From: Candidatus Nanoarchaeia archaeon
GTDB taxonomy: Archaea; Nanobdellota; Nanobdellia; SCGC-AAA011-G17; GW2011-AR18
DNA: 64,000 bases
Direction of reading: 5' to 3'
NCBI GenBank assembly: GCA_035289605.1
Contig: DATDWR010000020.1
Coordinates: 10,921-74,920 of the forward strand
In this document: piece after piece, positions 1 to 64,000 of the stretch
How the letters are laid out: the number at the start of each line of letters is the position of its first letter
Numbering within the stretch: position 1 is the stretch's first letter
Made by a program: the position numbers and the translations under genes
Notes under the pieces: generated by a model
What the model was told of the DNA's origin: nothing
Database searches by the model: none
The model's input: the letters and a program-made list of their open reading frames with translations, nothing else

Positions 1-156
1 ATTTATGAAACTACATGCAAAGTTCAAGCCATTTCCAAAAATAGAAATATCCCCGCAACAAACTAACATCTCTGGTTTTTCTTTCAATGCCTTTTTCTTT
101 ATAGAATCCAAGTCCTTAACATCTGCATGAGTATCAGTGAATGCCAGCAATTTCAT
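1..156 (-). CDS. metallophosphoesterase (calcineurin-like), N-terminal part; gene runs off left edge
   Basis: Own minus-strand translation from ATG at 156-154 gives MKLLAFTDTHADVKDLDSIKKKALKEKPEMLVCCGDISIFGNG. This shows the D-x-H and GD metallophosphatase motifs. Confidence 0.5.
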   Translation of the reverse strand, partial: MKLLAFTDTHADVKDLDSIKKKALKEKPEMLVCCGDISIFGNGLNFACSFIN

Positions 157-467
157 AATTAAATAAAAATAAAATAGATAATAAAACTTACTCTTCCAAC
201 TCCAGATAACCAGTCAAAAATGCTTCTTCTTCCAGGGATATCTCATCATTCATCAGCATGTCATCCACCCATCTTCTCAATTTCTTTTTACCACTCATCT
301 TATCCGATGCCTAATCTTAATGTCTTTGTTTATTGGAAGCCTTTTCAACTGTACGCTAAATAACCTAGATATTTGTTCAAGTTCAAGGTCTATTGGCAGC
401 ATCTTTAACACCTCCAAAGTATATGCTGGCAGAATTCTATATAAACCTGGCGCGAGCGTTTGTCGTG

Positions 468-480
468 TCCAGTGGAGAAA
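468..480 (+). promoter_or_regulatory. ORB-like (origin recognition box core-like) sequence TCCAGTGGAGAAA
   Basis: It lies in the ~240 bp non-coding gap just downstream of orc1/cdc6. It resembles the TCCAGTGGAAA-type core of archaeal ORB elements as I remember them. Only one copy was found. Confidence 0.3.
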
Positions 481-542
481 TGGCAGAATTTTAGGACTAA
501 ATCAAATGTTTTAATCTTTCACCTAAGAGAACTAACTCTTTA

Positions 543-1601
543 TTAATAATCCTCAAGAGACCTCTGATTAAACTCAACAACAGTAGATCTCCCTTCCCTT
601 CCCTTGTTAAATTCTTTTAATACAACAAGATTAATTTTCTCTAAGTCCTTTATCTTCCTCTGGAATGTCCTATAGCTTTTTCCAGATTTTATTTCATACT
701 CCTTAAATATTTCAGATGTTGTCCTGCCAGAATTATTCTTTATAAGCTCTATAAATTCAGGATCATTTTCAATTGATGGAATTACATTACTCAAAGACAA
801 TCTCTCCATGGCCTCAATTGAGTGTTCCTTAATTATTTTCCTAGAGCTTTTTGATTCTGCAATCTCCCCAGACTCCTTAAGCAGAAATAAACCAACTCTA
901 AGATCTTTCATGCCAAAAGCCTTAGCAATTATAATATCAAAACATTCCTCATCAAAAACACCCTTCACAAAGGCATATTCTGCTCTTTCTTTTATAATCT
1001 GCTCTGTTTCAGAAAGAGAATAAGGGCGGAACTCTAAAATTTCTGGCAATAACCTGGATTTTATCCTTGGCTCCAAAGCAGCCAAAAAATTATTATTGTT
1101 TGTAATCATAATGACTGTCTTTCTAAAAATATCCTCAAGAACAGAATACAAAATAGAATTGTCAGAAAGCTTATCAATTTCATCCAATACCAGAACTAAT
1201 GACTTTTCATTTATAATCTGAGAAACATCCCTCATCAGAACATCAAAACTTTTATTGTGAATCCATTTATAACCAACTTGCATGCATATCTCATTTAATA
1301 CTTTAAATGAACTTTCTTTTTTCCAGCAGTTAACATAAACACAGAAAATATCATTTGTCTCTGCTTTTAATTCACTAATTACATGAGTTGTTGCCAAGGT
1401 CTTTCCAATTCCAGGAGATCCTTTAATCAGAAGATTCTTTCCGTTCCTTCTACTAAGCATGGGCTTGATGCATTCTGCAATATACTTCTGCTCATTTTCC
1501 CTAAATCTTATTATTGGAGGAGTGAAGTCAATATCCAAAAACTGAGGATTGAGAAACAACGACTCATCTGCCCTCAACATATCCTTAAACAAATCTACCA
1601 T
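543..1601 (-). CDS. cdc6: Orc1/Cdc6 replication initiator (AAA+ ATPase with C-terminal winged helix)
   Basis: Walker A GSPGIGKT and Walker B LVLVLDEID are present. Length and the C-terminal wHTH-like tail are typical of archaeal Orc1/Cdc6. Confidence 0.9.
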   Translation of the reverse strand: MVDLFKDMLRADESLFLNPQFLDIDFTPPIIRFRENEQKYIAECIKPMLSRRNGKNLLIKGSPGIGKTLATTHVISELKAETNDIFCVYVNCWKKESSFKVLNEICMQVGYKWIHNKSFDVLMRDVSQIINEKSLVLVLDEIDKLSDNSILYSVLEDIFRKTVIMITNNNNFLAALEPRIKSRLLPEILEFRPYSLSETEQIIKERAEYAFVKGVFDEECFDIIIAKAFGMKDLRVGLFLLKESGEIAESKSSRKIIKEHSIEAMERLSLSNVIPSIENDPEFIELIKNNSGRTTSEIFKEYEIKSGKSYRTFQRKIKDLEKINLVVLKEFNKGREGRSTVVEFNQRSLEDY

Positions 1602-1647
1602 AAACTAGAACTAGTATTTAGCCTTTTAATAATTTATGTTCTTAACT

Positions 1648-2004
1648 TTATATCTCTTTTATTCCGTCCTTAGTCAATGCAACAAACCTTATGCCAAGAC
1701 CTAACTTAAGAACAGCTCCTAATAAAGCCATGTGTTCCTTTCCTGAACCTGAAACAATATTAAGAGAAACCTCAGTATCACTAATTTTACCTTGCAAAGC
1801 ATTTTTTATATCATCCCTCAAATCTTCCAGTCCTTTATTTTCATCTATAACAATCATCTCAGCATTTTTAACATTAGAAAAATTCTCCTTTCCGAACATG
1901 TTTGTTATAAGAAATATTTTGTCCCAATCGGAATCCTGAATCAATCTAGAAACATGACCCCAAGTTCCCTTTCCTGAAGACAAGCAAGCTACTAAAGTTG
2001 GCAT
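1648..2004 (-). CDS. hypothetical small alpha/beta protein
   Basis: 118-aa ORF with good coding appearance and no motif I can name. Confidence 0.45.
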   Translation of the reverse strand: MPTLVACLSSGKGTWGHVSRLIQDSDWDKIFLITNMFGKENFSNVKNAEMIVIDENKGLEDLRDDIKNALQGKISDTEVSLNIVSGSGKEHMALLGAVLKLGLGIRFVALTKDGIKEI

Positions 2005-2036
2005 AATAAAATAAAAAATAGATTATTTATAAATAT

Positions 2037-2330
2037 TTAGTTATCACTATTTCTAGGAATACAGTTTTTATAATAGAAGTTTTCTGCTACTTCTTTAGTT
2101 CTATAATCATACCAATGACAATATCTTCCTTTTCCCAAAGAAATATCCTGAGAGACAAAACATGCTACTGCTCTGCCGTTTAAAGTTTGTTGAGTTTCAG
2201 GATTTAATTCTGCTTCAAGAGATTTTCTTATACGCATTGGGTTCTCAATTAAAAAATGACCATACCACCCTAATGCGCTTCCCACTCCCACTATAATACT
2301 TAAGCCAAGTACATAATATTTTATTCTCAT
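2037..2330 (-). CDS. hypothetical membrane-anchored protein
   Basis: N-terminal hydrophobic helix (YYVLGLSIIVGVGSALGWYG). Its start abuts the tfb stop. Confidence 0.45.
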   Translation of the reverse strand: MRIKYYVLGLSIIVGVGSALGWYGHFLIENPMRIRKSLEAELNPETQQTLNGRAVACFVSQDISLGKGRYCHWYDYRTKEVAENFYYKNCIPRNSDN

Positions 2331-3274
2331 TATCCTACTTCTTCAGCTTCAATTTCTTTCAACAACTTTTTCTTTAACTTATCCTTAAGATTAAGCTCTT
2401 TCAATAACTCCTTGTATCTGTTTCTTATTGTTACTTCAGTTACGCCAGCAACATCAGCAACTTCTCTCTGGGTTCTCTTCTCATTATTCATCAAAGCTGC
2501 AACATACAAAGAAGCTGCAGCTATGCCTGTCGGTCCACGTCCAGATGTTAATTCTGCTTCTCTTGCTTTGTTCAAAATCTCAACAGCCTTACTTTGAGTT
2601 TCAGCTGACAATTTCAAAGCAGAAACAAACCTAGGCAAATAATCAGTAGGATTGCTAGGAAGTATCCTAATACCTAGTTCTCTTGTAATAAACCTATAAG
2701 TTCTACCTACTTCCTTTTTGTCAATACCAGAAGCCTCAGATAATTCATCTAAAGTTCTTGGAACTTCATGACGCCTGCAAGAAGCATACAATGAACCTGC
2801 AACAACAGATTCCATACTTCTACCTCTAACAAGGCCTCTCTGAACAGCCATAGTATAAATTCTAGCTGCCTCTTCCTCAACAGACTTTGGAAGCTTCAAA
2901 TAAGAACTTACTCTTTTTAACTCTGCTAAAGCTAATTTCAAGTTTCTTTCAATAGCAGTAGAAATTCTATGCTGCCATTTTCTTAATCTGAAGAATTTAT
3001 TTTTTCCCTTTGCGTTTAATTGATAAATATCTCCTTTTGCACCTATATCTGTTCCTAATCCACGGTCGAATTTTGTATAACTCATAGGAGCACCAGTTCT
3101 TCTCTTCTTAGAAGCCTGATCCTCGTTAAATTCTCTCCAGTCCTGGCCAAAGTCAATCATCTTTTCTTCAATAACAAGACCGCAATCTCTGCAAGTAGCC
3201 TCTCCCCTATCCTTTTGAATAAGAAGATTAGATCCGCCGCATTCAGGACATTTTTTAATGTATTCTGATGTCAT
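2330..3274 (-). CDS. tfb: transcription initiation factor TFB (TFIIB)
   Basis: N-terminal Zn ribbon CPECGG...CRDCG followed by two cyclin-like repeats, 314 aa. Confidence 0.92.
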   Translation of the reverse strand: MTSEYIKKCPECGGSNLLIQKDRGEATCRDCGLVIEEKMIDFGQDWREFNEDQASKKRRTGAPMSYTKFDRGLGTDIGAKGDIYQLNAKGKNKFFRLRKWQHRISTAIERNLKLALAELKRVSSYLKLPKSVEEEAARIYTMAVQRGLVRGRSMESVVAGSLYASCRRHEVPRTLDELSEASGIDKKEVGRTYRFITRELGIRILPSNPTDYLPRFVSALKLSAETQSKAVEILNKAREAELTSGRGPTGIAAASLYVAALMNNEKRTQREVADVAGVTEVTIRNRYKELLKELNLKDKLKKKLLKEIEAEEVG

Positions 3275-3434
3275 TTTCTCGACTACAAAACCCCCTGCAA
3301 TTAACTACCCCTCAATAACTTCATGATAAAGTTTATATATGAGTGTAATTTGGACTTTATAAATGTTCCTATAGCTTGCTGCGGGCTTTTTTATGAAGAA
3401 ATAAGCTTATAAAGAAAAATCAAATCCAGGATAT

Positions 3435-4031
3435 ATGATAAAACACCTATTATTAATGATTATATTATGCAGCTCCATAGTATTAGCATACAATCCTTAT
3501 GATCCATTTACTCAAGTTGATTATGGGCAGAATATAACACTAAAATTATATCCTTCTTCAAGACAAAACATCAAAATCCATGAAGGAAGCGCTGTACAAT
3601 TCAGCGTTTACACCCCTGAAGACGCCATAAGATCCTATAATAATATAATAATAAAGGAAATAGGACAAGAAGAAACAATGACACTCCTCTCTGCAAAAGG
3701 GAGAAAATATGAAGAGATAAATTTAAAACTAGGACAAGACTACAAAGTAGACTTCAATGGAAGCATACCTTTCATGTTCATAAAAGAAGACACGCTACAC
3801 TATGAAGAAAATCCAAGAAATAGGTACATTGTATTATATTTCAATGTCCCACAATTTCAAGTGAAAAAAGCAGACTTGCCAACAGGAGATATTGTTATAG
3901 ACTTGCAAGATGTAGAAGGAATAGGCGGCAGAAAAAAAATATTCACACCAATAAGAATAATACTAATAGGATTGGGATTGTTAGCAATAATAGGAACATT
4001 CTTTTTATTCAGGAAATTAGAACAGCATTAA
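3435..4031 (+). CDS. hypothetical secreted protein with C-terminal membrane anchor
   Basis: N-terminal signal-like helix and a C-terminal TM (IILIGLGLLAIIGTFFLF) followed by basic residues. Confidence 0.5.
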   Translation: MIKHLLLMIILCSSIVLAYNPYDPFTQVDYGQNITLKLYPSSRQNIKIHEGSAVQFSVYTPEDAIRSYNNIIIKEIGQEETMTLLSAKGRKYEEINLKLGQDYKVDFNGSIPFMFIKEDTLHYEENPRNRYIVLYFNVPQFQVKKADLPTGDIVIDLQDVEGIGGRKKIFTPIRIILIGLGLLAIIGTFFLFRKLEQH

Positions 4032-4389
4032 GCGAGCCTTCCCTGCCAGGCCTGGAAGTTATCTTAACCTTCCCAAGCTTAGTCTCTACAATAGTACCTC
4101 TAGTTATAATATTCCTTCTGACAAAATGCCTATTAGCAGGACTATCAACAACAGTAACAAGCTCTGTTTTCTGGCACTTTCTTGTTTTAGGGTTTAAAAC
4201 ATTAACAATATTAGAAGACAAAAGGAAAGTATTAACATGGCCTCCCCTAGTTCTTCTCTGCTTAGCAGACAATGCACCAAGACCTGTAAAAGCAGGCAAA
4301 GAACCCTTGTTGTGCTTCTTCTTATTAGAAAAGGCCCTGTATCTTCCGCCTGTAACTTTTCTTAAAGAACGCTTTTGAGATATTGCCAT
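4009..4389 (-). CDS. rps8e: 30S ribosomal protein S8e
   Basis: MAISQKRSLRKVTGGRYRAF... is a typical eS8 N-terminus; 126 aa. Confidence 0.9.
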   Translation of the reverse strand: MAISQKRSLRKVTGGRYRAFSNKKKHNKGSLPAFTGLGALSAKQRRTRGGHVNTFLLSSNIVNVLNPKTRKCQKTELVTVVDSPANRHFVRRNIITRGTIVETKLGKVKITSRPGREGSLNAVLIS

Positions 4390-4497
4390 ACAAAAAAGGA
4401 TTAGCCTGTGATTTATAAATTTTTTTAAAGGAAAACTATCTAAGTTTTATTCAACACTTGAAGGAATACAACAGGAAACTTTAAATACGAAAACCAA

Positions 4498-4731
4498 GTG
4501 CCTACTCGCATGGAATTAAGGCCATTAGATACTTTAAATGAAGCAAGAGGAAAAAACGTAATAGTAGAGTTGAAGAATAACAAGCAGCTAATAGGCAAAC
4601 TAAAGTCATTTGATATACATATCAATACAGTTTTAGAAAGCTGCGAAGAAAAAATAGACGGAGAAACAAGAAGAAAACTAGGAACAGTCTTCATAAGAGG
4701 GGACACAATAATCTTTATATCAACAGCATAA
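4498..4731 (+). CDS. Sm-like (LSm) archaeal protein
   Basis: Sm1/Sm2 pattern: RPLDTLNEARGKNVIVELKNNKQLIGKLKSFDIHINTVLE...FIRGDTIIFIS. It lies upstream of L37e, as in many archaea. Confidence 0.85.
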   Translation: MPTRMELRPLDTLNEARGKNVIVELKNNKQLIGKLKSFDIHINTVLESCEEKIDGETRRKLGTVFIRGDTIIFISTA

Positions 4732-4744
4732 GGAGTTCTAAACA

Positions 4745-4945
4745 ATGACAAAGGGAACAGCGTCCATGGGCAAGAAGTCTGGAAGAAGAAACCTTGTCCA
4801 GAGATGCAGAAGATGCGGAAAAAGAAGCTACCATGTGAGAAACAAGACGTGTGCAAGCTGCGGATACGGAAAAACATCAAAATTAAGAAGATACAACTGG
4901 CAAAACAAGAGAAGAGGAAAAACTGTTGTAAGATATAGACTATGA
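4745..4945 (+). CDS. rpl37e: 50S ribosomal protein L37e
   Basis: MTKGTASMGKKSGRRNLVQRCRRCGKRSYHVRNKTCASCGYG carries the zinc-ribbon eL37 signature. Confidence 0.9.
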   Translation: MTKGTASMGKKSGRRNLVQRCRRCGKRSYHVRNKTCASCGYGKTSKLRRYNWQNKRRGKTVVRYRL

Positions 4946-5092
4946 AACCCTTACCTAAAATTTTTGAAACAAAACATACTAATCTATAGATAATAAATTC
5001 TGAAAACACAAAACTAAGAAGATTCAATAAAGCAGACAAACTGATTAAAAAAGTTCATGATAGTTTGAACAAACAGGAATATAAATAGAGCA

Positions 5093-5452
5093 TTATTTCT
5101 TTTTCTTACTGAAACAAACCCATTCCTGATTGAACCTGCGCTTTTCATCAGCCAATTCCTGGAAATTCCTTTTCAATCTCCAAAGAGCAATGCATATGAA
5201 AATACTGAATACTACTGGAAGAAAAGGTCTGTCGATCACAACCAAAAAATCAGATAAACCTTCTAATTTAAAGATTATATCTAAAAGACCAAGAATTCTG
5301 CGGAAAACTGTCAATAGAAGAGCAAGAGCTATAAGACGCCAAGGCCATGAAAACTTGTTACAGCTATACATTATATAAGCATAATATGTTGCAAGAACTG
5401 CTGTTATTAATGCTATAACTTGTAATAATAATGCCAGTATATCCATCTTCAC
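5093..5452 (-). CDS. hypothetical membrane protein (about 3 TM)
   Basis: Hydrophobic segments run throughout the 119-aa ORF. Confidence 0.45.
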   Translation of the reverse strand: MKMDILALLLQVIALITAVLATYYAYIMYSCNKFSWPWRLIALALLLTVFRRILGLLDIIFKLEGLSDFLVVIDRPFLPVVFSIFICIALWRLKRNFQELADEKRRFNQEWVCFSKKKK

Positions 5453-5547
5453 CTCTTTATTATAATCTACTTAGAATTATTATATATAACACTTTCTAAT
5501 TTTTCAATAAAAAGTATTATAAATTAAGCATTGTGTATAAATATTAT

Positions 5548-5787
5548 GCGGGGATGCCGGAGAACTCACAGAGGTTCGTGCTCCTACAAACTTCGTGTGT
5601 ACGGAGTGGCCAAACGGGCTAGAAGTAAAATTTACTGGCTTAGCTTAGGTTATTTCATAGGTGTTCTGAGCTTAACAGCTATGATATAAAAGACACCTAG
5701 TGGCTTAGTGCCTACGCAGGTTCGAAAGGAATCCTTTTAAAAAAAGCATTCATGGAAAAAGGATTAACGAAAGTCCTGTTCCCCGCA
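5548..5787 (+). tRNA. tRNA gene interrupted by multiple insertions (240 nt; isotype unresolved)
   Basis: The 5' GCGGGGA pairs perfectly with TCCCCGC at 5780-5786, followed by A73. The D-arm pieces GCCGGAG...TGGCCAAACGG are split by ~43 nt. The T arm GCAGG-TTCGAA / T-CCTGT is split by a ~47-nt hairpin-forming insert. Further extra sequence lies in the anticodon/variable region. Confidence 0.7.
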
Positions 5788-5790
5788 TTA
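5777..5790 (+). repeat. candidate attL core TGTTCCCCGCATTA (overlaps tRNA 3' end)
   Basis: Exact 14-mer, also present at 24118-24131 in the same orientation. Confidence 0.6.
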
Positions 5791-5860
5791 ACCCTTCGGG
5801 GTATTGCGTTTTCTGTCCGACAAAAATTTATATGCCAAATCGTCTTAGGAGAAGATAAAC

Positions 5861-7204
5861 ATGGCAGAAAACGACATATACAACAGTCAGGGAAAATATG
5901 AGAAATTTAAGAAAACCCTTAATCTACTAACAATAAAACCAAAAACAGAGAGCACCAGAAAACAATACTATTGCAAAAACAAAGCAAACCTAGAATACTT
6001 CAAAAGAATTTTCGCAGTATTTGAAGCAAAAGATACCAGCTACATAAGAAGACTAAGACTATTACAAACATTCAAGCTAATAAGCTACGCAACAGAAAAA
6101 AATCTAGCAGAATGTGACAGAAATGACATAGGAAAAATTGTAGGATTAATGCACCAGCACTACATAAGCCCAAAAAGCAAACAAGATTTCATAAGAGACC
6201 TAAAATATCTATGGAGAACATTATTCCCCGAAGTAGATGAAAGAGGAAGACCAGACGAAACAATAATGCCCTATGTCGTAAGGCATCTTTCAGCAACAAT
6301 AGACAAAAGTAGAGAGAAACTAAGAAACGACAGACTAACATGGGAAGAATTCGAAAAAATACTAAATTATTTTAATAGCGATACAAGAATGCAAGCTTAC
6401 TTATTTCTAGCTTTAGAAAGTTTAGGAAGACCACAAGAATTATTATACATTAAAGTAAGAGACGTAGAATTATACGACAACTATGCAAAAATCTACATAA
6501 GCGAACATGGAAAGGAAGGAACAGGATTCCTACAATGCATAGACTCATTCCCATACGTAAGCAAATGGTATAACGAACACCCATTCAAGAACAACAAAGA
6601 TACATTATTCTTCATAAACCTAGAAGGATCAACAGGAAGATACGAACAAATCAAGCCCAAAAATATCAATAAAGTATTAAAAACAGCATGCGAAAGACTA
6701 GAAATAAAGAAAAGAATAACTGCTTACAGTCTAAAAAGAAACGGAGTAACCTTCAGAAGACTAAGAGGAGACTCCGATGTTGAAATACAACACGCAGCAA
6801 GATGGACTTCAACTAAACAACTTAAAACATACGACATGAGCAATCAGGAAGACGCATTCAAAATGGAACTCGTAAAAAGAGGAATAATAAATAGCAAAGA
6901 TACAAAATTAGAACATTTAAAGCCAAGAATTAAAATGTGCCTATTCTGCAACACTAATAACAAACTAACAAACGAAGTATGTTCTAATTGTTCGAGACCA
7001 TTAGACCGAGAAAAAATAAGAGAACAAGAAAAGCTGAAGGAAAAATCTTACATTGAATTAAGAGAAGAATTAAATGCTATAAAATCTGAAGAAAATAAGA
7101 AAAGTTTAGAAGTTGTAAACAATTTCTTTCAACATAAAGAAATGCAAGACTTATTAAAAGCAGTTTATAAACTTCAGAAAGAAATGGATTTAATCAAAAG
7201 ATAA
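5861..7204 (+). CDS. tyrosine recombinase / phage-type integrase with C-terminal Zn ribbon
   Basis: Box I-like LESLGRPQELL, box II-like region ...QHAARWTSTKQLKTYD with the terminal catalytic Tyr context, and C-terminal CLFCN...CSNC. The gene starts ~70 nt after the tRNA. Confidence 0.85.
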   Translation: MAENDIYNSQGKYEKFKKTLNLLTIKPKTESTRKQYYCKNKANLEYFKRIFAVFEAKDTSYIRRLRLLQTFKLISYATEKNLAECDRNDIGKIVGLMHQHYISPKSKQDFIRDLKYLWRTLFPEVDERGRPDETIMPYVVRHLSATIDKSREKLRNDRLTWEEFEKILNYFNSDTRMQAYLFLALESLGRPQELLYIKVRDVELYDNYAKIYISEHGKEGTGFLQCIDSFPYVSKWYNEHPFKNNKDTLFFINLEGSTGRYEQIKPKNINKVLKTACERLEIKKRITAYSLKRNGVTFRRLRGDSDVEIQHAARWTSTKQLKTYDMSNQEDAFKMELVKRGIINSKDTKLEHLKPRIKMCLFCNTNNKLTNEVCSNCSRPLDREKIREQEKLKEKSYIELREELNAIKSEENKKSLEVVNNFFQHKEMQDLLKAVYKLQKEMDLIKR

Positions 7205-7372
7205 ATTTTCTTTTCCTTTATTTTTAATAAACCATTTTATAATATCCCGCAGTGTTACTGATAATTCATTATTTCCAGAAATATCTTCTAATTGACTAAA
7301 AGTATTGTTATCTATTCTAAAACTTAATTTTACTTTCTTTCTTTCATCCAACTTTCTATATTTTATAGTCAT
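7190..7372 (-). CDS. small ribbon-helix-helix-like DNA-binding protein (candidate excisionase or regulator)
   Basis: 60 aa with a beta-strand-then-helices pattern (KVKLSFRIDNNTFSQLEDIS...LRDIIKWF). Its start overlaps the stop of an upstream 38-aa ORF (ATGA). Confidence 0.35.
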   Translation of the reverse strand: MTIKYRKLDERKKVKLSFRIDNNTFSQLEDISGNNELSVTLRDIIKWFIKNKGKENLSFD

Positions 7373-7485
7373 TTTTTTAATGCTTGTAATTCAGCCTCAG
7401 CCTCTTCAATAGTCTTCCTAATATTATTCAATAATCTTGAATAGATATCTTCGATATCTTGCTCAGAAAATTTATTTTTACTCAT
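7369..7485 (-). CDS. 38-aa coiled-coil-like small ORF, translationally coupled to the RHH-like gene
   Basis: Own translation: MSKNKFSEQDIEDIYSRLLNNIRKTIEEAEAELQALKK. It is below the ORF-track size cut-off. Confidence 0.2.
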   Translation of the reverse strand: MSKNKFSEQDIEDIYSRLLNNIRKTIEEAEAELQALKK

Positions 7486-7508
7486 TTCTTAATACCTCTT
7501 TTAAGTAA

Positions 7509-7808
7509 TTCATTTTTAATAGACATATTGATAAAGAAGAAATTACAGTAATTATAGATCAAGAGGCTTATGATAAAGATAATGTTATTGAAATAGAGAA
7601 AGACTGGAAAATAATTACTCTAAACATAATATTTCCTATGGATGTTGTTGGAGTTACAGCAAAAATTAGCGGAGCACTAGCAAAAGAAGGAATAAGTATA
7701 ATGCCAATAGCAGCATTTTCCAAAGATCATTTCTTGATCAAAGATAAAGATTTAGATAAGGCAGTAAAAGTTTTAGAAAAAATTGGAGTAAGTGTAAATA
7801 ATAAGTAG
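7509..7808 (+). pseudogene. ACT-domain protein fragment (N-terminally truncated)
   Basis: The frame is open from 7509 with no ATG until 7638. Translation ...WKIITLNIIFPMDVVGVTAKISGALAKEGISIMPIAAFSKDHFLIKDKDLDKAVKVLEKIG looks like the C-terminal half of a small ACT-domain protein. Confidence 0.4.
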
Positions 7809-7814
7809 AAGAGT

Positions 7815-8477
7815 TTATTTTTTTAACTTGCAAATATATCCTATGCCTGCTTTTTTGATTTCTAGCGTTTTTAGTTTTGTTTTTTTGAATATTTCTTGTA
7901 GTTCTTGTTTTGAGAATTGTTCTGATGCGTTTTCTCCTTCTTTCTCTCCAGCAAAAAATACTGTTGTTCCTTTGATTTCTTGTATTGGTGTTTTTATTTT
8001 TTTATATAATTTCATTCTTTCTTCAAAAGCATCTTCGGAATAAACACTTATTATAATAAATCCATTATTTTTGACTACCCTTTTCATTTCTTCCAAAGCT
8101 TTGAACTTATAATTATAGAAGTTTGCAAAAGTCCCAATACACAAAACAAAATCAAAATAATTATCTTCAAATGGTATACTTCTAACGTCAGCCAGTAAAA
8201 ACTTTAGTTCAGGATAAGATTTAAAATTCTCTTTAGCATCTTTAACTGCCTTAGCTTCATTATCTATACCTATTAAATTTTTTGTCTTGTTTAATAATTT
8301 TAGCAATACTCTGCCATTTCCACAACCTACTTCTAGGACTTTTGAATCTTGTGTTATTAGATTATTAAGATATTTTTCTTCTTCATCAAACCATTTCCTG
8401 TAGGACTCTGGCATATCTTTCAGTACTTTTTCCCAAAAAGAAATATTCTTCATTGTCATTATTTTGCTAGTCTCCAT
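7815..8477 (-). CDS. class I SAM-dependent methyltransferase
   Basis: Motif I VLEVGCGNGR plus downstream acidic-loop pattern. It overlaps the upstream TrmB gene by 19 nt. Confidence 0.8.
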   Translation of the reverse strand: METSKIMTMKNISFWEKVLKDMPESYRKWFDEEEKYLNNLITQDSKVLEVGCGNGRVLLKLLNKTKNLIGIDNEAKAVKDAKENFKSYPELKFLLADVRSIPFEDNYFDFVLCIGTFANFYNYKFKALEEMKRVVKNNGFIIISVYSEDAFEERMKLYKKIKTPIQEIKGTTVFFAGEKEGENASEQFSKQELQEIFKKTKLKTLEIKKAGIGYICKLKK

Positions 8478-9199
8478 AGCTCTTCAAAATATCTCTTTTG
8501 GTTTTCTGCCATTTCTTCATCTTCTATCATTACTGCAAATGGCTCTTTAGTCCAAGATTGTAGAACTACTTTATTTCCATAAATTAATGTGGCTGTAGGC
8601 GATTCTAGTTCTATCGGCATAAATTTGTATTCTGTAAGTTTTAATGATTCTGTCCTTGTTTCTACTTTATTTCTGGCTTGTTGTGTGTTGTTATAAAGTA
8701 TTTTCATTACTACTTTTTGTTTTATTCTTTTTTTATGCCATTCCTCCATAAATGCGGGTATTACCTCAAATGATGATCTTGAGCTGCCGTATGCCAAAAA
8801 TTCTTTTACTTTTGATCTTAATATATTGTTCATTACAGTTTTCATTCCCTCTTTTCCTTCAAAGATTTCTACTTTTGGTCTTTTTATTCCTTTTAGTTTA
8901 TGTAATTTTTCAAGTTGAGACATAACTTTATTAATACTCTCTTGTTTTTCTTTTAATATTCTAATTAATTCTTTTGGATCTGCAGCCCGGAAGAATTTTT
9001 TATTGGTCTTTATTGCATAAGAAATCAATCCTAAATCAATTAATCTTTCTAATATATCGTAAACTAATGTTCTTGGAAGATTTGCTTTCAATGATATTTC
9101 GCTTGCTAAAGAATCTCCTAGTTCTAGACATGCTAAATAGGCTTCTGATTCTTTTTTCGATAATCCGAATTTCTCTAAGCTTTCTATTAATTCATTCAT
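8459..9199 (-). CDS. TrmB-family transcriptional regulator (paralog 1)
   Basis: N-terminal wHTH FGLSKKESEAYLACLELGDSLASEISLKANLPRTLVYDILERLIDLGLISY plus a TrmB-type C-terminal domain. Confidence 0.8.
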   Translation of the reverse strand: MNELIESLEKFGLSKKESEAYLACLELGDSLASEISLKANLPRTLVYDILERLIDLGLISYAIKTNKKFFRAADPKELIRILKEKQESINKVMSQLEKLHKLKGIKRPKVEIFEGKEGMKTVMNNILRSKVKEFLAYGSSRSSFEVIPAFMEEWHKKRIKQKVVMKILYNNTQQARNKVETRTESLKLTEYKFMPIELESPTATLIYGNKVVLQSWTKEPFAVMIEDEEMAENQKRYFEELWRLAK

Positions 9200-9201
9200 G
9201 T

Positions 9202-9216
9202 TGTAAATAATTTACA
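9202..9216. promoter_or_regulatory. perfect 7-1-7 palindrome TGTAAATAATTTACA just upstream of TrmB paralog 1 (candidate operator)
   Basis: Read directly, 3 nt from the start codon. It is followed by a TATA-like AAATATTTAAATATTT at 9219-9234. Palindromes are common in AT-rich DNA. Confidence 0.2.
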
Positions 9217-9323
9217 GCAAATATTTAAATATTTCGCTTTAATCTAAATTTTAGGGTGATTAACATATTGAAAGAATACCATATCAGCAAGCGACGGATG
9301 AAAGAGTCAATTATTGGACTGCC

Positions 9324-9926
9324 ATGACGGGTAGGAGATTCCATAAAGAAGTAGATAATACTGCACATGCACGTCTGTTAGAACTAAGAGAGAGGGGTGG
9401 ACTTGGCTCATTATTGTGGTGTTATGACCAAAATGGACGAGAGGGTGAACAGTATAAATGGAACACCGTTGATAGACTTAAAACCACTTATATCATTGCC
9501 CAACAGCTTTTATCTCCAGAAGAAGCAAGAGAAATATTGGATCTTGCAATACATAGTAAAGTTGATTTAACAAGAAGATGGGTTGCAGAATTTAGAAAGA
9601 ATACAAAAAACGGATTATACCAAGTATCAAATGTGAGAACTGGAGATTTAGGCTTAAGAACTCACATGCCTGATCCTCAAACAGGATTTGGTTCTGAGAG
9701 TTATTTTGGTGCATATAGAATAGCTGCTAATGGTGATGATAAACATGGATTAGAGGGATTAACTATGACTGAAATAGAGTACAAAGATGAAGATGGAAGA
9801 GATATCCTCAACTATGTTTCTGCTTCTGAGGAATGGACTCCTAAAGAGAGAACGTTAAGAGAATTTGTAGAAAGAATGGTATCTATTCCTTGCAAAACTT
9901 TCATGCTTGGACTTCCTAGATATTAA
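9324..9926 (+). CDS. hypothetical protein (compositionally atypical: R/G/E/W-rich)
   Basis: 200-aa ORF with no recognisable motif. By eye it is more GC-rich than its neighbours. Confidence 0.5.
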   Translation: MTGRRFHKEVDNTAHARLLELRERGGLGSLLWCYDQNGREGEQYKWNTVDRLKTTYIIAQQLLSPEEAREILDLAIHSKVDLTRRWVAEFRKNTKNGLYQVSNVRTGDLGLRTHMPDPQTGFGSESYFGAYRIAANGDDKHGLEGLTMTEIEYKDEDGRDILNYVSASEEWTPKERTLREFVERMVSIPCKTFMLGLPRY

Positions 9927-10675
9927 ATCTTAACCATGTTCCATATCTTATTAAAAAATTCCCTATAACTCTTAGCAGTTTGTGGGGAAATTATCTCAAC
10001 TGCAAATGTATCTGGATAGGCAGTTTCTATTATTATCCTATTTTTTCCTATTGTTATTCCTTGATTTAGTGTTAACTCATGGAATTTTATTTTGTATTCT
10101 TTTTTTGATGGAAAATGTTTTTTGAATACTTCTCTTAATTCAGGCAAAGCAATCCCTCTGGCAGTAACACCTCTTGCATCCCTTTTTGCATGTATGCTCT
10201 TGAACATTAATTGGACATATTTATTCTGTAAAGCATCTTTTTCAACTGAAAAGAAAACATATTCTTCTCCTTTATTTAATTCATTAATCAAGTTCATATG
10301 TGCTGTTTTTAGTCCCAGCAGTCCTCTGTAGATATTTGCGCTTTCTTCAACATACTTTTTTAAAGATTTTTTTATTGAGTCTATTAATTCCTTTGTATGT
10401 TCTTCTGCTTCTTCCAATTTCTTTTTTTCATCCTTGATAAAATCCAGCAGATTCTCAGGATCAGCTAGATGAAATTCCTTAATGTTATTTTTTACAATAT
10501 AGTTTACTAAGCCCTTGTTTGTTAGTTTATCCAAAATTAAATATACCTTAGAACTAGACACTCCTGAATTTTCTATTATTTTAGTTATTGTACTTTTCCT
10601 TAATTTTATTAAAGATTCATACACTTTTATTTCGCCTTCTGTAAACCCTATTTCTTTTAATTTATTCAAATCCAT
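9923..10675 (-). CDS. TrmB-family transcriptional regulator (paralog 2)
   Basis: IGFTEGEIKVYESLIKLRKSTITKIIENSGVSSSKVYLILDKLTNKGLVNY wHTH. Same length class and C-terminal pattern as paralogs 1 and 3. Confidence 0.8.
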   Translation of the reverse strand: MDLNKLKEIGFTEGEIKVYESLIKLRKSTITKIIENSGVSSSKVYLILDKLTNKGLVNYIVKNNIKEFHLADPENLLDFIKDEKKKLEEAEEHTKELIDSIKKSLKKYVEESANIYRGLLGLKTAHMNLINELNKGEEYVFFSVEKDALQNKYVQLMFKSIHAKRDARGVTARGIALPELREVFKKHFPSKKEYKIKFHELTLNQGITIGKNRIIIETAYPDTFAVEIISPQTAKSYREFFNKIWNMVKI

Positions 10676-10731
10676 TATCTCACTAAGGGGGAGAATACAT
10701 ATATAATACTTTCGATTGTCATTTAACAGTT

Positions 10732-11358
10732 ATGAAAAGAACAAATTGGGATCAGTTAGCTGAAGAATATGCAAGTAGGGACTTTCCGGAAAGAGATTGG
10801 AATTTTGGTTATGAAAATGTTTTAAACCTATTAAGAAAAATTGCTGGGGAAAAAATATTGGATTATGGCTGTGGTTCTGGAAAATTTTCAAGAGTTCTTG
10901 CTGAAAGAGGAGCGCAGGTTTTAGGAATAGATACTAACGAAACAATGTTAGATTTAGCAAGAAGACAAGATTGTAAAAACATATATTATGGATTACCAGA
11001 GGATATTTCAAGTTTAGGCTATTTTGATGGAGCCGTTCTTAATTATGTTATTTGTGGCATGAGAGATGATATAGAAGTAAAAGAGGTTTTAAGAGGCATT
11101 TATACACAATTAAAACTAAACGGTTTACTTATTGTTCTTGATCCGCATCCTGCAACAAGAACCATTAGAACTGATGGAGAACCAAATGAAGTAGTTTTAG
11201 AAGGCATGACGAAACCAGTATTAGACTATTGGCGCCCAGTAGATAAATATATTTCTATTGTTTCTAGGGTAGGATTTACAATAGATAATGTTCTCGAGCC
11301 GAAAAATGAAGAGGGCATTCCTCAAATGCTTATAATAAAAGGAAAGAAAAATGTATAA
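10732..11358 (+). CDS. class I SAM-dependent methyltransferase
   Basis: Motif I ILDYGCGSGKFS. It is divergent from TrmB paralog 2 and overlaps the next gene by 8 nt. Confidence 0.8.
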   Translation: MKRTNWDQLAEEYASRDFPERDWNFGYENVLNLLRKIAGEKILDYGCGSGKFSRVLAERGAQVLGIDTNETMLDLARRQDCKNIYYGLPEDISSLGYFDGAVLNYVICGMRDDIEVKEVLRGIYTQLKLNGLLIVLDPHPATRTIRTDGEPNEVVLEGMTKPVLDYWRPVDKYISIVSRVGFTIDNVLEPKNEEGIPQMLIIKGKKNV

Positions 11359-12073
11359 AAATCATTTTCCGTTTGGAATACAAGTTTATGGAGAAACTAT
11401 AGGCGAAATTTGGATAGATATCATTGAAGCAGTAATCAAAGAAGGAAAAAACTGTTTTGATGAAGGTAGAAAAAGAAAAGCCTTAGAAAATGTTCGATTT
11501 AAGTCAAATACTCAAATAATGCCGGATGAATTAATATTAAAATATGGGGATGAAGAAAACCTTAATTCTATGTTAGATCTTACTTTTAAAGAACCAAAAA
11601 TGTTTGATTGTGATATTACTCCAAGTTTTAGTTCCGGAGCAAAAAGTTATTATCAAAGAATAAAAGAAGGGAAATTAATTGAATATGTAATAAAACGTTT
11701 AAGTCAAATCCCTGAGAGTAAAAAAGCAGTAATAGTATTCCCCAATTATGATGATTATCAACAAGTTCTAAATAATATGAAAGACGATTATTTACCCTGC
11801 TTAATTTCTATACAATTTCGCTTAGTTAAGTCAGATGATAAAAATCATATTCTAAATGCAACTTGTAATTTTAGATCATTAGACATCTTACAAAAAGGAC
11901 ATGGAAATTTATATTCTATAGCAATGATGAGCAAGATTATTGCAGAAGAATTATCTAAAAATTTGAAAACCAATGTGGATGTAGGATTCTTAGATGCCAT
12001 GATAACAGATGTGCATATTTATGAAAATACAATTGAAGAAGCGAATAAAATTTTAAATCCTATAAACAAATAA
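11351..12073 (+). CDS. thymidylate synthase (ThyA)-fold pyrimidine C5-modifying enzyme
   Basis: Motifs align to ThyA: DDYLPCLISIQF (catalytic Cys context PC..QF), NFRSLDILQKGHGNLYS (RS.D..G..N) and DVHIYENT (D.H.Y.N). Confidence 0.6.
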   Translation: MYKNHFPFGIQVYGETIGEIWIDIIEAVIKEGKNCFDEGRKRKALENVRFKSNTQIMPDELILKYGDEENLNSMLDLTFKEPKMFDCDITPSFSSGAKSYYQRIKEGKLIEYVIKRLSQIPESKKAVIVFPNYDDYQQVLNNMKDDYLPCLISIQFRLVKSDDKNHILNATCNFRSLDILQKGHGNLYSIAMMSKIIAEELSKNLKTNVDVGFLDAMITDVHIYENTIEEANKILNPINK

Positions 12074-12086
12074 AGCTATAAATAAG

Positions 12087-12110
12087 AAACACGGAAAGAT
12101 CTCCATGTTT
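12087..12110. terminator. imperfect hairpin between convergent genes (AAACACGGA-AAGATC-TCCATGTTT)
   Basis: 8 of 9 bp stem read by eye, followed by a T-run. It sits between the ThyA-like (+) and VirB4-like (-) stops. Confidence 0.2.
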
Positions 12111-12183
12111 TAGCTTTTTAAGGCTTATAAGTTGAAAGGGACACGGAAAAACCAGCCCTAAATATATCTATATTTTTGTCCGC

Positions 12184-15100
12184 TTACCCGAAGATTTTAT
12201 TGATATATTCTATTATTTGTTCCCTGCCTATTATCTGAATTCCAAATTTTTTGTATAGTTTAGATTTTTTAATTTCAGTAAGAACAATCACACAATTATT
12301 TCCATACTCATTCTTTACTGATGTAAACTTGTCTTTTATTCTGTCTTTATGCTTTTTATATCCTTCTCCTGTTTCAATTTCAATAGCGTATCTCTTTCCT
12401 TTATTGTCTGTAAATATTATGTCTGGTTTTACTGTTAGGTGTCTTTCAACGTTCTTAGTTTTAGTCAAGATATATTGGTAAATAATAGAGGTTACGAATG
12501 AGTGCATGATGCTTTCTGGCAGTTCTTCTTTTACTAAATATTCGTTAGGATTTCCTTTAGTTGTGAACTTATGGAATTTTCCAGGCTTATATCCACGATC
12601 TGTTAAGTATTGTGCTTGTTCTATTGTTATCTTGTTTCTTTCATAATAAGGAATAGCTGTATCTAGTTTTGCATCTATTTTTTTCTTGTCTAAAGGTTTT
12701 CTTTCTTTTCTTCTTTCACTTTCTAGTATTTCATCAGGATTAGTAGTAATTAGTTTATGTTCTTCTTCACTTGCTTTAATCTCTAGTTCCTGATGTTCAT
12801 TATCTAAAATTAATAATCCTGATCCTATGCTGCAAGTTAAAAGAATGTTTTTTTCTGAAGGACTAAGATTGAATACTCTTGCAATACTGTCAATAACAGC
12901 TGGTTTTTGTCTTAACAAAAAAGTATAAGATGAGTTTGCTAGTGCTGCGTGTCCGGCTTTACTATTAACCAAATCAGCAACATCCTGAGTAATCATTAAC
13001 AAACCTAAATTAAATTTTCTGCAAGTTTTTACAATTTCAAAAATGTATCCTTCTTCTTCGCTCCTAGCTAGTAAACTCCATGCTTCATCAAGAACTAAAA
13101 GTTTTCTTGTCAAATCTTTTTTCATTCTAGTATAGATATAATCAAGAACAAGGAACATTATTATTGGCTTTACCTGCTTTGGCATGAAACCTATATTAAA
13201 GCACACAAAATCATTACTGAAATCAATATTAGTCTGCTTGTCTAAGAATCCAAAAACTCCATCTTTAGTATAAATGTATAATCTGTTTATCAAAGCAGTA
13301 TATGTTGACTTTTCAGTATTGTCTGCTTTACTCATCATATCAATTAAGGTGTTGTATAAACTGCTTATTGTTGGTGTTTGTATTCCGTCATAGTTTCCTT
13401 TCTTTCTTATACCGTCTCCATTATATGTTTCATCTACAGCCTTGTCTAAAACTCCTCTTTGAACTTCTGAAAGCTCTCCAAGCATTATCTTGAATAAATC
13501 TATTAACTGTAATCTTTTTTCTTCATAAGAATGCCCCATTAAGTCTAAAGGATTGATTATTGTTGTAGAATCTTTAGAAATTGTTATTATTTGTCCTTTG
13601 CATTCTTTAGTTATTGCTGCATACTCTCCCTGTGGGTCAATAATTAGTATTTTAGTTCCCTGCATGAACAATCTTGTAAGTAATAATTTAGTAAAATAAG
13701 ACTTTCCACCCCCACTAGTAGCTAAAATTAACCCATTAGCATTAGTCAACTTGTAAAGGTCTTTAATGAAAGGTATCTTATTTTTATTTAAACCAAGCAT
13801 TATTCCTTCAGGCTCACAACTCAAAAAAGGGCTAGTAAAAGGAAAGAAAGCACTAAGAGCTTCAGTTGTAATATTTCTTTTTAATTTAAGATAGTCTTCT
13901 CCAACTGGAATTATGCTCTTGTAAGCATCACTTTGCCTGAATATCGGAACTTTAGGCTGAATCATCAAAGAATTTAGTTCACTGGAAACTTTTTGTGATA
14001 ATAAATCCAAATCTTCATATGGCTTAATTTTTTCTTTATACTCTAATAACTTATTTATTCTTTTATTATACTTTTCAGGTTTTTCTTTTTCTCCCTGAGG
14101 ATTTACTTCTTTAATTTTATTAATGTCTTGTTGTGTCAGCTTGTAGTTTTCTGTCTTCTTAGTCTTACAATTAATATAAAGTGAAACGTTGAAAAGTTTT
14201 TGTTTTCCTTTCTGCAACTCTTCCAGAACTTTTCTGGTTCCTGAATACTTTATTTCTAAAGATGGATTTATTATTCCTTTAAGGCTTTCAGAAAACATGT
14301 CAGCTCTCTGCTTTTTTAGTTCATTATTTAATTGTATAAGCATGAATTCTATAGGAAAAGGCTCTAAGTGAATACTAATATCAAAATTATCATTACTACT
14401 AATAATCTTATCCAAGAAACCTTTCTCTACACTATTAGGATAGCCTACAGCTGCAACAACCCTGTTCAAGCAATTATTAACTTCAAGATGATTCTTATTA
14501 TTAATTATAAGTTTAGGACTAACTATACAACCATTCTTTATTTCTCCCTCTTTATTATTTAATGGCTTGAAGTCTTTATACTGGTTAAAATAATTATATA
14601 ACTTGTTTAGCAAAACTTTATTCTTTTCTGTGCTTTCTACCTTGCTTACTTTTAAACCTATACTTCTTAACTTGCTTTCTACTATGTTTACTTCAATATC
14701 TAAGCTATTCTTTTCTTTTACTACAATGTAGAACTTCCTGTTCTTAATTTCATTAACACTAATACTATTATTAATAAAATTCTTATAATCATTAAATAAC
14801 TTGTTAAAATCATTCCTTAACTTATTCTTTAATACATTAAAATGGTCTTCTAAGCTAATATTTTCAGAAGCTATTAATATCTGTACTGGAAAGTCTATAC
14901 TGTTCAAGAATTTCTGGAAACTTTGAATAATAACCTCTTTTTCTTCATCACTCTTAATATTAAAATTGATAGGCTGAACTTCTAATAAAACTATTCTTTG
15001 ATTCTTATTATTAATAATATAACTGTCTGTAACTTCATTAATTCCTATAAAGCTCTTCATTGAACTAGAAAAGTCATCTGTCCTTCTAAACTTGAAAAAA

Positions 15101-15324
15101 TGAATAAAATTCTTAATCCAGACTTTAGCACTAAAAAACATAAATAATATTGCTATAATAGTTATGAAAATAATTAAAGTAAACTTTAGATTATTATTAC
15201 TTATTAACTTGAAAATTATTGTACTAAAACCTAAAGAAACACCTGAATAAATCAACTGTTCGAAAGTCAAACTAAATATGATCTTCTCTTTATGCTGCAA
15301 AGGCGGTGGAATTTCGTAAGACAT
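12184..15324 (-). CDS. VirB4/TrbE/CedB-type conjugation ATPase with N-terminal membrane hairpin and C-terminal PD-(D/E)XK-like domain
   Basis: Walker A ATSGGGKSYF, Walker B LLVLDEAWSLL and MITQDVADL are present. The N-terminus has two TM helices (VirB3-like). The C-terminal ~190 aa contain ESIMHS...VKPDIIFTDNKGKRYAIEIETG. Confidence 0.8.
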   Translation of the reverse strand: MSYEIPPPLQHKEKIIFSLTFEQLIYSGVSLGFSTIIFKLISNNNLKFTLIIFITIIAILFMFFSAKVWIKNFIHFFKFRRTDDFSSSMKSFIGINEVTDSYIINNKNQRIVLLEVQPINFNIKSDEEKEVIIQSFQKFLNSIDFPVQILIASENISLEDHFNVLKNKLRNDFNKLFNDYKNFINNSISVNEIKNRKFYIVVKEKNSLDIEVNIVESKLRSIGLKVSKVESTEKNKVLLNKLYNYFNQYKDFKPLNNKEGEIKNGCIVSPKLIINNKNHLEVNNCLNRVVAAVGYPNSVEKGFLDKIISSNDNFDISIHLEPFPIEFMLIQLNNELKKQRADMFSESLKGIINPSLEIKYSGTRKVLEELQKGKQKLFNVSLYINCKTKKTENYKLTQQDINKIKEVNPQGEKEKPEKYNKRINKLLEYKEKIKPYEDLDLLSQKVSSELNSLMIQPKVPIFRQSDAYKSIIPVGEDYLKLKRNITTEALSAFFPFTSPFLSCEPEGIMLGLNKNKIPFIKDLYKLTNANGLILATSGGGKSYFTKLLLTRLFMQGTKILIIDPQGEYAAITKECKGQIITISKDSTTIINPLDLMGHSYEEKRLQLIDLFKIMLGELSEVQRGVLDKAVDETYNGDGIRKKGNYDGIQTPTISSLYNTLIDMMSKADNTEKSTYTALINRLYIYTKDGVFGFLDKQTNIDFSNDFVCFNIGFMPKQVKPIIMFLVLDYIYTRMKKDLTRKLLVLDEAWSLLARSEEEGYIFEIVKTCRKFNLGLLMITQDVADLVNSKAGHAALANSSYTFLLRQKPAVIDSIARVFNLSPSEKNILLTCSIGSGLLILDNEHQELEIKASEEEHKLITTNPDEILESERRKERKPLDKKKIDAKLDTAIPYYERNKITIEQAQYLTDRGYKPGKFHKFTTKGNPNEYLVKEELPESIMHSFVTSIIYQYILTKTKNVERHLTVKPDIIFTDNKGKRYAIEIETGEGYKKHKDRIKDKFTSVKNEYGNNCVIVLTEIKKSKLYKKFGIQIIGREQIIEYINKIFG

Positions 15325-15338
15325 TAGAAATCAATAAA

Positions 15339-16037
15339 TCAATATTTTTTAGCTACTAAATAAGAAACATCACAATTTTTTATGTAATTCTTCCAGAATT
15401 CTTTTCCATATAATTTAATTCCTTCTGAAGACACTATTGGCTTAAACCATTTGATTGAGTTAAACCCCGCTTCTTTTAGAAGTTTTTCTATATTTTCTTT
15501 TGTATGAAAAAAAGAACTTAAAGTCATTAAATATTTTTTATTGTATAAATGTATTAATATTACGGCTCCTTCTTTTAATTTTGGTGTAACTTCTTTTATT
15601 GAACCATATTCTCTTGAATCTTGATAAGTAGAATTAGGCATATCAAAAATACAGACTATTTTTCCAGATTGGTTTAATGAATTATAAAATTTTTTGAATA
15701 ATCTACTTAAACCATTATACTTTTCATAATTTAATACAAAAGGAGCAACAATAATATCAGATTTAGGATAATCAAAATTATTCATATTAGCAATTATGTA
15801 ATTTGTGTTTGGTAAAGAATTTCTCTTAGCGCTTTCTATAGCTTCTTTTGCTATATCTATACCATAAATTTTCTTAGAATCTCTTGCTAGATTTTTAGTG
15901 AAAAATCCATCACCACAACCAATATCAATTAAAGTTTTATTCTTGATACTGCCACATAGTTTTATGACTGTAGGAAGCATACTATATTTCTTATCTGGCT
16001 TATCGTGAGTCCTATAATATTTATTGAATTTTTGCAC
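15339..16037 (-). CDS. class I SAM-dependent methyltransferase
   Basis: Motif I LIDIGCGDGFF. It overlaps the upstream transporter gene by 17 nt. Confidence 0.75.
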   Translation of the reverse strand: MQKFNKYYRTHDKPDKKYSMLPTVIKLCGSIKNKTLIDIGCGDGFFTKNLARDSKKIYGIDIAKEAIESAKRNSLPNTNYIIANMNNFDYPKSDIIVAPFVLNYEKYNGLSRLFKKFYNSLNQSGKIVCIFDMPNSTYQDSREYGSIKEVTPKLKEGAVILIHLYNKKYLMTLSSFFHTKENIEKLLKEAGFNSIKWFKPIVSSEGIKLYGKEFWKNYIKNCDVSYLVAKKY

Positions 16038-16719
16038 TTTTCCCGTACATTATTATTCTATTTATATACATGAAAGGAATATCTATAACTGCAACAACCC
16101 ATTTGATTACGATTGTCCCTATAATTATCGGAAGTAAGGGTTGAACACCATAGAATGCTATTGAAGCAAAGATTACGCTATCTAACGCCATTGAAGGGAT
16201 AGAACTTAAAGCATTCCTTGCCCATAAATGTTTTCCATTTGTCAGTTTTTTAAATAATGCAAAAATGTAAGCATCAGCATTTTCACTAATTAAGAAAGCG
16301 CACCAACTTGCCAAGATAATTCTTGGAACAAAACCAAAGATTTTCTGAAATATTTCTTGATTATTCCAAAAAGGAGCTGGAGGCAGACTTATAGCAATCC
16401 AAATAAAGAAGGTTACAGCTATTTGTGTTATAAAAGCTATAAAAATCATCTTCTGAGTTTCTTTTCTTCCAAACCTCTCATTTACTATATCTGTTAACAA
16501 AAATGTAAGAGAAAAAACTATGACTGGAGAACCTGTATAAAACGTGACAAATCCAAAATCAAACGCTGCAATCTTAAAAGCAATAATATTACTGATTAAA
16601 ACAAAAGACACATACAAACCAATCAATGCATCAGGAGTGTTATATTTTTTAACATACCAAGAGCCAAAGAATGTAAAAGCACTTACAACCAAAATCCATA
16701 AAATTATAATTAATAACAT
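16021..16719 (-). CDS. YhhQ/VUT-family (queuosine-precursor type) transporter
   Basis: ~6 TM, 232 aa, with LLTDIVNERFGRKETQKMIF and ENADAYIF / ALDSVIF patterns as I recall for the DUF165/YhhQ family. Confidence 0.55.
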   Translation of the reverse strand: MLLIIILWILVVSAFTFFGSWYVKKYNTPDALIGLYVSFVLISNIIAFKIAAFDFGFVTFYTGSPVIVFSLTFLLTDIVNERFGRKETQKMIFIAFITQIAVTFFIWIAISLPPAPFWNNQEIFQKIFGFVPRIILASWCAFLISENADAYIFALFKKLTNGKHLWARNALSSIPSMALDSVIFASIAFYGVQPLLPIIIGTIVIKWVVAVIDIPFMYINRIIMYGKSAKIQ

Positions 16720-16788
16720 TAGTTTTTTAACACTCCAATCTAAAGATTAATACAAAATATTTAAATAATAGTTCTCCCACTTAGGAGT

Positions 16789-17526
16789 ATGGCAATAGAA
16801 GATTTAAAGTTCTTAGACTTGACAGATAATGAAATAAGGGTATATTTAGCCATTCTAAAAAATGGGAAACTTACTGGCACTAAGATAAAACAAATAACCA
16901 GTATAGCCAACTCAAGAGTTTATTCAGCAATAGATTCACTAATATCAAAAGGAATAATTATTTATGAAAAACACCAAAAAGGAAGATTATACGCAGCTAT
17001 TAATCCTGAAATATTAAAAGAATTAATGAAAGAAAGAATGGAAAAAATAGAAAAAACCATACCAATACTAAAAGAATTACAGAGTAATGAAAAAACTGAA
17101 ACAGAAAGTGCAGTATTTGAAGGACTACAAGGATTTAGAACAGCATTAATAAAGTTGGCAAACGAGTGTCCAATAGGAGAAACAATACATATCATAGGAT
17201 TTTCAAATCAAAACTACAAAAATGAAAAACTGGCAGCAATATTAAACACTGTAAACAAAATATCAATGAAAAGAAAACACAAATTCAAAATGATACTGGA
17301 TGACGAAGAAAATAAATTCTTCGAAAAAAGAAAAAAGGAAGGATTATCAGAAATAAGATTCATGGGAAACAACTTCAAAAGTCCAGCAGCAATAGACATA
17401 TTCCAAGACTATGTATACATATTACTATGGGATGAAAACCCCTATGCATTTATAATAAAAAACAAAAACATAGCAGAAGGATTCAAAATATACTTCAACT
17501 TCCTATGGAACATGGCAAAAAAGTAA
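16789..17526 (+). CDS. TrmB-family transcriptional regulator (paralog 3)
   Basis: LDLTDNEIRVYLAILKNGKLTGTKIKQITSIANSRVYSAIDSLISKGIIIY wHTH. It is divergent from the transporter-methyltransferase pair. Confidence 0.8.
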   Translation: MAIEDLKFLDLTDNEIRVYLAILKNGKLTGTKIKQITSIANSRVYSAIDSLISKGIIIYEKHQKGRLYAAINPEILKELMKERMEKIEKTIPILKELQSNEKTETESAVFEGLQGFRTALIKLANECPIGETIHIIGFSNQNYKNEKLAAILNTVNKISMKRKHKFKMILDDEENKFFEKRKKEGLSEIRFMGNNFKSPAAIDIFQDYVYILLWDENPYAFIIKNKNIAEGFKIYFNFLWNMAKK

Positions 17527-18435
17527 TTAAACTCCTCCAGCAGCCATCATAATTCCTGTTTTTATTTCAGAATAGACTTCTCCCATTCCTGATTTGTTAA
17601 TTATGAACTTAATCAGTAATAAGAATACTAAGTCTACAAGCAAAAAACTAACAATGTAAAATATTATTGTAAAGTGTTCTACTATTGGAGCAGTAACAAG
17701 CAAACTACAACCTAAAATTATTATAGAACAAATAAAAGGAATAAAAATAAGCATAACAATCAAGTTAATTATAAGCTTGCCATAACTTCTAAGGAAATGA
17801 ACAAAATAAAGAAATATTCCTATAGGAAAGAATATCACTCCAAGACTAACAAAAACCCATCTGGCTAATAAAAAAATACAAGTAATAATCAAGACTAACA
17901 CATAAGGAATAATCATCAAAATCTGCAATAAAGCATTACCAAAACTATCACTAGTAACAGTAAAAAAAGAAGGACTAACATTACTAAAAACATAACCAGT
18001 CAAGCTAGAATTTAATTCAATTAGTAAATTGTATAAATAAAAACTAGAACTAACCAAAACCAAAGCAATAATCATGTTCTTTATTGATTCTTTAGCATGA
18101 TGTCTTTTAACTATATCTTCACTGTTCAAAATAAAAACACTACCTGAATACAAAAGAAAGAAGATATAGAATACACTAATAATCCCAATAATAGTAAACC
18201 AGGCACTCTCAAAAACACCAGTATTGGGAATAGTAGTCATCAAGTCAACAACCCAACTAATAAAAGGCTGAGCAGCTAATCCTGTAGTATGAGAAACTAT
18301 TCTTGCTACATCACCAAGACAACTCAAAAGAGAGAAAAAAGAACAACCAGAATCATTACTATCTGAAGAATCAGCTAAAGACATAGGCAAGACTAAAAGA
18401 AGAACTACAAATAAAGTTAGAAGTTTAGATTTCAT
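17527..18435 (-). CDS. polytopic membrane protein with signal peptide (VirB6/TrbL/CedA-like candidate)
   Basis: Signal peptide, a short Ser/Asp/Cys-rich ectodomain, then ~6-7 TM helices. The assignment rests on topology and context only. Confidence 0.4.
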   Translation of the reverse strand: MKSKLLTLFVVLLLVLPMSLADSSDSNDSGCSFFSLLSCLGDVARIVSHTTGLAAQPFISWVVDLMTTIPNTGVFESAWFTIIGIISVFYIFFLLYSGSVFILNSEDIVKRHHAKESIKNMIIALVLVSSSFYLYNLLIELNSSLTGYVFSNVSPSFFTVTSDSFGNALLQILMIIPYVLVLIITCIFLLARWVFVSLGVIFFPIGIFLYFVHFLRSYGKLIINLIVMLIFIPFICSIIILGCSLLVTAPIVEHFTIIFYIVSFLLVDLVFLLLIKFIINKSGMGEVYSEIKTGIMMAAGGV

Positions 18436-18575
18436 TTTTAGAAAGAAAATTTATTTTATAATAATCATTAGAATTTTCAGGCACAAACCAAATGGTTTTT
18501 GCATTTTCCTAATACTTTGATCTAGATTAAAGTTATAGTTAATTATTTAAACTAGAATAAACCTAAAATCTTGAT

Positions 18576-18779
18576 ATGAAAAATAAAGTCATCATTTTTG
18601 TTATTTTGTTGATAATATTGAGTTTGTTTTTGTTCGGTTGTAATGATAAATTTGAAAATCCTGAATGTCAAAATGATCTAGATTGTAAAGATATGGGTGC
18701 TCTAGGTGGTCAATGTATAAATAATCATTGTCAACTAAACCCTGAACCTACATCACCACCAGCCTTACCGGAGGAATAA
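18576..18779 (+). CDS. small secreted Cys-rich protein (lipobox-like LFGC)
   Basis: Signal peptide ending LFLFGC, then 6 Cys in 40 aa and a Pro-rich tail. Confidence 0.5.
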   Translation: MKNKVIIFVILLIILSLFLFGCNDKFENPECQNDLDCKDMGALGGQCINNHCQLNPEPTSPPALPEE

Positions 18780-18782
18780 AAT

Positions 18783-19481
18783 ATGAAAAAAATAATCGCT
18801 CTAATTTTAGTATTAATAATTTCTAGTTTGTCAGTTTTAGCAATAATTAATGGAATGACTCCTGGAGATAGGCTAGGAGATAAAACAAAGTATGAGATAG
18901 GTGTAAAAGTTGAGAAAGGTTGGAACTTATTAGTCGCAGCAACTCCAGACTTAATATCACAAGACAGGATTTATGGCGGAGGAGACATAAAAAAGGAGAA
19001 TATAAAGATGATTTATGTATTTAATCCGTTTATTCAGCAGTATGCAAGAGTATTCCCAAATCCAGAACAGGAAAAAATTCATAAATTAGTGGAATCGTTT
19101 CCTCAAGACTCTGACTTATTAGCTAATTCTGCATGGGTTTACAGCGACAAAGCAGGATATTTAAGATTTAGACCTGATGAATACTTACTGGATTTAGAAG
19201 ATAGAAAATTAGTTCTTGGGTGGAATTTTGTGGGAATTACTCCAGAATTTACAGGTAAAAAATTCAAAGAAATGACAGGAAACTGCATTATAGAAAAGGC
19301 TTACGTATATGTCTACCAGGATGGGACAAACCCTCACTGGGAAAAGATAGTGCAAGAAAAAGATTCTTTAATACCCAAAGAATTCGAAGGAATGGGAATG
19401 GTTGTAAAAGTAAAGGGCGAACCATGTAGTATGGGTGGAATGAAAACTGCAGAAAATACAGTGCCATCATTACCTGCTTAA
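18783..19481 (+). CDS. hypothetical secreted protein
   Basis: Signal peptide MKKIIALILVLIISSLSVLA; 232 aa. Confidence 0.5.
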   Translation: MKKIIALILVLIISSLSVLAIINGMTPGDRLGDKTKYEIGVKVEKGWNLLVAATPDLISQDRIYGGGDIKKENIKMIYVFNPFIQQYARVFPNPEQEKIHKLVESFPQDSDLLANSAWVYSDKAGYLRFRPDEYLLDLEDRKLVLGWNFVGITPEFTGKKFKEMTGNCIIEKAYVYVYQDGTNPHWEKIVQEKDSLIPKEFEGMGMVVKVKGEPCSMGGMKTAENTVPSLPA

Positions 19482-19486
19482 AAATT

Positions 19487-19999
19487 ATGAAAACTAAAAC
19501 CCTAATAATAACTGTAGTTGTAATAATTTTTATTTTAATTGCAGTTCTTGCTACAGCCTATCTAAAACCCTATTATGATTACAATCAGGATAAGAAAAAA
19601 GCATACGATAAAACAAAAACCTATCCCTCAGTTTTAGACTTTAAAGAAATTACAATAAGTGAAATTAATAATAAAAATTTAACTGGAAATTTTAATGTTG
19701 AAGCCTTTGTAATACAAAAATTTGTTTGTGCACCATGTTCACCTTATATGTTCTGTAAAATATGTAAACCTGATGGAATATTAATTTCAGAAAATTTAAT
19801 TCAAAAAGGAGACTATATTCAATTAAATAAAGAAAGAATAAAACTATTAGATTTAGAAACAACAAACCCCAACCAATTTGAAATCGGGCAAAAGTATAAA
19901 TTCTCAATAGAAATAATTGAAAAAGAAAAAGTCTATAGTGATAAAGAAAGAATAGTATTAAAATTAATAAGATTATTAGGATATGAAAAATTAATTTAA
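19487..19999 (+). CDS. hypothetical N-terminally anchored protein
   Basis: Single N-terminal TM; contains a CxxC...CxxC cluster (CAPCSPYMFCKIC). Confidence 0.5.
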   Translation: MKTKTLIITVVVIIFILIAVLATAYLKPYYDYNQDKKKAYDKTKTYPSVLDFKEITISEINNKNLTGNFNVEAFVIQKFVCAPCSPYMFCKICKPDGILISENLIQKGDYIQLNKERIKLLDLETTNPNQFEIGQKYKFSIEIIEKEKVYSDKERIVLKLIRLLGYEKLI

Positions 20000-21181
20000 A
20001 CTTCTCACAACAAAATGCTTAATTATTCTATAAACCAAATACAAGATAAATAATAGCGCAATTAGTTTTAGTATCCATGTTAAGTCATAATTGAATTCTC
20101 TTACTTGATAATTGCTTACAGTGTTATTCTCTAAATTAATGTTTAAGTTACAATCATGATTAAGATTATAAAAATGATTAAACAATATTAGTTTACAGTT
20201 ATTAATATTTTTAACATATAAACTGTTGTCTGTTCCTGCAATTAAGTTATCAGTTTTCTTAATGTTTACTTTGTCAGCTTTCAAAACTGCAATATAAAAT
20301 GGTTTTTTAGTAAATTCTACTGAGTATATATATTTTTGTTCTTTATAGTAAGAATTGTCAAACTTTATTATCAAACTTGAATAGTCTTTTGCTTCATAGT
20401 TTAACTTTATTGTATTAAAATTGTTTTCTACTGCTTTAATGCTAGCGCTTGGTTTATTATCATAATACTTTACATTAATACTGTCATTTAATTCTATATT
20501 ATCTTTAAGATATTCTTTATTCTTGTACTCACACTTGTAATTGTAACTCGTGCACTGCCCTCTTCTGTTCCTATTAGTGCAATACTTATTCCATACACTA
20601 TTATCTTTCTTAATATTAACACTAACTTCTAATTTAGTGGTTATTAATGAATCCTGATTTACACTTATAGCTTGTACTTTATTACTTCCTTGCACCTGAT
20701 TATTAACTAAAATGCTTAATTTAGAATTGTTTTCTATTAACTCATAAGTTATCTTACAATAACCATTACTGTTTTCTTGATAATTATTGGCTTGATAATC
20801 TTGTGGGACTATAACTTTATAATAATAATCACTTAACACTAAAGAATTACTAGTGACGTATAAATTATTATTTTCTAAAACACTAGGACTTATAGCATTC
20901 AAAGAAACCCAAGCAGACTTAATATAAATAGAGTCTACTACTAATAAATTTTCCAGACTAGAATTAACTTTAATATTAGAGTTATAATTTAGAATGAAAT
21001 CATGATTAGGGAAACTAGAATAATTATAAAACAAACCTGAAAGTAAGAAATATTTTTGGGATTCATTCATTGAAGAACTTAATATATTATTGCACTGTTG
21101 CAAGTTAGAAGCTAAAGAACAATCAAAAGAAGCAGAAGCTAAAGGAAGAATTACTAAGAAAATTAAGAGAAAATATTTCAT
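19991..21181 (-). CDS. Asn/Ser-rich secreted protein with C-terminal TM anchor
   Basis: Signal peptide and a C-terminal helix (WILKLIALLFILYLVYRII) followed by basic residues; 396 aa. Confidence 0.55.
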   Translation of the reverse strand: MKYFLLIFLVILPLASASFDCSLASNLQQCNNILSSSMNESQKYFLLSGLFYNYSSFPNHDFILNYNSNIKVNSSLENLLVVDSIYIKSAWVSLNAISPSVLENNNLYVTSNSLVLSDYYYKVIVPQDYQANNYQENSNGYCKITYELIENNSKLSILVNNQVQGSNKVQAISVNQDSLITTKLEVSVNIKKDNSVWNKYCTNRNRRGQCTSYNYKCEYKNKEYLKDNIELNDSINVKYYDNKPSASIKAVENNFNTIKLNYEAKDYSSLIIKFDNSYYKEQKYIYSVEFTKKPFYIAVLKADKVNIKKTDNLIAGTDNSLYVKNINNCKLILFNHFYNLNHDCNLNINLENNTVSNYQVREFNYDLTWILKLIALLFILYLVYRIIKHFVVRSLN

Positions 21182-21203
21182 TAGAAGAAGATTTCTGGTG
21201 ATT

Positions 21204-21932
21204 TTACTTTTGCTTTAGAAATTCGCTTACTTCTCTTGCTTTTCTCATTAAATTATCTAAATCCATAGAGTTTAATGTTTGCCAATACATTGGATGGTGA
21301 TTTATATAAAAAATTTCTCTATTTTCACATGTTGCTACCATAAGTCTGATTGGAACTATTCCAGGCGGAGAATTACAATGATATTCATTATACGGGCTAA
21401 CTATTTCTCCTAAGTGATGTCTTAAACTCGCAAATTCATTTGGTCTTCCTTTTGATTTGTTCACATCTACTACCATAGCAATCATAGGAGACCTTATCGC
21501 ATAAGACCTACTTCCATCTCCATTTAAATAGGCATATCCTTGTGAACCATATATAACAATTCTTCCTAAATCTTTGTTTATTTCAGAAAGTGGATGATAT
21601 CTCAATCCAGTAAGCTCAATTAATCCATCAATACCTTCAGATTCTCCTACTTTTAGGCTTTCTTTAATGCTTTTTCTTATGAACTTTTCTGATAATTCAT
21701 CTGAATCCATTGCATCTTGGCGTTCTTCTTCAAAGGTTGGTTGTCCTCTCCTCATTGCTACGCTTAATCCTTCTGGTGAAGAAAAGAAAACCCCTGTATG
21801 TTGAAGAGTAGTTTGCATACTTAAGATACCCCTAACATCTTTATGACCTTTAAGATAGCGAACAATCTGGATATAAGATTCTGTATGCTCCCTGTTATAA
21901 GCTTCCTTTTTGTCAGTTTTTCTTATTAGCAT
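21204..21932 (-). CDS. hypothetical protein (compositionally atypical)
   Basis: 242-aa ORF, richer in G/R/H/P than its neighbours, with no motif recognised. Confidence 0.5.
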   Translation of the reverse strand: MLIRKTDKKEAYNREHTESYIQIVRYLKGHKDVRGILSMQTTLQHTGVFFSSPEGLSVAMRRGQPTFEEERQDAMDSDELSEKFIRKSIKESLKVGESEGIDGLIELTGLRYHPLSEINKDLGRIVIYGSQGYAYLNGDGSRSYAIRSPMIAMVVDVNKSKGRPNEFASLRHHLGEIVSPYNEYHCNSPPGIVPIRLMVATCENREIFYINHHPMYWQTLNSMDLDNLMRKAREVSEFLKQK

Positions 21933-22018
21933 TAAATGCTTAAATTTATATTATTAATAAATATTATTATATAATTATACACAAAAACGATAAATATATA
22001 AATATTAATATATTTTAT

Positions 22019-23005
22019 GTGTATATGAAGGAATTAGACCTTAAAGACTATAAAATTTTGTATGAACTAGATGTTAATGCCAGACAAAATGATTCTGAAA
22101 TAGCCAAAAAAGTAGGCTTAACAAGAGACTCAACCAGATACAGAATAAACAAATTAGTCGAAGAAGGTTATATCTATTATTTTATGACACTAATTAATTC
22201 AATGAAATTAGGTTACAATTGGTATAGGACATTTTTCAAATTTCAAAACTTAACAATTGAGAAAGAAAAAGAAATTATTGATTATCTAAAAGAAAAAACA
22301 AGCTGGATTTCCAAAGTAGAAGGATTTTGGGATCTAAACACAGGAATTTTTCTCGAAAACGTTTATGAGTACCGTGATTTTATTAATGAATTTTTATTGA
22401 AATATAGTTTATTCATCGAAAGATACAATGTTTCTATTGTTACAAGAGAATGGATTTACTGCCATGATTATCTTCTTAATAAAAAACAAAAGACCAACAA
22501 ACCAATTTTAATGGGATTTAATAATAAAAGTGAATATAAAGCAGAGAATATAGATAAAATGGATTATAAAATTCTCAAAACAATACTGAAAAATGCCAGA
22601 ATGAAAAGTATCGATATAGCAAGAGAAATAGGAACAACAGAAATAGTTATTAGATATCGTATCAAAAAGTTAATACAAAAAGGAATAATAATAGGATTCA
22701 AGCCATTTCTTAATATCAATAAACTTGGTTATACCTATTTTAAGCTTCATATAACATTACAAAATTTAACTAAAGAAAAAAAGAACTCTATTATAAATAA
22801 TATTCACCAACATCCCAACACAATCCACATGACAGAACTAGTGGGTGGTGCTGATATAGAATGCGAGTTTCAAGTAAAGACTAACGAAGAATTTTATCAA
22901 CATATACAAGAATTAAGAACAAAATTCAGTGATATTATAAGAGATTACAAATTTATGCAGTATACTAAAGAGTACAAATTTACTTATCTTCCTGAAATTT
23001 TTTAA
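22019..23005 (+). CDS. tandem double Lrp/AsnC-type HTH regulator
   Basis: Two repeats of the pattern D.KIL..L..NAR....IA...G.....YRI.KL...G.I (aa ~6-55 and ~180-230). The likely ATG is at 22025. Confidence 0.65.
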   Translation: MYMKELDLKDYKILYELDVNARQNDSEIAKKVGLTRDSTRYRINKLVEEGYIYYFMTLINSMKLGYNWYRTFFKFQNLTIEKEKEIIDYLKEKTSWISKVEGFWDLNTGIFLENVYEYRDFINEFLLKYSLFIERYNVSIVTREWIYCHDYLLNKKQKTNKPILMGFNNKSEYKAENIDKMDYKILKTILKNARMKSIDIAREIGTTEIVIRYRIKKLIQKGIIIGFKPFLNINKLGYTYFKLHITLQNLTKEKKNSIINNIHQHPNTIHMTELVGGADIECEFQVKTNEEFYQHIQELRTKFSDIIRDYKFMQYTKEYKFTYLPEIF

Positions 23006-23132
23006 AAAAATTATTCCTTTCTAGTCACTATACCTTCGCTATATTTGTGAAGAGAACAGTTATAGTTCCTTCTAGCTCAAGCGGTACAGTCACACACGTT
23101 ATAAAAAAGTCCAAAGAATAAACAAGGGACTT

Positions 23133-23468
23133 TTATGTTGTCAAATAATTGACTATTATTGGTGCTACCCAGATTAATCCTAGACCTATTACTATGTACA
23201 TTACTTTTGTTTTAGCTTGTTCTTTTTCTGAAGGATTATTGTTCATGAACATCTGAACAGCTGCAAATACTATAAACAGTAAAGCTAAGACACTAGCAGC
23301 ATACTTTACAAAATTATAGACTTTCATTACAGGTGCTAATATCTGGTTGAATGTGTTAACATCTGTTGAGCTTGGCCCTGTTATTGTTACAGCATGAACA
23401 CTATAGGCTAAAGGCAATACCATTAGTATTAGTGCTATTGTGCAGTTAAGCAGGTTGTTTTTCTTCAT
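23133..23468 (-). CDS. VirB2/TrbC/CedA1-like pilin candidate
   Basis: 111 aa with a signal peptide ending VHA. Two hydrophobic helices (AASVLALLFIVFAAVQMF and VMYIVIGLGLIWVAPIIV) are separated by a short charged loop. This is the conjugative-pilin topology. Confidence 0.5.
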   Translation of the reverse strand: MKKNNLLNCTIALILMVLPLAYSVHAVTITGPSSTDVNTFNQILAPVMKVYNFVKYAASVLALLFIVFAAVQMFMNNNPSEKEQAKTKVMYIVIGLGLIWVAPIIVNYLTT

Positions 23469-23757
23469 TATTATTCACCTCCACGAACATTTTTCTAAAG
23501 CCTTCAAACTCGTCTTTAGGCATTAGAGTTTCACTACTGCCAGCATTCTCAACTTTAGGAGTGATTTTACCATGAACTTTTTTCTTAACAAGCAAGAACT
23601 TAACTGTCAAGAACACCAGCAGTAAAAGTGCTCCAATACCCAAAAATATGAAAAAAGTCTCTAAATCCAACTTGAACAGTAAACTAACAGTTATGCTTAA
23701 CGGAAGATACAATATCCAAAACATGAAATAATAAGCTATTAGTTTGCTAGTTTTCAT
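23446..23757 (-). CDS. small 2-3 TM membrane protein
   Basis: The likely start MKTSKLIAYYF at 23757 overlaps the stop of the upstream Zn-ribbon ORF. The ORF track extends it to 23787. Confidence 0.4.
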   Translation of the reverse strand: MKTSKLIAYYFMFWILYLPLSITVSLLFKLDLETFFIFLGIGALLLLVFLTVKFLLVKKKVHGKITPKVENAGSSETLMPKDEFEGFRKMFVEVNNNEEKQPA

Positions 23758-23923
23758 ATTTGCCTCCTTTCTTGTAAGCTTTGACAATTCTAGCTACTTT
23801 TTTCACGCTTCCATACTTTGATAATAAAAAATCAAAACAAGTCTTGCACAAAGTAAACCTGTCAAGTATAATGCTAAAATTTCCTGACTCTCTTTTGCAT
23901 AATTTGCACATTTTTGTTTTCAT
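23747..23923 (-). CDS. 58-aa zinc-ribbon protein
   Basis: Own translation: MKTKMCKLCKRESGNFSIILDRFTLCKTCFDFLLSKYGSVKKVARIVKAYKKGGKYEN (CxxC...CxxC). It is below the ORF-track cut-off. Confidence 0.35.
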   Translation of the reverse strand: MKTKMCKLCKRESGNFSIILDRFTLCKTCFDFLLSKYGSVKKVARIVKAYKKGGKYEN

Positions 23924-24117
23924 AAAAGTAAATTGGCATAGAGAAATATAAATGTCCTTAACAATTTTGGAGCAAAAATGGAGTCAACAGCGTTGCAACT
24001 AGAATGTAGCAAGACACTTTAGAAAGATATTTAAAGAAAATTCAACCTATAATTATATTAAAAAATTAGACGATTTACTTTTCAGGCGATAACGCTATAC
24101 ACCGGCGGGCTTTTGCA

Positions 24118-24131
24118 TGTTCCCCGCATTA
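24118..24131 (+). repeat. candidate attR core TGTTCCCCGCATTA
   Basis: Exact copy of 5777-5790. Its last 3 nt are the stop codon (complement) of the 248-aa membrane-protein gene. Confidence 0.6.
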
Positions 24132-24875
24132 CATTTTAGAAACTTTCTTGACAAAATACAATCTTTGAAAATTTATCAAAATCAACAAAATAACTAACAA
24201 AACAGAAGGAACAACTATAGAATATTCAGCAAACGACAACACAAAAATAACCAATATTAGGAACAAGAAAAGAGCATTTGTCAATAATACTAAGATATAA
24301 AAAAATATAAATCTCCTGAAATTTTTTACTGCAAAAACAATTGACTGTTTGAATTTTGAATTCCTTGACAACAACACCAACAAAAAGTAATATGATATAA
24401 GCAGTAAAACAACAGAAACAACAAGTAATATAATATTATTAGAACCTAAATCCAGATAAACAAAAGCCAAATAATTAAGAAACTGCACAATAGAAAAGAA
24501 AAACAAGAGCAAAGGAAGAATTGAATAAACAAAAAAGTTCTTTATAGAAATTCCGCTAGAAATTTTCCATAATAAAGAATAGAATATTAAAGATAAAACT
24601 AACAAAACAATAGGAATAATAACCTGATTCAAAAGAATAGCCTTATCCAAAGTCTTTTCTACAGTGTCAAGCCTGTTCTGAACCTCTTCCTTATTATAAG
24701 ATGTTAAAGATTCTTTTCCTAAATTTTCTTGAAGCTGAGATAATTCAGGAGTAAACTCTTGGACTTCTATTAAATAATTTCTAGTCTTGTCTCTTGCATA
24801 AAACAATAATGAAATTAAAATTACAGCAAAGAGGAGTTCTATAAGAAAAGTGAATAATAGTTTTTTATTTTTCAT
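24129..24875 (-). CDS. polytopic membrane protein (last gene of surface-protein operon)
   Basis: ~6 TM helices. Its start overlaps the upstream stop by 4 nt (ATGA). Confidence 0.6.
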   Translation of the reverse strand: MKNKKLLFTFLIELLFAVILISLLFYARDKTRNYLIEVQEFTPELSQLQENLGKESLTSYNKEEVQNRLDTVEKTLDKAILLNQVIIPIVLLVLSLIFYSLLWKISSGISIKNFFVYSILPLLLFFFSIVQFLNYLAFVYLDLGSNNIILLVVSVVLLLISYYFLLVLLSRNSKFKQSIVFAVKNFRRFIFFYILVLLTNALFLFLILVIFVLSFAEYSIVVPSVLLVILLILINFQRLYFVKKVSKM

Positions 24876-26314
24876 TGTGCCGTACTTATAGAGCTCTGAG
24901 TCGCATATTTTACTGAAAATGCTATTTCATTGTAATCAATAGCTTTACTTTTTTGCACTTGGAAAACTTTTCTTTGTGCGCCTTTCATAATAATTATTTT
25001 GGGGAAGTTTGGTTCTATAAATACCCCTCCCTCTCTTGGTAAAAATGGTTCTTTTTTATTTACTTCTTCTACAATTACACTCAATCCCCCTTCTATGGTG
25101 TTTTCTTTTTCTAGTCTATTTAATACATTTTTAAACCAATTATCAGGAGTAAAATCAAACTCAAATGAAAAAAATGGAGCGTTAATTTCCTTAGTTTTAG
25201 CACTTAAAAACTTTTTGTCTTTTGCTCTTTTCCATTTCCATTCATCAGAGAATATAAATTGCAAATTAGTTACTGAAGGATTTCCATCTTCTATTTCTAT
25301 TAATGTTTGTGAAAGCTCTTTTTTCTGTTCCTCTCTTTCTTGCACTTCTTGTTTTTTCTCTTTCTCTATAGCTTGAGACCTTTCATATACCCTACTTATT
25401 ACGGTATTATAAATAATTTTTTGTTTTTTACCTGATGGATAAGCCTCAAAAGTTTGTAATTTTTCATTTTCTGGATCCTGGCTTAATAAAATTAATTTAG
25501 AAGAAATTTCTCCTTCTACGAAGTTTGGTTTTTTATTATTCACTTGCTCTATCATAATTTTTATTCCTTCTTCAAAACTAAATCTATTTTTTCTAAGATT
25601 GATTATAATTGATTTAAACCATTCAGAAGATAAACCATCATTTGATATATCTAAATCATTAAATTCCTTTTTATTTTTAGTTCTCCACTTCCACGAGCCA
25701 TCAAACATAAATTGTAAGTTCGGTTCTCTTAAGTTACCATCTTCTATTTCTATTATTATATTATTAACCAAATTTGTGACACTCTCTTTAGTTTCCTGTT
25801 CTTCTGTAACTTCTATACTCTCACCAAAACCTTCTGCGCAACAATACAGATCACCTTCACCACAACAATATTCTCCATTACAAGACCTGCCTGTGATACA
25901 ATTACTCGGATCTGGTTTTTGTCCTGGAGAAAGTTTCTGGCAAGAGAAAGGCTTTCCATAAGTTGCAGTGACTTCTGCACACAAAGATTTTTTTTGAAGC
26001 TTTTCAGTCTTAGCTTCTTTCTTAATCTCATCAACAGGAAGTGCTTGAAATTCCCTTCTTAGCTCAGCAATTTGCTTAAACCCGAGAGCATTATTATACA
26101 AAGCCTGGGCACGAACATCAGGATCAAGAGAAGCTCTCTCAAGGGTGTTATAAGAATAAGCATTAGCTGCAGTTTCAGGAGCCTTTAGAGTAGAATATTT
26201 ATCAAGCAAATCTTTTACATTTGCAGTGCCGTCAGTTAAAGATTCAAAATCTTCTTTAGCATAAGCAACATTCAATATTAATATTAATAAAATAAATGGA
26301 ATCAACTTTTTCAT
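24872..26314 (-). CDS. secreted protein with Cys-rich module and internal duplication
   Basis: Signal peptide MKKLIPFILLILILNVAYA, module SCQK...CITGRSCNGEYCCGEGDLYCC, and two ~85-aa repeats (IEIEDGN...NLQF.F...WKW). Confidence 0.7.
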   Translation of the reverse strand: MKKLIPFILLILILNVAYAKEDFESLTDGTANVKDLLDKYSTLKAPETAANAYSYNTLERASLDPDVRAQALYNNALGFKQIAELRREFQALPVDEIKKEAKTEKLQKKSLCAEVTATYGKPFSCQKLSPGQKPDPSNCITGRSCNGEYCCGEGDLYCCAEGFGESIEVTEEQETKESVTNLVNNIIIEIEDGNLREPNLQFMFDGSWKWRTKNKKEFNDLDISNDGLSSEWFKSIIINLRKNRFSFEEGIKIMIEQVNNKKPNFVEGEISSKLILLSQDPENEKLQTFEAYPSGKKQKIIYNTVISRVYERSQAIEKEKKQEVQEREEQKKELSQTLIEIEDGNPSVTNLQFIFSDEWKWKRAKDKKFLSAKTKEINAPFFSFEFDFTPDNWFKNVLNRLEKENTIEGGLSVIVEEVNKKEPFLPREGGVFIEPNFPKIIIMKGAQRKVFQVQKSKAIDYNEIAFSVKYATQSSISTAQ

Positions 26315-29300
26315 GGCTTCACCTCAGCAGCCGGGCAGCAATATAAATTACCCTTGCCACAACAGTATTTACCATCACACTGCGGACCTGTGATACATCT
26401 CTTACTTTCAGCTTCACTTAATGTACTTTTCTGGCAGCTGTAAGATTGGCCTAAAGAACTATATAATTTATTAACATCATCACAATTTTTAGGCTTCTCC
26501 TGAACAGTAGCTGAAGCCTTTCCTTTCTTAGCATTTTCAAGTAAATTTCTCAAAGCAAGAAGCAAACTATTTCTTTGTTCATTCAATAAATACAATATTT
26601 CCCTGCTTCTTTCCTTATCAAGAAGAGTGATAGCCTTATCAATATCACCACGCTCAGCCAATGCCTTAAACAAATCACTTCTAACTTCAGCATCATCAAT
26701 ATTAATAGAGTGAGTATCAAGCCAGCAATCACCAAGATCTCTTCCCTGAGCATTCTTGCCACAAGTACCAACATCCTTCCATCTTCCAGGCTCAGGAGTA
26801 GGCTCTGTATTGCTGCAAACCCTAATAATACCAGTAGACAACAAACCTTGCTCAGCGTTTGACGTCAAAAGACCTACAGTTGGAGTTGGAGTTGCAAGAC
26901 CAGCAGCAAAAGGACTAGCAGCAGCAAGCTTAGCCAAAGAGTAAGAAGCAGAACGTCTTTGATTAGGACTGCACTGATCAACAGACTTAATCTCTTCCTT
27001 AGCTTCACTGGCAGTCAAGAAATCATTAGCTTCCTTAATTCCGAAAGAACTGCTAACCTTGCCAAAACCGCACTGCTCAACACCATTAATGTTAACACAA
27101 ACTTCATTGTAGCCTTTAATTGCAGGCTTCTGAACTGTCTGCTGCGCATATTTTCCAGGCTCAATAGTTCCCTGAGTCTGAACAGCAAAATCTCCAGGGA
27201 ATGTAACAGAGAGAGGAGGCAAGTTTGACTGCCTATTGACAAGATAAACAGAATATGAAACAGGCCTCTGCTGTCCAGGCTGGACACTAGGAATAAGAAC
27301 ATTATTATTTGAATTCAAAACACCATAAGACTGAGAATAACTTCCCTTGTAAAATCCTGTTCCTGCATAAATATGATAAAATACTTTATACAAAGACAAT
27401 TCCTGAGCGCCGAAAACTCCAGGAGCAAAACCAGCACTCTGGCCAGGAGAAGCATAAGGAGCCTCATCAAAGAAAGCCTCAAACTGAGGAGGATCTTCAG
27501 GCTCAGTCAACTGGTCAATAATCTTTCCGATACTAGGAAGCTTTCCATTAACACTCAACCTGCAAATCTGTGTACCTATCTCATCAGTGGATTGGGACAA
27601 GAACTGAGCAGTATAAGTTGCTTCATACTCCTTTGTGAAAACATTGACTGAGTTGCCAACATTATCAAAGCTGGACTTAAACTTCAAGTACTCGCCGCCA
27701 CCCTCTGCCTCGCCAAATACTTTTCCTGAAACCCAATCAACAATTCCCCTTCCACCAATATCCAACAAATTATAGGTTTCTCTCCAAACTAACTCACAAA
27801 TACCAACAGACCTTATATAATCACAGAAGCCAACATCACGATTCTGCTTCAACTTAATTTCAAGACAGTCAACATAACCCTGTAAGATACTTCTAATTCC
27901 TTTGAGGCCAGCATCTATGCCAGTTAAGCACACAGGAACAGCAATACCCTCCTTGATATTTGGGAGACACAATAATGTGGAGCCTGCAATACCAGACTGA
28001 ATAACATTTCTTGGAGGAACCCTGCCGCCTAAAGTACATCTAGAGCCGGGACACATGACAGGATCACAAGCATTAAACAACAACTTGCAATCACTAGGAT
28101 CCATGACATCAATGCATTTCGGCTGCAAAGCTGAAGACAAAGTTTCAGATGAAGACTTCCTGCACCTAACTGGTTTGCCATCAACATTTCCAACAGTCTC
28201 GCTACCATCACCTTTCTTGCACTGCCTCAAGCCATTCCCAATCACAACAGCCTTGCTCTTCAAAGCAGTATTAATCTCCAAAGCAGAAACATGACCACCA
28301 GGCTTTGCAACATCATCACCTGCAGCACACTCTATCCTTCCATTAGGACCAACATTCCAGAGACTAATCTTGCTAATTAATTTATTGCCCTTGAACCCTT
28401 CCTCAACAACAGCATAATCTCCCTTACCAACAGGATAACAGTAAGGAAACCCGTTCTCGTCATGGAAAGACTCTAAAGACTCTCCGTAAGAATAAGAACT
28501 GCTAAGGAAACCAGCATCTGAAAAACCTATTGTAGAAGCAAGAAGCTTAGGCTTACAAAATTCCCCCTCTATAACACCAACAGCATCACATCTTGCACGA
28601 TCAATTTCAGTATTTAATTTTAAGTTGACAAGCTTTTCGTTTTTAATAAATTCAGAAGGAACAAAAATCCTATGGCCTGAAGAATGAACATACTGATCTT
28701 TTTCCATCTGCTGCCTTACACTTTCTGTTTTAATTTCCTTACTTTTTTTATCCATGCATTTACCATTGGAAAATTTTCCGCCACTTCTTTCACATAATTC
28801 TTGACTCAAAATATTTTCATCAGGATACCCAAGTTCATACTTATAATGATCAAGCTGGCTTATTCTACTAATGCTAACAGGCTGATCACCAAGAACAACA
28901 GAACCTTTCTTGCCATCATTATCTATCTTAGGCCTTACAAGAAGAATATCCTTAAAGCCTTCAGCTTTCTTCTGCTCCAAAGAATATATAATATCCTGGA
29001 CATCATCTTCCTTTTCAGGATTGTAAAGACCATTAGATGCCTGAGCAATTTCCTTAGCTTTATTGTACAAAGCGACTTTTTCATTAACACCAACAGCCAA
29101 AATTTTTTCATTAAGATAATTCTTGTAATTACTGTCAACAGAAGCATCAGACTGAACTTTAGAATTCAAAAGACAATCCCTATATTCTCTAATAATATTC
29201 TGATCATTAGCACCTGAGCTTTTGCTAGCAACCCAAAACTCCTTAAAGCTTTTACAATTAGCATCTGCAAGACCTGAGTCAGCAAGATCCTGAGCAGTTT

Positions 29301-31965
29301 TTCCTTTAATCACATCCTGAACTTCACCCATATGTTTCTGAGTTGAGTCAACAGAAGATTTAATCTCATCAGAATAATGATTCAAACAACGATCAACAGT
29401 CTTGAATTCAGGATGAGCATCAGTCCTACCTTCAATCTTTTCTTGAGTGCATCTTTCCTTAAAGCTATCAGAAACATATTTTCTAGCCAAAGATCTTCCT
29501 GTGCCCTGCAGGAAAGAACTTTTTACAGTCAGGAAAGCAAATGTTGCCAAGCAAACTTTCTTCCAGGTTTTTATAACATCATCCATCTTCTTAATAATCC
29601 TGTCAAGCTGTTCGATAATTTTTCTTGTAGTCTTTATATGAGACTCAAGCTGTTCAGGAGTCCACTCAAAAGGCCTAGGATCTACAGGAATATTTACTCT
29701 AAAACTTGAAGTAGTGAAAGCCCTGCCAGTTCCAGGAATAATAGTAATGTAAGCCTCATAATCAGTCTCGATTCTGTCAACCTTAATTTTAACAACTTTT
29801 GAATTACCAAATCTTTCCTGTGAAGTAGGATTGACATACTCGAAAGAAGAAGGAATTTCAACAATCTCATTAGGCTTAAGAGTTATAGATGAAACTTTAT
29901 CCTGAGGAGCAGGAGCATTTGTTTCCTTGTTGTAAAGCCTGATAGTAACTGCAGTAGGCTGAATCCTCTCAACACGCCACTCCCACTTAGACTTTGGAAT
30001 TTTTATGTCCTGCATATTCAAAGGAAGAAAAACATTTGCAAGATCCTTTATTGTTGAACCTTCAATCACAGAACCAGGAGACAAAAATTCTGGCTTAGGA
30101 GAATTCCTTTCATCAAGAGCAGACTCTATTTTATCATTCTCACCTTCTTTAGATATAAGGCTGAATTCAACTTTTCCCTGCTTTCTAGGATCAATCTTCT
30201 CAACCTGCTTCAAAGTCAAGGACATGCCCTCATCAACAAGATACACTGGGGTGCTCTTAGACAAGAACCATTCCTTTAATCTGTCTTTATTATCAACTTT
30301 GGAATAATAATAGTAAGCAAGAGAATCCATATCAGCCTTGAATTTTCTGCAATCATCCAATACCTTTGTATTTTCAACAAAGCAAGCCTTGTAATTAATT
30401 AATTTCTTCTCGTATAATTCGGCAAGATCATTCATAGATTTCTTAGATTCTGGACTGCTTGAATATTCTTTCAATAATCTTTTGTATCTTAGCACAGCAT
30501 TGCATGCAACATCCTCATTCTCATCTTCAGGACAGTACTCTCTTTCAAGAGCCTCTGCCTCATCATCAGAAACAGGAGACAAATTAATATTCATAGGCTT
30601 GCCATTAACAGAAATCACATCAGAAGTTACAGTTTTTACTTCATCGCTGAACTGGTTCTCTATATCAGCAACATGATGCATAACAGAAACATCATTCAGA
30701 ACTCCCTCAGCATTTTTTTCAGAAACTATTTTTAATATAAATTCCCTATTTTTAGAATCAAGATTAAAATCCTTAGCAATCTTGTCAATATTCACAGATG
30801 TTACTTGTTCAGATTTCCTAGCAGAAACACTCTTTACAACCCAAGGAGAACGAGCAAAAATCTTGGCTCCTACAGAAATTTTTCTAGTAAACTGCTTTCC
30901 ATTAACTTCAAAAGTCAATTCTGCCCTATCCTGAGGAGTGGCTATATCATCCAGCCTTACCTGAAAAAAATCCTGCAAAGAATTTCCAGAATATCCAAAA
31001 GAAATAGGCTGAGAAACTTGACCCTTTGTCAAACGCAAAAAGCTCCTAGTCTGCAAGCCCTGAGACTGAGAAGCTGTCTGCTGCTGCAACGGAGCAAAGG
31101 AAATAGGGAAAAGATTTTTGTTATAGACCTGCAAAGTAACAGAATCCTGAGTAATAGCAGTTGATCTTACAAAGCCCTTGCCAGAAAAGAATGAAAACCC
31201 TTCTTTATTTTCCAGAAATTCCTTTTCATCAGGACTAATTTTCAATGCAAGGGACTGCTCAGAAACACCAAACAAAGTGCTTTCCTCAAGATCAAGATAA
31301 ATTTTTGCATCAAGATCAAGGACAATATTATTATCAGGAGGAGTAGCATTCTGGGATGGCAGCTTCCTCAAGTAAACAATAAGGAATCCCAAATTATCCA
31401 AAGAATATCTCTCTCTTTGAGGAGGTACATAATTAATTGACCTTACATACTGAGAATATTTTGAAGAAGCATTAGGAAGAACCTGAATATACTGAATACG
31501 AGGAATTTGGGTAATACCTGAAAAAATATCTCCAGATGAAGGATCATTAGTAAACGGAGAAAGAGCAGTTCCGAGAGTAGTTCCCTTAAGGTAAACAAAA
31601 ACAGGAGCATCCTGCTGCTCCAATAAAGACTGCCTGACTTGTTTTGGCTCATAGTCAGCAACATTTACGATAATAGCCTCTCCCAAATTCTGCTCGAAAC
31701 CATAGCTGTAACCACCTGTCTGCCTTCTAACAGCATCTGCGAAAGGATCATTGTATGCATAGCCGCCAAGAGAACTTCCAAAAATAGGATCTTTGTTAAA
31801 ACTAGCTGGAGTTGAATAAGAATTAGGATTAGAATAAAACGGACCGTAAGGAGAAGCTCCTTGAACATTAGAAGGATAAGGCTGCTGGAAATACTGAGCA
31901 GAAACAATAGGAAGAGAAACTATCAAAAACATGCAAAACATTGAAATAAAAATTTTAGACTTCAT
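26311..31965 (-). CDS. giant (1884 aa) secreted Cys-rich surface protein
   Basis: Uninterrupted 5.65 kb ORF with a Sec signal ending VSAQ and many Cys. The C-terminal module is SCQK...CITGPQCDGKYCCGKGNLYCC. No known domain recognised. Confidence 0.8.
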   Translation of the reverse strand: MKSKIFISMFCMFLIVSLPIVSAQYFQQPYPSNVQGASPYGPFYSNPNSYSTPASFNKDPIFGSSLGGYAYNDPFADAVRRQTGGYSYGFEQNLGEAIIVNVADYEPKQVRQSLLEQQDAPVFVYLKGTTLGTALSPFTNDPSSGDIFSGITQIPRIQYIQVLPNASSKYSQYVRSINYVPPQRERYSLDNLGFLIVYLRKLPSQNATPPDNNIVLDLDAKIYLDLEESTLFGVSEQSLALKISPDEKEFLENKEGFSFFSGKGFVRSTAITQDSVTLQVYNKNLFPISFAPLQQQTASQSQGLQTRSFLRLTKGQVSQPISFGYSGNSLQDFFQVRLDDIATPQDRAELTFEVNGKQFTRKISVGAKIFARSPWVVKSVSARKSEQVTSVNIDKIAKDFNLDSKNREFILKIVSEKNAEGVLNDVSVMHHVADIENQFSDEVKTVTSDVISVNGKPMNINLSPVSDDEAEALEREYCPEDENEDVACNAVLRYKRLLKEYSSSPESKKSMNDLAELYEKKLINYKACFVENTKVLDDCRKFKADMDSLAYYYYSKVDNKDRLKEWFLSKSTPVYLVDEGMSLTLKQVEKIDPRKQGKVEFSLISKEGENDKIESALDERNSPKPEFLSPGSVIEGSTIKDLANVFLPLNMQDIKIPKSKWEWRVERIQPTAVTIRLYNKETNAPAPQDKVSSITLKPNEIVEIPSSFEYVNPTSQERFGNSKVVKIKVDRIETDYEAYITIIPGTGRAFTTSSFRVNIPVDPRPFEWTPEQLESHIKTTRKIIEQLDRIIKKMDDVIKTWKKVCLATFAFLTVKSSFLQGTGRSLARKYVSDSFKERCTQEKIEGRTDAHPEFKTVDRCLNHYSDEIKSSVDSTQKHMGEVQDVIKGKTAQDLADSGLADANCKSFKEFWVASKSSGANDQNIIREYRDCLLNSKVQSDASVDSNYKNYLNEKILAVGVNEKVALYNKAKEIAQASNGLYNPEKEDDVQDIIYSLEQKKAEGFKDILLVRPKIDNDGKKGSVVLGDQPVSISRISQLDHYKYELGYPDENILSQELCERSGGKFSNGKCMDKKSKEIKTESVRQQMEKDQYVHSSGHRIFVPSEFIKNEKLVNLKLNTEIDRARCDAVGVIEGEFCKPKLLASTIGFSDAGFLSSSYSYGESLESFHDENGFPYCYPVGKGDYAVVEEGFKGNKLISKISLWNVGPNGRIECAAGDDVAKPGGHVSALEINTALKSKAVVIGNGLRQCKKGDGSETVGNVDGKPVRCRKSSSETLSSALQPKCIDVMDPSDCKLLFNACDPVMCPGSRCTLGGRVPPRNVIQSGIAGSTLLCLPNIKEGIAVPVCLTGIDAGLKGIRSILQGYVDCLEIKLKQNRDVGFCDYIRSVGICELVWRETYNLLDIGGRGIVDWVSGKVFGEAEGGGEYLKFKSSFDNVGNSVNVFTKEYEATYTAQFLSQSTDEIGTQICRLSVNGKLPSIGKIIDQLTEPEDPPQFEAFFDEAPYASPGQSAGFAPGVFGAQELSLYKVFYHIYAGTGFYKGSYSQSYGVLNSNNNVLIPSVQPGQQRPVSYSVYLVNRQSNLPPLSVTFPGDFAVQTQGTIEPGKYAQQTVQKPAIKGYNEVCVNINGVEQCGFGKVSSSFGIKEANDFLTASEAKEEIKSVDQCSPNQRRSASYSLAKLAAASPFAAGLATPTPTVGLLTSNAEQGLLSTGIIRVCSNTEPTPEPGRWKDVGTCGKNAQGRDLGDCWLDTHSINIDDAEVRSDLFKALAERGDIDKAITLLDKERSREILYLLNEQRNSLLLALRNLLENAKKGKASATVQEKPKNCDDVNKLYSSLGQSYSCQKSTLSEAESKRCITGPQCDGKYCCGKGNLYCCPAAEVKP

Positions 31966-33992
31966 GATGCAGGACCTACATTAGGATACTTGAACAACTG
32001 ATGATCATTATTAGTTTCAACTTCTAACTGAATTCTCTGCAAACCCTCAATACTAGAAGGCATAGGAGAAGACAATATGTAAAGATTCAAAGGCTCATCA
32101 GACGACAACTGGCTTCTGTCAAATGACACTTCGAAATTAGCACCTCCAGTCAAAACATAATCAAGCTCCAAAGGCTCAGTTTCTGTGCTAAAACATTTCT
32201 TAGTAGTCTTGAACAAGCCAAGAAGACCTGGAGATCTAGTGTCAACACAAGTCTCAACCTCCTCCTTATCTAAAATAATTTTCCAAGTGCTATTTCTTAC
32301 AACGAAAGAATTTACTTTATAATCACCAATTAATAAATTAACTTCATTATTCTCAGGATAATTAAAATTAGAATTATATGTTGCTAATTTATGAATGAAC
32401 TGAAAACTAACCTGCTCAGAATCATAAGGATCTCTAAACTCTCCAGTATCCTTATCAATTACAAAAACATTTACTTTCTTCTTGTACAAAGGCTCTAATA
32501 CTACTAATGCTTCTGGAGGAGTGTTCGGATCATTAGACGAGTACAAAGTCTTTCCTGCAAAATAACCTTCCTTCTTTCCTTCAATAATTCCATTATAGCA
32601 CAAAGGAAGAGCTGCTTTTAATGAAGGTTCACTTTCTGCTGACGAAACTCCCAAAGGACATGAAGCAGGGAAGCACTTAAAGCTCAAGCTAACTTCCTTC
32701 AAAGGAACAGTATTCTCAGAATCATCAACAGTTCCAGTAAATACCTTAACAGGCTTTTGGGGATACTGACAGAGCTGAGTTGAAGGATCTGGAACGTCTA
32801 GAGATGTGAGACGATTAATACGAGGCTGATTATTATCAACTATAACCTGAGTAGCAAACTGGAAGATCAAGCCATCTGGAGATCTTAGCGTAACTAGTAC
32901 GGGATATTTAATATCATAAACAAACCTGTAAGAATTAAGACAAAAAATAGAAGACAGGAAAGAAGAAGCAAAACCTCCTGTTTTTTTCGTAACCTGATCT
33001 GATCTAAGAATATCTTCCTCTGAAGGGTTTATTTCAATAAGAGTAGGCCAATTAGGAATATAGCTTAATGAAGCAGTAACATCCTTGCGTGAAGACTTGA
33101 GAGCATTGAATTCCATATACTTTAATTTTTTATTTATCAATTCAACATTTGTGTCCTTAACAGAAACAGCAGCAACATTCTCATAAATAATATTTTTCAA
33201 TCTTCTGGAAACATCTGATTTGTACCAGATTTTTTCATTACAACTAAAATCAGTACCAGAAAAAGGGACTTCCTCATTATAAGCAACAAGCATATTAATA
33301 GTCTGGTTCTCTAAAAAATAACCAGTGTTCTCGGCATCAAAAATTTCACGAGCCATATCAAAGAGTTCTCCAAAACTTGAACCTACGCTAGCCTTGTGCT
33401 CAACCAAGTTAAAATCTGCATCCTGAATTTTTACCTTTACAGGATACCTAACACTAATGTCTACTTTTTTATCAGATATTCCAGACTGCGTCAAAGGAAA
33501 TGGAGACAAAGTAATTTCGTAACCTTTCTCCTCAAAGGAAGTAAGATTATTAATACAAGAAGCAAAATTCCTGTCAACATAAGAAGAAATCTGCTTCTCA
33601 ACCTGCTGCTTGGAAGGAACATTAATTTCCTGCAAGCCATTGCCCCTTTCCCTAAACCAAACAGAAGTCCTGAAATCAGAGCCAGGTATTATTTCCAAAG
33701 TTGATGACAAAGGAGAAAATTCTGTAGAAGGAACATCATCTGTCGGCAAATCCAAATAACCTCCTTGAAAAGCCACGGTCTGAATAGCCTGCTGACCGAG
33801 ATTATGGACACAAGTATTCAAAGAATCCTGCACAGGAGCAATCTGCAAAGGAACTAATTGCCTTTCTTTGGTTATCTTCTCAAACAGGCTTTTGAAAAAC
33901 CCTTGCTTTACTGCGACAATACCAACAACAATAATTATTATTATGATTCCAAGTATTACAAAAGCTGTAGCTTGTCCCCTCTTTTTCATCAA
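31962..33992 (-). CDS. large (676 aa) extracellular protein with pilin-like (class III-like) N-terminus
   Basis: The N-terminus MMKKRGQATAFVILGIIIIIIVVGIVAV has a basic stretch, G-Q, then a ~20-residue hydrophobic helix. It is the first gene of the operon. Confidence 0.7.
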   Translation of the reverse strand: MMKKRGQATAFVILGIIIIIIVVGIVAVKQGFFKSLFEKITKERQLVPLQIAPVQDSLNTCVHNLGQQAIQTVAFQGGYLDLPTDDVPSTEFSPLSSTLEIIPGSDFRTSVWFRERGNGLQEINVPSKQQVEKQISSYVDRNFASCINNLTSFEEKGYEITLSPFPLTQSGISDKKVDISVRYPVKVKIQDADFNLVEHKASVGSSFGELFDMAREIFDAENTGYFLENQTINMLVAYNEEVPFSGTDFSCNEKIWYKSDVSRRLKNIIYENVAAVSVKDTNVELINKKLKYMEFNALKSSRKDVTASLSYIPNWPTLIEINPSEEDILRSDQVTKKTGGFASSFLSSIFCLNSYRFVYDIKYPVLVTLRSPDGLIFQFATQVIVDNNQPRINRLTSLDVPDPSTQLCQYPQKPVKVFTGTVDDSENTVPLKEVSLSFKCFPASCPLGVSSAESEPSLKAALPLCYNGIIEGKKEGYFAGKTLYSSNDPNTPPEALVVLEPLYKKKVNVFVIDKDTGEFRDPYDSEQVSFQFIHKLATYNSNFNYPENNEVNLLIGDYKVNSFVVRNSTWKIILDKEEVETCVDTRSPGLLGLFKTTKKCFSTETEPLELDYVLTGGANFEVSFDRSQLSSDEPLNLYILSSPMPSSIEGLQRIQLEVETNNDHQLFKYPNVGPAS

Positions 33993-34064
33993 GAAAATAA
34001 GCCATTTTTATGTATATAAATATACCGCTAGTTTTTTAAATAGTTAGAATATGTTTTTTATAAA

Positions 34065-34259
34065 ATGACGCACAAGATACATGGAAGGAAAAGAAGATAC
34101 CTGGCAAGAGGGCCTGAAAGAAACAGAAAAGCAAGACCTAAAACCTTTAAAAGTGAAGCAGAAGCAAGAAAGTACGCAGAAAAACATGTTATAAAAGAAT
34201 ACCTGATAGAAAGAATGAATTATGGGTTAAGCAAGAAATTTAGAATTGTGAAAAAATAA
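34065..34259 (+). CDS. small basic hypothetical protein
   Basis: 64 aa, Lys/Arg-rich. Its stop overlaps the start of the Nudix gene. Confidence 0.35.
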   Translation: MTHKIHGRKRRYLARGPERNRKARPKTFKSEAEARKYAEKHVIKEYLIERMNYGLSKKFRIVKK

Positions 34260-34762
34260 TGCCAACTGATGGATTATTAGATTTGATAGATGATAACGAA
34301 CAAGTAATAGATACTAAACCAAGATCTGAAGTTTATAAGCATGGATTAAACAATTTTCAAGTAATCAATGTTTTTGTAAAAAATTCTGAAGGAAAACTAT
34401 GGATACCTAGAAGAGGACCGAACAAAAGAATTTTTCCCTTGTGTTTAGATGTGAGTGTTGGAGGCCATGTTGAAAGTGGTGAAAGTTATTATGAAGCTTT
34501 TAAGCGTGAAACAAAAGAAGAAATTGATGTAGACATAATAACAAATGGTTTTACATATTTAGGACATTTAACACCTCAACAATATGGAGTCTCTGCATAT
34601 ATGGAAGTGTATGAAATAAAACTTGATGAAGTAAAAAATTATAATAAAGATGACTTTGTTGAATATTATTGGCTTTATCCGAAAGAAGTAATTGAAAGAC
34701 TGACAAATGGAGACAAAGCTAAAGACGACCTGCCAAAATTAGTCAAGCATTTTTATCTTTAA
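34259..34762 (+). CDS. Nudix hydrolase
   Basis: Nudix box GGHVESGESYYEAFKRETKEEIDV. Confidence 0.8.
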   Translation: MPTDGLLDLIDDNEQVIDTKPRSEVYKHGLNNFQVINVFVKNSEGKLWIPRRGPNKRIFPLCLDVSVGGHVESGESYYEAFKRETKEEIDVDIITNGFTYLGHLTPQQYGVSAYMEVYEIKLDEVKNYNKDDFVEYYWLYPKEVIERLTNGDKAKDDLPKLVKHFYL

Positions 34763-34828
34763 AATGAAAGAAGATTTTGAAAAAAATATTTACGAAAACT
34801 ATAAAAACCTTGAAAGCTTAAATAAAAT

Positions 34829-35332
34829 ATGGCAGAAAAGATGAAGTTTAGAACAATTATAGAACAATTAGTTTCTTTATATTGTTATTTATCAGCATTC
34901 CTTTTATTGTTTCTTGTTTTCGAGGATTTATTAAGAAAATATTTTAACTTATCAATAATGAAAGATGTACCTGAAATTGTTTTTCAAGCTATCTCATATT
35001 TACCTGCTGTTTTTGGGCTAACCCCTATCATTTTAATTGCGGAATTAGCAGGACTTTTACAAAGCATTTTAATTACTGCCGTTGTTACAGTTCTATTTGC
35101 AATAGTATACTTATTTATAGGAATAAAAATAATAAAATCTTGGGCTAAATTTGTACTTACTATTTTATTAGTTTTCAGCCTATTATTTGGGGCAGTATTT
35201 ACTATTTTAAATCTTAGAGATTATGGTTGGAGCTTCTTGCTTCTATTAAATGCTTTAACCATTTTAGTTCCTGGAATAATCTTGTATCTGCTTCGTTCAA
35301 AAGCAGGTTTAAAAATTAAGAAATCAAGGTAA
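34829..35332 (+). CDS. hypothetical membrane protein (~5 TM)
   Basis: Hydrophobic throughout; 167 aa. Confidence 0.5.
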   Translation: MAEKMKFRTIIEQLVSLYCYLSAFLLLFLVFEDLLRKYFNLSIMKDVPEIVFQAISYLPAVFGLTPIILIAELAGLLQSILITAVVTVLFAIVYLFIGIKIIKSWAKFVLTILLVFSLLFGAVFTILNLRDYGWSFLLLLNALTILVPGIILYLLRSKAGLKIKKSR

Positions 35333-35339
35333 AAATAAA

Positions 35340-35434
35340 TGGGCCCACCCAGATTCGAATTCCCCGATCATTTTCAGATCTCTGGGGACCTCTTCGACGT
35401 CAACGAAGTGTCATAACCACTAGACCATGAGCCC
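35340..35434 (-). tRNA. tRNA-Val(GAC) with 22-nt insertion at the T-stem/T-loop junction
   Basis: Reverse complement folds as GGGCUCA UG GUCU AGUGGUUA UGAC A CUUCG UUGACGU CGAAG AGGUC CCCAG [agatctgaaaatgatcggggaa] UUCGAAU CUGGG UGGGCCC A. Confidence 0.85.
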
Positions 35435-35502
35435 TTAAAAGATATAAAAAACATTTTATTTTTAAATCCTTTTAAAATGGAAAAGCTTATAAGTTTAGAC
35501 AT

Positions 35503-35760
35503 ATGTTTAAATGTATGGTAAAGACAATAACAGTAATGGATGATGCATATGAAATGCTTAAAAGAATGAAAAATAAAGATGAAAGTTTTAGTGATGTAAT
35601 AAGAAAGTGTGTGTCATGTAGATCTACAGACTTAAAAAAATGGCTTGGAATATTAGGGAAAGATGAATCAAGAACAAAAGAATTTAAAGAATTTTTAACA
35701 AAAACAAGAAAAGAAACATCAAAAGATATAGAGACTAGAATTTTCAAACTAAAGAGGTAA
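35503..35760 (+). CDS. antitoxin (VapB-like, archaeal small antitoxin family)
   Basis: KTITVMDDAYEMLKRMKNKDESFSDVIRK pattern, immediately upstream of a PIN gene. Confidence 0.6.
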   Translation: MFKCMVKTITVMDDAYEMLKRMKNKDESFSDVIRKCVSCRSTDLKKWLGILGKDESRTKEFKEFLTKTRKETSKDIETRIFKLKR

Positions 35761-35762
35761 AA

Positions 35763-36140
35763 ATGTTTATTTTAGATAGTTCAGCAATAATAGAAATATT
35801 AAATGGTACAAACATTGGAAAGAATTTGGCAAATGAGCTAAAAGATGGTATTGTTTCAACCACTGTTTTTAGTTTATATGAAATTTTACTTGGAGCAAAA
35901 CCAAAAGAAACTGCAAAGATAAATGATTTTTTTGAAAGCATGTCAATATTAAATTTTGAAAATTCTGCTGCAAAGGAATCCTCAAATATAGAAAGAGATT
36001 TAGCAAAGAAAGGAGAATTAATAAATAAAGTAGATATATTTATCGCTTCTATATGCAAATTAAATGATAGAACTTTAATTACAGGCGATAAAGATTTTAA
36101 AAAAGTTCCAAATCTTAAAATAAAATTAATTGATATTTAA
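35763..36140 (+). CDS. vapC: PIN-domain toxin (VapC)
   Basis: MFILDSSAIIEIL (first acidic residue), later acidic positions and a C-terminal TGDKDF. Confidence 0.8.
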   Translation: MFILDSSAIIEILNGTNIGKNLANELKDGIVSTTVFSLYEILLGAKPKETAKINDFFESMSILNFENSAAKESSNIERDLAKKGELINKVDIFIASICKLNDRTLITGDKDFKKVPNLKIKLIDI

Positions 36141-36213
36141 TACATTTTTAATCATAATTATTTTTAAAAATCAAATAGCAAAGTATAAATAGAAGTATTA
36201 CTTAGTATAACTT

Positions 36214-36495
36214 ATGGTAGGAATAAAAACTTCAATTGGAGAAAAGGGCCAAGTAGTTATACCTAAGCAGTTAAGGGATGAATTTAATTTAGTTCCTGGA
36301 GAAACAGTAGAATTTGATAAAGAAGATGATAGAATAACAATAAAGAGAGCACCTAAAAAAGATTCCACTAAAATTTTTATTGAAATCAAGGAAATGATAA
36401 AGAAAAAAGGAGGATTTTCAAAAGAAGATTATAAGAAAATAAATTGGAGCAAACTATATGAAGAAGAAATAGAGGAAAGGACAATTAAAAGATGA
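36214..36495 (+). CDS. AbrB/MazE/SpoVT-type antitoxin
   Basis: GEKGQVVIPKQLRDEFNLVPGETVEFD looped-hinge-helix motif. It overlaps the next PIN gene by 4 nt. Confidence 0.75.
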   Translation: MVGIKTSIGEKGQVVIPKQLRDEFNLVPGETVEFDKEDDRITIKRAPKKDSTKIFIEIKEMIKKKGGFSKEDYKKINWSKLYEEEIEERTIKR

Positions 36496-36908
36496 CTGAA
36501 TTGTTATATCTTGATACAAATTTCTTTGTGTACCTTCTTACTCAAGAGACTGAGAATTTAGAAAAAATAAAGAAAAAATTAAATGCACAAAAAGTATATA
36601 CTTCATGTTTAACATATGATGAGTTTGTTTGGGCAGTAAGAAAATTGCTAGGAAAAGAAATTTCTATAAAATCAGCAGAATTTATACTTAATTTAGAATT
36701 TTTACATTTTGTAGATTTAAATAAAATTATCCTATCAATTTCAAAAGAGATAATAGAAAACTTGGATTTAAAACCTAGAGATAGTTTACATTATGCTACA
36801 TTACAAGTTATGAATATAAAAAATTTAATAAGTGATGATAGAGATTTCAGTAAATTAAAGAACGATATAAAGACTATAAATGTTGAGAATTTTATAAAAA
36901 ATTTATAA
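36492..36908 (+). CDS. vapC: PIN-domain toxin (VapC)
   Basis: LYLDTNFFVYLL ... RDSLHYA ... ISDDRDF. Confidence 0.75.
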   Translation: MTELLYLDTNFFVYLLTQETENLEKIKKKLNAQKVYTSCLTYDEFVWAVRKLLGKEISIKSAEFILNLEFLHFVDLNKIILSISKEIIENLDLKPRDSLHYATLQVMNIKNLISDDRDFSKLKNDIKTINVENFIKNL

Positions 36909-37457
36909 TATTTTATCTATATAATAGTTAAGAATAGTAATGCAATCTGTAGCCAAATATTTTGTCCTGCCCAAGGATATTTTCTTGCCGTGCCTCAAAA
37001 CAAAACTTTCTTCTTTCTTAGGCAAACCAACTTGGTCACCGATAACGAAAACACAGTTCTCTTTTATTTTAATATTATCAATTAATTCTCCCTTTTCTTC
37101 CAATACAAAAATCTGGTTATTTCTTGATAAAAATTTTATTAACTCTTGTAAACTTTGTTTAGATAATTCAAAACCTGGATGAGAACCACCATTAAGAACT
37201 TTCTTTAAGATTTCACCTGCAGTAAATTCATCACACCTCATATCATACAATAAATCGCCTTGGACTCTAATACAAATTGGAGGATTAGGCGGACCTGTTA
37301 GAAGCAAATAAATAACTACGTCTTTACGCAAAGCATGAGATAAGAAAAAGGCAGAGTTTAAACAATTAGCTACAATGTCCATTCTCCCTGCATCTCTTAA
37401 ATTAGTAAAATTACCATTAGTCTGGCCTTGACGTGAATACAAGATAAAAGTTTTCAT
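36903..37457 (-). CDS. trmY: SPOUT methyltransferase, TrmY-like (tRNA pseudouridine54 N1-methyltransferase family)
   Basis: The 184-aa pattern FILYSRQG...NLRDAGRMDIVANCLNSAFFLSHALRKDV matches my memory of the DUF358/TrmY family. Confidence 0.55.
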   Translation of the reverse strand: MKTFILYSRQGQTNGNFTNLRDAGRMDIVANCLNSAFFLSHALRKDVVIYLLLTGPPNPPICIRVQGDLLYDMRCDEFTAGEILKKVLNGGSHPGFELSKQSLQELIKFLSRNNQIFVLEEKGELIDNIKIKENCVFVIGDQVGLPKKEESFVLRHGKKISLGRTKYLATDCITILNYYIDKIL

Positions 37458-37459
37458 AG

Positions 37460-37729
37460 TTAAAATCTCAAATTTTCTATTTCTTTTGTTATTTTAATTA
37501 AATGTAATCTAAATTTTTTCATTAATAATAAAATAGATCCGAGAAATGTTAGAGAAAAGATAAATACTAAAACTAAATGCCATAAATTTTCATAATTTAT
37601 TTGCTTACTAAATAAAGCAATAACTAGCCCTATAAAATAGGTAAAAAGTAAGATTATACAAGTATTAAAATATTGCAAATATTTATTATAATTTAAATCC
37701 AGTAAATTCTTTCTAACTTTATCATCCAT
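37460..37729 (-). CDS. 2-TM membrane protein, paralog of 60717-60953
   Basis: LDLNYNKYLQYFNTCIILLFTYFIGLVIALFSKQINY compares with LEYNKNLQYFNTCIIIMFTYFIAVIVAFITKQIDY. The ATG at 37729 is preferred over the TTG at 37741. Confidence 0.5.
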   Translation of the reverse strand: MDDKVRKNLLDLNYNKYLQYFNTCIILLFTYFIGLVIALFSKQINYENLWHLVLVFIFSLTFLGSILLLMKKFRLHLIKITKEIENLRF

Positions 37730-37730
37730 A

Positions 37731-37898
37731 CTAATCACCAAATCCTATTGCTAATAAAATCAATCCTAAAACAATTAAGATTGAAAATAAAACTGCAAAA
37801 GCGAGTTTTTCTTGAAGAAATGAAGGTATTGCTCCCACAATCCCCAACATCAGACCTATCAATCCTGCAATAATTAAAATATTCTTTTGAACTTTCAT
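37731..37898 (-). CDS. 55-aa 2-TM peptide, paralog of 60511-60681
   Basis: Own translation: MKVQKNILIIAGLIGLMLGIVGAIPSFLQEKLAFAVLFSILIVLGLILLAIGFGD. It shares NIL..AG....LGI..AIPSF with the partner. Confidence 0.45.
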   Translation of the reverse strand: MKVQKNILIIAGLIGLMLGIVGAIPSFLQEKLAFAVLFSILIVLGLILLAIGFGD

Positions 37899-37972
37899 GA
37901 ATAAAAAATGTATATTAAAGTTTATTAATCTTGCCTATAATTTTATGTAAGATTTTCAAAAAAATAGAAAAA

Positions 37973-38112
37973 AGCCACCGGAGAGACTTGAACTCCCAAC
38001 CTGCTGATCACTTTAAGATCATTTACCAATCAAGGCATCAGATGATCAGCATACAAGTTACAGCTAATCAATAAATTGATTACCAGCTGCTCTGCCATTG
38101 AGCTACGGTGGC
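37973..38112 (-). tRNA. tRNA gene (140 nt) with ~68 nt of extra sequence in the anticodon region; possibly Thr
   Basis: Reverse complement folds as GCCACCG UA GCUC AAUGGCA GAGC A GCUGG ...(75 nt)... UCAGC AGGUU GGGAG UUCAAGU CUCUC CGGUGGC U. U73 and the GCC.CCG acceptor resemble archaeal tRNA-Thr. Candidate loops are UUGGUAA or CUUGUAU. Confidence 0.65.
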
Positions 38113-38194
38113 TTCAAAGAAAATGAATAAAGAAGCAGTTTAAAAAAGTTTCTAAGAACACCAGTAGATCGCAAAGTGCAAAAGTGGGAACTGA

Positions 38195-38716
38195 ATGGAA
38201 TATATCCTCTTTAGAAGGGCATATTCTATAAATCAGCAAAGCAATTTACATATTCTTCTCAAATCAAGAATTATTCAAGAAGCATTATACGCGCTTTCTG
38301 CAAGAACAAATTTAAAATCTTGCAAAAGAAATAACACTGAACTGCTTCTTTCAGATAGGAGTATTGTTACAGCATATGCAAGTCATTTGAATGATGTTCC
38401 AGAATGGTTTATTTCATTAATAGAACCTCCGACTACTCCTAATATGGTTATTTATTTAGACATTCCTCCCGAAGTAGGATTAAGACATATAAATGATAGA
38501 TACAGTAAATTCAAGGATGAGGACTTAGAATCACTTACTGAATTTAGATATTTATACAGGCATATAATGTTAGAAAAAAGACCAAAAAGATTAAAAAATA
38601 CTGAATTTGTTATGATTGATGCAACAAGATCGTTAGAAGAAGTTACTTTAGAAGCAACAGAGGTTATTGATAAATTTATGAGAAAAAAAAATGGAAAGAA
38701 AAAATTTATCATTTAG
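38195..38716 (+). CDS. thymidylate kinase-like protein lacking a recognisable P-loop (possibly truncated)
   Basis: LYALSARTNL...LLSDRSIVTAYASHLN...PNMVIYLDIPPEVGLRHINDR matches the middle and C-terminal Tmk patterns. No GxxGxGKT is present, and a stop lies directly upstream in frame. Confidence 0.45.
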   Translation: MEYILFRRAYSINQQSNLHILLKSRIIQEALYALSARTNLKSCKRNNTELLLSDRSIVTAYASHLNDVPEWFISLIEPPTTPNMVIYLDIPPEVGLRHINDRYSKFKDEDLESLTEFRYLYRHIMLEKRPKRLKNTEFVMIDATRSLEEVTLEATEVIDKFMRKKNGKKKFII

Positions 38717-39176
38717 AATTAATTGTGAAGGATATTTTTTAGATAATAAAGGAAATATTATTGCAAAAGAATCTAATGGCCTTGTTTTATTTCCTGGTGG
38801 AGGGATAGACGAAAATGAAGAAGTTACTGGGGCAATGATTAGAGAAACAAAAGAAGAAACTGGTGCGATTGTAAATAACATTAGGAAATTAGGTACAATA
38901 AAAATTGTTTGGGGCACAAATTGGGCTAAAACGGAAAAACAAAAATCAAGATATAACACATTTCAAGGAGATGAGATGCACTTTTTTATAGGGAACATAG
39001 AAAGTTTTGAAGAACCTCAAATTAAAGAAGAAGATTTCTGGGATGGAAATAAATTAATGAACATAAGTGAAATTATTAAAAAAATTGAGGAAAAAGCACC
39101 CTTTGATGAAGACATAAAAGAATACCGTGAAGCACAATTAAAATTTTTAAAAGAGATAGCTAAAGATGAAAAGTAA
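38691..39176 (+). CDS. Nudix hydrolase
   Basis: Nudix box GGGIDENEEVTGAMIRETKEETGA. Confidence 0.75.
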   Translation: MERKNLSFRINCEGYFLDNKGNIIAKESNGLVLFPGGGIDENEEVTGAMIRETKEETGAIVNNIRKLGTIKIVWGTNWAKTEKQKSRYNTFQGDEMHFFIGNIESFEEPQIKEEDFWDGNKLMNISEIIKKIEEKAPFDEDIKEYREAQLKFLKEIAKDEK

Positions 39177-39420
39177 ACTAGCAATTAATGGGGGAGAAAA
39201 AGCAGTCAATATCGATAGGCCGCATTATGTCTGGCCACCGATTACAGAAAGAATAAGAAAAGCGGTTTTGAGGCAATTAGAGGAAAGTATATCTATTTAT
39301 GATAGATCTGGAATTATAAAAATATTAGAAGACAAATTCGCCCAGTATCATGGGAAAAAACATGCCCTCTTAACTAACTCTGGAACTTCTGCATTACATT
39401 CAATGTATGTTGGTGCAGTA
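39166..39420 (+). pseudogene. DegT/DnrJ/EryC1-type aminotransferase, N-terminal ~85-aa fragment only
   Basis: LAINGGEKAV...WPPITERIRKAVLRQL...LEDKFAQYHGKKHALLTNSGTSALHSMYVGA, after which the frame runs into unrelated (Nudix) sequence. Confidence 0.6.
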
Positions 39421-39786
39421 ATTCAAAGAGATTCATCTGTTCTTCTATTAAAAAGACCTAAAGACGATTTTATGGGGGGATTTATGAACTTCCAAGTGGT
39501 AGAGTTGAAGATGATGAGTCACTTGACATAGCTCTTTATCGAGAAGTTGAGGAAGAAACTGGATTAAGAATAAGAGAAATAAGAGATATTTAGGTCATTT
39601 TGATTATAAGTCTAAAAGTAGGAAAAAACGAGACAATTTAATTTTGTGGTGGCTGTTGGAGAACCTCTTGAGATTAAGTTACAAGAGCATGATTATTTTG
39701 TCTGGACCGATAAAAATCAATTACAGCAATATCCAGTTACAGATAGTGTAAAACAGATATTAGACTCTCTTTTTCGAAATATTTGA
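39421..39786 (+). pseudogene. Nudix hydrolase pseudogene (three or more frame disruptions)
   Basis: Own three-frame reading pieces it together as [21 protein letters not shown] / [36 protein letters not shown] / GHFDYKSKS / QFNFVVAVGEPLEIKLQEHDYFVWTDKNQLQQYPV... Confidence 0.6.
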
Positions 39787-39969
39787 TTATTCCCCCATCT
39801 CCTTCACAGCTTCAGCAGGATCCTTTAATTTATATAATCTTTTTCTGGAGTCTTCAGGATCAAGAGTTAAATCCAGCCAGCCGAATTTTTTAAGCCTTGA
39901 GAGCACAATGCTGGTATTGGTTATCTTAAGCAAATCCTCTTTGAAATGACTGAAAATCTGCTCTTTCAA
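39787..39969 (-). CDS. winged-helix fragment-like ORF (TTG start; possibly part of a degraded gene extending to ~40139)
   Basis: LSRLKKFGWLDLTLDPEDSRKRLYKL resembles the wing of an ArsR/MarR-type wHTH. The upstream 39970-40139 region has a broken ORF starting MSVERIARYDPRNV. Confidence 0.3.
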   Translation of the reverse strand: MKEQIFSHFKEDLLKITNTSIVLSRLKKFGWLDLTLDPEDSRKRLYKLKDPAEAVKEMGE

Positions 39970-40156
39970 CCTCTATTCTGCCAACATGCACACCATAAAC
40001 TCTAGCAAATGCCACATCTAACAGCCATAAAAATAGAATCATCAGTTTCCACAACAAGCTCCCCATTTCTTAGGTGAACTCTTCCACTAGCAGCACACAC
40101 ATTTCTTGGATCATACCTTGCAATTCTTTCTACGCTCATGTTCAATCCAAAAAAAA

Positions 40157-40732
40157 TTATTCCTTCATCCCAGCAGACTTTACAAGAACAGAATTAACAG
40201 GATAAAATTTCTTAACAGCATTCTTAACTTCCCTCTGGAAATTTCCATCAATAATCTCTCTCATCAATGAAGAAAAATTAATAGTCTTAAGAGCATCTTC
40301 TATAAACTTTCTGGACTGGTTTCTTATCAATGCGTGCCTGGACTTGTAAGTCATAGCCTTAGTAGTGAATACAGGCTTAATAACAACATGAACATTATCC
40401 TTTGTTTTATATTCAAAAGAGTCCTCAAGCTTGTCCTTATTTTTCTTTGAAAGCCTCTTCTTCTGGGCTACCTGCAAAAAATAACCAACAAGATCAGCAT
40501 GCAACTGATTATTCTTGGCTTCTCTTATCTTAAATTTAACATTAAAATTCTGCCTCTTAGGATCGCCAGTCAAAGACATAAGATTGATAGTAACAGTTTT
40601 TCCTACAGCAGATTCAGCCTCATCAACATATGTCTCTCCAATCTCCTTATTATTAAACTCCCTGCCTGCAAGAATAGAAACCCATTTCTTCTTTTTCTTC
40701 AATTCCTTTGCAGTTTTAATATCCTTAGCCAT
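40157..40732 (-). CDS. rps3ae: 30S ribosomal protein S3Ae (eS1)
   Basis: KKKKKWVSILAGREFNNKEIGETYVDEAESAVGKTVTINLMSLTGD is typical of S3Ae. Confidence 0.9.
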   Translation of the reverse strand: MAKDIKTAKELKKKKKWVSILAGREFNNKEIGETYVDEAESAVGKTVTINLMSLTGDPKRQNFNVKFKIREAKNNQLHADLVGYFLQVAQKKRLSKKNKDKLEDSFEYKTKDNVHVVIKPVFTTKAMTYKSRHALIRNQSRKFIEDALKTINFSSLMREIIDGNFQREVKNAVKKFYPVNSVLVKSAGMKE

Positions 40733-40757
40733 TAAATTGAAGTGATAAAAGAAGGAT

Positions 40758-42053
40758 TTATAAAGGTTTTTGTGGACTGACCTGCTCTATTTTAACTTTT
40801 TCCAAATTTTCCATTGCAGCCACCATAAAATCATTTTCTTCAGACATATCAAAAGAGAATGAACATATTTCATTGTTTTTAGAATAAGCAATATTAAATT
40901 TTGAGAACAAGCTAGAAGAGTTCATGTCAAGAGAAGATTCAGGCATGCAGCACTTTATCTTGTTTGACGAGTAAGCCATAAGCAGCAACCTTTTTTCAGG
41001 CATAGAATTCTTGCATATCAAAAAAGCAATTTTTTCGAGCAATTCTGAATTAATACTATCCCTAAAATTAGCCATAATAAAATTTTCTCCTTTTGAAACA
41101 ACATTGTCAGCCTCTATAAAAAAAAGATTCAAAGCCCTAATAATCTCAAGCTTATAATCCTTCAAAATCTCCAAAGCCCTGTTCTTGAATTCCTTAGACC
41201 CCAAGCACTTGGCAACAGCAACAGAGGGTTTATCAAAAGCAATACATGCCTCCAAAAACTGCCTGAATTCTCCAATATCTGCCAGAGGACTGTTAGCCTC
41301 CTCACAGTTCAAAAGAAAAATATCTTCCTTTTTTATAATACCTATTTTAATTCCCAAAGTCGAAACAAGCCTTGAAATATCTTCCTCATCGAGAGACATC
41401 ATGTTGCTAAAACCTTCTTCTGCAGAACTTATCCCAAGCTCCTTTACCAGATTGATAGAATTATCTTCAGAACCTGAAACCCCAAGAATAAATGGGTCAG
41501 TAGAATATTCCAAAACCTTGTGGAACTGCCTTGTATTTGAGCCGAACAACTTAAAGCCCTGAAACTTTGAAATTAACTTAGACTCCAAAGCAGCCTTGGT
41601 TATATCATGCAAAATTTCATTATCATTACATAAAAGCGCCAAGTGAGAAACTTCAACAGAACTGTCAAGCTGCTTCGCCAAAAGATATGAAATAACTGGA
41701 AGAGGAAGATCTATCTTAATGCTTATAACTTCAGAAAGAGAAACTATAGAAGAAGAGAGAATAAACACCTTCTTTTCTATCAATTTCAATTTATCATCAT
41801 TAAATCCTACAAGGAAAACTATTTTGCATGGATCAAGATTAACCTCTTTAACAATAGAATCGTCTAAAAATTTGGCAAATGACAAGGAAAAATTAACATT
41901 CTTTTTCAGCAATGCTTTTAGCAAAATCGAAGCAGAAACAATGCCCTCAACATTCTTCTCGACTAAAATTTTTATCGGAGAATGAATTACTGTAAGTATG
42001 TTATTTGCAATAATATCTATGTCCTTCTGAAAATTACCTGATTCATTCATCAT
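40758..42053 (-). CDS. RecJ/Cdc45-like DHH-superfamily homolog with degenerate catalytic motifs
   Basis: VEKNVEGIVSASILLKAL aligns to RecJ motif I (D.DG..S) with the acidic residues replaced. No DHH tripeptide is present. It sits between S15 and S3Ae, a neighbourhood I recall for inactivated archaeal RecJ homologs. Confidence 0.45.
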   Translation of the reverse strand: MMNESGNFQKDIDIIANNILTVIHSPIKILVEKNVEGIVSASILLKALLKKNVNFSLSFAKFLDDSIVKEVNLDPCKIVFLVGFNDDKLKLIEKKVFILSSSIVSLSEVISIKIDLPLPVISYLLAKQLDSSVEVSHLALLCNDNEILHDITKAALESKLISKFQGFKLFGSNTRQFHKVLEYSTDPFILGVSGSEDNSINLVKELGISSAEEGFSNMMSLDEEDISRLVSTLGIKIGIIKKEDIFLLNCEEANSPLADIGEFRQFLEACIAFDKPSVAVAKCLGSKEFKNRALEILKDYKLEIIRALNLFFIEADNVVSKGENFIMANFRDSINSELLEKIAFLICKNSMPEKRLLLMAYSSNKIKCCMPESSLDMNSSSLFSKFNIAYSKNNEICSFSFDMSEENDFMVAAMENLEKVKIEQVSPQKPL

Positions 42054-42502
42054 TAAGCAACTTTGATCTGCTCTTTGTCATATGCCCAGCCAACAGGAAG
42101 CACCTTAGTCCTTTGATAATACCTTACTAAGTTTCTAATTTTTGAATTTGTTAGCAACAACCCTCTCCTTGTAGGCATATCCTTCTTGTTTTTTACCAAG
42201 TGCTTTGTCAATTTAATTTCCTTCTTTATCAAAAACATCAACTGTTCAGGAATTTCATGACTAAGCTTGTGATCCTTAAGTATTTTAGAAATCTTCTTCT
42301 TAGCAACTGCCTTAATGTCTGGAATGCCATACTGATCCCTCAATACCAATCCAATAACAGCTGAGCCCTTGCCCTGCTTGCTAAGCTTGACAACCAACTG
42401 CTCAACTTCCTCACTAGTATAAGTAATCCATGGCTTTGCTATATTAGTATCAGGCTTTTTAGAACCTGCCTTACCACGCTTTCCTGAATACATTCTTGCC
42501 AT
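42053..42502 (-). CDS. rps15: 30S ribosomal protein S15 (uS15/S13e)
   Basis: MARMYSGKRGKAGSKKP...LVLRDQYGIPDIK... Confidence 0.9.
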   Translation of the reverse strand: MARMYSGKRGKAGSKKPDTNIAKPWITYTSEEVEQLVVKLSKQGKGSAVIGLVLRDQYGIPDIKAVAKKKISKILKDHKLSHEIPEQLMFLIKKEIKLTKHLVKNKKDMPTRRGLLLTNSKIRNLVRYYQRTKVLPVGWAYDKEQIKVA

Positions 42503-42553
42503 TGAATTAAGGATTTTGAAAGGATTTATAAAGTTTTTTAGATTTCGAACTTC

Positions 42554-43006
42554 ATGATAAGCCAGTCAACAGACAATTTATTTGATTTAAAAGTAGACGC
42601 TCTAGCACATGGATGCAATACACAAGGGATTATGAATGCAGGTATTTCTAGAGAATTCAGAGAAAGATATCCTAAAATGTATAAAGAATATAGAGATTAC
42701 TGTAAGAGCGGAAATTTTAATGTTGGAGATGTTCATTTTTACGAAAGCAGAGAAGAAAAGCCACATGTGATAAACATAGCTGTTCAGTTTGATACTCACA
42801 CTGGTGCAATACTAGAATATATAGAAGGAGGATTGTTAAAAATTGAAGAATTATACAGAGGATGGGAGATAAAAAGTTTAGGAATTCCCCACATCGGTTG
42901 CGGTTTAGGTAATTTGAAATGGGGAGATGTAAGAGAAGTTGTGAGAAAAATATTTGGCACATCTGACTTAGAAGTTATTGTTACATCAGGAAGAAAGCCT
43001 CTCTAA
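42554..43006 (+). CDS. macro-domain protein (ADP-ribose binding/hydrolase)
   Basis: DALAHGCNTQGIMNAGISREFRERYP and IGCGLGNLKW patterns. Confidence 0.6.
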   Translation: MISQSTDNLFDLKVDALAHGCNTQGIMNAGISREFRERYPKMYKEYRDYCKSGNFNVGDVHFYESREEKPHVINIAVQFDTHTGAILEYIEGGLLKIEELYRGWEIKSLGIPHIGCGLGNLKWGDVREVVRKIFGTSDLEVIVTSGRKPL

Positions 43007-43465
43007 AGAGATCTCAATTATTTCATCAGTATATAGTCCATCCCAAATTGCAAACTTTACAGGATGCCTCTTTTCTAACTTTAACCAGACACGTTCTGCT
43101 TCTACTCTAAATGTGACTTGAAATTTTGTTTCTACACTTGTAGCTCCAGAAATATGTCTAATTTCTTGCTTTGAAATATCATAAAAACCATCCTCTAAAA
43201 AATAGATATAGTTATCTACATATCCTGGAATAAACCTCCTCAGCATCCTAACTTCGCTGGTCTTTTCTCTTGATGTAAAGTGCTGACCTGTTATTATTAC
43301 AAAGCCATCTTTTAGCTCAAAACCATTCACTTCTCTTCCGTCAATATATATCCTATTATTAATAATTTCAATAAAACACTTATTTACATTCAGTCTATTT
43401 TCACCTAGAACTTGCAATAAATGGGTATATTCCCTTCCTTTTGTTTTCGGAGGCTGCATATTCAA
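42986..43465 (-). CDS. hypothetical protein
   Basis: 159-aa ORF with no recognisable motif. Confidence 0.45.
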   Translation of the reverse strand: MNMQPPKTKGREYTHLLQVLGENRLNVNKCFIEIINNRIYIDGREVNGFELKDGFVIITGQHFTSREKTSEVRMLRRFIPGYVDNYIYFLEDGFYDISKQEIRHISGATSVETKFQVTFRVEAERVWLKLEKRHPVKFAIWDGLYTDEIIEISLERLSS

Positions 43466-43510
43466 TTATTATTTTATTGTATTTATAATAATTTTGATGT
43501 TTTATTAGAA

Positions 43511-43598
43511 TAGCCCCGCCAGGATTTGAACCTGGGTTGCAAGGTCCAGAGCCTTATGCTATAAATAATCGCATGCTTGGCCGCTACATTACAGGGCT
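43511..43598 (-). tRNA. tRNA-Gln(CUG) with 15-nt insertion between D arm and anticodon stem
   Basis: Reverse complement folds as AGCCCUG UA AUGU AGCGGCCAA GCAU G [cgattatttatagca] UAAGG CUCUGGA CCUUG CAAC CCAGG UUCAAAU CCUGG CGGGGCU A. The A1-U72 pair is typical of archaeal Gln. Confidence 0.8.
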
Positions 43599-44266
43599 AT
43601 AAATTCATTTAGTCTGTCTAAATGTTTTTTATTTGAAAATCCTATTTCACTTAAATATTTATTTATTTCATCTTGTCTTGATAATACAAAGTAGGCACCA
43701 CATATTATTTTTGATGGATGAAAACCTAATTTTATGAATGCTTCTCTAGTATCATCTAATAATTTTTTATTGAAATTCTTAAAACCTATTCTAATTAAAT
43801 TTGGATCTTTCTTAGACATCCTGAAAACTGAACCATCTGTGTCTATTAAACCCCTAATACATCTTTTTAAAAAAAAATTATTTTCTTTAATCCAAAGTGG
43901 TATTGTTACTTTATTTTTAATTTTATTTCCTGCTGGAAACCCTATACTTTCAAAAAATTCAACTAAATTTTTGCTATATACCACCACAAATCTTTCGTTC
44001 ATTTTAGGAGTCAAGATTATATTTACTTTTAAGTGAAATATCTTCTCGCAAAGTATTTTAAGAAAGTTTTCATGATAATCTTTATCTTTTATTAAATCAC
44101 CAGCAATTTTAATATGATAAGTTCTTATCTTTTTACCTTTTTTATAAGAGTTAATATTTCCATCACCTAATAAAACCCCATATATTTCTGCTAGATACTT
44201 ATTTAATTGAGGTACTTGTATCTGAATAGTATTACCATAAACACTATTTTGAAATATTTTATCCAT
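43589..44266 (-). CDS. LAGLIDADG homing endonuclease (two-motif, free-standing)
   Basis: LAEIYGVLLGDGNI and IRGLIDTDGSV motifs. Its last codons and stop overlap the first 10 nt of tRNA-Gln(CUG). Confidence 0.8.
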   Translation of the reverse strand: MDKIFQNSVYGNTIQIQVPQLNKYLAEIYGVLLGDGNINSYKKGKKIRTYHIKIAGDLIKDKDYHENFLKILCEKIFHLKVNIILTPKMNERFVVVYSKNLVEFFESIGFPAGNKIKNKVTIPLWIKENNFFLKRCIRGLIDTDGSVFRMSKKDPNLIRIGFKNFNKKLLDDTREAFIKLGFHPSKIICGAYFVLSRQDEINKYLSEIGFSNKKHLDRLNEFIAL

Positions 44267-44382
44267 ATAATATTATAAGTTTTTGAAGTTTATATGTTCT
44301 ACTAAAAAATTAAAGAATTTATAAAATTATTCAAATAAAAATAAGCTAGATATACAGATATTTGCGGTGAATAATACAACTA

Positions 44383-44775
44383 CTACCTAACAACAAGCCT
44401 TGTCTGTATTCTCTTACTATAGGACAAAGGATCTTTTTTAGAAATAACATCAATGACATTAATATAAGGAGAAAGCCCTTTCTTTATTTTATTAAAGGCG
44501 TTAAAGCCTTTGCTCGTTAATACAATATTTTTATTATTATAACTAATAAATCTCTTCCTTTCCAGCAATTCCAGGTTTTTATATAAAGCCCTTTCCTCTT
44601 TCTCAACCATTCTTGCTTTTCTAACAACTTCAATAAATACAACTTTAGAAATAAAAACTTCCAGATCCTTGTCCTTTAATTTCCTGTTAGCCTCCTCATA
44701 CCATATACCTAAAGTAAATAAAATAAATCTTTGGGTGCTAGTTAAGTCCATAATGAATATTCTGAATAAATACAT
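44383..44775 (-). CDS. hypothetical DNA-binding-like (wHTH-like) protein
   Basis: 130-aa ORF. The LELLERKRFISY...LTSKG pattern resembles a winged-helix wing. Weak. Confidence 0.4.
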   Translation of the reverse strand: MYLFRIFIMDLTSTQRFILFTLGIWYEEANRKLKDKDLEVFISKVVFIEVVRKARMVEKEERALYKNLELLERKRFISYNNKNIVLTSKGFNAFNKIKKGLSPYINVIDVISKKDPLSYSKRIQTRLVVR

Positions 44776-44784
44776 ATTTAATTA

Positions 44785-45252
44785 TTACTGTAAGCCTAAT
44801 CTTGATGTTATATCCATTATAGCCCCATTTCTTTTCAAGTTAGCTTTAACAGCCTTGAAGCTTGAATCTCTTTTGGAATCATAAGTAAAACCTTCACAAT
44901 TCAAATATTCTTTGGCACCCATGCGAATTAAGTACTCATCGGCTACAGAATCAAAACCATCAGAATTAAGATCAAGAAAAGAAACACTACCTTTTACTTT
45001 AATATGATACCTTACATTACTAGATCCAATAGGCCTTCGCACACCTGGAATATTTGACAATAAAGCAACTTCAGTTCCATTATCTAGTGTAATTAATTTT
45101 TTTGGAGAAGCCTTAACTATATATTCAATTAATTTGTCTACTTGATTTTCTTTAGGCTTTTTAGGACAGGCATAATTATTAAGCCATATTCCAAATCCTA
45201 TAGCAGCTGTCCAAAGGGCAACTTTAGGAAAATATCTTCTTAGCAATCCCAT
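44785..45252 (-). CDS. hypothetical N-terminally anchored protein
   Basis: N-terminal hydrophobic helix (VALWTAAIGFGIWL). Confidence 0.45.
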   Translation of the reverse strand: MGLLRRYFPKVALWTAAIGFGIWLNNYACPKKPKENQVDKLIEYIVKASPKKLITLDNGTEVALLSNIPGVRRPIGSSNVRYHIKVKGSVSFLDLNSDGFDSVADEYLIRMGAKEYLNCEGFTYDSKRDSSFKAVKANLKRNGAIMDITSRLGLQ

Positions 45253-45263
45253 TTTAGTTAAAA

Positions 45264-45397
45264 TAGCCCCGCCAGGATTTGAATTCCCAAACTAATTCCT
45301 GGGTCAATGGCTCCAAAGGCCACCTAGGATATATTTTTATTATCCTTGGCCGTTGTCTCTAACCTATAAAAAAAAGATTAGTCTAGACGACGGGGCT
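45264..45397 (-). tRNA. tRNA-Gln(UUG) with three insertions (D loop, 26/27 junction, T-stem/loop junction)
   Basis: Reverse complement folds as AGCCCCG UC GUCU AG [30 nt] CGGCCAA GGAU [~17 nt] GUGGC CUUUGGA GCCAU UGAC CCAGG [aattagtttgggaa] UUCAAAU CCUGG CGGGGCU A. Confidence 0.75.
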
Positions 45398-45439
45398 CTG
45401 GTAAAAATAGAGAGAACTCCCTTTTAAAAAGTTATCCTA

Positions 45440-45877
45440 TCAAACAACCTGTCTTGACCTTGCTATCTTTACTTTTTGAAGCTTAGAAGACCTATCACCT
45501 GAAATAAGCCCATATTTTTGGTCGAGCCTGATCTTTGCTATCTTAAAATATCCACTAATACTTACAGGCATTAAAGCAAGATTCTCTGGTACTACTTCGC
45601 CAAGCATGTTTCTAGTTTTTTCTACCATTTTGAGAAGATTTTTCAGTTTATTATATTCAGCCTTGTTTTCTTTTTTTAAATGCTCCAAACTCGTACCAAG
45701 ATTATAAGCATGAGAGATTTCAGCCTGATTTTTATTAATTATTTTCAACCATTCTTCTATTTGTAAAAGCTTTTCCCTAAGCTCAGTATACTCAGGATCA
45801 ACATCATCCATTATCTTTTGTTCTATAGAGCGAGCATCTTCCCTGTGAGAAGATCTGAACCAGTCAAGAAAAGCCAT
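45440..45877 (-). CDS. hypothetical coiled-coil protein
   Basis: 145-aa ORF with no motif. Confidence 0.45.
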   Translation of the reverse strand: MAFLDWFRSSHREDARSIEQKIMDDVDPEYTELREKLLQIEEWLKIINKNQAEISHAYNLGTSLEHLKKENKAEYNKLKNLLKMVEKTRNMLGEVVPENLALMPVSISGYFKIAKIRLDQKYGLISGDRSSKLQKVKIARSRQVV

Positions 45878-45891
45878 AATCTTTTATTACT

Positions 45892-46509
45892 TCATCTATT
45901 TTTATATCTTCCTCTTTTCTCAACCTTAGCAAACCTTTCAATAATCTTACTGTAATCCTTACAAAATTCTTTGTATCCGTGAAGAACAGCACCAAAACTA
46001 GATTCAAAATGCCTGTAGTGCTTACTTTCCAATGCCTGCTTCAACAAATGTAAGTCAACTGCCTTATGCTCATCTTTCTGGTCGATGAATCCAAGACCAA
46101 AATCAATAAAGTAAACCTTATTGCCTTTTAAAATCATGTTTGAAGTTGTCAAATCCCCATGCACAATATTATTATTGTGGAGAAAGGCAACATTTTTTCC
46201 GACCTCTCTGCATATTTCCAATCTTTTATTTTCAGAAAAATCGTCCAAAGTCTCTGACAGTCTTTTTCCTTCAATAAAATCCATTACAAAAGAAAATTCT
46301 TCACTTTCAATTATCTTTGGAACTTGAATAATTCCTGAAGCCCTTGACAACAAACTTATTTCTCTTCTATTCCTAGACCTCCTTATTTTATCATCCAATT
46401 CCTTAATCCTGTAAGATTTCGGAATTCTTTCCTTAATAATTAAAATATTATTATTTTCTTTAATCTTGTAAAGTTTAGCTTCAGCACCATGCGCAATTAA
46501 TGTTTTCAT
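45892..46509 (-). CDS. bud32: Bud32/PRPK atypical kinase (KEOPS subunit)
   Basis: GAEAKLYK glycine-loop equivalent, HNNNIVHGDLTTSNMIL catalytic loop and YFIDFGLG. Confidence 0.85.
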   Translation of the reverse strand: MKTLIAHGAEAKLYKIKENNNILIIKERIPKSYRIKELDDKIRRSRNRREISLLSRASGIIQVPKIIESEEFSFVMDFIEGKRLSETLDDFSENKRLEICREVGKNVAFLHNNNIVHGDLTTSNMILKGNKVYFIDFGLGFIDQKDEHKAVDLHLLKQALESKHYRHFESSFGAVLHGYKEFCKDYSKIIERFAKVEKRGRYKNR

Positions 46510-46560
46510 ACAAAAAATATAAACAGCAAAGTTTATAATATTTTTTAAGGATATTAAATA

Positions 46561-46857
46561 ATGGGTATTGAAAACAAATTTGAAGATAGCGACGGATATC
46601 TAGTAACAAACAAGAAAAGAAGAACAGCACTCTTTATAAACAAAAGAGGAATCAGAAAACCAGTTCTAGAAGTATACTTCCTCAAGCTCGAAGATATAGG
46701 AAGCAATAAAGACATTAATAATTATAAGCTAATTGGAATCGACTATTATAGAGGAAATTTAGTGGCTGCAACAATTGAAGCATACAGAGAATGGAAAGAA
46801 AACAGTGATTCACAAATCGAAAGAGAAAAAACAGGAAGAAGAGACCTAATTAGATAA
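46561..46857 (+). CDS. hypothetical protein
   Basis: 98-aa ORF in a clean intergenic position. Confidence 0.4.
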   Translation: MGIENKFEDSDGYLVTNKKRRTALFINKRGIRKPVLEVYFLKLEDIGSNKDINNYKLIGIDYYRGNLVAATIEAYREWKENSDSQIEREKTGRRDLIR

Positions 46858-46866
46858 TTTAATTAT

Positions 46867-48228
46867 TTACGCTGCAAATCCTTTAGGCAATTTTCCTTTA
46901 AATTTTTTCATTATCTTATCCATATCCTGCTCAGAACCCATTCCCTTCATCATCTTCATCACTTTTTTACTTTGTTTGTATTGTTTTAACAAATCACGAA
47001 CATCAGAAACAGGCAAACCAGAGCCATTAGCAATACGCTCAACACGACTAAAATCTATTATTTCTGGGTCTTCCAGTTCCTTTTTTGACATTGACTGAAG
47101 AGCAAACTTCCATTTCTTTAATTTACCTTCCTGAACTTCAAGCATTTCCTTAGGAATCTTTACATTTCCAAATCCTGGAATTAATTCAGCAATTTTAGAG
47201 AGAGAACCCATCTTTGACATTGATTCCATCTGCTCATAAAGATCAATAAAATTAAACTCGCCTTTGATTAATTTCTTAGACATTTCCTTAGCGCTCTTTT
47301 CATCAACTGCTTCGCTTGCCTTTTCTAGTAACATTTCAATATCACCCATACCTAAAAGCCTAGAAACAAAACCTTTAGGACTGAAAGTTTCCAAGTCATC
47401 AACTTTTTCTCCAACACCAATGAACTTAATAGGGGCTCCTGAAACTGAACATGCAGAAATAGCTCCGCCTCCCTTAGCAGTGCCATCTAATTTCGTAACT
47501 ATAATACCTGTAATATGACATGCGTCGTGGAAAGCTTGAGCCTGAGACTGGATTGTCTGACCAATATCTGCTGAAATAACCAATAAATTTTCATCAGGCT
47601 TAATTGAATTATTCAAGTCTTCAATCTCTTTAATTAAATCCTTAGACAAAGCATCCCTTCCTGAAGTATCAATGATAACAATATCATAGTTATTTAATTC
47701 ATTTTCAAAATTTTTGTAAATTTTAATAGGATTTTTCTCTTTCTTATCTATAAAAGAAGGAATATTAATTTGCCTGCAAACTTGTTCCAACTGATCCATC
47801 GCAGCTGGACGATAAACATCCAAACCTAAAGCACAAACCTTGTAGCCCTTCTTAATAAAATATTTTGCAATTTTTCCTATTGTCGTCGTCTTTCCACTTC
47901 CGAAAATTCCCACCATCATAATCTTGAAAGGCTTTTTGTTAATTTCAATCTTAGAACCTTCGCCACCCATAAACTTGACTAGTTCTTCGTAAACAATTTT
48001 AATCAAATATTCTTTCTGAGTAACACCAGACGGAGGCTTTTCTTTCAATGCCCTATCTTTAATAGTCTTAGATATATCAAATACTAATTTCACATTAACA
48101 TCGGAACCTAGCAAGGCTCTTTGAATATCTTTAACTAATTCATCTATCAACTTTTCATCAACAAACATAGACTTAGCTATCTTAGATAAAGTGTTCTTCA
48201 ATGATTCTGAAAGTTTGTCTAATACCAT
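46867..48228 (-). CDS. srp54: signal recognition particle protein SRP54
   Basis: N-G domains with GIFGSGKTTT and DTSGR, plus a Met-rich M domain (MMKGMGSEQDMDKIMKKF). Confidence 0.95.
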   Translation of the reverse strand: MVLDKLSESLKNTLSKIAKSMFVDEKLIDELVKDIQRALLGSDVNVKLVFDISKTIKDRALKEKPPSGVTQKEYLIKIVYEELVKFMGGEGSKIEINKKPFKIMMVGIFGSGKTTTIGKIAKYFIKKGYKVCALGLDVYRPAAMDQLEQVCRQINIPSFIDKKEKNPIKIYKNFENELNNYDIVIIDTSGRDALSKDLIKEIEDLNNSIKPDENLLVISADIGQTIQSQAQAFHDACHITGIIVTKLDGTAKGGGAISACSVSGAPIKFIGVGEKVDDLETFSPKGFVSRLLGMGDIEMLLEKASEAVDEKSAKEMSKKLIKGEFNFIDLYEQMESMSKMGSLSKIAELIPGFGNVKIPKEMLEVQEGKLKKWKFALQSMSKKELEDPEIIDFSRVERIANGSGLPVSDVRDLLKQYKQSKKVMKMMKGMGSEQDMDKIMKKFKGKLPKGFAA

Positions 48229-48306
48229 GTCAAATTAGTATTAAACAAGATTTAAAAGTATTTGGTTTAGAAACTTTTATATTCAAACTAAATTAAATAA
48301 TATCCA

Positions 48307-48996
48307 ATGCAGAACCACACAAAAAAGGTGAACTTCAGAGAATTTATTCTAGGAGGACAGGACGGGCTAGTCAACGTCTTGGGGCTGGTGCTTGGAGTGG
48401 CTAGCGCTACACTAAACACAAACATAGTGCTAATTTCTGGAACAGTAGCAACAGTAGCAGAAAGCGTTTCAATGGCTGCAGTAGCATACACATCATCAAA
48501 AGCTGCAAAAGACTACTATAACAGCATAATAAAAGAAGAAGAAAAGGTATGGAAGAAGAAGCCGAAGATAGCTGAAAAAGAAATAAGAGAAGTATTTGAA
48601 AGAAAAGGATTCAAAGGAAAAGACTTAGATATAATTGTAAGCAAGATATGCAAAGACAAAAAAATATGCGTGGAAACAATGCTGCTGGAAGAACATAGAA
48701 TGTCACCTGCAGAATTTGAAAGCCCTTTAAGAAGCGCATGGATAGTCGGAACTTCAACAGTCATAGGAAGCATAATCCCACTATTACCATTTTTCTTTTT
48801 AAGCGTGAAAACAGGAATAATCACTTCATTAGTATTTTCTGCAATAATGCTATTTATTGTTGGTGTACTAAAAGCAAGACTAAGCATAGGAAGCTGGAAA
48901 AGAAGCGGACTAGAATTAATGATTATAGGAATAATAGCTGCACTATTAGGATATGGAGTTGGATTATTATTGAAAGGATATGGAGTTGTTGCATAG
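48307..48996 (+). CDS. VIT1/CCC1-family iron/manganese transporter
   Basis: ILGGQDGLVNVLGLVLGVA N-terminal motif, a central soluble region and C-terminal TM helices. Confidence 0.75.
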   Translation: MQNHTKKVNFREFILGGQDGLVNVLGLVLGVASATLNTNIVLISGTVATVAESVSMAAVAYTSSKAAKDYYNSIIKEEEKVWKKKPKIAEKEIREVFERKGFKGKDLDIIVSKICKDKKICVETMLLEEHRMSPAEFESPLRSAWIVGTSTVIGSIIPLLPFFFLSVKTGIITSLVFSAIMLFIVGVLKARLSIGSWKRSGLELMIIGIIAALLGYGVGLLLKGYGVVA

Positions 48997-49031
48997 AAAG
49001 ATATATATATATCCTAGACTAATAATAAGTC

Positions 49032-49415
49032 ATGTTGAATAAAAAAGGAAATAAATTCTATTTAATAGTAATATGCGTATTGCTACTTTCAATTACTGCA
49101 GTAATTGCGGTATGGCCCTTTAGTAAACCTCAAGCAGTTGCCAATGCTTCAAAAGGCTTTACAATAGAATGCAACACATTTAGTTTAAACCCGAGTGTAT
49201 ATCTAGGAAAAACAGGAAATCAAGTATGTAAGAGTTTAGGATATGCAACCTGCGTTTCTTTAAATGATGCTACATTAATAAATGGTGGAGAAAACAGAGC
49301 AGAATCTGCTGGACCTTGTACTGGAGATAGTGTTGTAATTAATGATATTAAAGTAGTAGAAAGGCATCAAGAAGGAACATATACCAGCTCGGTATCATGT
49401 TGCAGACTAAAATAG
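49032..49415 (+). CDS. hypothetical secreted Cys-containing protein
   Basis: N-terminal TM or signal sequence; 7 Cys. Confidence 0.45.
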   Translation: MLNKKGNKFYLIVICVLLLSITAVIAVWPFSKPQAVANASKGFTIECNTFSLNPSVYLGKTGNQVCKSLGYATCVSLNDATLINGGENRAESAGPCTGDSVVINDIKVVERHQEGTYTSSVSCCRLK

Positions 49416-49429
49416 ATTTTTATTTTAAA

Positions 49430-50701
49430 TTATAACCCCAGACTAGAAACCAATTCCTTAACATCAAATTCTTTTAAGTCATCTAAAGATTGACCAATAC
49501 CTAAATAAATAATAGGCCTATGAGTAATATAAGAAGTAGAAATTATAGCTCCACCCTTTTCATCAACATCAGCCTTAGACAGAATAATGCCATCAATCCC
49601 TATTACCTTATGAAATTCCTTTGACTGCTCAACACAATCATTTCCAGTAATTGCCTCACCAACAAATAATTTTAAATCAGGCTTAGCAACCCTAACAATT
49701 TTTTCCATCTCCCTAAGAAGATCTTTGTTACTATGCTGTCTTCCTGCAGTGTCTATTAAAACAACATCAATCTTGTGAGCTTTGGCATAAGAAACAGCAT
49801 CAAAAGAAACAGCTGCAGGATCACTTCCGTAATCATGAGCAATAACCTTAACGTTCAGCCTTTCACCCCACTGCTTTATCTGCTGAATCGCAGCAGCACG
49901 AAAAGTATCAGAAGCTGAAAGCACTACTGAAAGATTATTTTTCTTCAATAAGTTAGCAACCTTTGCAATAGTTGTAGTCTTTCCCGCACCATTTATGCCT
50001 ACAAAGCATATTACAAAAGGCTTGTCCTGCTTTTCTTTAATTTTCTCAATCAAATTTACTTTTGGAGTTAGGAATAAGTCCTCAATACTCTCCCTCAGCC
50101 CGCTTGTTATTTCATCTTCAACTTTTCCTCTTTTTATAGGCTTGTCAACTATATTTTTTTTGAGATCTTCCTTGATCTTGTCAATAACTTCAAGAGCAAC
50201 ATTATTTTCCAACAATGTCATTTCAAGTTCTGAAAACAATTCCTCAAATTTATCTTCAGAAATCTTTGTTGTTGTAACTTTCTCTTTTATTAACCCAAAT
50301 ATACCTTTCTTTTCTTCTTCTACCTCAACCTCTATTTTTTCAGATTCAGGCTTGACTTCTTCTTTAAGCTCTTCAAGTTTTTCTACAGGTTTAACCTCTT
50401 CTTCTTTTACAGCAAACTTTTCCTTTAATTTAGCAAAAAATCCTTTCTTTTCAGGAACTAATTCTTCAGCCTCCTTAATCTCTTCAATAACCTCTTCCTT
50501 AGCTTCAGATTTTTCCCCTGCTTTTTCTTTTTTCTTAGTTTTAGGCTCTTTTTTAGGCTTCTCTTCAACATGAACTTCTTTTTTTTCCTCAAACTGCTCC
50601 TTAATCTCTTCTAATTTTTCATCTTTCTGAGGCTCTTCTTCAACATTCTTAGAAATACTGCTAATTACTTTCTTCAGTTTGTCTTTCAAAAAGCTAAACA
50701 T
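49430..50701 (-). CDS. ftsY: SRP receptor FtsY
   Basis: E/K-rich acidic N-terminal region followed by an NG domain with GINGAGKTTT and DTAGR. Confidence 0.92.
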   Translation of the reverse strand: MFSFLKDKLKKVISSISKNVEEEPQKDEKLEEIKEQFEEKKEVHVEEKPKKEPKTKKKEKAGEKSEAKEEVIEEIKEAEELVPEKKGFFAKLKEKFAVKEEEVKPVEKLEELKEEVKPESEKIEVEVEEEKKGIFGLIKEKVTTTKISEDKFEELFSELEMTLLENNVALEVIDKIKEDLKKNIVDKPIKRGKVEDEITSGLRESIEDLFLTPKVNLIEKIKEKQDKPFVICFVGINGAGKTTTIAKVANLLKKNNLSVVLSASDTFRAAAIQQIKQWGERLNVKVIAHDYGSDPAAVSFDAVSYAKAHKIDVVLIDTAGRQHSNKDLLREMEKIVRVAKPDLKLFVGEAITGNDCVEQSKEFHKVIGIDGIILSKADVDEKGGAIISTSYITHRPIIYLGIGQSLDDLKEFDVKELVSSLGL

Positions 50702-50741
50702 GAGAATATATCCTGGTCAAATATTTAAAAGGTTTACTAAA

Positions 50742-52622
50742 CTAAAGTTTCTTGCATATCAAAGAAGCTTTCTTGTAATTCCCCCTCTCCAACAGACTCC
50801 TTATTTTAGAAAATTCGGAAGGATATTTAACATTACTGACAGGAATACTATTTATTTTATGATAAATGCTTATCTTTCTTGATTTCAGCTTTACAGTCTT
50901 CACGTTTGCTTCTTTTACCAAGTCAGGATCTCCAAGAATAAGACCTGCACCTACAAAGTCATTACTCTTCAATTTTTTATGCACCAGACTCATTTCCTTA
51001 GGATAAACAACAACATCTGAAACAACAACTTCTCTTGCTTGTACTTTATGGTTTGGTATGACTATTTTTAGAATTTTGGAAGTTTTTTTGAATAGTTTAT
51101 TATTATCTATTTTCTCATGCATCTTACTATATTCTTTGGTGTATTTTACAGTGTCTTGAGGAACTACTACGGGAACAGAAACTTTGTGAGACTTTATATC
51201 AATCTTAACCTTTTGCGGAGGATTCAAATATTTGCCCCCAAACAAAGAGACTGCATCGTTATACTTGTCATATTTCAAACTTCTGTGAGCCTTATGATAT
51301 TCTGATGAATAGAATACAGTCTCTGGAATACTTATCTCAGGTATTATGTTCTTATGATTAGGAACATCAATTTTAGTAATTTCCATATTCTCTTTCAGGA
51401 AATCTCTAGGCACATAATTATGCATTATCTCTCTTTCGTAAAAACTGACAGCATCAGCATATTTTCCCTTCATTACCAGCTTATGTATCTTGTTATAATC
51501 CTTTGAATACATTATAACATCATCTAATTTAATAATTGGCAAGACAATAAATTTCTCATGAAACGGCAACTGAATTGAAGGGCGCTTAAATCCAGACCTC
51601 AGCATGCCTTCGGGAATAAAATTATTCATAAGCCTTTCCTCAAATTTTGAGAAAGAGGCATAATATTTATTCTTTTTAATCAATGCTGCAACATTATTGT
51701 ACACTTCAGGGAATTTAAAGTTAGAAATTTTAGCCTTTCTGTGCAGAATAATCTTCCTATTGGGTATATTTATCTTCGGAACTGTAAACCCAGAAAACAA
51801 CATGTGGTCAGGAACAGGCTCGTTCAACAAACTATTGCTATACTGCTCGAAAGCCTCAAAGTATTTATCATTTGATATTAATCTTCTTACTTCAGAGTAT
51901 ATACCATCAAACTTCTGAACAGGCTGATTAATGTTAAGCTCTGGAATTCTGATATATTTCTCATTATTAGGCATGTCTACACTCTGCATATTATAGAATA
52001 TAGGAGAGCTCCTTACATGAGCTTTTTTCAAAAGATATTTAATTGAATATTCCTTGTACAAAGACTTAAGCATTGAATAAAGCTCCAGCTGCTCCCCTTT
52101 ATTCAGCATCGTACTAATATTGTGATAATGAATAATTAAATGATGCATCTTATCAGCAGCTTTTGCAAGATTGCTATTATTCAAATCATTCTTTAATATT
52201 TTGTAGTCAGCTATAAAATTCTGCTTTGAAACCCTAAATTTGTACATATTCGCAAAGAAATTATAGTATTTTGCTGTTGATTTTATCAAAGGCGGAATAT
52301 CCTCATGATGATCTTCCTTAAGATTATAAATAAGGTCATGAATATGCTTCAGCTCTTCACCTAATTTTGATAAATTTCCATTATTAGCCAAGATATAAGC
52401 CTCATTTATGTTAGTATACAAATTTAATTTTTTATATATTAATTTCAGGTCATCCTTCATCTCTTTTGTTCTTTTAAATTTCGGAATAGAATTAAAGCAC
52501 TTATTCAATAGGTTGTAATATTCAATTGCATCAGAGAATTTTCCCTCTTTCAACAATCTTTTAGCAGACTTTATGTCAGTATTAAACTCCCTCACCTTTT
52601 TATTAAACAAAGACTCAAGCAT
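50742..52622 (-). CDS. hypothetical protein built from ~7 degenerate ~55-60-aa repeats
   Basis: Recurrent unit: Y..(V/I)(H/R)(K/R)L(I/V)...KY..A...(Y/F)......(V/I)P......(I/V)P(N/F)(H/R)K... Confidence 0.6.
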   Translation of the reverse strand: MLESLFNKKVREFNTDIKSAKRLLKEGKFSDAIEYYNLLNKCFNSIPKFKRTKEMKDDLKLIYKKLNLYTNINEAYILANNGNLSKLGEELKHIHDLIYNLKEDHHEDIPPLIKSTAKYYNFFANMYKFRVSKQNFIADYKILKNDLNNSNLAKAADKMHHLIIHYHNISTMLNKGEQLELYSMLKSLYKEYSIKYLLKKAHVRSSPIFYNMQSVDMPNNEKYIRIPELNINQPVQKFDGIYSEVRRLISNDKYFEAFEQYSNSLLNEPVPDHMLFSGFTVPKINIPNRKIILHRKAKISNFKFPEVYNNVAALIKKNKYYASFSKFEERLMNNFIPEGMLRSGFKRPSIQLPFHEKFIVLPIIKLDDVIMYSKDYNKIHKLVMKGKYADAVSFYEREIMHNYVPRDFLKENMEITKIDVPNHKNIIPEISIPETVFYSSEYHKAHRSLKYDKYNDAVSLFGGKYLNPPQKVKIDIKSHKVSVPVVVPQDTVKYTKEYSKMHEKIDNNKLFKKTSKILKIVIPNHKVQAREVVVSDVVVYPKEMSLVHKKLKSNDFVGAGLILGDPDLVKEANVKTVKLKSRKISIYHKINSIPVSNVKYPSEFSKIRSLLERGNYKKASLICKKL

Positions 52623-52639
52623 GATTATTAATTAAATTT

Positions 52640-53620
52640 TTAGTTTAAATAAGTTTCTAATTTTTTAATGAGCATTGTTGCATAACAACCTTTTGGGAGG
52701 AAGAATTTTATTACTACTTTCAGTTTATTCTTGTTCAACTCGTCTTCTGAATATTCTGATATTATGTTTTTAACTTCAATGAAGGCTTTTCTCATCACAG
52801 TCTCTGTAGTTAGCTCCGGCATCTGCGAAATTATAAATTCTCTTAATAAGATATTTTCTTCTTTTAGAATATTTTCCAATTCTTCATTTGATTCTGAATC
52901 AAAACTAACCAAAGGAACTTCAAAATTATCTAATTTACTTTTAATGAAAACCAATTCACCCAATTCTGTTTTAACTGATAATTTATCCTTTTCTTTGCTT
53001 AGTCTAGCTGATAACAGCCTGTTCCACAAAAAGGCCTGATAACTTGATATATAAAATCTCAACAATCTTCTTGGCTGCTTTCTTAACTCACCAACATAAT
53101 CATTATTTGAAACTTTTAAATCCAATAATTCGCATGCCTTCTTGAAATCTTTTTTAATAATTGCCTTTCCGACCAAATGAGTATTAGACTTGTTTCCGAA
53201 TCTCTGCTCTCCAAAATAATTCTCTAAATTCAAAGAACCTGGAATTTTAGACTTTTTATTTAATCCCCTTATTGTAATTGTAAAATTATTTCCCTCCAAA
53301 TCACCCAAATTAATCCTTTCATAAGAATGGCCTTGAAACTCCAATTTAACACCATTAATTTTAGTCCTTTCAATTCTTTCTTTAGGAATTTTGTAAAATG
53401 AAATGCATTGAGTTGTAATTGCTAATTTGTCCTTGTTTCCCGCATAGCCGATAAATTTATTCTTAGTGTTAAGGTTTCTTGAAAGAACATCTATAATCTT
53501 GAACATATCCCAATTAGTTTTTGTTAATTTGAAAATAGAGTAATTTGTTTTCTTGTTTGTCAACTTTAGATTAATAACTTCATCAACAATAAAATCTTCT
53601 GGAATCTGCTTGATTATCAT
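52640..53620 (-). CDS. truD: tRNA pseudouridine synthase TruD/Pus7 family
   Basis: MIIKQIPEDFIVDEV N-terminus and GYAGNKDKLAITTQ (catalytic Asp context). Confidence 0.8.
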   Translation of the reverse strand: MIIKQIPEDFIVDEVINLKLTNKKTNYSIFKLTKTNWDMFKIIDVLSRNLNTKNKFIGYAGNKDKLAITTQCISFYKIPKERIERTKINGVKLEFQGHSYERINLGDLEGNNFTITIRGLNKKSKIPGSLNLENYFGEQRFGNKSNTHLVGKAIIKKDFKKACELLDLKVSNNDYVGELRKQPRRLLRFYISSYQAFLWNRLLSARLSKEKDKLSVKTELGELVFIKSKLDNFEVPLVSFDSESNEELENILKEENILLREFIISQMPELTTETVMRKAFIEVKNIISEYSEDELNKNKLKVVIKFFLPKGCYATMLIKKLETYLN

Positions 53621-53670
53621 ATATTTTGAAAATGAGATATTAATATAAATTTAATTAAAATTAATGTGAG

Positions 53671-53844
53671 ATGCAAGATTTATATTCTATGCAATGGGGA
53701 AAATTAGAAAAATTAGCAGCAAAACATGAAATAACACCTTTGAAATTTTCCGCTGGAGAAATTGAAGAAGTAATAGAAAATGAAAAATTAAGATTTAAAA
53801 CGATAGCATTAAATATCAAAATAAAACAAAATAAAACATGGTAA
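53671..53844 (+). CDS. 57-aa hypothetical small ORF overlapping the apgM start
   Basis: Own translation: MQDLYSMQWGKLEKLAAKHEITPLKFSAGEIEEVIENEKLRFKTIALNIKIKQNKTW. It is below the track cut-off. Confidence 0.25.
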   Translation: MQDLYSMQWGKLEKLAAKHEITPLKFSAGEIEEVIENEKLRFKTIALNIKIKQNKTW

Positions 53845-55091
53845 AAATTTTTGTAATTCTTGACGGAATAGGAGACAGGGGATGCAAAGCGCTGGATGGA
53901 CTTACACCTCTAGAAGCTGCAAAAACAAAAAATCTAGACTACTTCTCAAGCAAAGGAAACGGAGGATATGTATACACAGTCCATGAAAGCATTGCACCGG
54001 AAAGCGATGAAGCAATAATGGCACTTTTAGGCTATGACCCTTCAAAGTATTACTATGGAAGAGGGCCACTAGAAGCTTACGGAGCAGGAATGGAATTCAA
54101 AGAAGGATGGCTTGCACTAAGAGCAAATTTTGCAACATTAGAAGGAAAAAAAATAATAGACAGAAGAGCAGGAAGAACATTAACAACAAAGGAAGCAAAA
54201 GAACTAGAAAAAACAATAAATGAAAAAGTAAAATTAGAATACCCATTTGAATTCAAAGCAACAGTTGGCCACAGAGGAATATTAATAATAAAAGAAGGAG
54301 AATTTTCTGAAAACATAAGCAATGTTGATCCTGCATACAAAAAAATAGGCAAATTCGGAGTTGCAGCACAAGGAACAATAAATAATATTGATGCAGCAAG
54401 ACCTCTAGATCCCAACAAAAGAACAAAAACAAGCGCAGACCTAGTTAATGACTTTGTAAAGCAGAGCATGGAAATACTAAGAGACCATCCAGTAAACAAA
54501 CAAAGAAACAAAAAATACCTTCTAAGCGCTAATGCAATACTTCTCAGAGATGCGGGAACAATACTTCCAGAACTACCACAAAAAACAGGATGGGGAGCTG
54601 TAGTAAGCATGCCACTAGAAATAGGAATATCAAAATTGTCAGGGATGAATATAATAAAGTTTGAATATCCTGAAACAACAAGCAAAGGACTAATTAATAA
54701 TTTATACAATGGACTGAATGAAACAATAAAACACAGCAAATCAGCAATAAAAGAAGGCAAATATAAAAAATATTTAATACACTTCAAAGAAACAGACGTG
54801 ATGGGACATGACAACAATCCTGAAGAAAAGAAAAAAATGATAGAACTGATAGACAAAGAGTTCTTCGGATTTTTGAGAGAGATAAATGATACAGAACTTG
54901 TTGTTACTGGAGATCATGCAAGTCCCTGTGAGATAAGAGGACATGCTGCTGATGCAGTGCCTTTATTGCATTTTAATTTAAAAAAAGAAAAGAAAGATAC
55001 TGTGCAAAGGTTCAATGAAAGCGAATGCCAGGACGGATACTACGGGCAGATGTATGGAAAGGACGTGTTAAGCAAGACAGGATTTGATTAG
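53838..55091 (+). CDS. apgM: 2,3-bisphosphoglycerate-independent phosphoglycerate mutase, archaeal type
   Basis: ILDGIGDR N-terminus, VTGDHASP and 417-aa length. Confidence 0.88.
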   Translation: MVKIFVILDGIGDRGCKALDGLTPLEAAKTKNLDYFSSKGNGGYVYTVHESIAPESDEAIMALLGYDPSKYYYGRGPLEAYGAGMEFKEGWLALRANFATLEGKKIIDRRAGRTLTTKEAKELEKTINEKVKLEYPFEFKATVGHRGILIIKEGEFSENISNVDPAYKKIGKFGVAAQGTINNIDAARPLDPNKRTKTSADLVNDFVKQSMEILRDHPVNKQRNKKYLLSANAILLRDAGTILPELPQKTGWGAVVSMPLEIGISKLSGMNIIKFEYPETTSKGLINNLYNGLNETIKHSKSAIKEGKYKKYLIHFKETDVMGHDNNPEEKKKMIELIDKEFFGFLREINDTELVVTGDHASPCEIRGHAADAVPLLHFNLKKEKKDTVQRFNESECQDGYYGQMYGKDVLSKTGFD

Positions 55092-55142
55092 TATACTACA
55101 ATATAAAAAATCTTAAAAATCCTAAAAACTCATCTTGAGCAC

Positions 55143-55754
55143 ATGGAAGAAGAAGGTGTAATAACATTTGACAGCCTTTATGAAGCATTAAGGCTTGAGA
55201 AATACAAGACAGAGCTTCAAAAACTTGACAAAAACTTCTACAAGAAAAGCGTGAAATACCTTGAAGAGAAAAAGGCGATACTAAAAAGCCAAGAGTCCAA
55301 AGACAGCGTATTTGCCAATGAAAGCATAATAAAAACAAAAAGGCAGCTAGAAAACACAAGAATGATAATAAAAGAACTCTATGAAAAAAGAGAGGCCAAA
55401 ATAATAAACATGGCATTATTCAACTCAAGATCAGCAGGAAGCGTCCAAGATACAGAGTCACTGCTTGAAGAAGAAAAAGACATGTACAACACAATTCTGG
55501 GAATTTTTAACAATTTCAGAATCAATGTATTATACAACCTGCTAGAAGGAAAAGGACCACAAAAAGTAAAGGAGACAAACACAACAACAGAAGAAGTAAA
55601 AAGCAACAAACTTGTTAGGTTCACAGAAGCAGTGCCAAAATTTGTAGGTAATGACTTAAACATTTACGGGCCTTATGAGGCAGAAGACGTAGCTAATTTA
55701 CCTGGAAAAGTAGCTGAAATACTGGTTAAAAACAGAAGAGCTGAAGGAATTTAA
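55143..55754 (+). CDS. GINS subunit (Gins51/Gins15-like) candidate
   Basis: The pattern L..L...FY......L ... R..KI...A ... VRFTEAVPKFVGNDLNIYGPYEAEDVANLPGKVAEILVKNRRAE matches my memory of archaeal Gins51. Confidence 0.5.
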   Translation: MEEEGVITFDSLYEALRLEKYKTELQKLDKNFYKKSVKYLEEKKAILKSQESKDSVFANESIIKTKRQLENTRMIIKELYEKREAKIINMALFNSRSAGSVQDTESLLEEEKDMYNTILGIFNNFRINVLYNLLEGKGPQKVKETNTTTEEVKSNKLVRFTEAVPKFVGNDLNIYGPYEAEDVANLPGKVAEILVKNRRAEGI

Positions 55755-56156
55755 TTACGTTAAATTTTTAGACAAATATACTAAAACACTTTTTACTATT
55801 TTATCGAGTTTCTTTTTTATTTCGCTTTTTGTAAAAACCTCTCCAGCTATTTTTTCTTTCCATTCTTCATTTTTAATTTTTAACGCTTCCCTGCCTCTAG
55901 TTTTTTGTTCTTTTTTTAAAACTAAACTTATACTTATATCCAAAGCGAATGAGACATCAGAGAACACAGGATTTAATTTTATGACTATTTTTTTGTTTTT
56001 AGATTCTAGCTCAAAAGGAGGTTCATTACTAAAGATACTAAAATTAAGATTTTTGCCTAACCATTTATCACTGTTTAAATTTTTAACAAATTCAGGCAAT
56101 AACGCTTTTAGGCAGGAGATATATTCACTGTCACTATAATATATATTCTCATCCAT
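55755..56156 (-). CDS. hypothetical protein (shortened from the 251-aa track ORF)
   Basis: The start at MDENIYY (56156) is taken because the upstream part of the track ORF is antisense to rpl44e. Confidence 0.4.
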   Translation of the reverse strand: MDENIYYSDSEYISCLKALLPEFVKNLNSDKWLGKNLNFSIFSNEPPFELESKNKKIVIKLNPVFSDVSFALDISISLVLKKEQKTRGREALKIKNEEWKEKIAGEVFTKSEIKKKLDKIVKSVLVYLSKNLT

Positions 56157-56247
56157 ATTTAAAAAATAAAAATAGAAGTTTTTAAACTTTTTGAAATTGA
56201 AATTTATACTACAAAGATTTATAAATTCTAGACTTTTGCTTGAACTT

Positions 56248-56562
56248 ATGAAGCTACCAAAATCAATGAAAAAATACTGCCCAAAATGCAAGGCAAAAAC
56301 AGAGCATAAAGTATCACAAGTAAAGGCAAAAACTAGAAGCGGGACACACCCATTATCAAAAGGATCAGACTCAAGACTAAGAAAGAAAGGGCAGAAAAGA
56401 GGGGCTGGAAATCTAGGAAGGTACTCAAAGCCACCGATAGCAAGATGGAAAAGAACAGGAGCAAAAACAAGCAAGGTCATAGCACTAAGAATGGAATGCA
56501 CACAATGCAAAAAAAGCTGGCAGACAACGCTTGGAAGATCAAAGAAGGTTGAATTCGTATGA
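56248..56562 (+). CDS. rpl44e: 50S ribosomal protein L44e (eL42)
   Basis: MKLPKSMKKYCPKCKAKTEHKVSQVK...ECTQCKK zinc-ribbon eL42 pattern. Confidence 0.9.
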   Translation: MKLPKSMKKYCPKCKAKTEHKVSQVKAKTRSGTHPLSKGSDSRLRKKGQKRGAGNLGRYSKPPIARWKRTGAKTSKVIALRMECTQCKKSWQTTLGRSKKVEFV

Positions 56563-56747
56563 AAGCAAAAAAAGAAACAAAAACAAAATTCGTGAAAGTG
56601 AGATGCAACAAATGCAAAAACGAGCAGAACATTTATAGTGCTGTAACTACAAAAACAGTATGCCTAGTCTGCGAAGAAGTGCTTGCAGAGCCTACAGGCG
56701 GAAAAAGCAGAATACACGCAAAACAGCTGGAAATTTTATCTTCCTAA
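56559..56747 (+). CDS. rps27e: 30S ribosomal protein S27e
   Basis: FVKVRCNKCKNEQNIYSAVTTKTVCLVCEEVLAEPTGGK. Confidence 0.9.
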   Translation: MKAKKETKTKFVKVRCNKCKNEQNIYSAVTTKTVCLVCEEVLAEPTGGKSRIHAKQLEILSS

Positions 56748-56783
56748 CCTGAATATTCTCTTTCTGCTAACTTCTGCTCTAGT

Positions 56784-57182
56784 TCAGATTTTGTGGTACT
56801 TCAAATTATTAATTATTGTAAATGCCCTGTAAACCTGCTCCATAACTATCAGTCTAGCCAATTCATGAGTAAAGGTCATTCTTGATATAGAAACAACCAT
56901 ATTAGCTTTTTTCTTCAATTCCTCATTTAATCCTTTTTCATCGCCTAATATTATTATAATATTCTTATTAACATGCTTAAATGTTGCTGCAAGCTCTTCG
57001 CTAGAAAGCATTTTTCCATTAACATCAAAAACAATCACAAATTCATCCTTAAAATCAAAGTTCAAGTTTTTAACTTCTACAATCTCAATTTTTGTGAATC
57101 TTCTAAGTCTTTTAAAATACTCTTCTATCCCTAAAAAAATAAATCTCTCCCTGGTCTTTCCTAAAAATAGAATCTTAATCAT
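56784..57182 (-). CDS. rlmH: RlmH-like SPOUT rRNA (pseudouridine) methyltransferase
   Basis: The C-terminal ILGDEKGL...ISRMTFTHELARLIVMEQVYRAFTIINNLKYH matches the RlmH family signature. Confidence 0.75.
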   Translation of the reverse strand: MIKILFLGKTRERFIFLGIEEYFKRLRRFTKIEIVEVKNLNFDFKDEFVIVFDVNGKMLSSEELAATFKHVNKNIIIILGDEKGLNEELKKKANMVVSISRMTFTHELARLIVMEQVYRAFTIINNLKYHKI

Positions 57183-57379
57183 CTTCTACAATAATTTATT
57201 ATCCTACTAAAAGCATTTAGTATATAACCAACATAATTATCTAATGCTGATAATGCCTTTAAGTCATTCTGACACATGCCACAATCAAGATCTTCTTCAT
57301 GAGATTCTCTAGCTGTTTTAATTAATGAATTAGATCTATCATCTACAATTCCAAATTTAGACTCTATTCCTTGTTCCAT
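57179..57379 (-). CDS. hypothetical small protein
   Basis: 66-aa ORF whose stop overlaps the rlmH-like start. Confidence 0.3.
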   Translation of the reverse strand: MEQGIESKFGIVDDRSNSLIKTARESHEEDLDCGMCQNDLKALSALDNYVGYILNAFSRIINYCRR

Positions 57380-57431
57380 AAGATAAAAAGCCTTGGTAAA
57401 CTATATAAACATTACCAGTTCTCTGCTAAGC

Positions 57432-58205
57432 ATGTTCTACAAGAAGAAAGGAAAACCAGAAGAAGGAGAAATATTAATCTGCACAGTAAAAAGAATACTT
57501 CCACATGCAGTATTTGCAAATATTGATGAATATGAGCATGCTGAAGGAATGATACACATCTCAGAAATAGCACCAGGAAGAATAAGAAACCTAAGGGACT
57601 ATGTAATTGAAGGAAAAAGAATAGTCTGCAAAGTAATAAATGTAAACAAACAAGGAAACATAGACCTTTCATTAAGAAGAGTTCCCACATCATTAATGGT
57701 AAGCAAATTAAATTACTACAAACAAGAAGAAAAAGCAGAAAAATTAGTAGAACAAATAGGAAAAGAAGCAAGCTATGATATAAAAAAATTCTATGAAGAA
57801 ATAGGCTATAAAATAATAGAAAAACATGGAAGTCTGTACGAATTCTTCAATGAAGTAGTAAGAAAAGGCAAGGCTATTGTAGACGAGCTAAAACCTAGCC
57901 AAAAATTTGGAGATGCACTATTCAAAACCATAAAGGAAAAAATAAAGCTTCCAGAAGTAACACTCAGCTATGAACTAGTATTGAAGACATACAAAGAAGA
58001 CGGAATAGAAAACATAAAGCAAATACTAACAGAAGCAGAAAAAGAAGGCACAAGCATAATATACCTAGGAGCGCCAAAATACAAAGTGTACATAAAATCA
58101 AGCGATTACAAAAAAGCTGAAACAACACTCAACAGAATAATACAAAAAATAGAAGAATCTGCAAAAAAATTAGGATGCGAGTTCTCGTACAGCAAAAGTG
58201 GTTGA
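57432..58205 (+). CDS. eif2a: translation initiation factor aIF2 alpha
   Basis: S1 domain EGEILICTVKRILPHAVFANIDEYEHAEGMIHISEIAPGRIRNLRDYV. The ATG at 57432 is preferred over the TTG at 57393. Confidence 0.9.
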   Translation: MFYKKKGKPEEGEILICTVKRILPHAVFANIDEYEHAEGMIHISEIAPGRIRNLRDYVIEGKRIVCKVINVNKQGNIDLSLRRVPTSLMVSKLNYYKQEEKAEKLVEQIGKEASYDIKKFYEEIGYKIIEKHGSLYEFFNEVVRKGKAIVDELKPSQKFGDALFKTIKEKIKLPEVTLSYELVLKTYKEDGIENIKQILTEAEKEGTSIIYLGAPKYKVYIKSSDYKKAETTLNRIIQKIEESAKKLGCEFSYSKSG

Positions 58206-58362
58206 ACAAATACTAAGATGCAACAAGTGCGGGAAGTACAGCCTTAAAAAAATCTGCGAGTGCGGAGGAGAGTTTATAAACCCTAAACCAGCTAAATACA
58301 GCAAAGAAGACAAATATGCAAAATATAGGCTAGAATATAAAAGAAAAAGCCAAAATATTTAA
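58198..58362 (+). CDS. nop10: H/ACA RNP protein Nop10
   Basis: Own translation from the GTG overlapping the aIF2-alpha stop: VVEQILRCNKCGKYSLKKICECGGEFINPKPAKYSKEDKYAKYRLEYKRK. It is not in the ORF track. Confidence 0.8.
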   Translation: MVEQILRCNKCGKYSLKKICECGGEFINPKPAKYSKEDKYAKYRLEYKRKSQNI

Positions 58363-58384
58363 ACTTAAAAATTAATATAAGTGC

Positions 58385-59158
58385 ATGGAAAAGGTCTGGA
58401 ACATTAAAAAGCTAAAAAATATAAAATTCAACAAGCCTGTATTAGTTGAAGGATTGCCTGGAATAGGCAATGTAGGCAAAATAGCAGTAGACTTCATAAT
58501 AGAAACGCTTGGAGCAAAAAAAATATATGAAATATATTCTGACACATTTCCAAACTGCGTATTTGTGAATGAAAAAGGAGTTGCAGAACTTCCAAGAGTT
58601 GAAGTATACCATAAAAAACTAAAAGAAAACGACCTATTACTAGTATCTGGAGATGCACAGCCCATAGATGAAAGAGGATGCTATGACTTCTGCGACAAAT
58701 TGTTAGAATTGTTCCAAAATAACAAAGGAAAAGAAATTATATCATTGGGAGGGCTTGGGATGAAGGATGTACCAAAAAGCCCTAGAATATACTGCGCAGG
58801 GACAGACAAAGAAATACTACAAAAATACAAAACTCAAGGCGTGAACAATTCTGCAGGAATGGTAGGACCAATAGTAGGCGTAAGTGGATTGCTGATAGGG
58901 CTTGCAAGAAAAAGAGGACTGAAAGGAGCAACATTACTTGTTGAGACATTGGGGCATCCTACATATTTGGGAATAAAAGAAGCAAGAGAGCTGCTAAAAG
59001 TAGTAAACAAGACACTTAAACTCGGGCTTGACATGAACAGCCTGAACCAAGAAGTAAAGATAATAGAAAAGGAAATAAAAGAAAGAATAGAAAAATCTGT
59101 AGCAATAAAAGAAGACAAGCGAAAAGCTAAGAAAGAAACACTGAACTATATAGGCTAA
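58385..59158 (+). CDS. PAC2-family proteasome assembly chaperone-like protein
   Basis: PVLVEGLPGIGNVGKIA motif, with the conserved position after aIF2-alpha and Nop10. Confidence 0.7.
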   Translation: MEKVWNIKKLKNIKFNKPVLVEGLPGIGNVGKIAVDFIIETLGAKKIYEIYSDTFPNCVFVNEKGVAELPRVEVYHKKLKENDLLLVSGDAQPIDERGCYDFCDKLLELFQNNKGKEIISLGGLGMKDVPKSPRIYCAGTDKEILQKYKTQGVNNSAGMVGPIVGVSGLLIGLARKRGLKGATLLVETLGHPTYLGIKEARELLKVVNKTLKLGLDMNSLNQEVKIIEKEIKERIEKSVAIKEDKRKAKKETLNYIG

Positions 59159-60384
59159 AAATCTGCAATTGATTTTTGTTTTACTATCTTTTCAGAATCA
59201 TTAATTATTATCTTTCCGTAAACACCATCAAAACCAGGCTCAATTTTTAATTTATTATTTCTGTTTAATAATATAAGGTTAGCTAATTTTTCATCAACAA
59301 CAGTTTTAAGCTTGTCAAACGAAGCCTCAAGCAAGATATTATACTCGTTGCCGAACACTTTGACAAGTTTTTCATAAACATCAGAAACCTTCCTAGAATG
59401 CAACTGCTTAATATTATAAATTGAACATATCAGCTCATGCAAAGGCAGAACTTCTACATAATAAGGAGTATTCTTAGGCTCCTTACGGTCAGCTAATTCT
59501 TCTATTCTATACTCTACACCAATTGTTAACTCTTTTTGGCATACAGGGCAGATCTTATTTAATTTTTTACTTTGTTCAAAATTCATGAAGACATTGCAGT
59601 TTCTATGACCATCAATATGATACTTTCCATATTCTGGATTTACCTCTATAGTTCCTTTCAAACCTTCACCAGTTCTTATTGCATTTAAAATTGATTTATA
59701 TTTTAATTCACAGTCAAAAATTGTTGCTTCTCTGCCGAGCCTTGAAGGATGAGAAGAATGAGGATCTGAAAATGAAACTAAATTATATTTATCCAAACTG
59801 GAAACCCTCCTGTTCATAGTAGGATCTGAAGAAATTCCTGTTTCTAAAGCATGAATATATCTAGAGCGATCTTCAAAACATTCCTCAACAGAGTTGAAAC
59901 CAGACTTGCTTCCAAAAATAGACATCCATGCCGTCCACGCATGTGCGGGAATTATTTCTATATCATGAGAAACAGAACGCATCATATCTACAAACTCAAT
60001 GCTATTAATACCAAAAATAGGCCTACCATCATAGTCTAATCTTCCTCTTTTTAACAATAGATCAATAACTTGAGACACAACTTCTTTGTTTGGAAACAAC
60101 AAAACATGATGAATCCTTCTGCCTTTTCCATTATGAGTATACATCAACGATATTTCAGCCTGCCAAATAAAAGGAAACTTATTTTTAGACCATAAAATGC
60201 CATTTTCGTCCTCTGTTAATTCAGTTCTTATCAAGGAATTCCACTTGGGGTGCAGACAATCACCTGTACCTATTATATTCAATCCTTTTATTTTAGCGTT
60301 GTCTTCTAATAATTTTAAAGTTGTGTTCTTGCTGCATGCCTGAGCATAACAACCATGTATGTGGAAGTCTCCTATTAATTTCAT
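59155..60384 (-). CDS. PHP-domain endonuclease Q (EndoQ)-like protein
   Basis: GDFHIHGCYAQACS N-terminal PHP metal site, later H/D motifs and the Zn finger CPVCQKELTIGVEYRIEELA. Confidence 0.65.
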   Translation of the reverse strand: MKLIGDFHIHGCYAQACSKNTTLKLLEDNAKIKGLNIIGTGDCLHPKWNSLIRTELTEDENGILWSKNKFPFIWQAEISLMYTHNGKGRRIHHVLLFPNKEVVSQVIDLLLKRGRLDYDGRPIFGINSIEFVDMMRSVSHDIEIIPAHAWTAWMSIFGSKSGFNSVEECFEDRSRYIHALETGISSDPTMNRRVSSLDKYNLVSFSDPHSSHPSRLGREATIFDCELKYKSILNAIRTGEGLKGTIEVNPEYGKYHIDGHRNCNVFMNFEQSKKLNKICPVCQKELTIGVEYRIEELADRKEPKNTPYYVEVLPLHELICSIYNIKQLHSRKVSDVYEKLVKVFGNEYNILLEASFDKLKTVVDEKLANLILLNRNNKLKIEPGFDGVYGKIIINDSEKIVKQKSIADF

Positions 60385-60510
60385 AAAAATAAAAATTCTT
60401 AGTTATTTATAATATTTGTTAATTTAAGACTCTAACTTCTCTGCAAAAATTGAAAATCTTTCGAATAATTTTAGATAAGATTAATAAACTTTAACTGATG
60501 TTAATTTTGT

Positions 60511-60681
60511 ATGAAAAGATCAGCAAAAAATATATTACTTGCAGCAGGAGTTTTATCATCTATTCTTGGTATTACATTTGCAATTCCATCTTTCATAAAA
60601 GAAATATACAGCGTTGCAATAATTTCTACAATATTCATAATTGGAGGAATGATTATAATAGCTTTTTCCTTGGGAGAATAA
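60511..60681 (+). CDS. 56-aa 2-TM peptide, paralog of 37731-37898
   Basis: Own translation: MKRSAKNILLAAGVLSSILGITFAIPSFIKEIYSVAIISTIFIIGGMIIIAFSLGE. Confidence 0.45.
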   Translation: MKRSAKNILLAAGVLSSILGITFAIPSFIKEIYSVAIISTIFIIGGMIIIAFSLGE

Positions 60682-60716
60682 ATGAAAACCAACCTACTAA
60701 ATAAGAAAAGAACATT

Positions 60717-60953
60717 TTGGACTTAGAGTATAATAAAAACTTACAATATTTCAATACCTGCATAATTATAATGTTTACATATTTCATTGCAGTAATTGTT
60801 GCTTTTATTACAAAACAAATAGATTACACAAGTTTGAAAGAATTTAGCATTGTTGGAATAATCTCTTCATTATTTTTAATTATTTGCATTACCTTACTTA
60901 GAGAATTCAAATTAAAACAAAAAAATATTTTAGAAGATATAAAAAGAATATAG
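60717..60953 (+). CDS. 2-TM membrane protein, paralog of 37460-37729
   Basis: See the paralog entry; shares the NK.LQYFNTCII..FTYFI core. Confidence 0.5.
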   Translation: MDLEYNKNLQYFNTCIIIMFTYFIAVIVAFITKQIDYTSLKEFSIVGIISSLFLIICITLLREFKLKQKNILEDIKRI

Positions 60954-61005
60954 AATATAATGTATATTCGCAAGATTTATATACAAGTTTTACTTGTTTT
61001 ACTTT

Positions 61006-61245
61006 ATGGCAAAAACACAAATAACTGTAAAGGAAGTTGAAGAAAAAACATTTCAAGAATTGAAAGCAGAAGCAGTAAGAAGGAAATTAACAGTTGGCAC
61101 AGCATTGACCCTAGCTATTGAAAACTGGCTGTCCTCCTTAAAAAAACCAAAAGAAAGCCTACTAAAGTGGAAACCTACAAATTGGGGTCCAGGAACAGAG
61201 AGATTGAGTGAACAGGTAGATGAAGTATTATATGGTGATGATTAA
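61006..61245 (+). CDS. antitoxin (RHH/VapB-like)
   Basis: MAKTQITVKEVEEKTFQELKAEAVRRKLTVGTALTLAIENWL. Its stop overlaps the PIN gene start. Confidence 0.6.
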   Translation: MAKTQITVKEVEEKTFQELKAEAVRRKLTVGTALTLAIENWLSSLKKPKESLLKWKPTNWGPGTERLSEQVDEVLYGDD

Positions 61246-61646
61246 TGCCTATTTTTTTAGACGCTTCTTTTATTTTAGCTTTCGATAATGAAGCAGATAT
61301 TCATCACAAAAAGACGTTTCCTTTATGGATTAAAATAGCGAATGAAGAATATGGTCAATATTTTATATCAGATTATGTATTCGATGAAATAGCAGGTGTT
61401 TCTATGAGGAAAATAGGAAAAGAAAAAACCATTGAACTTTGCAGTAAAATAATAAAGGGCATTCCAATAATAAATATCGACCAGCATATGTTTGACGAAT
61501 CCTGGAAAATATTTAAAGAAACTAAACTAAATTTAAGCTTTACAGAATGCACAAGCTTAGCGCTACTTAAACTAATTAATACTAATAGAATAGCAACTTT
61601 TGACAAGGCTTTTGAAAAAATAGACGGAATCGAAGTTTTAAATTAA
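61245..61646 (+). CDS. vapC: PIN-domain toxin (VapC)
   Basis: IFLDASFILAFDNEADIHH ... SDYVFDEI ... SFTECTSLAL ... IATFDKAF. Confidence 0.8.
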   Translation: MPIFLDASFILAFDNEADIHHKKTFPLWIKIANEEYGQYFISDYVFDEIAGVSMRKIGKEKTIELCSKIIKGIPIINIDQHMFDESWKIFKETKLNLSFTECTSLALLKLINTNRIATFDKAFEKIDGIEVLN

Positions 61647-61657
61647 TTATAAAAAAA

Positions 61658-62605
61658 TTAACTTACAGCATTCTTAATCTTCAACTGTGTAGAAACTCCA
61701 TCCTTGTAAACATAATCAAAAGCAACCCTCAAAGGAGTTTCAAATGCTGAATCCTGCATTCCAGAAGTATCAACAGTACAAGACAAAGAAACCTTATTCT
61801 GAATAACACTTAAAGTACCTTCATTTCCATCCAAACTGCTGCACTTAATTATATTAGCACTATTAGGAAATTCCGTAAGCTCAACCTTAACATTAACCTT
61901 ATTTTTCAACTTGTCATCATCAACACACTTACCTTTGGACAAGAAGTCTCTAATATACAAAGTTCCCTTACCCTGGTTAAGCGCTTCCAAGAAAACAGAA
62001 ACCTTATTCTCTCCAGCAGGCCTCTGAGCAAAACTAGTAACTTGGAAAGGCGCACCAGAATTCTCCTGAAGCTTAGTCTCATCAATCTTGCAAACAGTAG
62101 ATAAAGGACCTGTAACTTTTTTTCTTAAGCATAAATCCTTAACCCTGGAAATTGTCTGATATTTATAACAAACATTAGCAGCAATATCAAGACTACGATC
62201 AGCATCCTCATCAGGCTTGTAACGAGCCTCATACTGAATAATATTCTGAGAAGCAGAAGTAACTTTATCAGCTTCCTTCCTTAACTTTTCAAGAGGAACT
62301 TCATTAAGCTTTGTAGGATTAGCTATCTGAAATGCATTATAGTTAATTCCATCAAGAGTAACCATTGCCTCACTTTCCTTTACAGCATACTCACCTTTAT
62401 TTTCAAGTGTAACATCAATGTTAAATGTCTCAAGGTCATTATCAAGAATAGTATTTGCACTGCTAGAAGATTCAACAGCAATCTTAGAAACAACGCCTTC
62501 CTTTCCGCCAATAAATCCAGAAGGAGGAGCTTTACCACTACCTCCCTTACATGCTGAAAGCAAAACTAGTGATAATAAAATAAGCAATAACACCTTTTTA
62601 TTCAT
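61658..62605 (-). CDS. secreted lipobox-type protein (paralog A)
   Basis: The signal ends LLSAC followed by a Gly/Ser linker; 315 aa; conserved Cys pairs. Confidence 0.6.
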   Translation of the reverse strand: MNKKVLLLILLSLVLLSACKGGSGKAPPSGFIGGKEGVVSKIAVESSSSANTILDNDLETFNIDVTLENKGEYAVKESEAMVTLDGINYNAFQIANPTKLNEVPLEKLRKEADKVTSASQNIIQYEARYKPDEDADRSLDIAANVCYKYQTISRVKDLCLRKKVTGPLSTVCKIDETKLQENSGAPFQVTSFAQRPAGENKVSVFLEALNQGKGTLYIRDFLSKGKCVDDDKLKNKVNVKVELTEFPNSANIIKCSSLDGNEGTLSVIQNKVSLSCTVDTSGMQDSAFETPLRVAFDYVYKDGVSTQLKIKNAVS

Positions 62606-63525
62606 GCTACCAATACACCTTCCTCACTTTTTATCAAGTCAACATCAGTGCCAACAACAGACTGAATGAAACCATATCCAATCTTTACTATTACAGGCAC
62701 ATTAACTTGCTCCTGATTAGATAAGTCTATAGACACAGCGCACTTAATAACCTTTTCGTTTTCATTAGGCCTGAATGAGACAATTCCCCGAGGAGCACCA
62801 ATGCACTGCGCATCTCTTTGGTTTGCTAGAACTTGCAAGCTAATATCTGCAGAACCTTGAGAAGACTGAAGAACATTTCCCCTGCCAACTAGCTGACCAT
62901 CTTTAGATTTTGTTAAAACTAATTCAAGATTAAGCCTTATAGAACTGTCACCAGAACGAGAAGGAGTAGATGTCAGTCTAGAAATTTTTAGGGGCATATT
63001 AGGCTGCTGAACAGCAAGATTTTGTTTAGTGCCGCATTCCTTAGAAATATACGGAGCTGTAGATCCCGGCCTTTTCAAACAAGCAAATGCACCAGCAGTA
63101 GTCTCTACCTCGTACTTAAAGTCACCAATTATAGGAATATTCTCATACCTAATCTGATCCAATCTCTGATAAGGAAATATTTGGCTGTCCCTGGGAAAAT
63201 TCATCTCATGAAAGTAAGGAGATATTTTGCCCTTGCTGTCAACACTTGCAGGAGCAAGATTAACATCAACACATGCACGATCTGGAATTCCGCCATAGGT
63301 TTCAGTAAGAGTATCTCTCAGACAAAACAAGCCATGAACATCATTGGAAAGCGAATTTGACAACAAGACAGTTACTGAAAATTGTTCACCTTCATAAAGT
63401 TCACTAGGTGGTAACTCTGTAAACTTGATGTCAATGCCGCCAGATGAAGAGCCTGATGGACCTTTAGAACAAGCAAACAAAATAATTACTAAAAATAATA
63501 TAATCACTAGATTTCTTGATTTCAT
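62602..63525 (-). CDS. secreted lipobox-type protein (paralog B)
   Basis: The signal ends ILFAC followed by a Gly/Ser linker; 307 aa. It has a 4-nt overlap with paralog A. Confidence 0.6.
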   Translation of the reverse strand: MKSRNLVIILFLVIILFACSKGPSGSSSGGIDIKFTELPPSELYEGEQFSVTVLLSNSLSNDVHGLFCLRDTLTETYGGIPDRACVDVNLAPASVDSKGKISPYFHEMNFPRDSQIFPYQRLDQIRYENIPIIGDFKYEVETTAGAFACLKRPGSTAPYISKECGTKQNLAVQQPNMPLKISRLTSTPSRSGDSSIRLNLELVLTKSKDGQLVGRGNVLQSSQGSADISLQVLANQRDAQCIGAPRGIVSFRPNENEKVIKCAVSIDLSNQEQVNVPVIVKIGYGFIQSVVGTDVDLIKSEEGVLVA

Positions 63526-64000
63526 AACAAACTAAAACTAGACAATGTTTTATAAAAAGCTTTCTTTATTTAATGGAACTTACTACAAGATATACTAAAT
63601 ATATAATTAGGACAACAATAACAATGATTAGTACTGTTTTATCTGCCTGCGCTTTTCTTTCCATTTATAATCACCATTGAAATTTTGCCTTTTTGTTCAT
63701 AAATCTCCTTTTCCAGATTATTTAATCTTTTCTCGATATCTAATTTCTTGTTCAATTCTCTTATATTATTTGTGTTTTCTTCCAATTGATTAAATTTTTC
63801 AATTAAAATTATTGTTGTTATTATTATAGCTATAGCAATTATTAGCTTTGTTTAATAAGTGCTTAAAAATAGTCTCAATTAAATTTTTCTTCTAGTCATA
63901 ACATTAGAATGGCATCAAAGATTTCACTTTTTACACAAAGCCGCAATTATTATATAACCTGCATTCTAGGGAGTAATTACGATTCCTGCACCTGCAAGGA

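Follow-up and report, generated by a model that had tools for sequence, protein, structure and literature searches.

The window, that is, the whole stretch of 64,000 nucleotides of Candidatus Nanoarchaeia DNA analysed here, carries on its minus strand a gene (12184..15324) for a protein of 1046 aa, in which a VirB3-like hairpin, a VirB4/TraC-type ATPase, a linker and a nuclease-like module follow one another. This open reading frame and the peptide strings quoted from it in the preliminary description are both present in the sequence. The range given there for the C-terminal part, 12184-12760, comprises the final 191 codons and the stop codon but is one base off frame, and a clean translation was obtained from 12187-12759. 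An identical sequence is deposited as the public protein P0236 (Candidatus Nanoarchaeia), for which the NCBI label is only 'DUF87 domain-containing protein'. The N-terminal membrane hairpin of PrgI/VirB3-like character (15109..15300, minus strand; residues about 9-72) had been described as having two helices. Two hydrophobic N-terminal segments are indeed found in most homologues, but the hydrophobicity scan of the window protein revealed one clear segment, at residues 43-71, and its weak PrgI match (E 6.2e-4, 20.7 bits) lies under the Pfam cutoff of 27. The hairpin is followed by a TraC-like VirB4 N-terminal/middle region (14017..15027, minus strand; residues about 100-436), recognised by Pfam PF26593 on the identical protein, and by the P-loop ATPase domain (12745..14016, minus strand; residues 437-860), with Walker A at A535-S542 (ATSGGGKS) and Walker B at 742-747 (LLVLDE).

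The assignment of the ATPase to the VirB4 type is borne out by the Pfam match to P-loop_TraG (PF19044; 4.9e-28), accompanied by AAA_10 and DUF87 (PF12846, PF01935), by the NCBIfam match to the VirB4 CD1110 family (4.9e-86) and by the match to PDB 4ag5, the VirB4 of Thermoanaerobacter (E 5.3e-32, residues 506-860). The alignments to the NCBIfam VirB4 models start at residue 437, and the equivalog cutoffs of these models were missed, with 289.6 bits against 325 for the CD1110 family and 292.6 against 590 for the Mbov_0397 family. Judged by these profile scores, the window ATPase is a divergent VirB4 relative and not an equivalog. The VirB3-VirB4 or CD1110-type VirB4 ATPases of MPF-FATA systems, like the archaeal Ced/Ted and the Patescibacteria T4SS, have the same ATPase core, TraC-like N-domain and PrgI/VirB3-like hairpin, together with an operon that includes a VirB2-like pilin and a VirB6-like channel.

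The neighbouring genes are those of a small type IV secretion system. A polytopic membrane protein of VirB6/TrbL-like type (17527..18435, minus strand; 302 aa) has a signal peptide and about 5-6 hydrophobic segments, as well as a weak T4SS_pilin match and, on an identical gene, a weak TrbL_3 match; in 34 related loci a member of its family closely precedes virB4 on the same strand, often abutting it. Further upstream lie a secreted surface protein with a signal peptide and a C-terminal hydrophobic segment that would anchor it (19991..21181, minus strand; 396 aa), whose family precedes virB4 in 17 related loci, and a VirB2-type pilin (23133..23468, minus strand; 111 aa) with Pfam matches to T4SS_pilin (7.2e-15) and TrbC/VirB2 (1.5e-7), both over cutoff. 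A double wHTH regulator of the AsnC/HTH_24 type (22019..23005, plus strand; Pfam HTH_24 1.6e-23) belongs to a family found in 6 related virB4 loci. The conserved operon thus reads VirB2, surface protein, VirB6 and VirB4, and in the window its genes are interrupted by unrelated ones. Neither a second ATPase nor a coupling protein or relaxase was found among the recurrent operon neighbours or the scanned window ORFs. The earlier remark on the absence of a relaxase is correct for all the ORFs scanned. No oriT-like site was identified, and a search for att repeats around the window integrase (5861-7204) gave none that was convincing.

Between the ATPase and the nuclease-like module lies a Lys/Glu-rich linker (12649..12744, minus strand; residues 861-892), which varies in length and sequence among homologues (mean p-distance 0.60), the spacing between the TTNPDE and ES..H motifs ranging from 48 to 72 aa. 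The module itself begins with a small beta-alpha-beta-beta subdomain (12520..12648, minus strand; residues 893-935), delimited by AF2 secondary structure and homologue consensus. Its conserved pattern is FFR...L...YLL..GY, and its AF2 elements (E4-6, H12-20, E23-28 and E38-43 in model numbering) have pLDDT >90. The subdomain may serve as a nucleic-acid-binding or docking element. The remainder is the PD-(D/E)XK-fold core (12187..12519, minus strand; residues 936-1046), defined by AF2 and Foldseek.

Structure prediction, which had been proposed as a check of the nuclease assignment, returned models of the module with pLDDT of 94.3 and 90.9 and no unrelated fold. The predicted core has the order alpha-beta-beta-beta-alpha-beta-alpha-beta-alpha, which includes the canonical alpha-beta-beta-beta-alpha-beta core of PD-(D/E)XK enzymes, and all meaningful Foldseek matches were PD-(D/E)XK nucleases, namely NucS/EndoMS (2vld, prob 0.99), Card1 (TM 0.58), Can2, YaeQ and Hjc (prob 0.98). 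This likeness is at the level of fold only, with E values of 1e-4 to 1e-1, TM of 0.4-0.58 and identities of 11-20%. Of the original wording 'PD-(D/E)XK (Hjc-like)' the first part stands, but the second fits less well: Hjc (4tkd) came only at rank 16 with TM 0.49, below NucS, Card1 and Can2, and the nearest family by sequence is CoiA. The E...D...E-x-K spacing of Hjc is similar to that of the module. However, the window domain has no Hjc Pfam match, weak AHJR-like matches occur in 12 of 86 homologues, and the lysine of the Hjc tetrad is replaced by E984. The best structural matches, NucS/EndoMS (2vld, 5gke), Card1/Can2 and Hjc (prob 0.96-0.99), share the alpha-beta-beta-beta-alpha-beta core, whereas the module has Glu at the lysine position and different accessory domains; for NucS/EndoMS only the C-terminal nuclease core superposes, and neither a Pfam nor a PDB sequence match exists.

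Sequence searches placed the module outside the catalogued families. The C-terminal part of the window protein gave nothing significant in Pfam, NCBIfam, PDB sequences, PADLOC or PHROGs, the only hints being Vsr at E 0.067 and, in homologues, weak CoiA_nuc matches. No Pfam family covers the module, the window domain remaining under every Pfam threshold, and the profile search against PDB chains yielded no match. Against the defence (PADLOC) and phage (PHROGs) profiles, the window domain had no match and two homologues gave marginal noise. The family comprises 747 cluster representatives at E<=1e-3, the clusters being formed at 50% identity.

The putative active site is spread over four elements, for which conservation was counted over 236 homologues, with denominators that vary by position. 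Helix alpha1 carries the E-[SGT]-x-x-H motif, here E937-S-I-M-H941 (12502..12516, minus strand), with E937 in 215/220 and H941 in 222/222 homologues. The 'PD' motif, P967-D968, opens strand beta2 (12421..12426, minus strand; KPD = K966-D968), D968 being found in all 232 sequences and P967 in 212 of them. Strand beta3 contains E982-I-E984-T-G986 (12367..12381, minus strand; AIEIETG = A980-G986), an ExE variant of (D/E)xK, in which both glutamates are invariant (232/232 each) and G986 is present in 230/233. The alignment thus answered positively the question of whether the E/D/E positions are conserved. The doubt formerly expressed about the canonical lysine was justified: the position of the ExK lysine is occupied by the invariant E984. 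The predicted fold, the beta2 Asp and the beta3 acidic residue of PD-(D/E)XK enzymes are found here, and the Lys of (D/E)xK is not. ExE in place of ExK is known from BamHI-type sites. K999 on the next helix, alpha2 (12328..12330, minus strand; within helix 104-118 of the model), is conserved in 231/235 homologues and may, on the basis of the alignment, be a relocated catalytic lysine, as in known variants (PMC1189080). Elsewhere in the domain, homologues compared in pairs differ by about 59%. The near-absolute retention of D/E/E, H and K in spite of this divergence is a signature that points to catalysis and not to binding, and the invariance or near-invariance of the E/D/E residues across 236 sequences, in a family of 747 cluster representatives, places the motif far from chance.

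By sequence, CoiA is the nearest family, although only marginally so. PF06054 (CoiA_nuc) matches 32 of 86 homologues over the region from alpha1 to beta3, which is that of the catalytic motifs, and two of them exceed the gathering score (21.0 and 21.7 bits vs 20.3) with 51 of the 158 profile positions aligned. The window domain itself has no PF06054 match and so falls outside CoiA_nuc. Like the module, the CoiA proteins of S. pneumoniae and B. subtilis have a non-canonical site that lacks the ExK lysine and possesses a conserved basic residue elsewhere; the motif region E-S-x-x-H, PD, E-x-(Q/E) is common to both, and CoiA acts in horizontal DNA transfer, as is proposed for the module. CoiA introduces nicks into supercoiled DNA and cleaves ss/ds junctions (bioRxiv 10.1101/2024.02.06.579203), and its site has been described as PD-ExQ with a conserved basic residue at the relocated-lysine position (PMC1189080). 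The differences are that the module has an invariant ExE instead of ExQ, that it lacks the CoiA-type N-terminal zinc finger and C-terminal extension, and that it is archaeal and either fused to VirB4 or paired with an integrase, whereas CoiA is a soluble competence protein of Bacillota. In the best explanation, the module is regarded as a previously unnamed PD-(D/E)XK-fold family distantly related to CoiA.

The fusion is stable and general. Of the 119 closest VirB4 homologues, all but one (118) possess it; in Woese-, Pace- and Nanoarchaeota it is the usual arrangement, and it occurs in hundreds of related archaea. In species-representative genomes, where loci were found with a hand-made degenerate DNA pattern of which 120 of 120 matches proved true, 77 of the 120 loci are fusions. 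Moreover, the divergences of the domain and the ATPase are correlated (r = 0.62-0.78). No description of a VirB4-nuclease fusion was found in the literature on DPANN or other archaea, and the searchable literature on MPF-FATA, Ced/Ted and Patescibacteria systems describes no C-terminal nuclease-fold domain. No copy of the domain was found in PLSDB (tblastn, 72,556 plasmids), among GenBank phages or in the viral contigs of IMG/VR, and it therefore does not correspond to any known gene of plasmids or viruses.

Where the module is not fused to VirB4, it is either soluble or membrane-bound through two transmembrane helices. Of the 38 non-fused genes, 23 have an integrase no more than 1.5 kb away, as against 1 of the 77 fused ones (Fisher p = 3e-13). 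In 21 of the 23 integrase-linked cases this tyrosine integrase is upstream on the same strand, and some non-fused genes overlap its stop codon by 3-12 nt. At locus L009, 47-nt direct repeats placed 5.1 kb apart at a tRNA-Gly gene enclose a non-fused copy, while loci L037 and L106 show the order tRNA, integrase, domain. The non-fused copies mostly cluster together, and their dN/dS is 0.13-0.24, a range that is not by itself decisive against their being displaced virB4 ends. In layout, the elements that combine an integrase with the module are similar to bacterial integrative mobilisable elements, in which an integrase and a relaxase are combined with a borrowed T4SS.

The reading preferred here is that the last ~155 residues of VirB4 form a metal-dependent, catalytically competent PD-(D/E)XK endonuclease, the active site of which would consist of the PD...ExE variant and a distal lysine. 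The flexible charged linker would hang this module on the cytoplasmic end of VirB4, which is the single ATPase of a minimal type IV system of DPANN archaea. Besides VirB3-VirB4, this system contains a VirB2 pilin, a surface protein and a VirB6-like channel, and it has neither VirD4 nor relaxase. Up to six nuclease domains could then sit at the mouth of the hexameric motor and nick or cut the DNA that it translocates, in a structure- or site-specific manner. In this way the tethered nuclease would supply both DNA processing and substrate coupling, a role played in bacteria by the relaxase together with VirD4, and small tRNA-integrated elements without a T4SS of their own, which carry the module right behind the integrase, might borrow the resident T4SS. 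As a whole, a tethered active endonuclease that processes transferred DNA is the best explanation, although we would put it at a little less than an even chance. The analysis shows the architecture, the predicted fold, the conserved residues, the operon, the distribution and the link with integrases; from these we infer that the module is an active nuclease, that its substrate is DNA, that it has a coupling role and in which direction transfer runs. A related arrangement is that of HerA-NurA, in which, as is proposed for the fusion, a hexameric translocase of the FtsK/HerA superfamily works with a nuclease that cuts the threaded DNA. NurA, however, is a separate subunit of RNase H-like fold, whereas the module has a PD-(D/E)XK fold and is fused to the membrane-bound VirB4. 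It has been suggested that HerA-NurA produces the ssDNA for transfer by the archaeal Ted system (PMC9905601). Archaeal conjugative plasmids and Ced/Ted have no recognised relaxase (PMC9905601, PMC12857230), and most Patescibacteria T4SS also have none (PMC12102498). The fusion is a concrete and testable candidate for the step of nucleic-acid acquisition or processing in such relaxase-less machines, in which the nuclease might act as a relaxase substitute; throughout a large radiation of DPANN archaea, the sole ATPase of the system bears a putative active site that looks intact, and an unannotated family, with about 750 clusters when grouped at 50% identity, links T4SS motors with tyrosine-integrase elements.

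A stricter form of the preferred reading takes the module as a hydrolytic restriction-fold 'relaxase equivalent' on VirB4, with no need for a coupling protein, and the integrase-module cassettes as archaeal mobilisable elements, which would dock their DNA on the resident T4SS, perhaps by forming heterodimers with the copy of the domain that VirB4 carries. For both forms, a functional precedent for a restriction-fold nuclease as relaxase is provided by the MOBC family (TraX of pAD1, MobC of CloDF13), although these are separate bacterial proteins that operate with a VirD4 coupling protein and are not fused to VirB4. MOBC relaxases are related to PD-(D/E)XK enzymes and process DNA in conjugation without a detectable covalent intermediate (PMC12857230). 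This stricter form is doubtful. A point against the preferred reading in general is that a hydrolytic nuclease cannot religate its product, and the full relaxase cycle would thus be left unexplained. As to direction, import is about as plausible as export, because the chromosomal, widely conserved, minimal operon without VirD4 resembles the Ced/Ted importers and the T4SS of Patescibacteria and not a conjugative element. Ced/Ted and most Patescibacteria systems likewise lack a relaxase, and Ced/Ted lack VirD4 as well. In the specific import model, an importer of this kind would bear a tethered nuclease that cuts host DNA or RNA as it enters the cytoplasm, for nucleotide salvage in a nucleotide-auxotrophic epibiont or for CoiA-like recombination, and the mobile-element copies would act on incoming DNA in entry exclusion or establishment. 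It agrees with the fact that Ced and Ted, the archaeal VirB4 systems that have been characterised, work as importers (PMC9905601), that the relaxase-less T4SS of Patescibacteria are linked with dependence on a host and with the uptake of its macromolecules (PMC12102498; PMC12857230; bioRxiv 10.64898/2026.06.21.733656), that internalised DNA is the substrate of CoiA and that the cytoplasmic C-terminus of VirB4 is on the exit side for imported nucleic acid. If true, it would bear on the acquisition of nucleotides by ultra-small symbionts. Bulk degradation, however, is usually the task of non-specific nucleases, whereas the structural neighbours of the module are structure-specific nickases or cleavers; soluble mobile-element copies would be toxic if non-specific, a feeding role does not predict a tight operon with integrases, and known defence families give no match. 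On balance, this specific model appears possible but rather unlikely.

The module might instead be a non-catalytic adaptor, which binds DNA or docks proteins and, without any cleavage, connects tyrosine recombinases or DNA with the motor, possibly much as the gamma domain of FtsK communicates with Xer recombinases. The partners of the module, either a pump of the FtsK/HerA superfamily or tyrosine recombinases, the small subdomain at its N-terminus and the missing canonical lysine are consistent with such a function, and inactive binders are common among PD-(D/E)XK domains. The near-absolute conservation of the D, E, E, H and K residues in an otherwise strongly diverged domain speaks against it and makes it improbable. 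Still less can be said for a selfish or remnant origin, according to which either the integrase-linked copies are displaced 3' ends of virB4 genes that an inserting element has split, or the domain is a passenger similar to a homing endonuclease and takes no part in the T4SS. Several junctions could be taken as its traces: the ORFs P0004, P0002 and P0040 begin within the VirB4 tail, P0102 joins an integrase N-terminus to that tail, an integrase fragment adjoins virB4 at L030, one VirB4 ends prematurely in the linker, and the upstream, same-strand integrase has a geometry that fits an att junction. Displaced virB4 3' ends were, however, rejected as a general account of the integrase-linked copies on the grounds of the tRNA and direct-repeat placement, the overlaps of stops and starts and the forms with two transmembrane helices. 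The non-fused genes lie inside direct-repeat-bounded elements at tRNA genes and not at virB4, the overlaps with the integrase stop are operon-like, and the two-helix forms have N-termini of their own that do not derive from VirB4. The mutual grouping of the non-fused copies and the retention of the fusion in nearly all of the closest VirB4 proteins also count against this origin, which is highly improbable overall and is largely refuted at L009, L037 and L106.

The fused virB4 gene of the window (12184..15324, minus strand) encodes a protein of 1046 residues. Its segment 437-860 is an ATPase of the VirB4/TraC type (4.9e-28 against Pfam P-loop_TraG; also DUF87 and AAA_10), and both of its Walker motifs are intact (A: ATSGGGKS, 535-542; B: LLVLDE, 742-747). 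The NCBIfam VirB4 CD1110 family matched it at 4.9e-86, under the equivalog cutoff, and the VirB4 structure 4ag5 at 5.3e-32. The preliminary description had reported a VirB3-like membrane hairpin at the N-terminus; a hydrophobic hairpin region is indeed found there, but the PrgI/VirB3 profile match is sub-threshold. The ATPase ends with the conserved ...HKLITTNPDE and is followed by a Lys/Glu-rich linker (861-892) and about 155 residues, for which Pfam, NCBIfam and PDB sequences gave nothing significant. This tail had been correctly located at 12184-12760, although with a reading frame offset by one base, and the peptide strings and motifs read from it (E937-x-x-x-H941, P967-D968, E982-I-E984) were recovered in the translation. 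Public databases hold an identical protein from Candidatus Nanoarchaeia as 'DUF87 domain-containing protein'.

The AlphaFold2 model of residues 890-1046, built from an 86-sequence alignment, reached a mean pLDDT of 94.3 and a pTM of 0.88 (pLDDT 90.9 for the core alone, 933-1046); in it, a small beta-alpha-beta-beta unit precedes an alpha-beta-beta-beta-alpha-beta-alpha-beta-alpha arrangement. The top Foldseek matches in the PDB were exclusively restriction-endonuclease-fold proteins, among them NucS/EndoMS (probability 0.99), Card1 (TM 0.58), YaeQ, Can2, AF2093, ERCC1 and MUS81, and the viral models matched were restriction endonucleases, endonuclease I, VRR-NUC and Mrr. The proposed PD-(D/E)XK fold is thereby supported, whereas the label 'Hjc-like' is right as to fold but not as to closeness, since Hjc ranked only 16 (probability 0.98, TM 0.49). 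The Foldseek E-values (1e-4 to 1e-1) denote fold-level similarity, and therefore no solved structure is closely related to the modelled domain; its sequence profile also found no PDB chain.

Among 236 homologues aligned to the domain HMM, D968, which opens beta2 in the model, and E982 and E984 on beta3 were each kept in 232/232, H941 and E937 on helix alpha1 in 222/222 and 215/220, G986 in 230/233, and K999, on the helix after beta3, in 231/235. The conservation and the model positions together define the signature E-[SGT]-x-x-H ... P-D ... A-[ILV]-E-[VI]-E-T-G ... K. This signature is that of a PD-ExE variant: Glu (E984) takes the place of the canonical lysine, which the preliminary description had already doubted, and a conserved lysine follows some 15 residues later. 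The mean divergence in 116 full-length fusions was 59% of positions in the domain vs 29% in the ATPase. The invariance of precisely the signature residues, including the E/D/E positions first proposed as catalytic, while the rest of the domain diverges, argues for catalysis at this putative active site. The nearest sequence family is CoiA_nuc (PF06054), matched by 32/86 homologues, with AHJR-like matched by 12/86, all weakly; two stand-alone homologues narrowly passed the CoiA gathering score of 20.3 bits (21.0 and 21.7 bits), with matches spanning alpha1 to beta3. CoiA itself has a PD-ExQ site, and a basic residue is conserved in it at a relocated-lysine position (PMC1189080); recent work shows that in natural transformation it cuts ss/ds junctions and introduces nicks into supercoiled DNA (bioRxiv 10.1101/2024.02.06.579203). 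The domain family is a distant CoiA relative, outside the CoiA family proper.

At E<=1e-3, an exhaustive profile search detected the domain in 747 cluster representatives. Species-representative genomes were also scanned with a degenerate DNA pattern built on the PD...ExE-TG motif, which matched at least 120 places; 120/120 were confirmed by HMM. Nearly all were in Woesearchaeota, Pacearchaeota and Nanoarchaeota, with a few in Micrarchaeota and Iainarchaeota, and some bins bear odd labels. These loci comprised 77 VirB4 fusions, 35 complete non-fused genes and 8 unclassifiable cases. When the ATPase part alone was used as the query, the domain was present in 118/119 best homologues (49-84% identity), the single exception being truncated inside the linker, and domain and ATPase divergences were correlated (r = 0.62-0.78). 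Therefore, the fusion is old and stable in the Woese-/Pace-/Nanoarchaeota clade.

The non-fused copies come in two forms, one soluble (~165-215 aa), the other longer (~270-360 aa) and carrying two transmembrane helices at the N-terminus together with a charged or coiled linker. Of 38 non-fused genes, 23 have a tyrosine integrase within 1.5 kb, as against only 1/77 fused genes (Fisher p = 3e-13). In 21 of these 23 cases the integrase is the immediate upstream gene in the same orientation; the gap is -12 to ~500 nt, and in several cases stop and start codons overlap. Four loci (L047 2309-5144; L122 384-3885; L003 7392-9866; L038 1993-5346) contain a module int -> domain <- int <- 128-aa gene, in which the first recombinase is a short tyrosine type and the conserved ~128-aa gene pairs with the second, facing tyrosine recombinase. 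VirB4-tail remnants in some non-fused ORFs (P0004, P0102) led us to consider these copies as virB4 3' ends displaced by element insertion, but three loci speak against this: in L009, integrase and domain genes lie within a 5.1-kb segment between 47-nt direct repeats, one overlapping the 3' end of tRNA-Gly, and L037 and L106 both show the arrangement tRNA-integrase-domain. These tRNA-bounded elements, the clustering of non-fused copies mostly with each other, their dN/dS of 0.13-0.24 and the absence of the domain from PLSDB plasmids, GenBank phages, IMG/VR and the defence and phage profile libraries indicate that the module is a mobile building block, used as a VirB4 tail or as an integrase partner in small tRNA-integrated elements. 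Integrase N-terminal fragments are also fused to or abut T4SS genes (P0102, 361 aa; L030 4335-4871, abutting virB4 1383-4334), and some domain ORFs start exactly at the ...EDEH... ATPase end with the ATPase missing upstream (P0004 in L005, 2672-3319), which suggests that some integrase elements recombine in or beside virB4, possibly through SSV-type int partition. In L001 (5418-11453), a two-gene integrase-domain cassette (6826-8504) is flanked by two RCC1/WD40-repeat surface-protein genes sharing repeat units, as though it had landed in an array of repeat-protein genes.

In related loci the fused virB4 is the last gene of a conserved same-strand operon, all four genes of which occur in the window: a VirB2-type pilin (~110 aa; 23133-23468), a secreted C-terminally anchored protein (~440 aa in relatives; 19991-21181), a VirB6/TrbL-like polytopic protein (~270-300 aa; 17527-18435) and the VirB3-VirB4-nuclease gene (12184-15324). 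The last two abut or overlap in most relatives, and the methyltransferase, Vut_1 (vitamin/queuosine-precursor type) transporter and TrmB regulator genes between them here (15339-17526) therefore split the operon. Neither a second ATPase (coupling protein) nor a relaxase, the latter reported missing from the outset, was found among recurrent neighbours or scanned window ORFs. Downstream, R-M methylases, a group II intron-type reverse transcriptase and further genes of island type are common.

In VirB4 the ATPase domain, and hence the C-terminus, is cytoplasmic; on a hexameric motor, six nuclease domains would be tethered where the channel is entered, and they would cut or nick the DNA substrate and hold it at the motor. 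We favour this inferred role because the active site seems to be intact, the closest relatives are enzymes that nick or that cleave structure-specifically, relaxase and coupling protein are both missing, and the module stands behind integrases in elements without their own T4SS. It would resemble a relaxase plus VirD4 in function and HerA-NurA in logic, and MOBC relaxases, which are PD-(D/E)XK-related and form no covalent intermediate (PMC12857230), offer a precedent. As the main alternative, the system would import nucleic acid and the nuclease would process incoming material: Ced/Ted are importers (PMC9905601), uptake is suspected for Patescibacteria (PMC12102498; PMC12857230; bioRxiv 10.64898/2026.06.21.733656), and a chromosomal, conserved, minimal operon fits import about as well as DNA cutting and holding. 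However, the integrase linkage and the need of soluble copies for specificity fit import less well. A non-catalytic adaptor is unlikely, given the conservation pattern of the putative active-site residues.

VirB4 ATPases, VirB3-VirB4 fusions and PD-(D/E)XK nucleases are already known. The fusion homologues are publicly annotated only as DUF87, ATP-binding or VirB4-like, and no description of a nuclease-fold VirB4 tail or of the domain family was found in the searchable literature, whose coverage is incomplete. The architecture is real, widespread and well supported; the proposed function is plausible and bears on an open question concerning the T4SS of archaea and ultra-small symbionts.

The next gene past the 3' end of virB4, transcribed towards it, is a divergent thymidylate-synthase-like gene (11351-12073, plus strand; Pfam E 9e-12, partial), which may matter if the system serves nucleotide acquisition. 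A 447-aa tyrosine integrase (5861-7204, plus strand), ~5 kb from the virB4 3' end, shares a broad cluster with the short integrases beside non-fused copies elsewhere; att repeats were sought for it and none found. A minus-strand block has raised GC (24129-33992; 0.36-0.40 vs ~0.29). Its products are three proteins with signal peptides (1884, 676 and 480 aa) and one polytopic membrane protein (248 aa), all four with zero Pfam matches, and the block may represent an island for the cell surface or host interaction beside the T4SS genes. The host is an archaeon (GC ~30%, TFIIB, Orc1/Cdc6, tRNAs with introns); two minus-strand tRNA genes contain introns, as their lengths indicate (37973-38112, 140 nt; 35340-35434, 95 nt), and both were missed by ARAGORN in bacterial mode. 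Finally, a 31-nt direct repeat (43500-43530 and 45253-45283; 90% identical, 1,753 bp apart) includes, in its first copy, the 3' end of a tRNA gene (43511-43598, minus strand), while no second tRNA was detected at the distal copy. With three small ORFs between the repeats, one LAGLIDADG-like (43589-44266), the segment 43500-45283 resembles a miniature element that has integrated at a tRNA.

What the first reader, a model, noticed from the sequence alone, without database searches (positions are those of the whole stretch)
24129..33992. Four-gene, translationally coupled operon for giant Cys-rich surface proteins, abutting the element's right repeat
The minus-strand genes of 676, 1884, 480 and 248 aa are linked by three 4-nt ATGA start/stop overlaps (31962-31965, 26311-26314, 24872-24875). 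The first has a pilin-like N-terminus, the next two have Sec signals and many cysteines, and the last is a polytopic membrane protein. None shows a domain I recognise. By eye the DNA is distinctly more GC-rich, and the proteins richer in G/P/Q/S, than the rest of the window. Ten kb devoted to one secreted complex in a small genome suggests a cell-surface apparatus, perhaps for host attachment or cell-cell contact. Its position next to the DNA-transfer element may be functional or coincidental.
Basis: partly seen in the sequence, partly recalled or inferred. Interest (0 to 1): 0.7.

Follow-up and report, generated by a model that had tools for sequence, protein, structure and literature searches.

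The report
Conserved DPANN surface operon, swappable wall-cutting tips
This four-gene operon is real and is a chromosomal gene set shared by hundreds of ultrasmall Woesearchaeota/Pacearchaeota archaea: a pilin-like anchored stalk protein plus a giant secreted protein whose tip carries bacterial cell-wall-cutting enzymes in many relatives (though not in this genome), which suggests a device for attaching to and breaching bacteria.

Summary
There are four minus-strand genes of 675/676, 1884, 480 and 248 aa, joined by three ATGA overlaps. None matches Pfam, NCBIfam, PHROGs or PDB sequences.

The operon does not belong to the neighbouring DNA-transfer element. Relatives have the same core genes on both sides of the operon, and none of 82 loci has a VirB4, T4SS pilin or TrbL-like gene within about 10 kb. 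In this window an 18.3-kb integrase/VirB4/pilin block, bounded by a 14-nt direct repeat, has inserted at the 3' end of gene 4.

- **Spread:** genes 1 and 2 are adjacent in 75 of 82 loci, and 168 GTDB species, all Woesearchaeota/Nanoarchaeia, carry a gene 1 relative. A 4-nt overlap occurs in 52 of 75 loci.
- **Gene 1:** it has a conserved K-R-G-Q-V-T class III (prepilin-type) N-terminus. A confident AlphaFold model shows tandem β-sandwich stalk domains.
- **Gene 2:** its core of about 1,700 aa is conserved and Cys-rich, but the C-terminal tip varies. Relatives carry SLT, M23, NlpC/P60, DPBB/3D, M15, lysozyme, SH3 or GDSL domains there.
- **Gene 3:** it looks like a detached tip, with Amidase_2, M23 or SLT domains in relatives.
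- **This genome:** its copy has no recognisable hydrolase.

My best reading is a surface complex for contact with bacteria and breaching of their walls. The giant family was noted before (Castelle 2021). I found no description of the operon architecture or the swappable tips.

The parts
34013..34020 (-). TATA-box-like TTTATATA, 23 nt upstream of the gene 1 ATG. Candidate archaeal promoter for the operon (short or absent leader).
   Evidence: Sequence read directly. An inference from position only. The tool's promoter scan is a sigma-70 model and does not apply to archaea.
31962..33992 (-). Gene 1 (675 aa from the ATG at 33989). Pilin-like anchored stalk protein.
   Evidence: ORF. More than 160 full-length homologues of 640-727 aa, all from DPANN. 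9,118 representative clusters at E<=1e-3 and 1,614 at E<=1e-30. AF2 model with mean pLDDT 90.4. Foldseek best hits are tandem CnaB/Ig-like adhesins and pilins and the SlaB S-layer stalk.
33909..33989 (-). Class III (prepilin-type) signal-like N-terminus of gene 1: MKKRG|QATAFVILG… followed by a 22-residue hydrophobic helix.
   Evidence: Family column counts out of 79: K3 73, R/K4 76, G5 74, Q6 76, T8 66, F10 64, G14 74. It matches the KG|QV/QI/QL processing sites of EppA-dependent pilins (PMC4371748). It is the only such ORF in the window.
32070..32762 (-). All-β tandem sandwich (Ig/CnaB-like) region of gene 1, residues about 410-640.
   Evidence: DSSP of the AF2 model. Foldseek hits to SdrD, RrgC, TIE, SpaA and SlaB.
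26311..31965 (-). Gene 2 (1884 aa). Giant secreted protein with a Sec signal peptide (residues 1-23, 31897-31965). It has no TM or sorting signal at its C-terminus.
   Evidence: 16 full-length homologues at 32-60% identity. Found directly after gene 1 in 75 of 82 loci.
26506..31698 (-). Conserved core of the giant (residues about 90-1820), present in every complete orthologue.
   Evidence: phmmer domain coordinates across the giant ORFs of the 75 loci that carry gene 2. Invariant columns in A1 and A4.
26716..28221 (-). Most conserved, cysteine-dense segment of the giant (residues 1249-1750), with more than 20 invariant Cys. Fold unknown.
   Evidence: No PDB sequence or fold match. AF2 has low confidence here.
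26335..26484 (-). 8-Cys module forming the short variable 'tip' of this genome's giant (residues 1828-1877). Orthologues carry SLT, M23 and other hydrolase domains at this position.
24872..26314 (-). Gene 3 (480 aa). Secreted accessory, probably a detached tip: signal peptide, helical region, the same 8-Cys module, then two repeats of unknown fold.
   Evidence: Homologues carry Amidase_2, M23, SLT or M15. The gene 3-like region is fused to the giant in L022. Gene 3 follows all 7 giants with a tail under 100 aa, against 5 of 42 with longer tails.
25838..25981 (-). 8-Cys module of gene 3 (residues 112-159), homologous to the giant's C-terminal module.
   Evidence: blastp of the giant's C-terminus against gene 3: 42% identity, E = 2e-14. 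The motif C..CC..CC occurs only in gene 3-type ORFs that directly follow the giant (one of them also matched the giant's C-terminal module), out of 4,693 ORFs in the fetched loci, and in both the giant and gene 3 of the window.
25046..25768 (-). Two internal repeats of about 90 aa in gene 3 (residues 183-263 and 334-423). Function unknown.
   Evidence: blastp of one half against the other: 33% identity, E = 1e-16.
24129..24875 (-). Gene 4 (248 aa). Polytopic membrane protein with a conserved acidic residue in its first TM helix.
   Evidence: for hydropathy. An iterated HMM finds it directly after gene 2 or gene 3 in 29 of 45 evaluable loci. N-terminal alignment.
24118..24131 (+). Right copy of the 14-nt direct repeat TGTTCCCCGCATTA. 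It marks the boundary between the operon and the inserted integrase/T4SS-like element and overlaps the gene 4 stop codon. It is the boundary of the operon, not a working part of it.
   Evidence: The insertion is inferred from relatives.

Best explanation
This is the local copy of a lineage-wide chromosomal operon of Woesearchaeota/Pacearchaeota. It most likely builds a cell-surface complex for contact with bacterial cells and local attack on their cell wall.

Proposed mechanism, marked as shown or inferred:
1. The four genes are transcribed together and translated in a coupled way (inferred from the ATGA overlaps, which are conserved across species).
2. Gene 1 is inserted into the archaeal membrane by a class III, prepilin-type N-terminus (motif shown; cleavage after Gly5 by an EppA/PibD-type peptidase inferred). 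Its tandem β-sandwich domains form a stalk projecting from the cell (model confident; role inferred).
3. Gene 2 is exported by Sec. It has no anchor of its own, so it is probably held by gene 1, perhaps also by gene 4, as a long disulfide-stabilised projection (inferred).
4. The C-terminal tip of the giant is an exchangeable working end. Across species it carries alternative peptidoglycan-cleaving or -binding modules (shown for orthologues).
5. In the clade containing this window, the tip is partly or wholly split off as gene 3, which shares a helical + 8-Cys junction module with the end of the giant (shown). Gene 3 probably docks onto the giant or works alongside it (inferred).
6. Gene 4, a polytopic membrane protein with a conserved charged residue in TM1, would serve as a membrane platform or assembly factor (inferred).

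This genome's copy has no recognisable hydrolase. Its tip is the Cys module, plus the two repeats of unknown fold in gene 3, so its enzymatic or binding specificity is unknown.
For: - **Real, coupled operon:**
- **Conservation and linkage:** 168 GTDB species, all Woesearchaeota/Nanoarchaeia. Gene 1 is followed by gene 2 in 75 of 82 loci, gene 4 is present in 29 of 45 evaluable loci, and a 4-nt overlap occurs in 52 of 75.
- **Family size:** 9,118 clusters for the gene 1 family.
- **Ancestral chromosomal position:** the operon lies between DHH-CID/R_40157 and S8e/L_2330 orthologues.
- **Class III motif:**, compared with the KG|QV sites in PMC4371748.
- **Stalk-like fold:** pLDDT 90.4 with CnaB/Ig-like adhesin and SlaB matches.
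- **Variable tips on a conserved core:**
- **Tip domains (47 tails scanned):** SLT in 14, M23 in 3, NlpC/P60 in 2, and DPBB_1, 3D, M15_4, Phage_lysozyme2 and SH3_4 in 1 each, with SH3_3 in 2 and GDSL_2 in 4. SLT+M23 were mapped to the C-terminus. A Muramidase and a glucosaminidase occur on further relatives.
- **Gene 3 homologues:** Amidase_2, M23, SLT and M15. Tail-less giants and gene 3 are complementary, 7 of 7 against 5 of 42. The region is fused in L022.
- **Shared 8-Cys module:** E = 2e-14.
- **Literature:** large LT-domain proteins specific to Woese-/Pacearchaeota were already proposed to bind bacterial walls (PMC8204110; PMC9723730).
Against: - Nothing here shows localisation, expression, complex formation or enzymatic activity.
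- The window's own genes 2 and 3 have no detectable hydrolase. The wall-breaching function rests on orthologues and may not apply to this organism.
- About half of the scanned tails also have no Pfam match.
- The giant's conserved core has no fold or sequence match, and AF2 models it poorly. The part that is actually conserved is therefore unexplained.
- Gene 4 is missing in 16 of 45 evaluable loci.
- No prepilin peptidase or pilus ATPase gene is in the window, and whole genomes could not be scanned.
- No bacterial host of any Woese-/Pacearchaeon is established, to my knowledge.
Confidence: 0.55

Rival explanations
1. Two-component S-layer or envelope scaffold. The giant would be the lattice or canopy protein and gene 1 its membrane-anchored stalk, functionally like SlaA/SlaB of Sulfolobales. 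The hydrolase domains would be lineage-specific decorations.
For: The pair is universal across the lineage, sits at a fixed core-genome position and is translationally coupled, as expected for a stoichiometric structural pair. The gene 1 model hits the SlaB stalk (8qox_B, prob 0.98) among β-sandwich proteins. The giant has a Sec signal and no anchor of its own. To my knowledge no other S-layer candidate is known for these lineages.
Against: The TM-scores to SlaB are low (0.13/0.18), and the hit is a generic tandem β-sandwich. Gene 1 is anchored at the N-terminus by a pilin-type signal, whereas SlaB has a C-terminal TM (established knowledge). From general knowledge, S-layer proteins usually diverge fast, yet the giant's Cys-dense region keeps dozens of invariant residues among species whose gene 1 products are only about 30% identical to the window's. 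Interchangeable enzymatic tips and a detachable tip gene are not features of known S-layer proteins.
Confidence: 0.2
2. Type IV pilus tip complex. Gene 1 would be a large minor pilin incorporated at the tip of a type IV pilus made elsewhere in the genome. The giant would be its non-pilin adhesin partner, analogous to bacterial minor pilins plus PilY1, so the working end is presented on a retractable or extensible filament rather than on a fixed stalk.
For: The class III motif with +1 Gln is very strongly conserved and matches true pilin processing sites. The partner is Sec-exported and unanchored, as PilY1 is (established knowledge). Type IV pili drive episymbiont-host attachment in the analogous ultrasmall bacteria (PMC9894109, listed).
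Against: No pilus ATPase, platform protein or prepilin peptidase lies within about 10 kb of the operon at the three distant-relative loci whose gene tables were read. The flanks of the other loci were compared only with this window's own proteins, which include none of these families. At 675 aa, gene 1 is far larger than structural pilins. In archaea, class III signals also serve non-filament proteins such as bindosome subunits (PMC4371748).
Confidence: 0.13
3. Released scavenging enzymes. The proteins would be shed or secreted to digest peptidoglycan debris for nutrition, with no cell-cell contact.
For: The relatives carry many glycosidase, amidase and peptidase domains. DPANN are auxotrophic scavengers according to PMC8204110 and PMC11537232.
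Against: A conserved 1,700-aa non-enzymatic core, an obligatory membrane-anchored partner and a membrane protein in the same operon are hard to justify for free enzymes. This genome keeps the whole operon without any recognisable hydrolase.
Confidence: 0.08
4. Accessory module of the adjacent type IV secretion / conjugative element, for example its surface adhesin and wall-hydrolase set, like PrgB/PrgK of Gram-positive T4SSs.
For: A VirB2/TrbC-type pilin gene lies 660 nt downstream on the same strand. A VirB4-type ATPase and an integrase lie further left. SLT-type hydrolases are typical T4SS accessories (established knowledge).
Against: None of 82 related loci has a VirB4, T4SS pilin or TrbL-like ORF within about 10 kb. 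In relatives the operon is followed directly by the genes that lie beyond the element in this window. The element is bounded by a direct repeat that ends at the gene 4 stop codon.
Confidence: 0.02

Closest known systems
Large extracellular lytic-transglycosylase-domain proteins of Woesearchaeota/Pacearchaeota ('fam00969', Castelle et al. 2021, PMC8204110; also Castelle 2015 for AR20; Vigneron 2022, PMC9723730)
   Same: They share the lineage, the size class (up to about 3,000 aa), a predicted extracellular location and an SLT/GH23 domain in many members. The AR20 genome carries the operon (L033). The published proposal was also binding or degradation of bacterial walls.
   Different: Identity with fam00969 is inferred, not verified, because the family list was not in the supplements held. 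The papers describe a single protein family defined by the LT domain. Here the LT domain is one of at least 10 alternative tip modules on a conserved core, and this window's member lacks it. The obligatory pilin-like partner, the detached-tip gene, the membrane partner and the fixed chromosomal position are not mentioned in the texts I could search.
Polymorphic toxin / contact-dependent effector proteins (CdiA, Rhs, evolved VgrG, LXG)
   Same: A very large conserved delivery or presentation region is followed by a C-terminal domain that differs between close relatives. The C-terminal region can occur as a separate downstream gene.
   Different: There is no sequence relationship and no T5/T6/T7 secretion system, only export by Sec. 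No variable immunity gene follows, as expected if the target (peptidoglycan) is absent from the producer. The payloads are wall hydrolases rather than nucleases or pore formers.
Phage tail-associated lysins and tape-measure or tail-knob proteins carrying SLT/lysozyme + M23 domains (e.g. phi29 gp13), and T4SS wall hydrolases (VirB1, PrgK)
   Same: Wall-cutting domains (SLT, M23, NlpC/P60, Phage_lysozyme2) are mounted at the end of a large structural protein, so that they act locally at a contact site.
   Different: No PHROG match to any of the four proteins. There is no phage or T4SS context in relatives. This comparison rests on my knowledge of those systems, not on a test here.
Archaeal type IV pilin-like proteins with class III signal peptides (EppA substrates of Methanococcus; bindosome proteins of Sulfolobus)
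   Same: The N-terminal K/R-G|Q-V motif followed by a hydrophobic helix.
   Different: The protein is 675 aa with multi-domain globular and stalk regions. It has no +5 Glu and no Pfam Class_IIIsignal hit. Processing and filament incorporation are untested.
SlaA/SlaB two-component S-layer of Sulfolobales
   Same: A large secreted protein plus a membrane-anchored β-sandwich stalk protein, encoded side by side. Foldseek hits SlaB.
   Different: The gene order and anchor polarity are opposite, TM-scores are low, the core is strongly conserved in sequence, and the tips are enzymatic and variable.

Membership tests
Woese-/Pacearchaeota large LT-domain extracellular proteins (fam00969-type) | Occurs in Woesearchaeota/Pacearchaeota genomes | tested here: met
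   Every hit that carries an organism name and all 80 listed GTDB loci are Woesearchaeota, Nanoarchaeia/Nanoarchaeota or unclassified 'archaeon' records. The single exception is one short contig labelled Ignavibacteria.
Woese-/Pacearchaeota large LT-domain extracellular proteins (fam00969-type) | Very large (up to ~3,000 aa), predicted extracellular | tested here: met
   The protein is 1884 aa with a Sec-type signal and no other TM segment. Orthologues range from 1,700 to more than 3,300 aa.
Woese-/Pacearchaeota large LT-domain extracellular proteins (fam00969-type) | Contains a murein lytic transglycosylase (SLT/GH23) domain | tested here: not met
   The window protein has no SLT hit even at E<=1. 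Full-length orthologues at 43-46% identity do have one, as do 14 of 47 tails. The window protein is therefore homologous through the core but lacks the name-giving domain.
Archaeal class III signal peptide (type IV pilin-like) proteins | Short charged N-region, [KR][GA]|[ALIFQMVED][ILMVTAS] processing motif near the N-terminus, then a hydrophobic H-domain | tested here: met
   The N-terminus reads MKKRG|QATAFVILGIIIIIIVVGIVAV. The motif is conserved in 74-76 of 79 family members. Gene 1 is the only ORF in the window that passes the pattern.
Archaeal class III signal peptide (type IV pilin-like) proteins | +1 Gln and +5 Glu, as in EppA substrates | tested here: inconclusive
   +1 Gln is present in 76 of 79 members, but +5 is Phe/Tyr, not Glu. 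According to PMC4371748, +5 acidic residues occur in only a subset of archaeal pilins.
Archaeal class III signal peptide (type IV pilin-like) proteins | Cleavage by a prepilin peptidase; a peptidase gene in the genome | not testable with these tools
   None of the window ORFs scanned matched a peptidase A24 family. Whole genomes could not be scanned. Cleavage needs biochemistry.
Type IV secretion / conjugation system component | Conserved genomic association with VirB4, VirB2 or VirB6 genes | tested here: not met
   No such ORF in any of 82 related loci, by iterated HMMs. The T4SS block in the window is an insertion.
Polymorphic toxin systems | Conserved N-terminal bulk with C-terminal domains that differ between orthologues | tested here: met
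   The core (query residues ~90-1800) is present in all complete giants. Tails run from 0 to more than 1,000 aa and match 16 different Pfam families.
Polymorphic toxin systems | Cognate variable immunity gene immediately downstream; dedicated T5/T6/T7 secretion | tested here: not met
   The downstream genes are the conserved gene 4 or core genes. Export is by a Sec signal. The analogy is therefore only architectural.
SlaA/SlaB-type S-layer | Stalk protein with β-sandwich domains and a C-terminal membrane anchor; canopy protein forming a lattice | tested here: inconclusive
   β-sandwich similarity to SlaB has prob 0.98 but TM-scores of 0.13/0.18. The anchor is N-terminal. Lattice formation cannot be tested here.

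The most novel reading that the evidence does not exclude
Woesearchaeota and Pacearchaeota, among the most abundant uncultured archaea in groundwater and sediments, share one dedicated and previously undescribed surface nanomachine. It would consist of a prepilin-processed stalk, a giant disulfide-rich arm with a membrane-active conserved core and a swappable wall-cutting tip, and a membrane platform. With it they would dock onto and open bacterial cells, making this a cross-domain archaeon-on-bacterium episymbiosis or predation apparatus with no homologue among known secretion or attachment systems.
Probability: 0.3. Interest if true: 0.85.

Novelty: new variant of a known kind. Interest (0 to 1): 0.6.

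Why it matters
Woesearchaeota and Pacearchaeota are widespread, ultrasmall and uncultured, and their hosts are unknown. Whether they live on bacteria rather than on other archaea is an open question. So far it rests on the sporadic presence of a lytic transglycosylase domain.

This analysis turns that hint into a defined, testable system:
- a conserved gene pair found at a fixed chromosomal site;
- a partner protein with a prepilin-type signal;
- a confident structural model for the stalk;
- a catalogue of at least 10 alternative peptidoglycan-targeting tips.

The system offers concrete handles. The tips can be expressed and assayed, the stalk gives an epitope for labelling, and tip type can be correlated with co-occurring bacteria. 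It also shows that the nearby conjugation-like element is a separate, recently inserted entity.

Tried and rejected
1. **T4SS accessory idea.** It was prompted by the VirB2-type pilin just downstream. I rejected it after the synteny census and the flank comparison.
2. **Foreign origin inferred from GC.** Rejected. The excess is modest, lies at codon positions 1 and 2, and falls within the range of other genes. The operon also sits at its ancestral position.
3. **Sequence links to known families.** Pfam, NCBIfam and PHROGs gave nothing for the four proteins. Profile-versus-PDB searches with A1, A2 and A4 and a search with gene 3 gave only coiled-coil or noise hits.
4. **Fold of the giant.** The fallback alignment of 27 sequences gave mean pLDDT 63.5 and no significant Foldseek match (best E = 0.03).
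5. **Viral fusogen or receptor-binding fold for gene 1.** Only generic tandem Ig-like matches appeared.
6. **Deepening the giant family.** A third homologue search with the most conserved segment returned only 10 fragments.
7. **Gene 4 as a pilin.** Its N-terminus (KKLLFTFLIELLF) resembles bacterial G-FTLIE pilins. The family lacks the -1 Gly and keeps only an acidic residue in TM1, so I do not call it a pilin.
8. **The att-like repeat.** It does not extend beyond 14 nt, so its role as an attachment site is plausible but not proven.
9. **Literature.** Searches found no description of the operon. The fam00969 member list was not in the supplements held.

Full report

Yes. The minus strand carries four consecutive ORFs:
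- 31962-33992: 676 aa from a TTG, or 675 aa from the ATG one codon in
- 26311-31965: 1884 aa
- 24872-26314: 480 aa
- 24129-24875: 248 aa

The three junctions at 31962-31965, 26311-26314 and 24872-24875 all read ATGA on the coding strand.

- **Gene 1** starts MKKRGQATAFVILGIIIIIIVVGIVAV. It has one hydrophobic helix and 10 Cys.
- **Gene 2** has a Sec-type signal (…PIVSA|QYF), 43 Cys and no other hydrophobic segment.
- **Gene 3** has a Sec-type signal (…VAYA|KED) and 8 Cys, all within residues 112-159.
- **Gene 4** has about six hydrophobic helices and no Cys.

None of the four matches a Pfam, NCBIfam or PHROG model or a PDB sequence.

The composition remark is only weakly true. Genes 1 and 2 have GC 0.36 and 0.384, against 0.317 ± 0.038 for 45 other genes in the window. 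That gives z = 1.1 and 1.8, and other genes reach 0.389. The excess lies at codon positions 1 and 2 rather than position 3. Gene 3 is average and gene 4 is GC-poor. This reflects amino-acid composition (more P, Q and S in both, more G in gene 2; fewer K and I), not a foreign origin.

**2. Source and surroundings**

Identical proteins occur on metagenome contigs, and named relatives are Candidatus Woesearchaeota / Nanoarchaeia. The regulators in the window (TrmB, Lrp/AsnC) and intron-bearing tRNAs fit an archaeon.

Immediately downstream of gene 4, on the same strand, lies a clear VirB2/TrbC-type T4SS pilin (23133-23468; PF18895, 7e-15). Further left are a VirB4-type ATPase with a PrgI-like N-terminus (12184-15324), a second weak pilin/TrbL-like protein (17527-18435) and a tyrosine integrase (5861-7204). 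This raised the possibility that the operon is a T4SS accessory module.

**3. The operon is not part of that element**

I fetched 80 loci encoding relatives of gene 1 from one genome per GTDB species. The scan found 168 species with a relative, all Woesearchaeota/Nanoarchaeia, including the complete AR20 genome. I added two further loci fetched through distant gene 1 homologues, called ORFs and searched them with iterated HMMs.

- A gene 2 homologue directly follows gene 1 in 75 of 82 loci. Most of the others end at or just past gene 1.
- The gene1/gene2 overlap is 4 nt in 52 of 75 loci and 8 nt in 7.
- Gene 4 follows in 29 of 45 loci with at least 900 nt of downstream DNA.
- Gene 3 is confined to about 14 close relatives.
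- No locus contains a VirB4, T4SS pilin or TrbL-like ORF.

In relatives, the operon is preceded by orthologues of the window's right-flank core genes (42053, DHH-CID 40758, 40157, SRP54). It is followed directly by orthologues of window genes 4440, 4009 (ribosomal protein S8e by position) and 2330. In this window those three genes lie to the left of 5.7 kb.

The intervening 18.3 kb is bounded by an exact 14-nt direct repeat, TGTTCCCCGCATTA. One copy is at 5777-5790, 70 nt upstream of the integrase gene. The other is at 24118-24131, overlapping the gene 4 stop codon. The T4SS/integrase block is therefore an insertion at the 3' end of gene 4, and its adjacency to the operon is coincidental.

**4. 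Gene 1**

- **Family size.** The word-indexed search gave more than 160 full-length homologues of 640-727 aa. An exhaustive profile search of 1.84 billion cluster representatives gave 9,118 at E<=1e-3, 6,533 at E<=1e-10 and 1,614 at E<=1e-30.
- **N-terminus.** It is the most conserved short stretch. The consensus is M-[KQ]-K-R-G-Q-V-T-x-F-I-I-L-G, with K3 in 73 of 79 sequences, R/K4 in 76, G5 in 74, Q6 in 76 and G14 in 74.
- **Match to pilin processing sites.** This pattern matches the processing sites listed for EppA-dependent pilins of Methanococcus maripaludis (KG|QV, KG|QI, KG|QL, with an essential +1 Gln; PMC4371748). The +5 position is aromatic rather than Glu.
- **Specificity.** A FlaFind-like pattern scan of every ORF in the window recovers only gene 1.
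- **Structure.** AlphaFold2 with a 79-sequence alignment gives mean pLDDT 90.4. The model has a long N-terminal helix (4-44), α/β domains (~50-400), an all-β tandem-sandwich region (~410-640) and a short C-terminal helix.
- **Fold matches.** The best Foldseek matches are tandem CnaB/Ig-like domains of Gram-positive adhesins and pilins (SdrD, RrgC, TIE, SpaA) and the SlaB S-layer stalk. Phage adhesin-like and tail decoration proteins also match. All have low global TM-scores, so this is a generic stalk-like architecture rather than a specific family.

**5. Gene 2**

Sixteen full-length homologues at 32-60% identity align over 96-100% of the protein. In the giant ORFs of the 75 loci that carry gene 2, the region matching query residues ~90-1800 is always present. 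It contains dozens of invariant residues, including more than 20 cysteines between 1249 and 1750.

Beyond the core, the C-terminal tail varies from 0 to more than 1,000 aa.

- In P0004 and P0007 the tail holds SLT (~1872-1935) and Peptidase_M23 (~2103-2200). In P0009 and P0006 it holds SLT.
- A Pfam scan of 47 tails found SLT in 14, GDSL esterase in 4, M23 in 3, SH3_3 in 2 and NlpC/P60 in 2. One tail each had DPBB_1, 3D, Peptidase_M15_4, Phage_lysozyme2, SH3_4, Metallophos, DUF2272 and Big_7.
- Other relatives carry Muramidase PF11860, glucosaminidase PF01832 and OmpA + NAGPA + Metallophos (P0017).

Almost all of these domains cut or bind bacterial peptidoglycan, which archaea do not make.

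The window's giant has only a ~60-aa tail, an 8-Cys module (residues 1828-1877). The core itself has no sequence or fold match. The AF2 model of residues 740-1884, built from 27 sequences, reached only pLDDT 63.5. It is reasonably confident for a helical-bundle/β region at ~770-1270 and poor for the Cys-dense segment.

**6. Gene 3 and gene 4**

- **Shared module.** Gene 3 shares with the end of the giant a helical stretch plus the 8-Cys module (42% identity, E = 2e-14). The motif occurs only in gene 3-type ORFs that directly follow the giant (one of them also matched the giant's C-terminal module), out of 4,693 ORFs in the fetched loci, and in both the giant and gene 3 of the window.
- **Repeats.** The module is followed by two ~90-aa repeats of unknown fold (33% identity, E = 1e-16).
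- **Homologues.** They are 415-1,437 aa long and carry Amidase_2 (L012, L013, L014), SLT + M23 + Amidase_2 (L017), SLT (L019) or SLT + M15 (L023).
- **Complementarity.** Every complete giant with a tail under 100 aa is followed by a gene 3 (7 of 7). Only 5 of 42 giants with longer tails are. These counts are not phylogenetically independent.
- **Fusion.** In L022 the gene 3-like region is part of the giant ORF.

Gene 3 is therefore best seen as a detached version of the variable tip. Gene 4 is a conserved polytopic membrane protein with an invariant acidic residue in its first helix but no -1 Gly, so it is not a pilin.

**7. Interpretation**

The best-supported model (confidence about 0.55) is a surface complex for contact with bacteria and local breaching of their wall.

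- Gene 1 is a membrane-anchored, probably prepilin-processed stalk.
- Gene 2 is a long disulfide-stabilised arm held by gene 1, with an exchangeable working tip.
- Gene 3 is a split-off tip subunit.
- Gene 4 is a membrane platform or assembly factor.

What is shown:
- the operon structure and its conservation;
- the signal motifs;
- the stalk-like fold;
- the conserved-core, variable-tip architecture;
- the peptidoglycan-directed domain repertoire in orthologues;
- independence from the T4SS element.

What is inferred:
- localisation, processing and complex formation;
- activity;
- the identity of the target cells.

One caveat matters. This genome's own operon has no recognisable hydrolase, so what it targets is unknown.

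Rival explanations:
- A SlaA/SlaB-like S-layer (0.2). Universality and the stalk fold favour it. Strong core conservation and swappable enzymatic tips argue against it.
- A type IV pilus tip complex analogous to minor pilins + PilY1 (0.13).
- Released scavenging enzymes (0.08).
- A T4SS accessory module (0.02), effectively refuted.

**8. Relation to what is known**

Castelle et al. 2021 (PMC8204110) reported a Woese-/Pacearchaeota-specific family of proteins up to 3,000 aa with a lytic transglycosylase domain (fam00969). They proposed attachment to bacterial walls. Vigneron et al. 2022 (PMC9723730) and a 2025 survey of archaeal peptidoglycan hydrolases (PMC12352652) make related points.

The giant here almost certainly belongs to that family. 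I infer this from lineage, size and domain, because the member list was not available. The window's member lacks the LT domain.

I found none of the following described in the searchable literature:
- the obligatory, translationally coupled pilin-like partner and its structure;
- the view of the LT domain as one of many interchangeable tips on a conserved core;
- the detached-tip gene;
- the membrane partner;
- the fixed chromosomal locus.

I therefore rate this a new variant of a known kind, with interest about 0.6.

Noticed in passing
window 5777-24131: An ~18.3-kb integrated element bounded by the exact 14-nt direct repeat TGTTCCCCGCATTA. It carries a tyrosine integrase (5861-7204), a VirB4-type ATPase with a PrgI/VirB3-like N-terminus (12184-15324), a VirB2/TrbC-type pilin (23133-23468), a TrbL/pilin-like 302-aa protein (17527-18435), three TrmB regulators and one Lrp/AsnC regulator, three SAM methyltransferases, a ThyA-like gene and a Vut_1 transporter. 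It is absent from the same site in relatives. This looks like a conjugative or DNA-uptake (Ted-like) element in a DPANN archaeon, integrated at the 3' end of a protein-coding gene rather than a tRNA.
   Followed up: partly
L033 (AR20, CP010426) 20168-21382: A homologue of the window's integrase (E = 5e-23) lies about 700 nt downstream of the S8e orthologue that itself follows the operon in AR20. The region downstream of the operon may be a recurrent integration hot spot.
   Followed up: no
window 35340-35434, 37973-38112, 43511-43598 (all minus strand): Rfam finds three tRNA genes of 88-140 nt, presumably intron-bearing. ARAGORN reported only the third, with an odd anticodon call of 'ata' for tRNA-Tyr.
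   Followed up: no
window 35503-36908: Toxin-antitoxin genes (VapB and MazE antitoxins, two PIN-domain toxins) lie between the operon's upstream NUDIX gene and the core genes.
   Followed up: no
window ~34066-34260 (+): A 64-aa, very basic ORF is divergently transcribed from gene 1. ORFs of 64-65 aa also sit immediately upstream of gene 1 in two distant relatives. I did not test whether they are homologous.
   Followed up: no
window 24129-24875 and the gene 4 family: The first TM helix of gene 4 carries an acidic residue (E/D) in nearly all of the 32 relatives listed. In this genome the helix reads FTFLIELLF, resembling the bacterial pilin FTLIE motif but without the -1 Gly. The significance is unknown.
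   Followed up: partly
window 26716-28221 (giant residues 1249-1750): This is the most conserved part of the whole operon. It has more than 20 invariant cysteines and Gly-rich, moderately hydrophobic helices (e.g. VIQSGIAGSTLLCLPNIKEGIAVPVCLTGIDAGLKGI). It has no sequence or fold match, and AF2 confidence is low. It could be a membrane-active module, but that is pure speculation.
   Followed up: partly
window 50742-52622, 59155-60384, 61658-62605, 62602-63525: Four sizeable ORFs (626, 409, 315 and 307 aa) in the core-gene region have no Pfam match at E<=1e-4.
   Followed up: no
P0142: A fragment of a giant homologue carrying a glucosaminidase domain is labelled 'Ignavibacteria bacterium' in NCBI. 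It sits on a 2.9-kb contig and is probably mis-binned archaeal DNA.
   Followed up: no

Follow-up and report, generated by a model that had tools for sequence, protein, structure and literature searches.

The stretch of DNA analysed here (64,000 nt; called the window) is C20:10921-74920 of an 839 kb MAG in 22 contigs, which is 86% complete and has a GC content of 32%. The host is an ultrasmall, groundwater-type DPANN archaeon of the Woesearchaeota. On the minus strand of the window, positions 45397..45264 hold a 134-nt body of four exons and three introns that gives a tRNA-Gln(UUG) (called Gln-UUG here). The features of this gene, together with the neighbouring gene for tRNA-Gln(CUG) (Gln-CUG), are listed below.

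45421..45431, minus strand: TATA-like box (CTTTTTAAAAG), approximately 24-34 nt upstream of the mature 5′ end
45383..45397, minus strand: exon 1, tRNA nt 1-15; acceptor 5′ strand AGCCCCG, U8 C9, D-stem 5′ strand GUCU, A14 G15
45353..45382, minus strand: intron 1, 30 nt, at position 15/16 (D loop); strict hBHBh′ motif, MFE fold, homologous introns in L030 and L050
45341..45352, minus strand: exon 2, tRNA nt 16-26; remaining D loop CGGCCAA, D-stem 3′ strand GGAU, A26
45324..45340, minus strand: intron 2, 17 nt (AUAAAAAUAUAUCCUAG), at position 26/27; BHB search, MFE fold, shuffle control
45298..45323, minus strand: exon 3, tRNA nt 27-53; anticodon arm GUGGC-CUUUGGA-GCCAU, variable loop UGAC (4 nt), T-stem 5′ strand CCAGG
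45316..45314, minus strand: anticodon UUG, within exon 3
45284..45297, minus strand: intron 3, 14 nt (AAUUAGUUUGGGAA), at position 53/54; BHB search, relatives, MFE fold, shuffle control
45264..45283, minus strand: exon 4, tRNA nt 54-73; T loop UUCAAAU, T-stem 3′ strand CCUGG, acceptor 3′ strand CGGGGCU, A73
45260..45263, minus strand: T run immediately 3′ of the discriminator base, likely an archaeal terminator signal
43512..43598, minus strand: Gln-CUG; a single BHB intron of 15 nt interrupts the anticodon stem (29/30 by BHB register)

The spliced Gln-UUG is 72 nt long, and its sequence is AGCCCCGUCGUCUAGCGGCCAAGGAUAGUGGCCUUUGGAGCCAUUGACCCAGGUUCAAAUCCUGGCGGGGCU, then A73. Cloverleaf scoring found 21 of 21 stem pairs and 10 of 10 conserved nucleotides, and ARAGORN calls the spliced molecule tRNA-Gln(ttg). 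An earlier note, made from the letters alone, had assembled a canonical tRNA from these exon pieces, and they were found exactly as written. It had put the inserts at 30, about 17 and 14 nt; the measured gaps are 30, 18 and 14 nt, the 18 being the 17-nt intron plus A26. The architecture was also said to be nearly identical to that of Gln-CUG, and the comparison agrees: both tRNAs are 72 nt long, with identical D loops, T arms and 3′ acceptor strands. An A1-U72 first pair and an A73 discriminator are features of archaeal tRNA-Gln. Both are present in Gln-UUG together with the UUG anticodon, and they also occur in more than 50 Gln genes of other archaea that have the same 3′ end. The CCA is not encoded at the 3′ end. 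The unspliced locus escapes standard tools. ARAGORN, with and without its intron option, returned no tRNA from the locus or precursor, and the Rfam tRNA model gave no match to the raw locus at the gathering threshold or at E≤10. The genome contains two Gln tRNA genes only, CUG and UUG, and no second gene with a UUG anticodon was found in the 86% that is present. Of the two glutamine codons, CAA is the commoner in long ORFs (3519 vs 2685 for CAG).

The introns were located by a splice search that takes 7-bp acceptor stems as seeds, enumerates BHB introns and grades each spliced molecule for its fit to a cloverleaf, the full score being 31, from 21 stem pairs and 10 conserved nucleotides. A candidate intron had to bring exon nt -6..-3 and intron nt n-5..n-2 together in a 4-bp central helix, with 3-nt bulges; splice sites were set between bulge nt 2 and 3. 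Under strict criteria, a single solution reached 31/31, with introns at precursor nt 16-45, 58-74 and 101-114. The three non-canonical introns claimed in the earlier note are thus all of BHB type, at 15/16, 26/27 and 53/54, and the motif prediction that it proposed for each junction gave a 4-bp central helix and 3-nt bulges in the correct register in all three. Intron 1 has the central helix GUCU/AGAC, the bulges AG|A and AA|C, an inner helix of 6-7 bp and an outer helix of 3 bp. Intron 2 has the central helix AGGA/UCCU, the outer helix GCCA/UGGC (4-5 bp) and a weak inner helix of 2 bp, both A-U. The central helix of intron 3 is CCCA/UGGG, and its outer helix is 3-4 bp; because the inner helix is just 1 bp, the motif is effectively a bulge-helix-loop. 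Judged by these motifs, introns 2 and 3 are putative relaxed (bulge-helix-loop-like) substrates.

The MFE of the precursor is -48.4 kcal/mol (z = -4.0), and none of 200 shuffles folded equally well. The fold holds the three central helices and both 3-nt bulges of intron 1. At intron 2, the 3′ bulge AG|G forms, and the 5′ site falls where a helix meets a loop. In introns 2 and 3, the helices run on slightly and take in the 5′ bulges, which counts against the predicted motifs. In this fold, the strands of the D, anticodon and T stems all pair with an intron or a neighbouring exon; therefore, the cloverleaf would be unable to form before splicing. When the intron letters were shuffled, a 4-bp helix appeared at the true boundaries in 1.5%, 0.6% and 0.6% of trials for introns 1, 2 and 3, respectively, and all three helices appeared at once in 0 of 20,000 trials. 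The complete search pipeline solved none of 300 shuffled precursors.

We scanned one genome per species with the 3′ 20-mer of Gln-UUG. The scan gave 61 loci in Thorarchaeota, Woesearchaeota, Pacearchaeota and other DPANN; the Thorarchaeota Gln genes with this 20-mer are mostly intron-free. Four other Woesearchaeota genomes (L007, L030, L041 and L050) carry an identical mature Gln-UUG (72/72). All four belong to the family of the window's genome, and one, L030, belongs to its genus. The five genomes span at least three genera, and their inserts vary in number, place and sequence, as follows.

Window genome: 15/16 (30 nt), 26/27 (17 nt), 53/54 (14 nt)
L030 (‘Candidatus Woesearchaeota archaeon ERP119705_co9_178’, same genus): 15/16 (21 nt), 37/38 (16 nt)
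L050: 15/16 (28 nt), 37/38 (14 nt), 53/54 (20 nt)
L041: 25/26 (22 nt), 37/38 (14 nt), 53/54 (19 nt)
L007: 10/11 (32 nt), 25/26 (22 nt)

Introns at the same site are recognisably homologous, with attag...(a/g)gacaa at 15/16 and aa...tttgggaa at 53/54, and their inner helices stay paired despite the differing sequences. The 14-nt intron at 53/54 is a shortened form of the 19-20-nt introns that L041 and L050 carry at this site. The comparison points to exons that are under selection and introns that come and go. Five genomes with one mature tRNA and six intron sites offer a natural experiment on how introns arise, vanish and slide. A third copy of the final approximately 25 nt of tRNA-Gln (GGTTCAAATCCTGGCGGGGCTA) was also seen in L030 / L067 (same-genus genome G003, contig positions 4183-4202) and in L031 / L071. 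It lies between the Gln-UUG and Gln-CUG genes, with no 5′ half within 400 nt, and may be what is left of an integration site or one half of a split tRNA.

The relatives also bear on where the splice sites lie. A run with relaxed BHB criteria produced a second solution with the same score of 31, in which intron 1 is 28 nt, the D loop is 11 nt and the tRNA is 74 nt. A real gene with these boundaries, or with any others that depart from the strict solution, is improbable. L041 and L007, which have no intron at 15/16, show a contiguous 9-nt D loop (AGCGGCCAA) within the 72-nt mature sequence, the same as in the spliced Gln-UUG, and the 28-nt version was therefore rejected. In addition, the 30-nt version makes the perfect GUCU/AGAC helix with both 3-nt bulges that is seen in the MFE fold.

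Every tRNA of the window had been described as interrupted, and this holds for every tRNA locus found there (Val-GAC, Gln-CUG, Gln-UUG, 37974-38112 and 5548-5787). Val-GAC has one intron, at 53/54. The remaining two loci are listed below.

37974..38112, minus strand: 140-nt tRNA whose acceptor, D and T arms are clean, with U73 (Thr-like) and apparently at least two introns
5548..5787, plus strand: 240-nt Leu-type gene, interrupted in the D loop, the anticodon region and the T loop

In the 140-nt tRNA, allowing as many as three BHB introns, strict or relaxed, gave no canonical loop from the 75 nt between the anticodon-stem halves. The Leu-type gene has at least three insertions, of which a 43-nt and a 47-nt insert are evident, and the splice search returned no full-score solution for it. 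Both Val-GAC and Gln-UUG have 53/54 introns that end in GGGAA. A common origin of the two was considered and rejected, since this ending is forced by the motif: four bases complement the T-stem 5′ strand, and a two-base AA bulge follows. A comparison by eye of the eight 53/54 introns found in the genome showed no other obvious similarity. Side by side with Gln-CUG, a 225-aa LAGLIDADG-type ORF (LLGDGNI ... DTDGSV; 43589..44266, minus strand) ends at or inside the 5′ end of the tRNA gene.

A genome-wide census, as the earlier note had advised, showed that 21 of the 22 cleanly solved tRNA genes are interrupted. They contain 39 introns (1.8 per solved gene) with lengths of 12-82 nt: one gene has none, nine have one, six have two and six have three. 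The last group consists of Gln-UUG, Phe, Lys-CUU, Thr-GGU, Asn and Ile-GAU. The canonical site 37/38 holds 11 introns, 53/54 holds eight, 29/30 and 59/60 hold three each, and the others are scattered; 28 of the 39 are non-canonical. A crude sorting by motif gave 18 hBHBh′, 13 HBh′ and 8 hBH(L). The census is partial, with 22 clean loci and at least seven interrupted loci that gave no clean solution, against approximately 45 expected; its seeds require an uninterrupted 7-bp acceptor stem outside long ORFs. Three loci (C11:9681, C11:11207 and C17:6043) had ambiguous solutions. The value of 1.8 is probably a lower bound, because genes without introns are found most readily and those left unsolved look more broken. 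Across the genome, the one genuine intron-free tRNA that plain ARAGORN found is Ala-GGC; the Rfam tRNA model found 14 tRNAs, almost all of them over-long. Most of 26 tRNA loci carry a TTTAWA promoter box after an A-rich stretch, which peaks at -34..-30 from the mature 5′ end, and the CTTTTTAAAAG box of Gln-UUG is in register with the boxes of most other loci. Gln-CUG belongs to the few loci where no TATA-like box is obvious near -30. The TTTAWA box could act as a seed for finding the tRNA genes still missing.

These observations also weigh on the idea that the locus is a decaying pseudogene, whose inserts are never removed, with CAA codons being read by another tRNA. Standard tRNA finders do miss the locus, and 14% of the genome is missing. 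Against this, the 72 exon nucleotides are identical in all five genomes while the inserts differ, the splice motif is in exact register in every insert, and the promoter box is placed as in the other tRNA genes. Nearly every tRNA gene of the genome is built likewise, and the one UUG-anticodon gene found is this one. Perfect exon conservation together with intron turnover argues for a functional spliced gene, to the exclusion of a pseudogene and an assembly artefact, and we consider decay very improbable. A real gene with its own promoter and three BHB introns, spliced by EndA and RtcB, is the reading in which we have high confidence.

The genome encodes a single EndA. One PF01974 match was found (C10:16605-16865, E = 2.8e-30), in a gene at L001 1474..2196 on the minus strand. 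The ORF is at most 240 aa and probably 219 aa, which makes one two-domain alpha unit. A phmmer search of all six-frame ORFs of the genome found no paralogue below E = 0.1, and neither PF01974 nor phmmer revealed a beta subunit or an epsilon2 enzyme. The earlier note had advised a look at the subunit type of the endonuclease, with epsilon2 or a heterotetramer as examples; a single alpha-type subunit was found instead. Exactly one PF01974 match is present in 29 of 31 relatives, and these include 100%-complete and single-contig genomes. Of the proteins with solved structures, the best matches are the catalytic alpha subunit of N. equitans (3IEY_A, 2e-34) and the alpha4 EndA of M. jannaschii (1A79, 2e-31). 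The alignment to 1A79 covers 146 residues with a single 1-residue gap and places the triad at Y of FRVY, H of DHAKW and K of HSTRK. By this alignment, the enzyme is of alpha4 type, with N- and C-terminal domains and a catalytic Tyr-His-Lys. A divergent neighbour of the EndA gene on C10 (L001 2174..3064, plus strand) encodes an RNase Z-like metallo-beta-lactamase, so that two tRNA-processing enzymes stand side by side.

The spacing between the catalytic Tyr and His is the same as in M. jannaschii, while N. equitans alpha (3IEY_A) has six and ARMAN-2 (4FZ2) seven more residues there. The L3 loop, a Lys-containing insertion between the catalytic Tyr and His (PMC5829648; described in PMC3239211), is absent from EndA and from the nine relatives inspected, all nine of which have VYDRGIKPGEDHAKW or a close variant. 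EndA also lacks the Crenarchaea-specific loop, being six residues shorter in the alignment to the alpha subunit of A. pernix. EndA has a K/E-rich N-terminal tail of approximately 48 aa; the tail ranges from 0 to approximately 48 aa in relatives, and its motif ELPKTNE is common to the window's genome and G006. If open-frame length is taken as a rough upper-bound proxy for tail length, and kinship is ignored, frames of 177-189 aa go with 23-35 Rfam tRNAs and frames of at least 200 aa with 10-31.

The RtcB ligase gene lies outside the window (C11:38881-40250, minus strand, E = 7e-151). EndA and RtcB are each single-copy and conserved in 29 of 31 relatives. In the window's genome, rtcB is itself interrupted twice. 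A 32-nt insert shifts the frame within the conserved motif MPDGHWG|YGFPIGGV and shows no fit to the strict BHB register. A 30-nt insert is in frame, contains two TAA stops and fits a BHB motif (H=4, h=2, h′=3); its removal restores GGIGFD|INCGMR. The supply of ligase would therefore hang on the same splicing pathway, which counts against the scheme. In six relatives (G005, G006, G015, G018, G029 and G032), rtcB occurs in frames of approximately 950-1010 aa, with the Pfam segments 1-50 and 48-426 approximately 1.5 kb apart. The gap looks like an intein-sized insertion in the region of the 32-nt insert.

Removal of the inserts by self-splicing or by an unknown nuclease, with no part for EndA and RtcB, deserves the least credence: although alpha4-type enzymes that lack a specificity loop are reported to be poor on relaxed substrates and EndA here has none of the loops thought necessary for such motifs (PMC5829648), which counts against EndA removing introns 2 and 3, inserts of 14-30 nt are far below the size of a group I or II ribozyme, all three introns show the BHB register that defines EndA substrates, and EndA and RtcB are the sole dedicated splicing enzymes detected.

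Splicing by EndA and RtcB would then proceed as follows. A TATA-box promoter of its own would drive the sole tRNA-Gln(UUG) gene of the genome, giving a 134-nt body with introns in the D loop (15/16), between the D stem and the anticodon stem (26/27) and between the T stem and the T loop (53/54). Of the last six nucleotides of each intron, four would pair with exon nt -6 to -3 before the 5′ splice site, and the following two would be bulged. This four-base complementarity would give a 4-bp helix flanked by 3-nt bulges, that is, the BHB motif. The single alpha-type EndA, presumed to be a homotetramer, would cut each motif in both bulges, between nt 2 and 3. RtcB would join the exons, and CCA would be added later. 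We infer the transcription and splicing of Gln-UUG, the oligomeric state of EndA and the order of intron removal from sequence.

Genes of this type are known. Multi-intron BHB tRNA genes have been described from the Thermoproteales Pyrobaculum, Thermofilum and Caldivirga (Sugahara et al., Fujishima et al.; tRNAscan-SE 2.0, PMC8450103). Archaeal tRNA genes have at most three introns each, and approximately 70% of the introns are canonical; the average is 0.21 per gene overall and 0.84 in Thermoproteales, and the published record is held by Pyrobaculum calidifontis, with 71 introns in 46 genes (1.54 per gene; PMC8450103). The genes here resemble those of Thermoproteales in having up to three short BHB introns, most of them non-canonical (D loop, 26/27 region, 29/30, 53/54, 59/60), in their intron turnover among close relatives and in the failure of standard finders. 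The host is different, being a DPANN/Woesearchaeota archaeon with a genome of approximately 0.84 Mb and 32% GC and not a hyperthermophilic crenarchaeon. A single alpha subunit without the Crenarchaea-specific loop takes the place of the (alpha-beta)2 heterotetramer that carries it. The density of 1.8 per solved gene also exceeds 1.54 in P. calidifontis and 0.84 on average (PMC8450103).

The statement in the earlier note that such genes are documented mainly for Thermoproteales stands in part: the type was described there, but tRNA gene disruption in DPANN had already been flagged in 2018 (PMC5829648). Kaneta et al. studied four DPANN genomes, including one Woesearchaeota and one Pacearchaeota MAG, and found disruption markedly raised in DPANN lineages with an alpha4 EndA (PMC5829648, Figure 7). 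Incomplete predicted tRNA sets hinted at undetected disrupted genes, and disruption was tied to the Lys-rich ‘L3’ insertion in the C-terminal domain of EndA (PMC5829648). The present case shares with theirs the superphylum, the disrupted tRNA genes and the alpha4-type EndA. It differs in that EndA lacks L3, and that paper gives no gene-level account of three-intron genes in the lineage. Our literature search found no gene-level description of such tRNA genes for Woesearchaeota. ARMAN-2 (Micrarchaeota; Fujishima et al. 2011, PMC3239211) is also a DPANN archaeon with non-canonical, relaxed BHB introns; its epsilon2 EndA is a three-unit fusion of approximately 395 aa with two specific loops, unlike the alpha unit of approximately 219-240 aa found here. 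Asgard archaea resemble the present case in that most tRNA genes are interrupted, by introns that escape standard software and were gained repeatedly (bioRxiv 10.64898/2026.10.13.758758). They belong to a different superphylum, and the preprint makes no mention of DPANN or Woesearchaeota. What appears to be new is the intron density of this family, along with a plain, loop-less EndA as the only endonuclease.

The earlier note had read the interrupted genes as a sign of a lineage-wide expansion of introns. The orthologous Gln-UUG genes of the four other Woesearchaeota genomes, with two or three introns each, are in line with this, as are low Rfam tRNA counts. An archaeon needs at least 40 tRNAs. 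Counts were taken in genomes that are at least 90% complete, to which the window's own 86%-complete genome was added. Each of two genomes of the same genus has 11, the window's own genome has 13, the family ranges from 10 to 29, and other families of the order range from 16 to 36. Because these counts fall below the number needed, they indicate, indirectly, that tRNA disruption is common to the order as a whole and most marked in the window's family. For a genome of the order, standard annotation thus reports 10-36 tRNAs, and for one of the genus 11-13. With so few tRNAs detected, tRNA-based estimates of completeness and codon capacity for such MAGs are therefore wrong.

The enzyme raises the wider question. 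The intron set to be served probably has at least 1.8 introns per gene, approximately 70% of them non-canonical and about half relaxed (HBh′ or bulge-helix-loop). We suggest tentatively, with somewhat more doubt than belief, that a plain alpha4-type EndA lacking L1/CSL, L2/ASL and L3 may service this densest known set of tRNA introns and also the mRNA introns of rtcB. If this is true, broad EndA specificity arose in a fourth, undescribed way, for which the K/E-rich N-terminal tail is one candidate. The combination would challenge the rule that relaxed and non-canonical introns need an EndA specificity loop. Extreme fragmentation of tRNA genes reaches beyond the Thermoproteales to an ultrasmall DPANN archaeon with a minimal one-gene enzyme.
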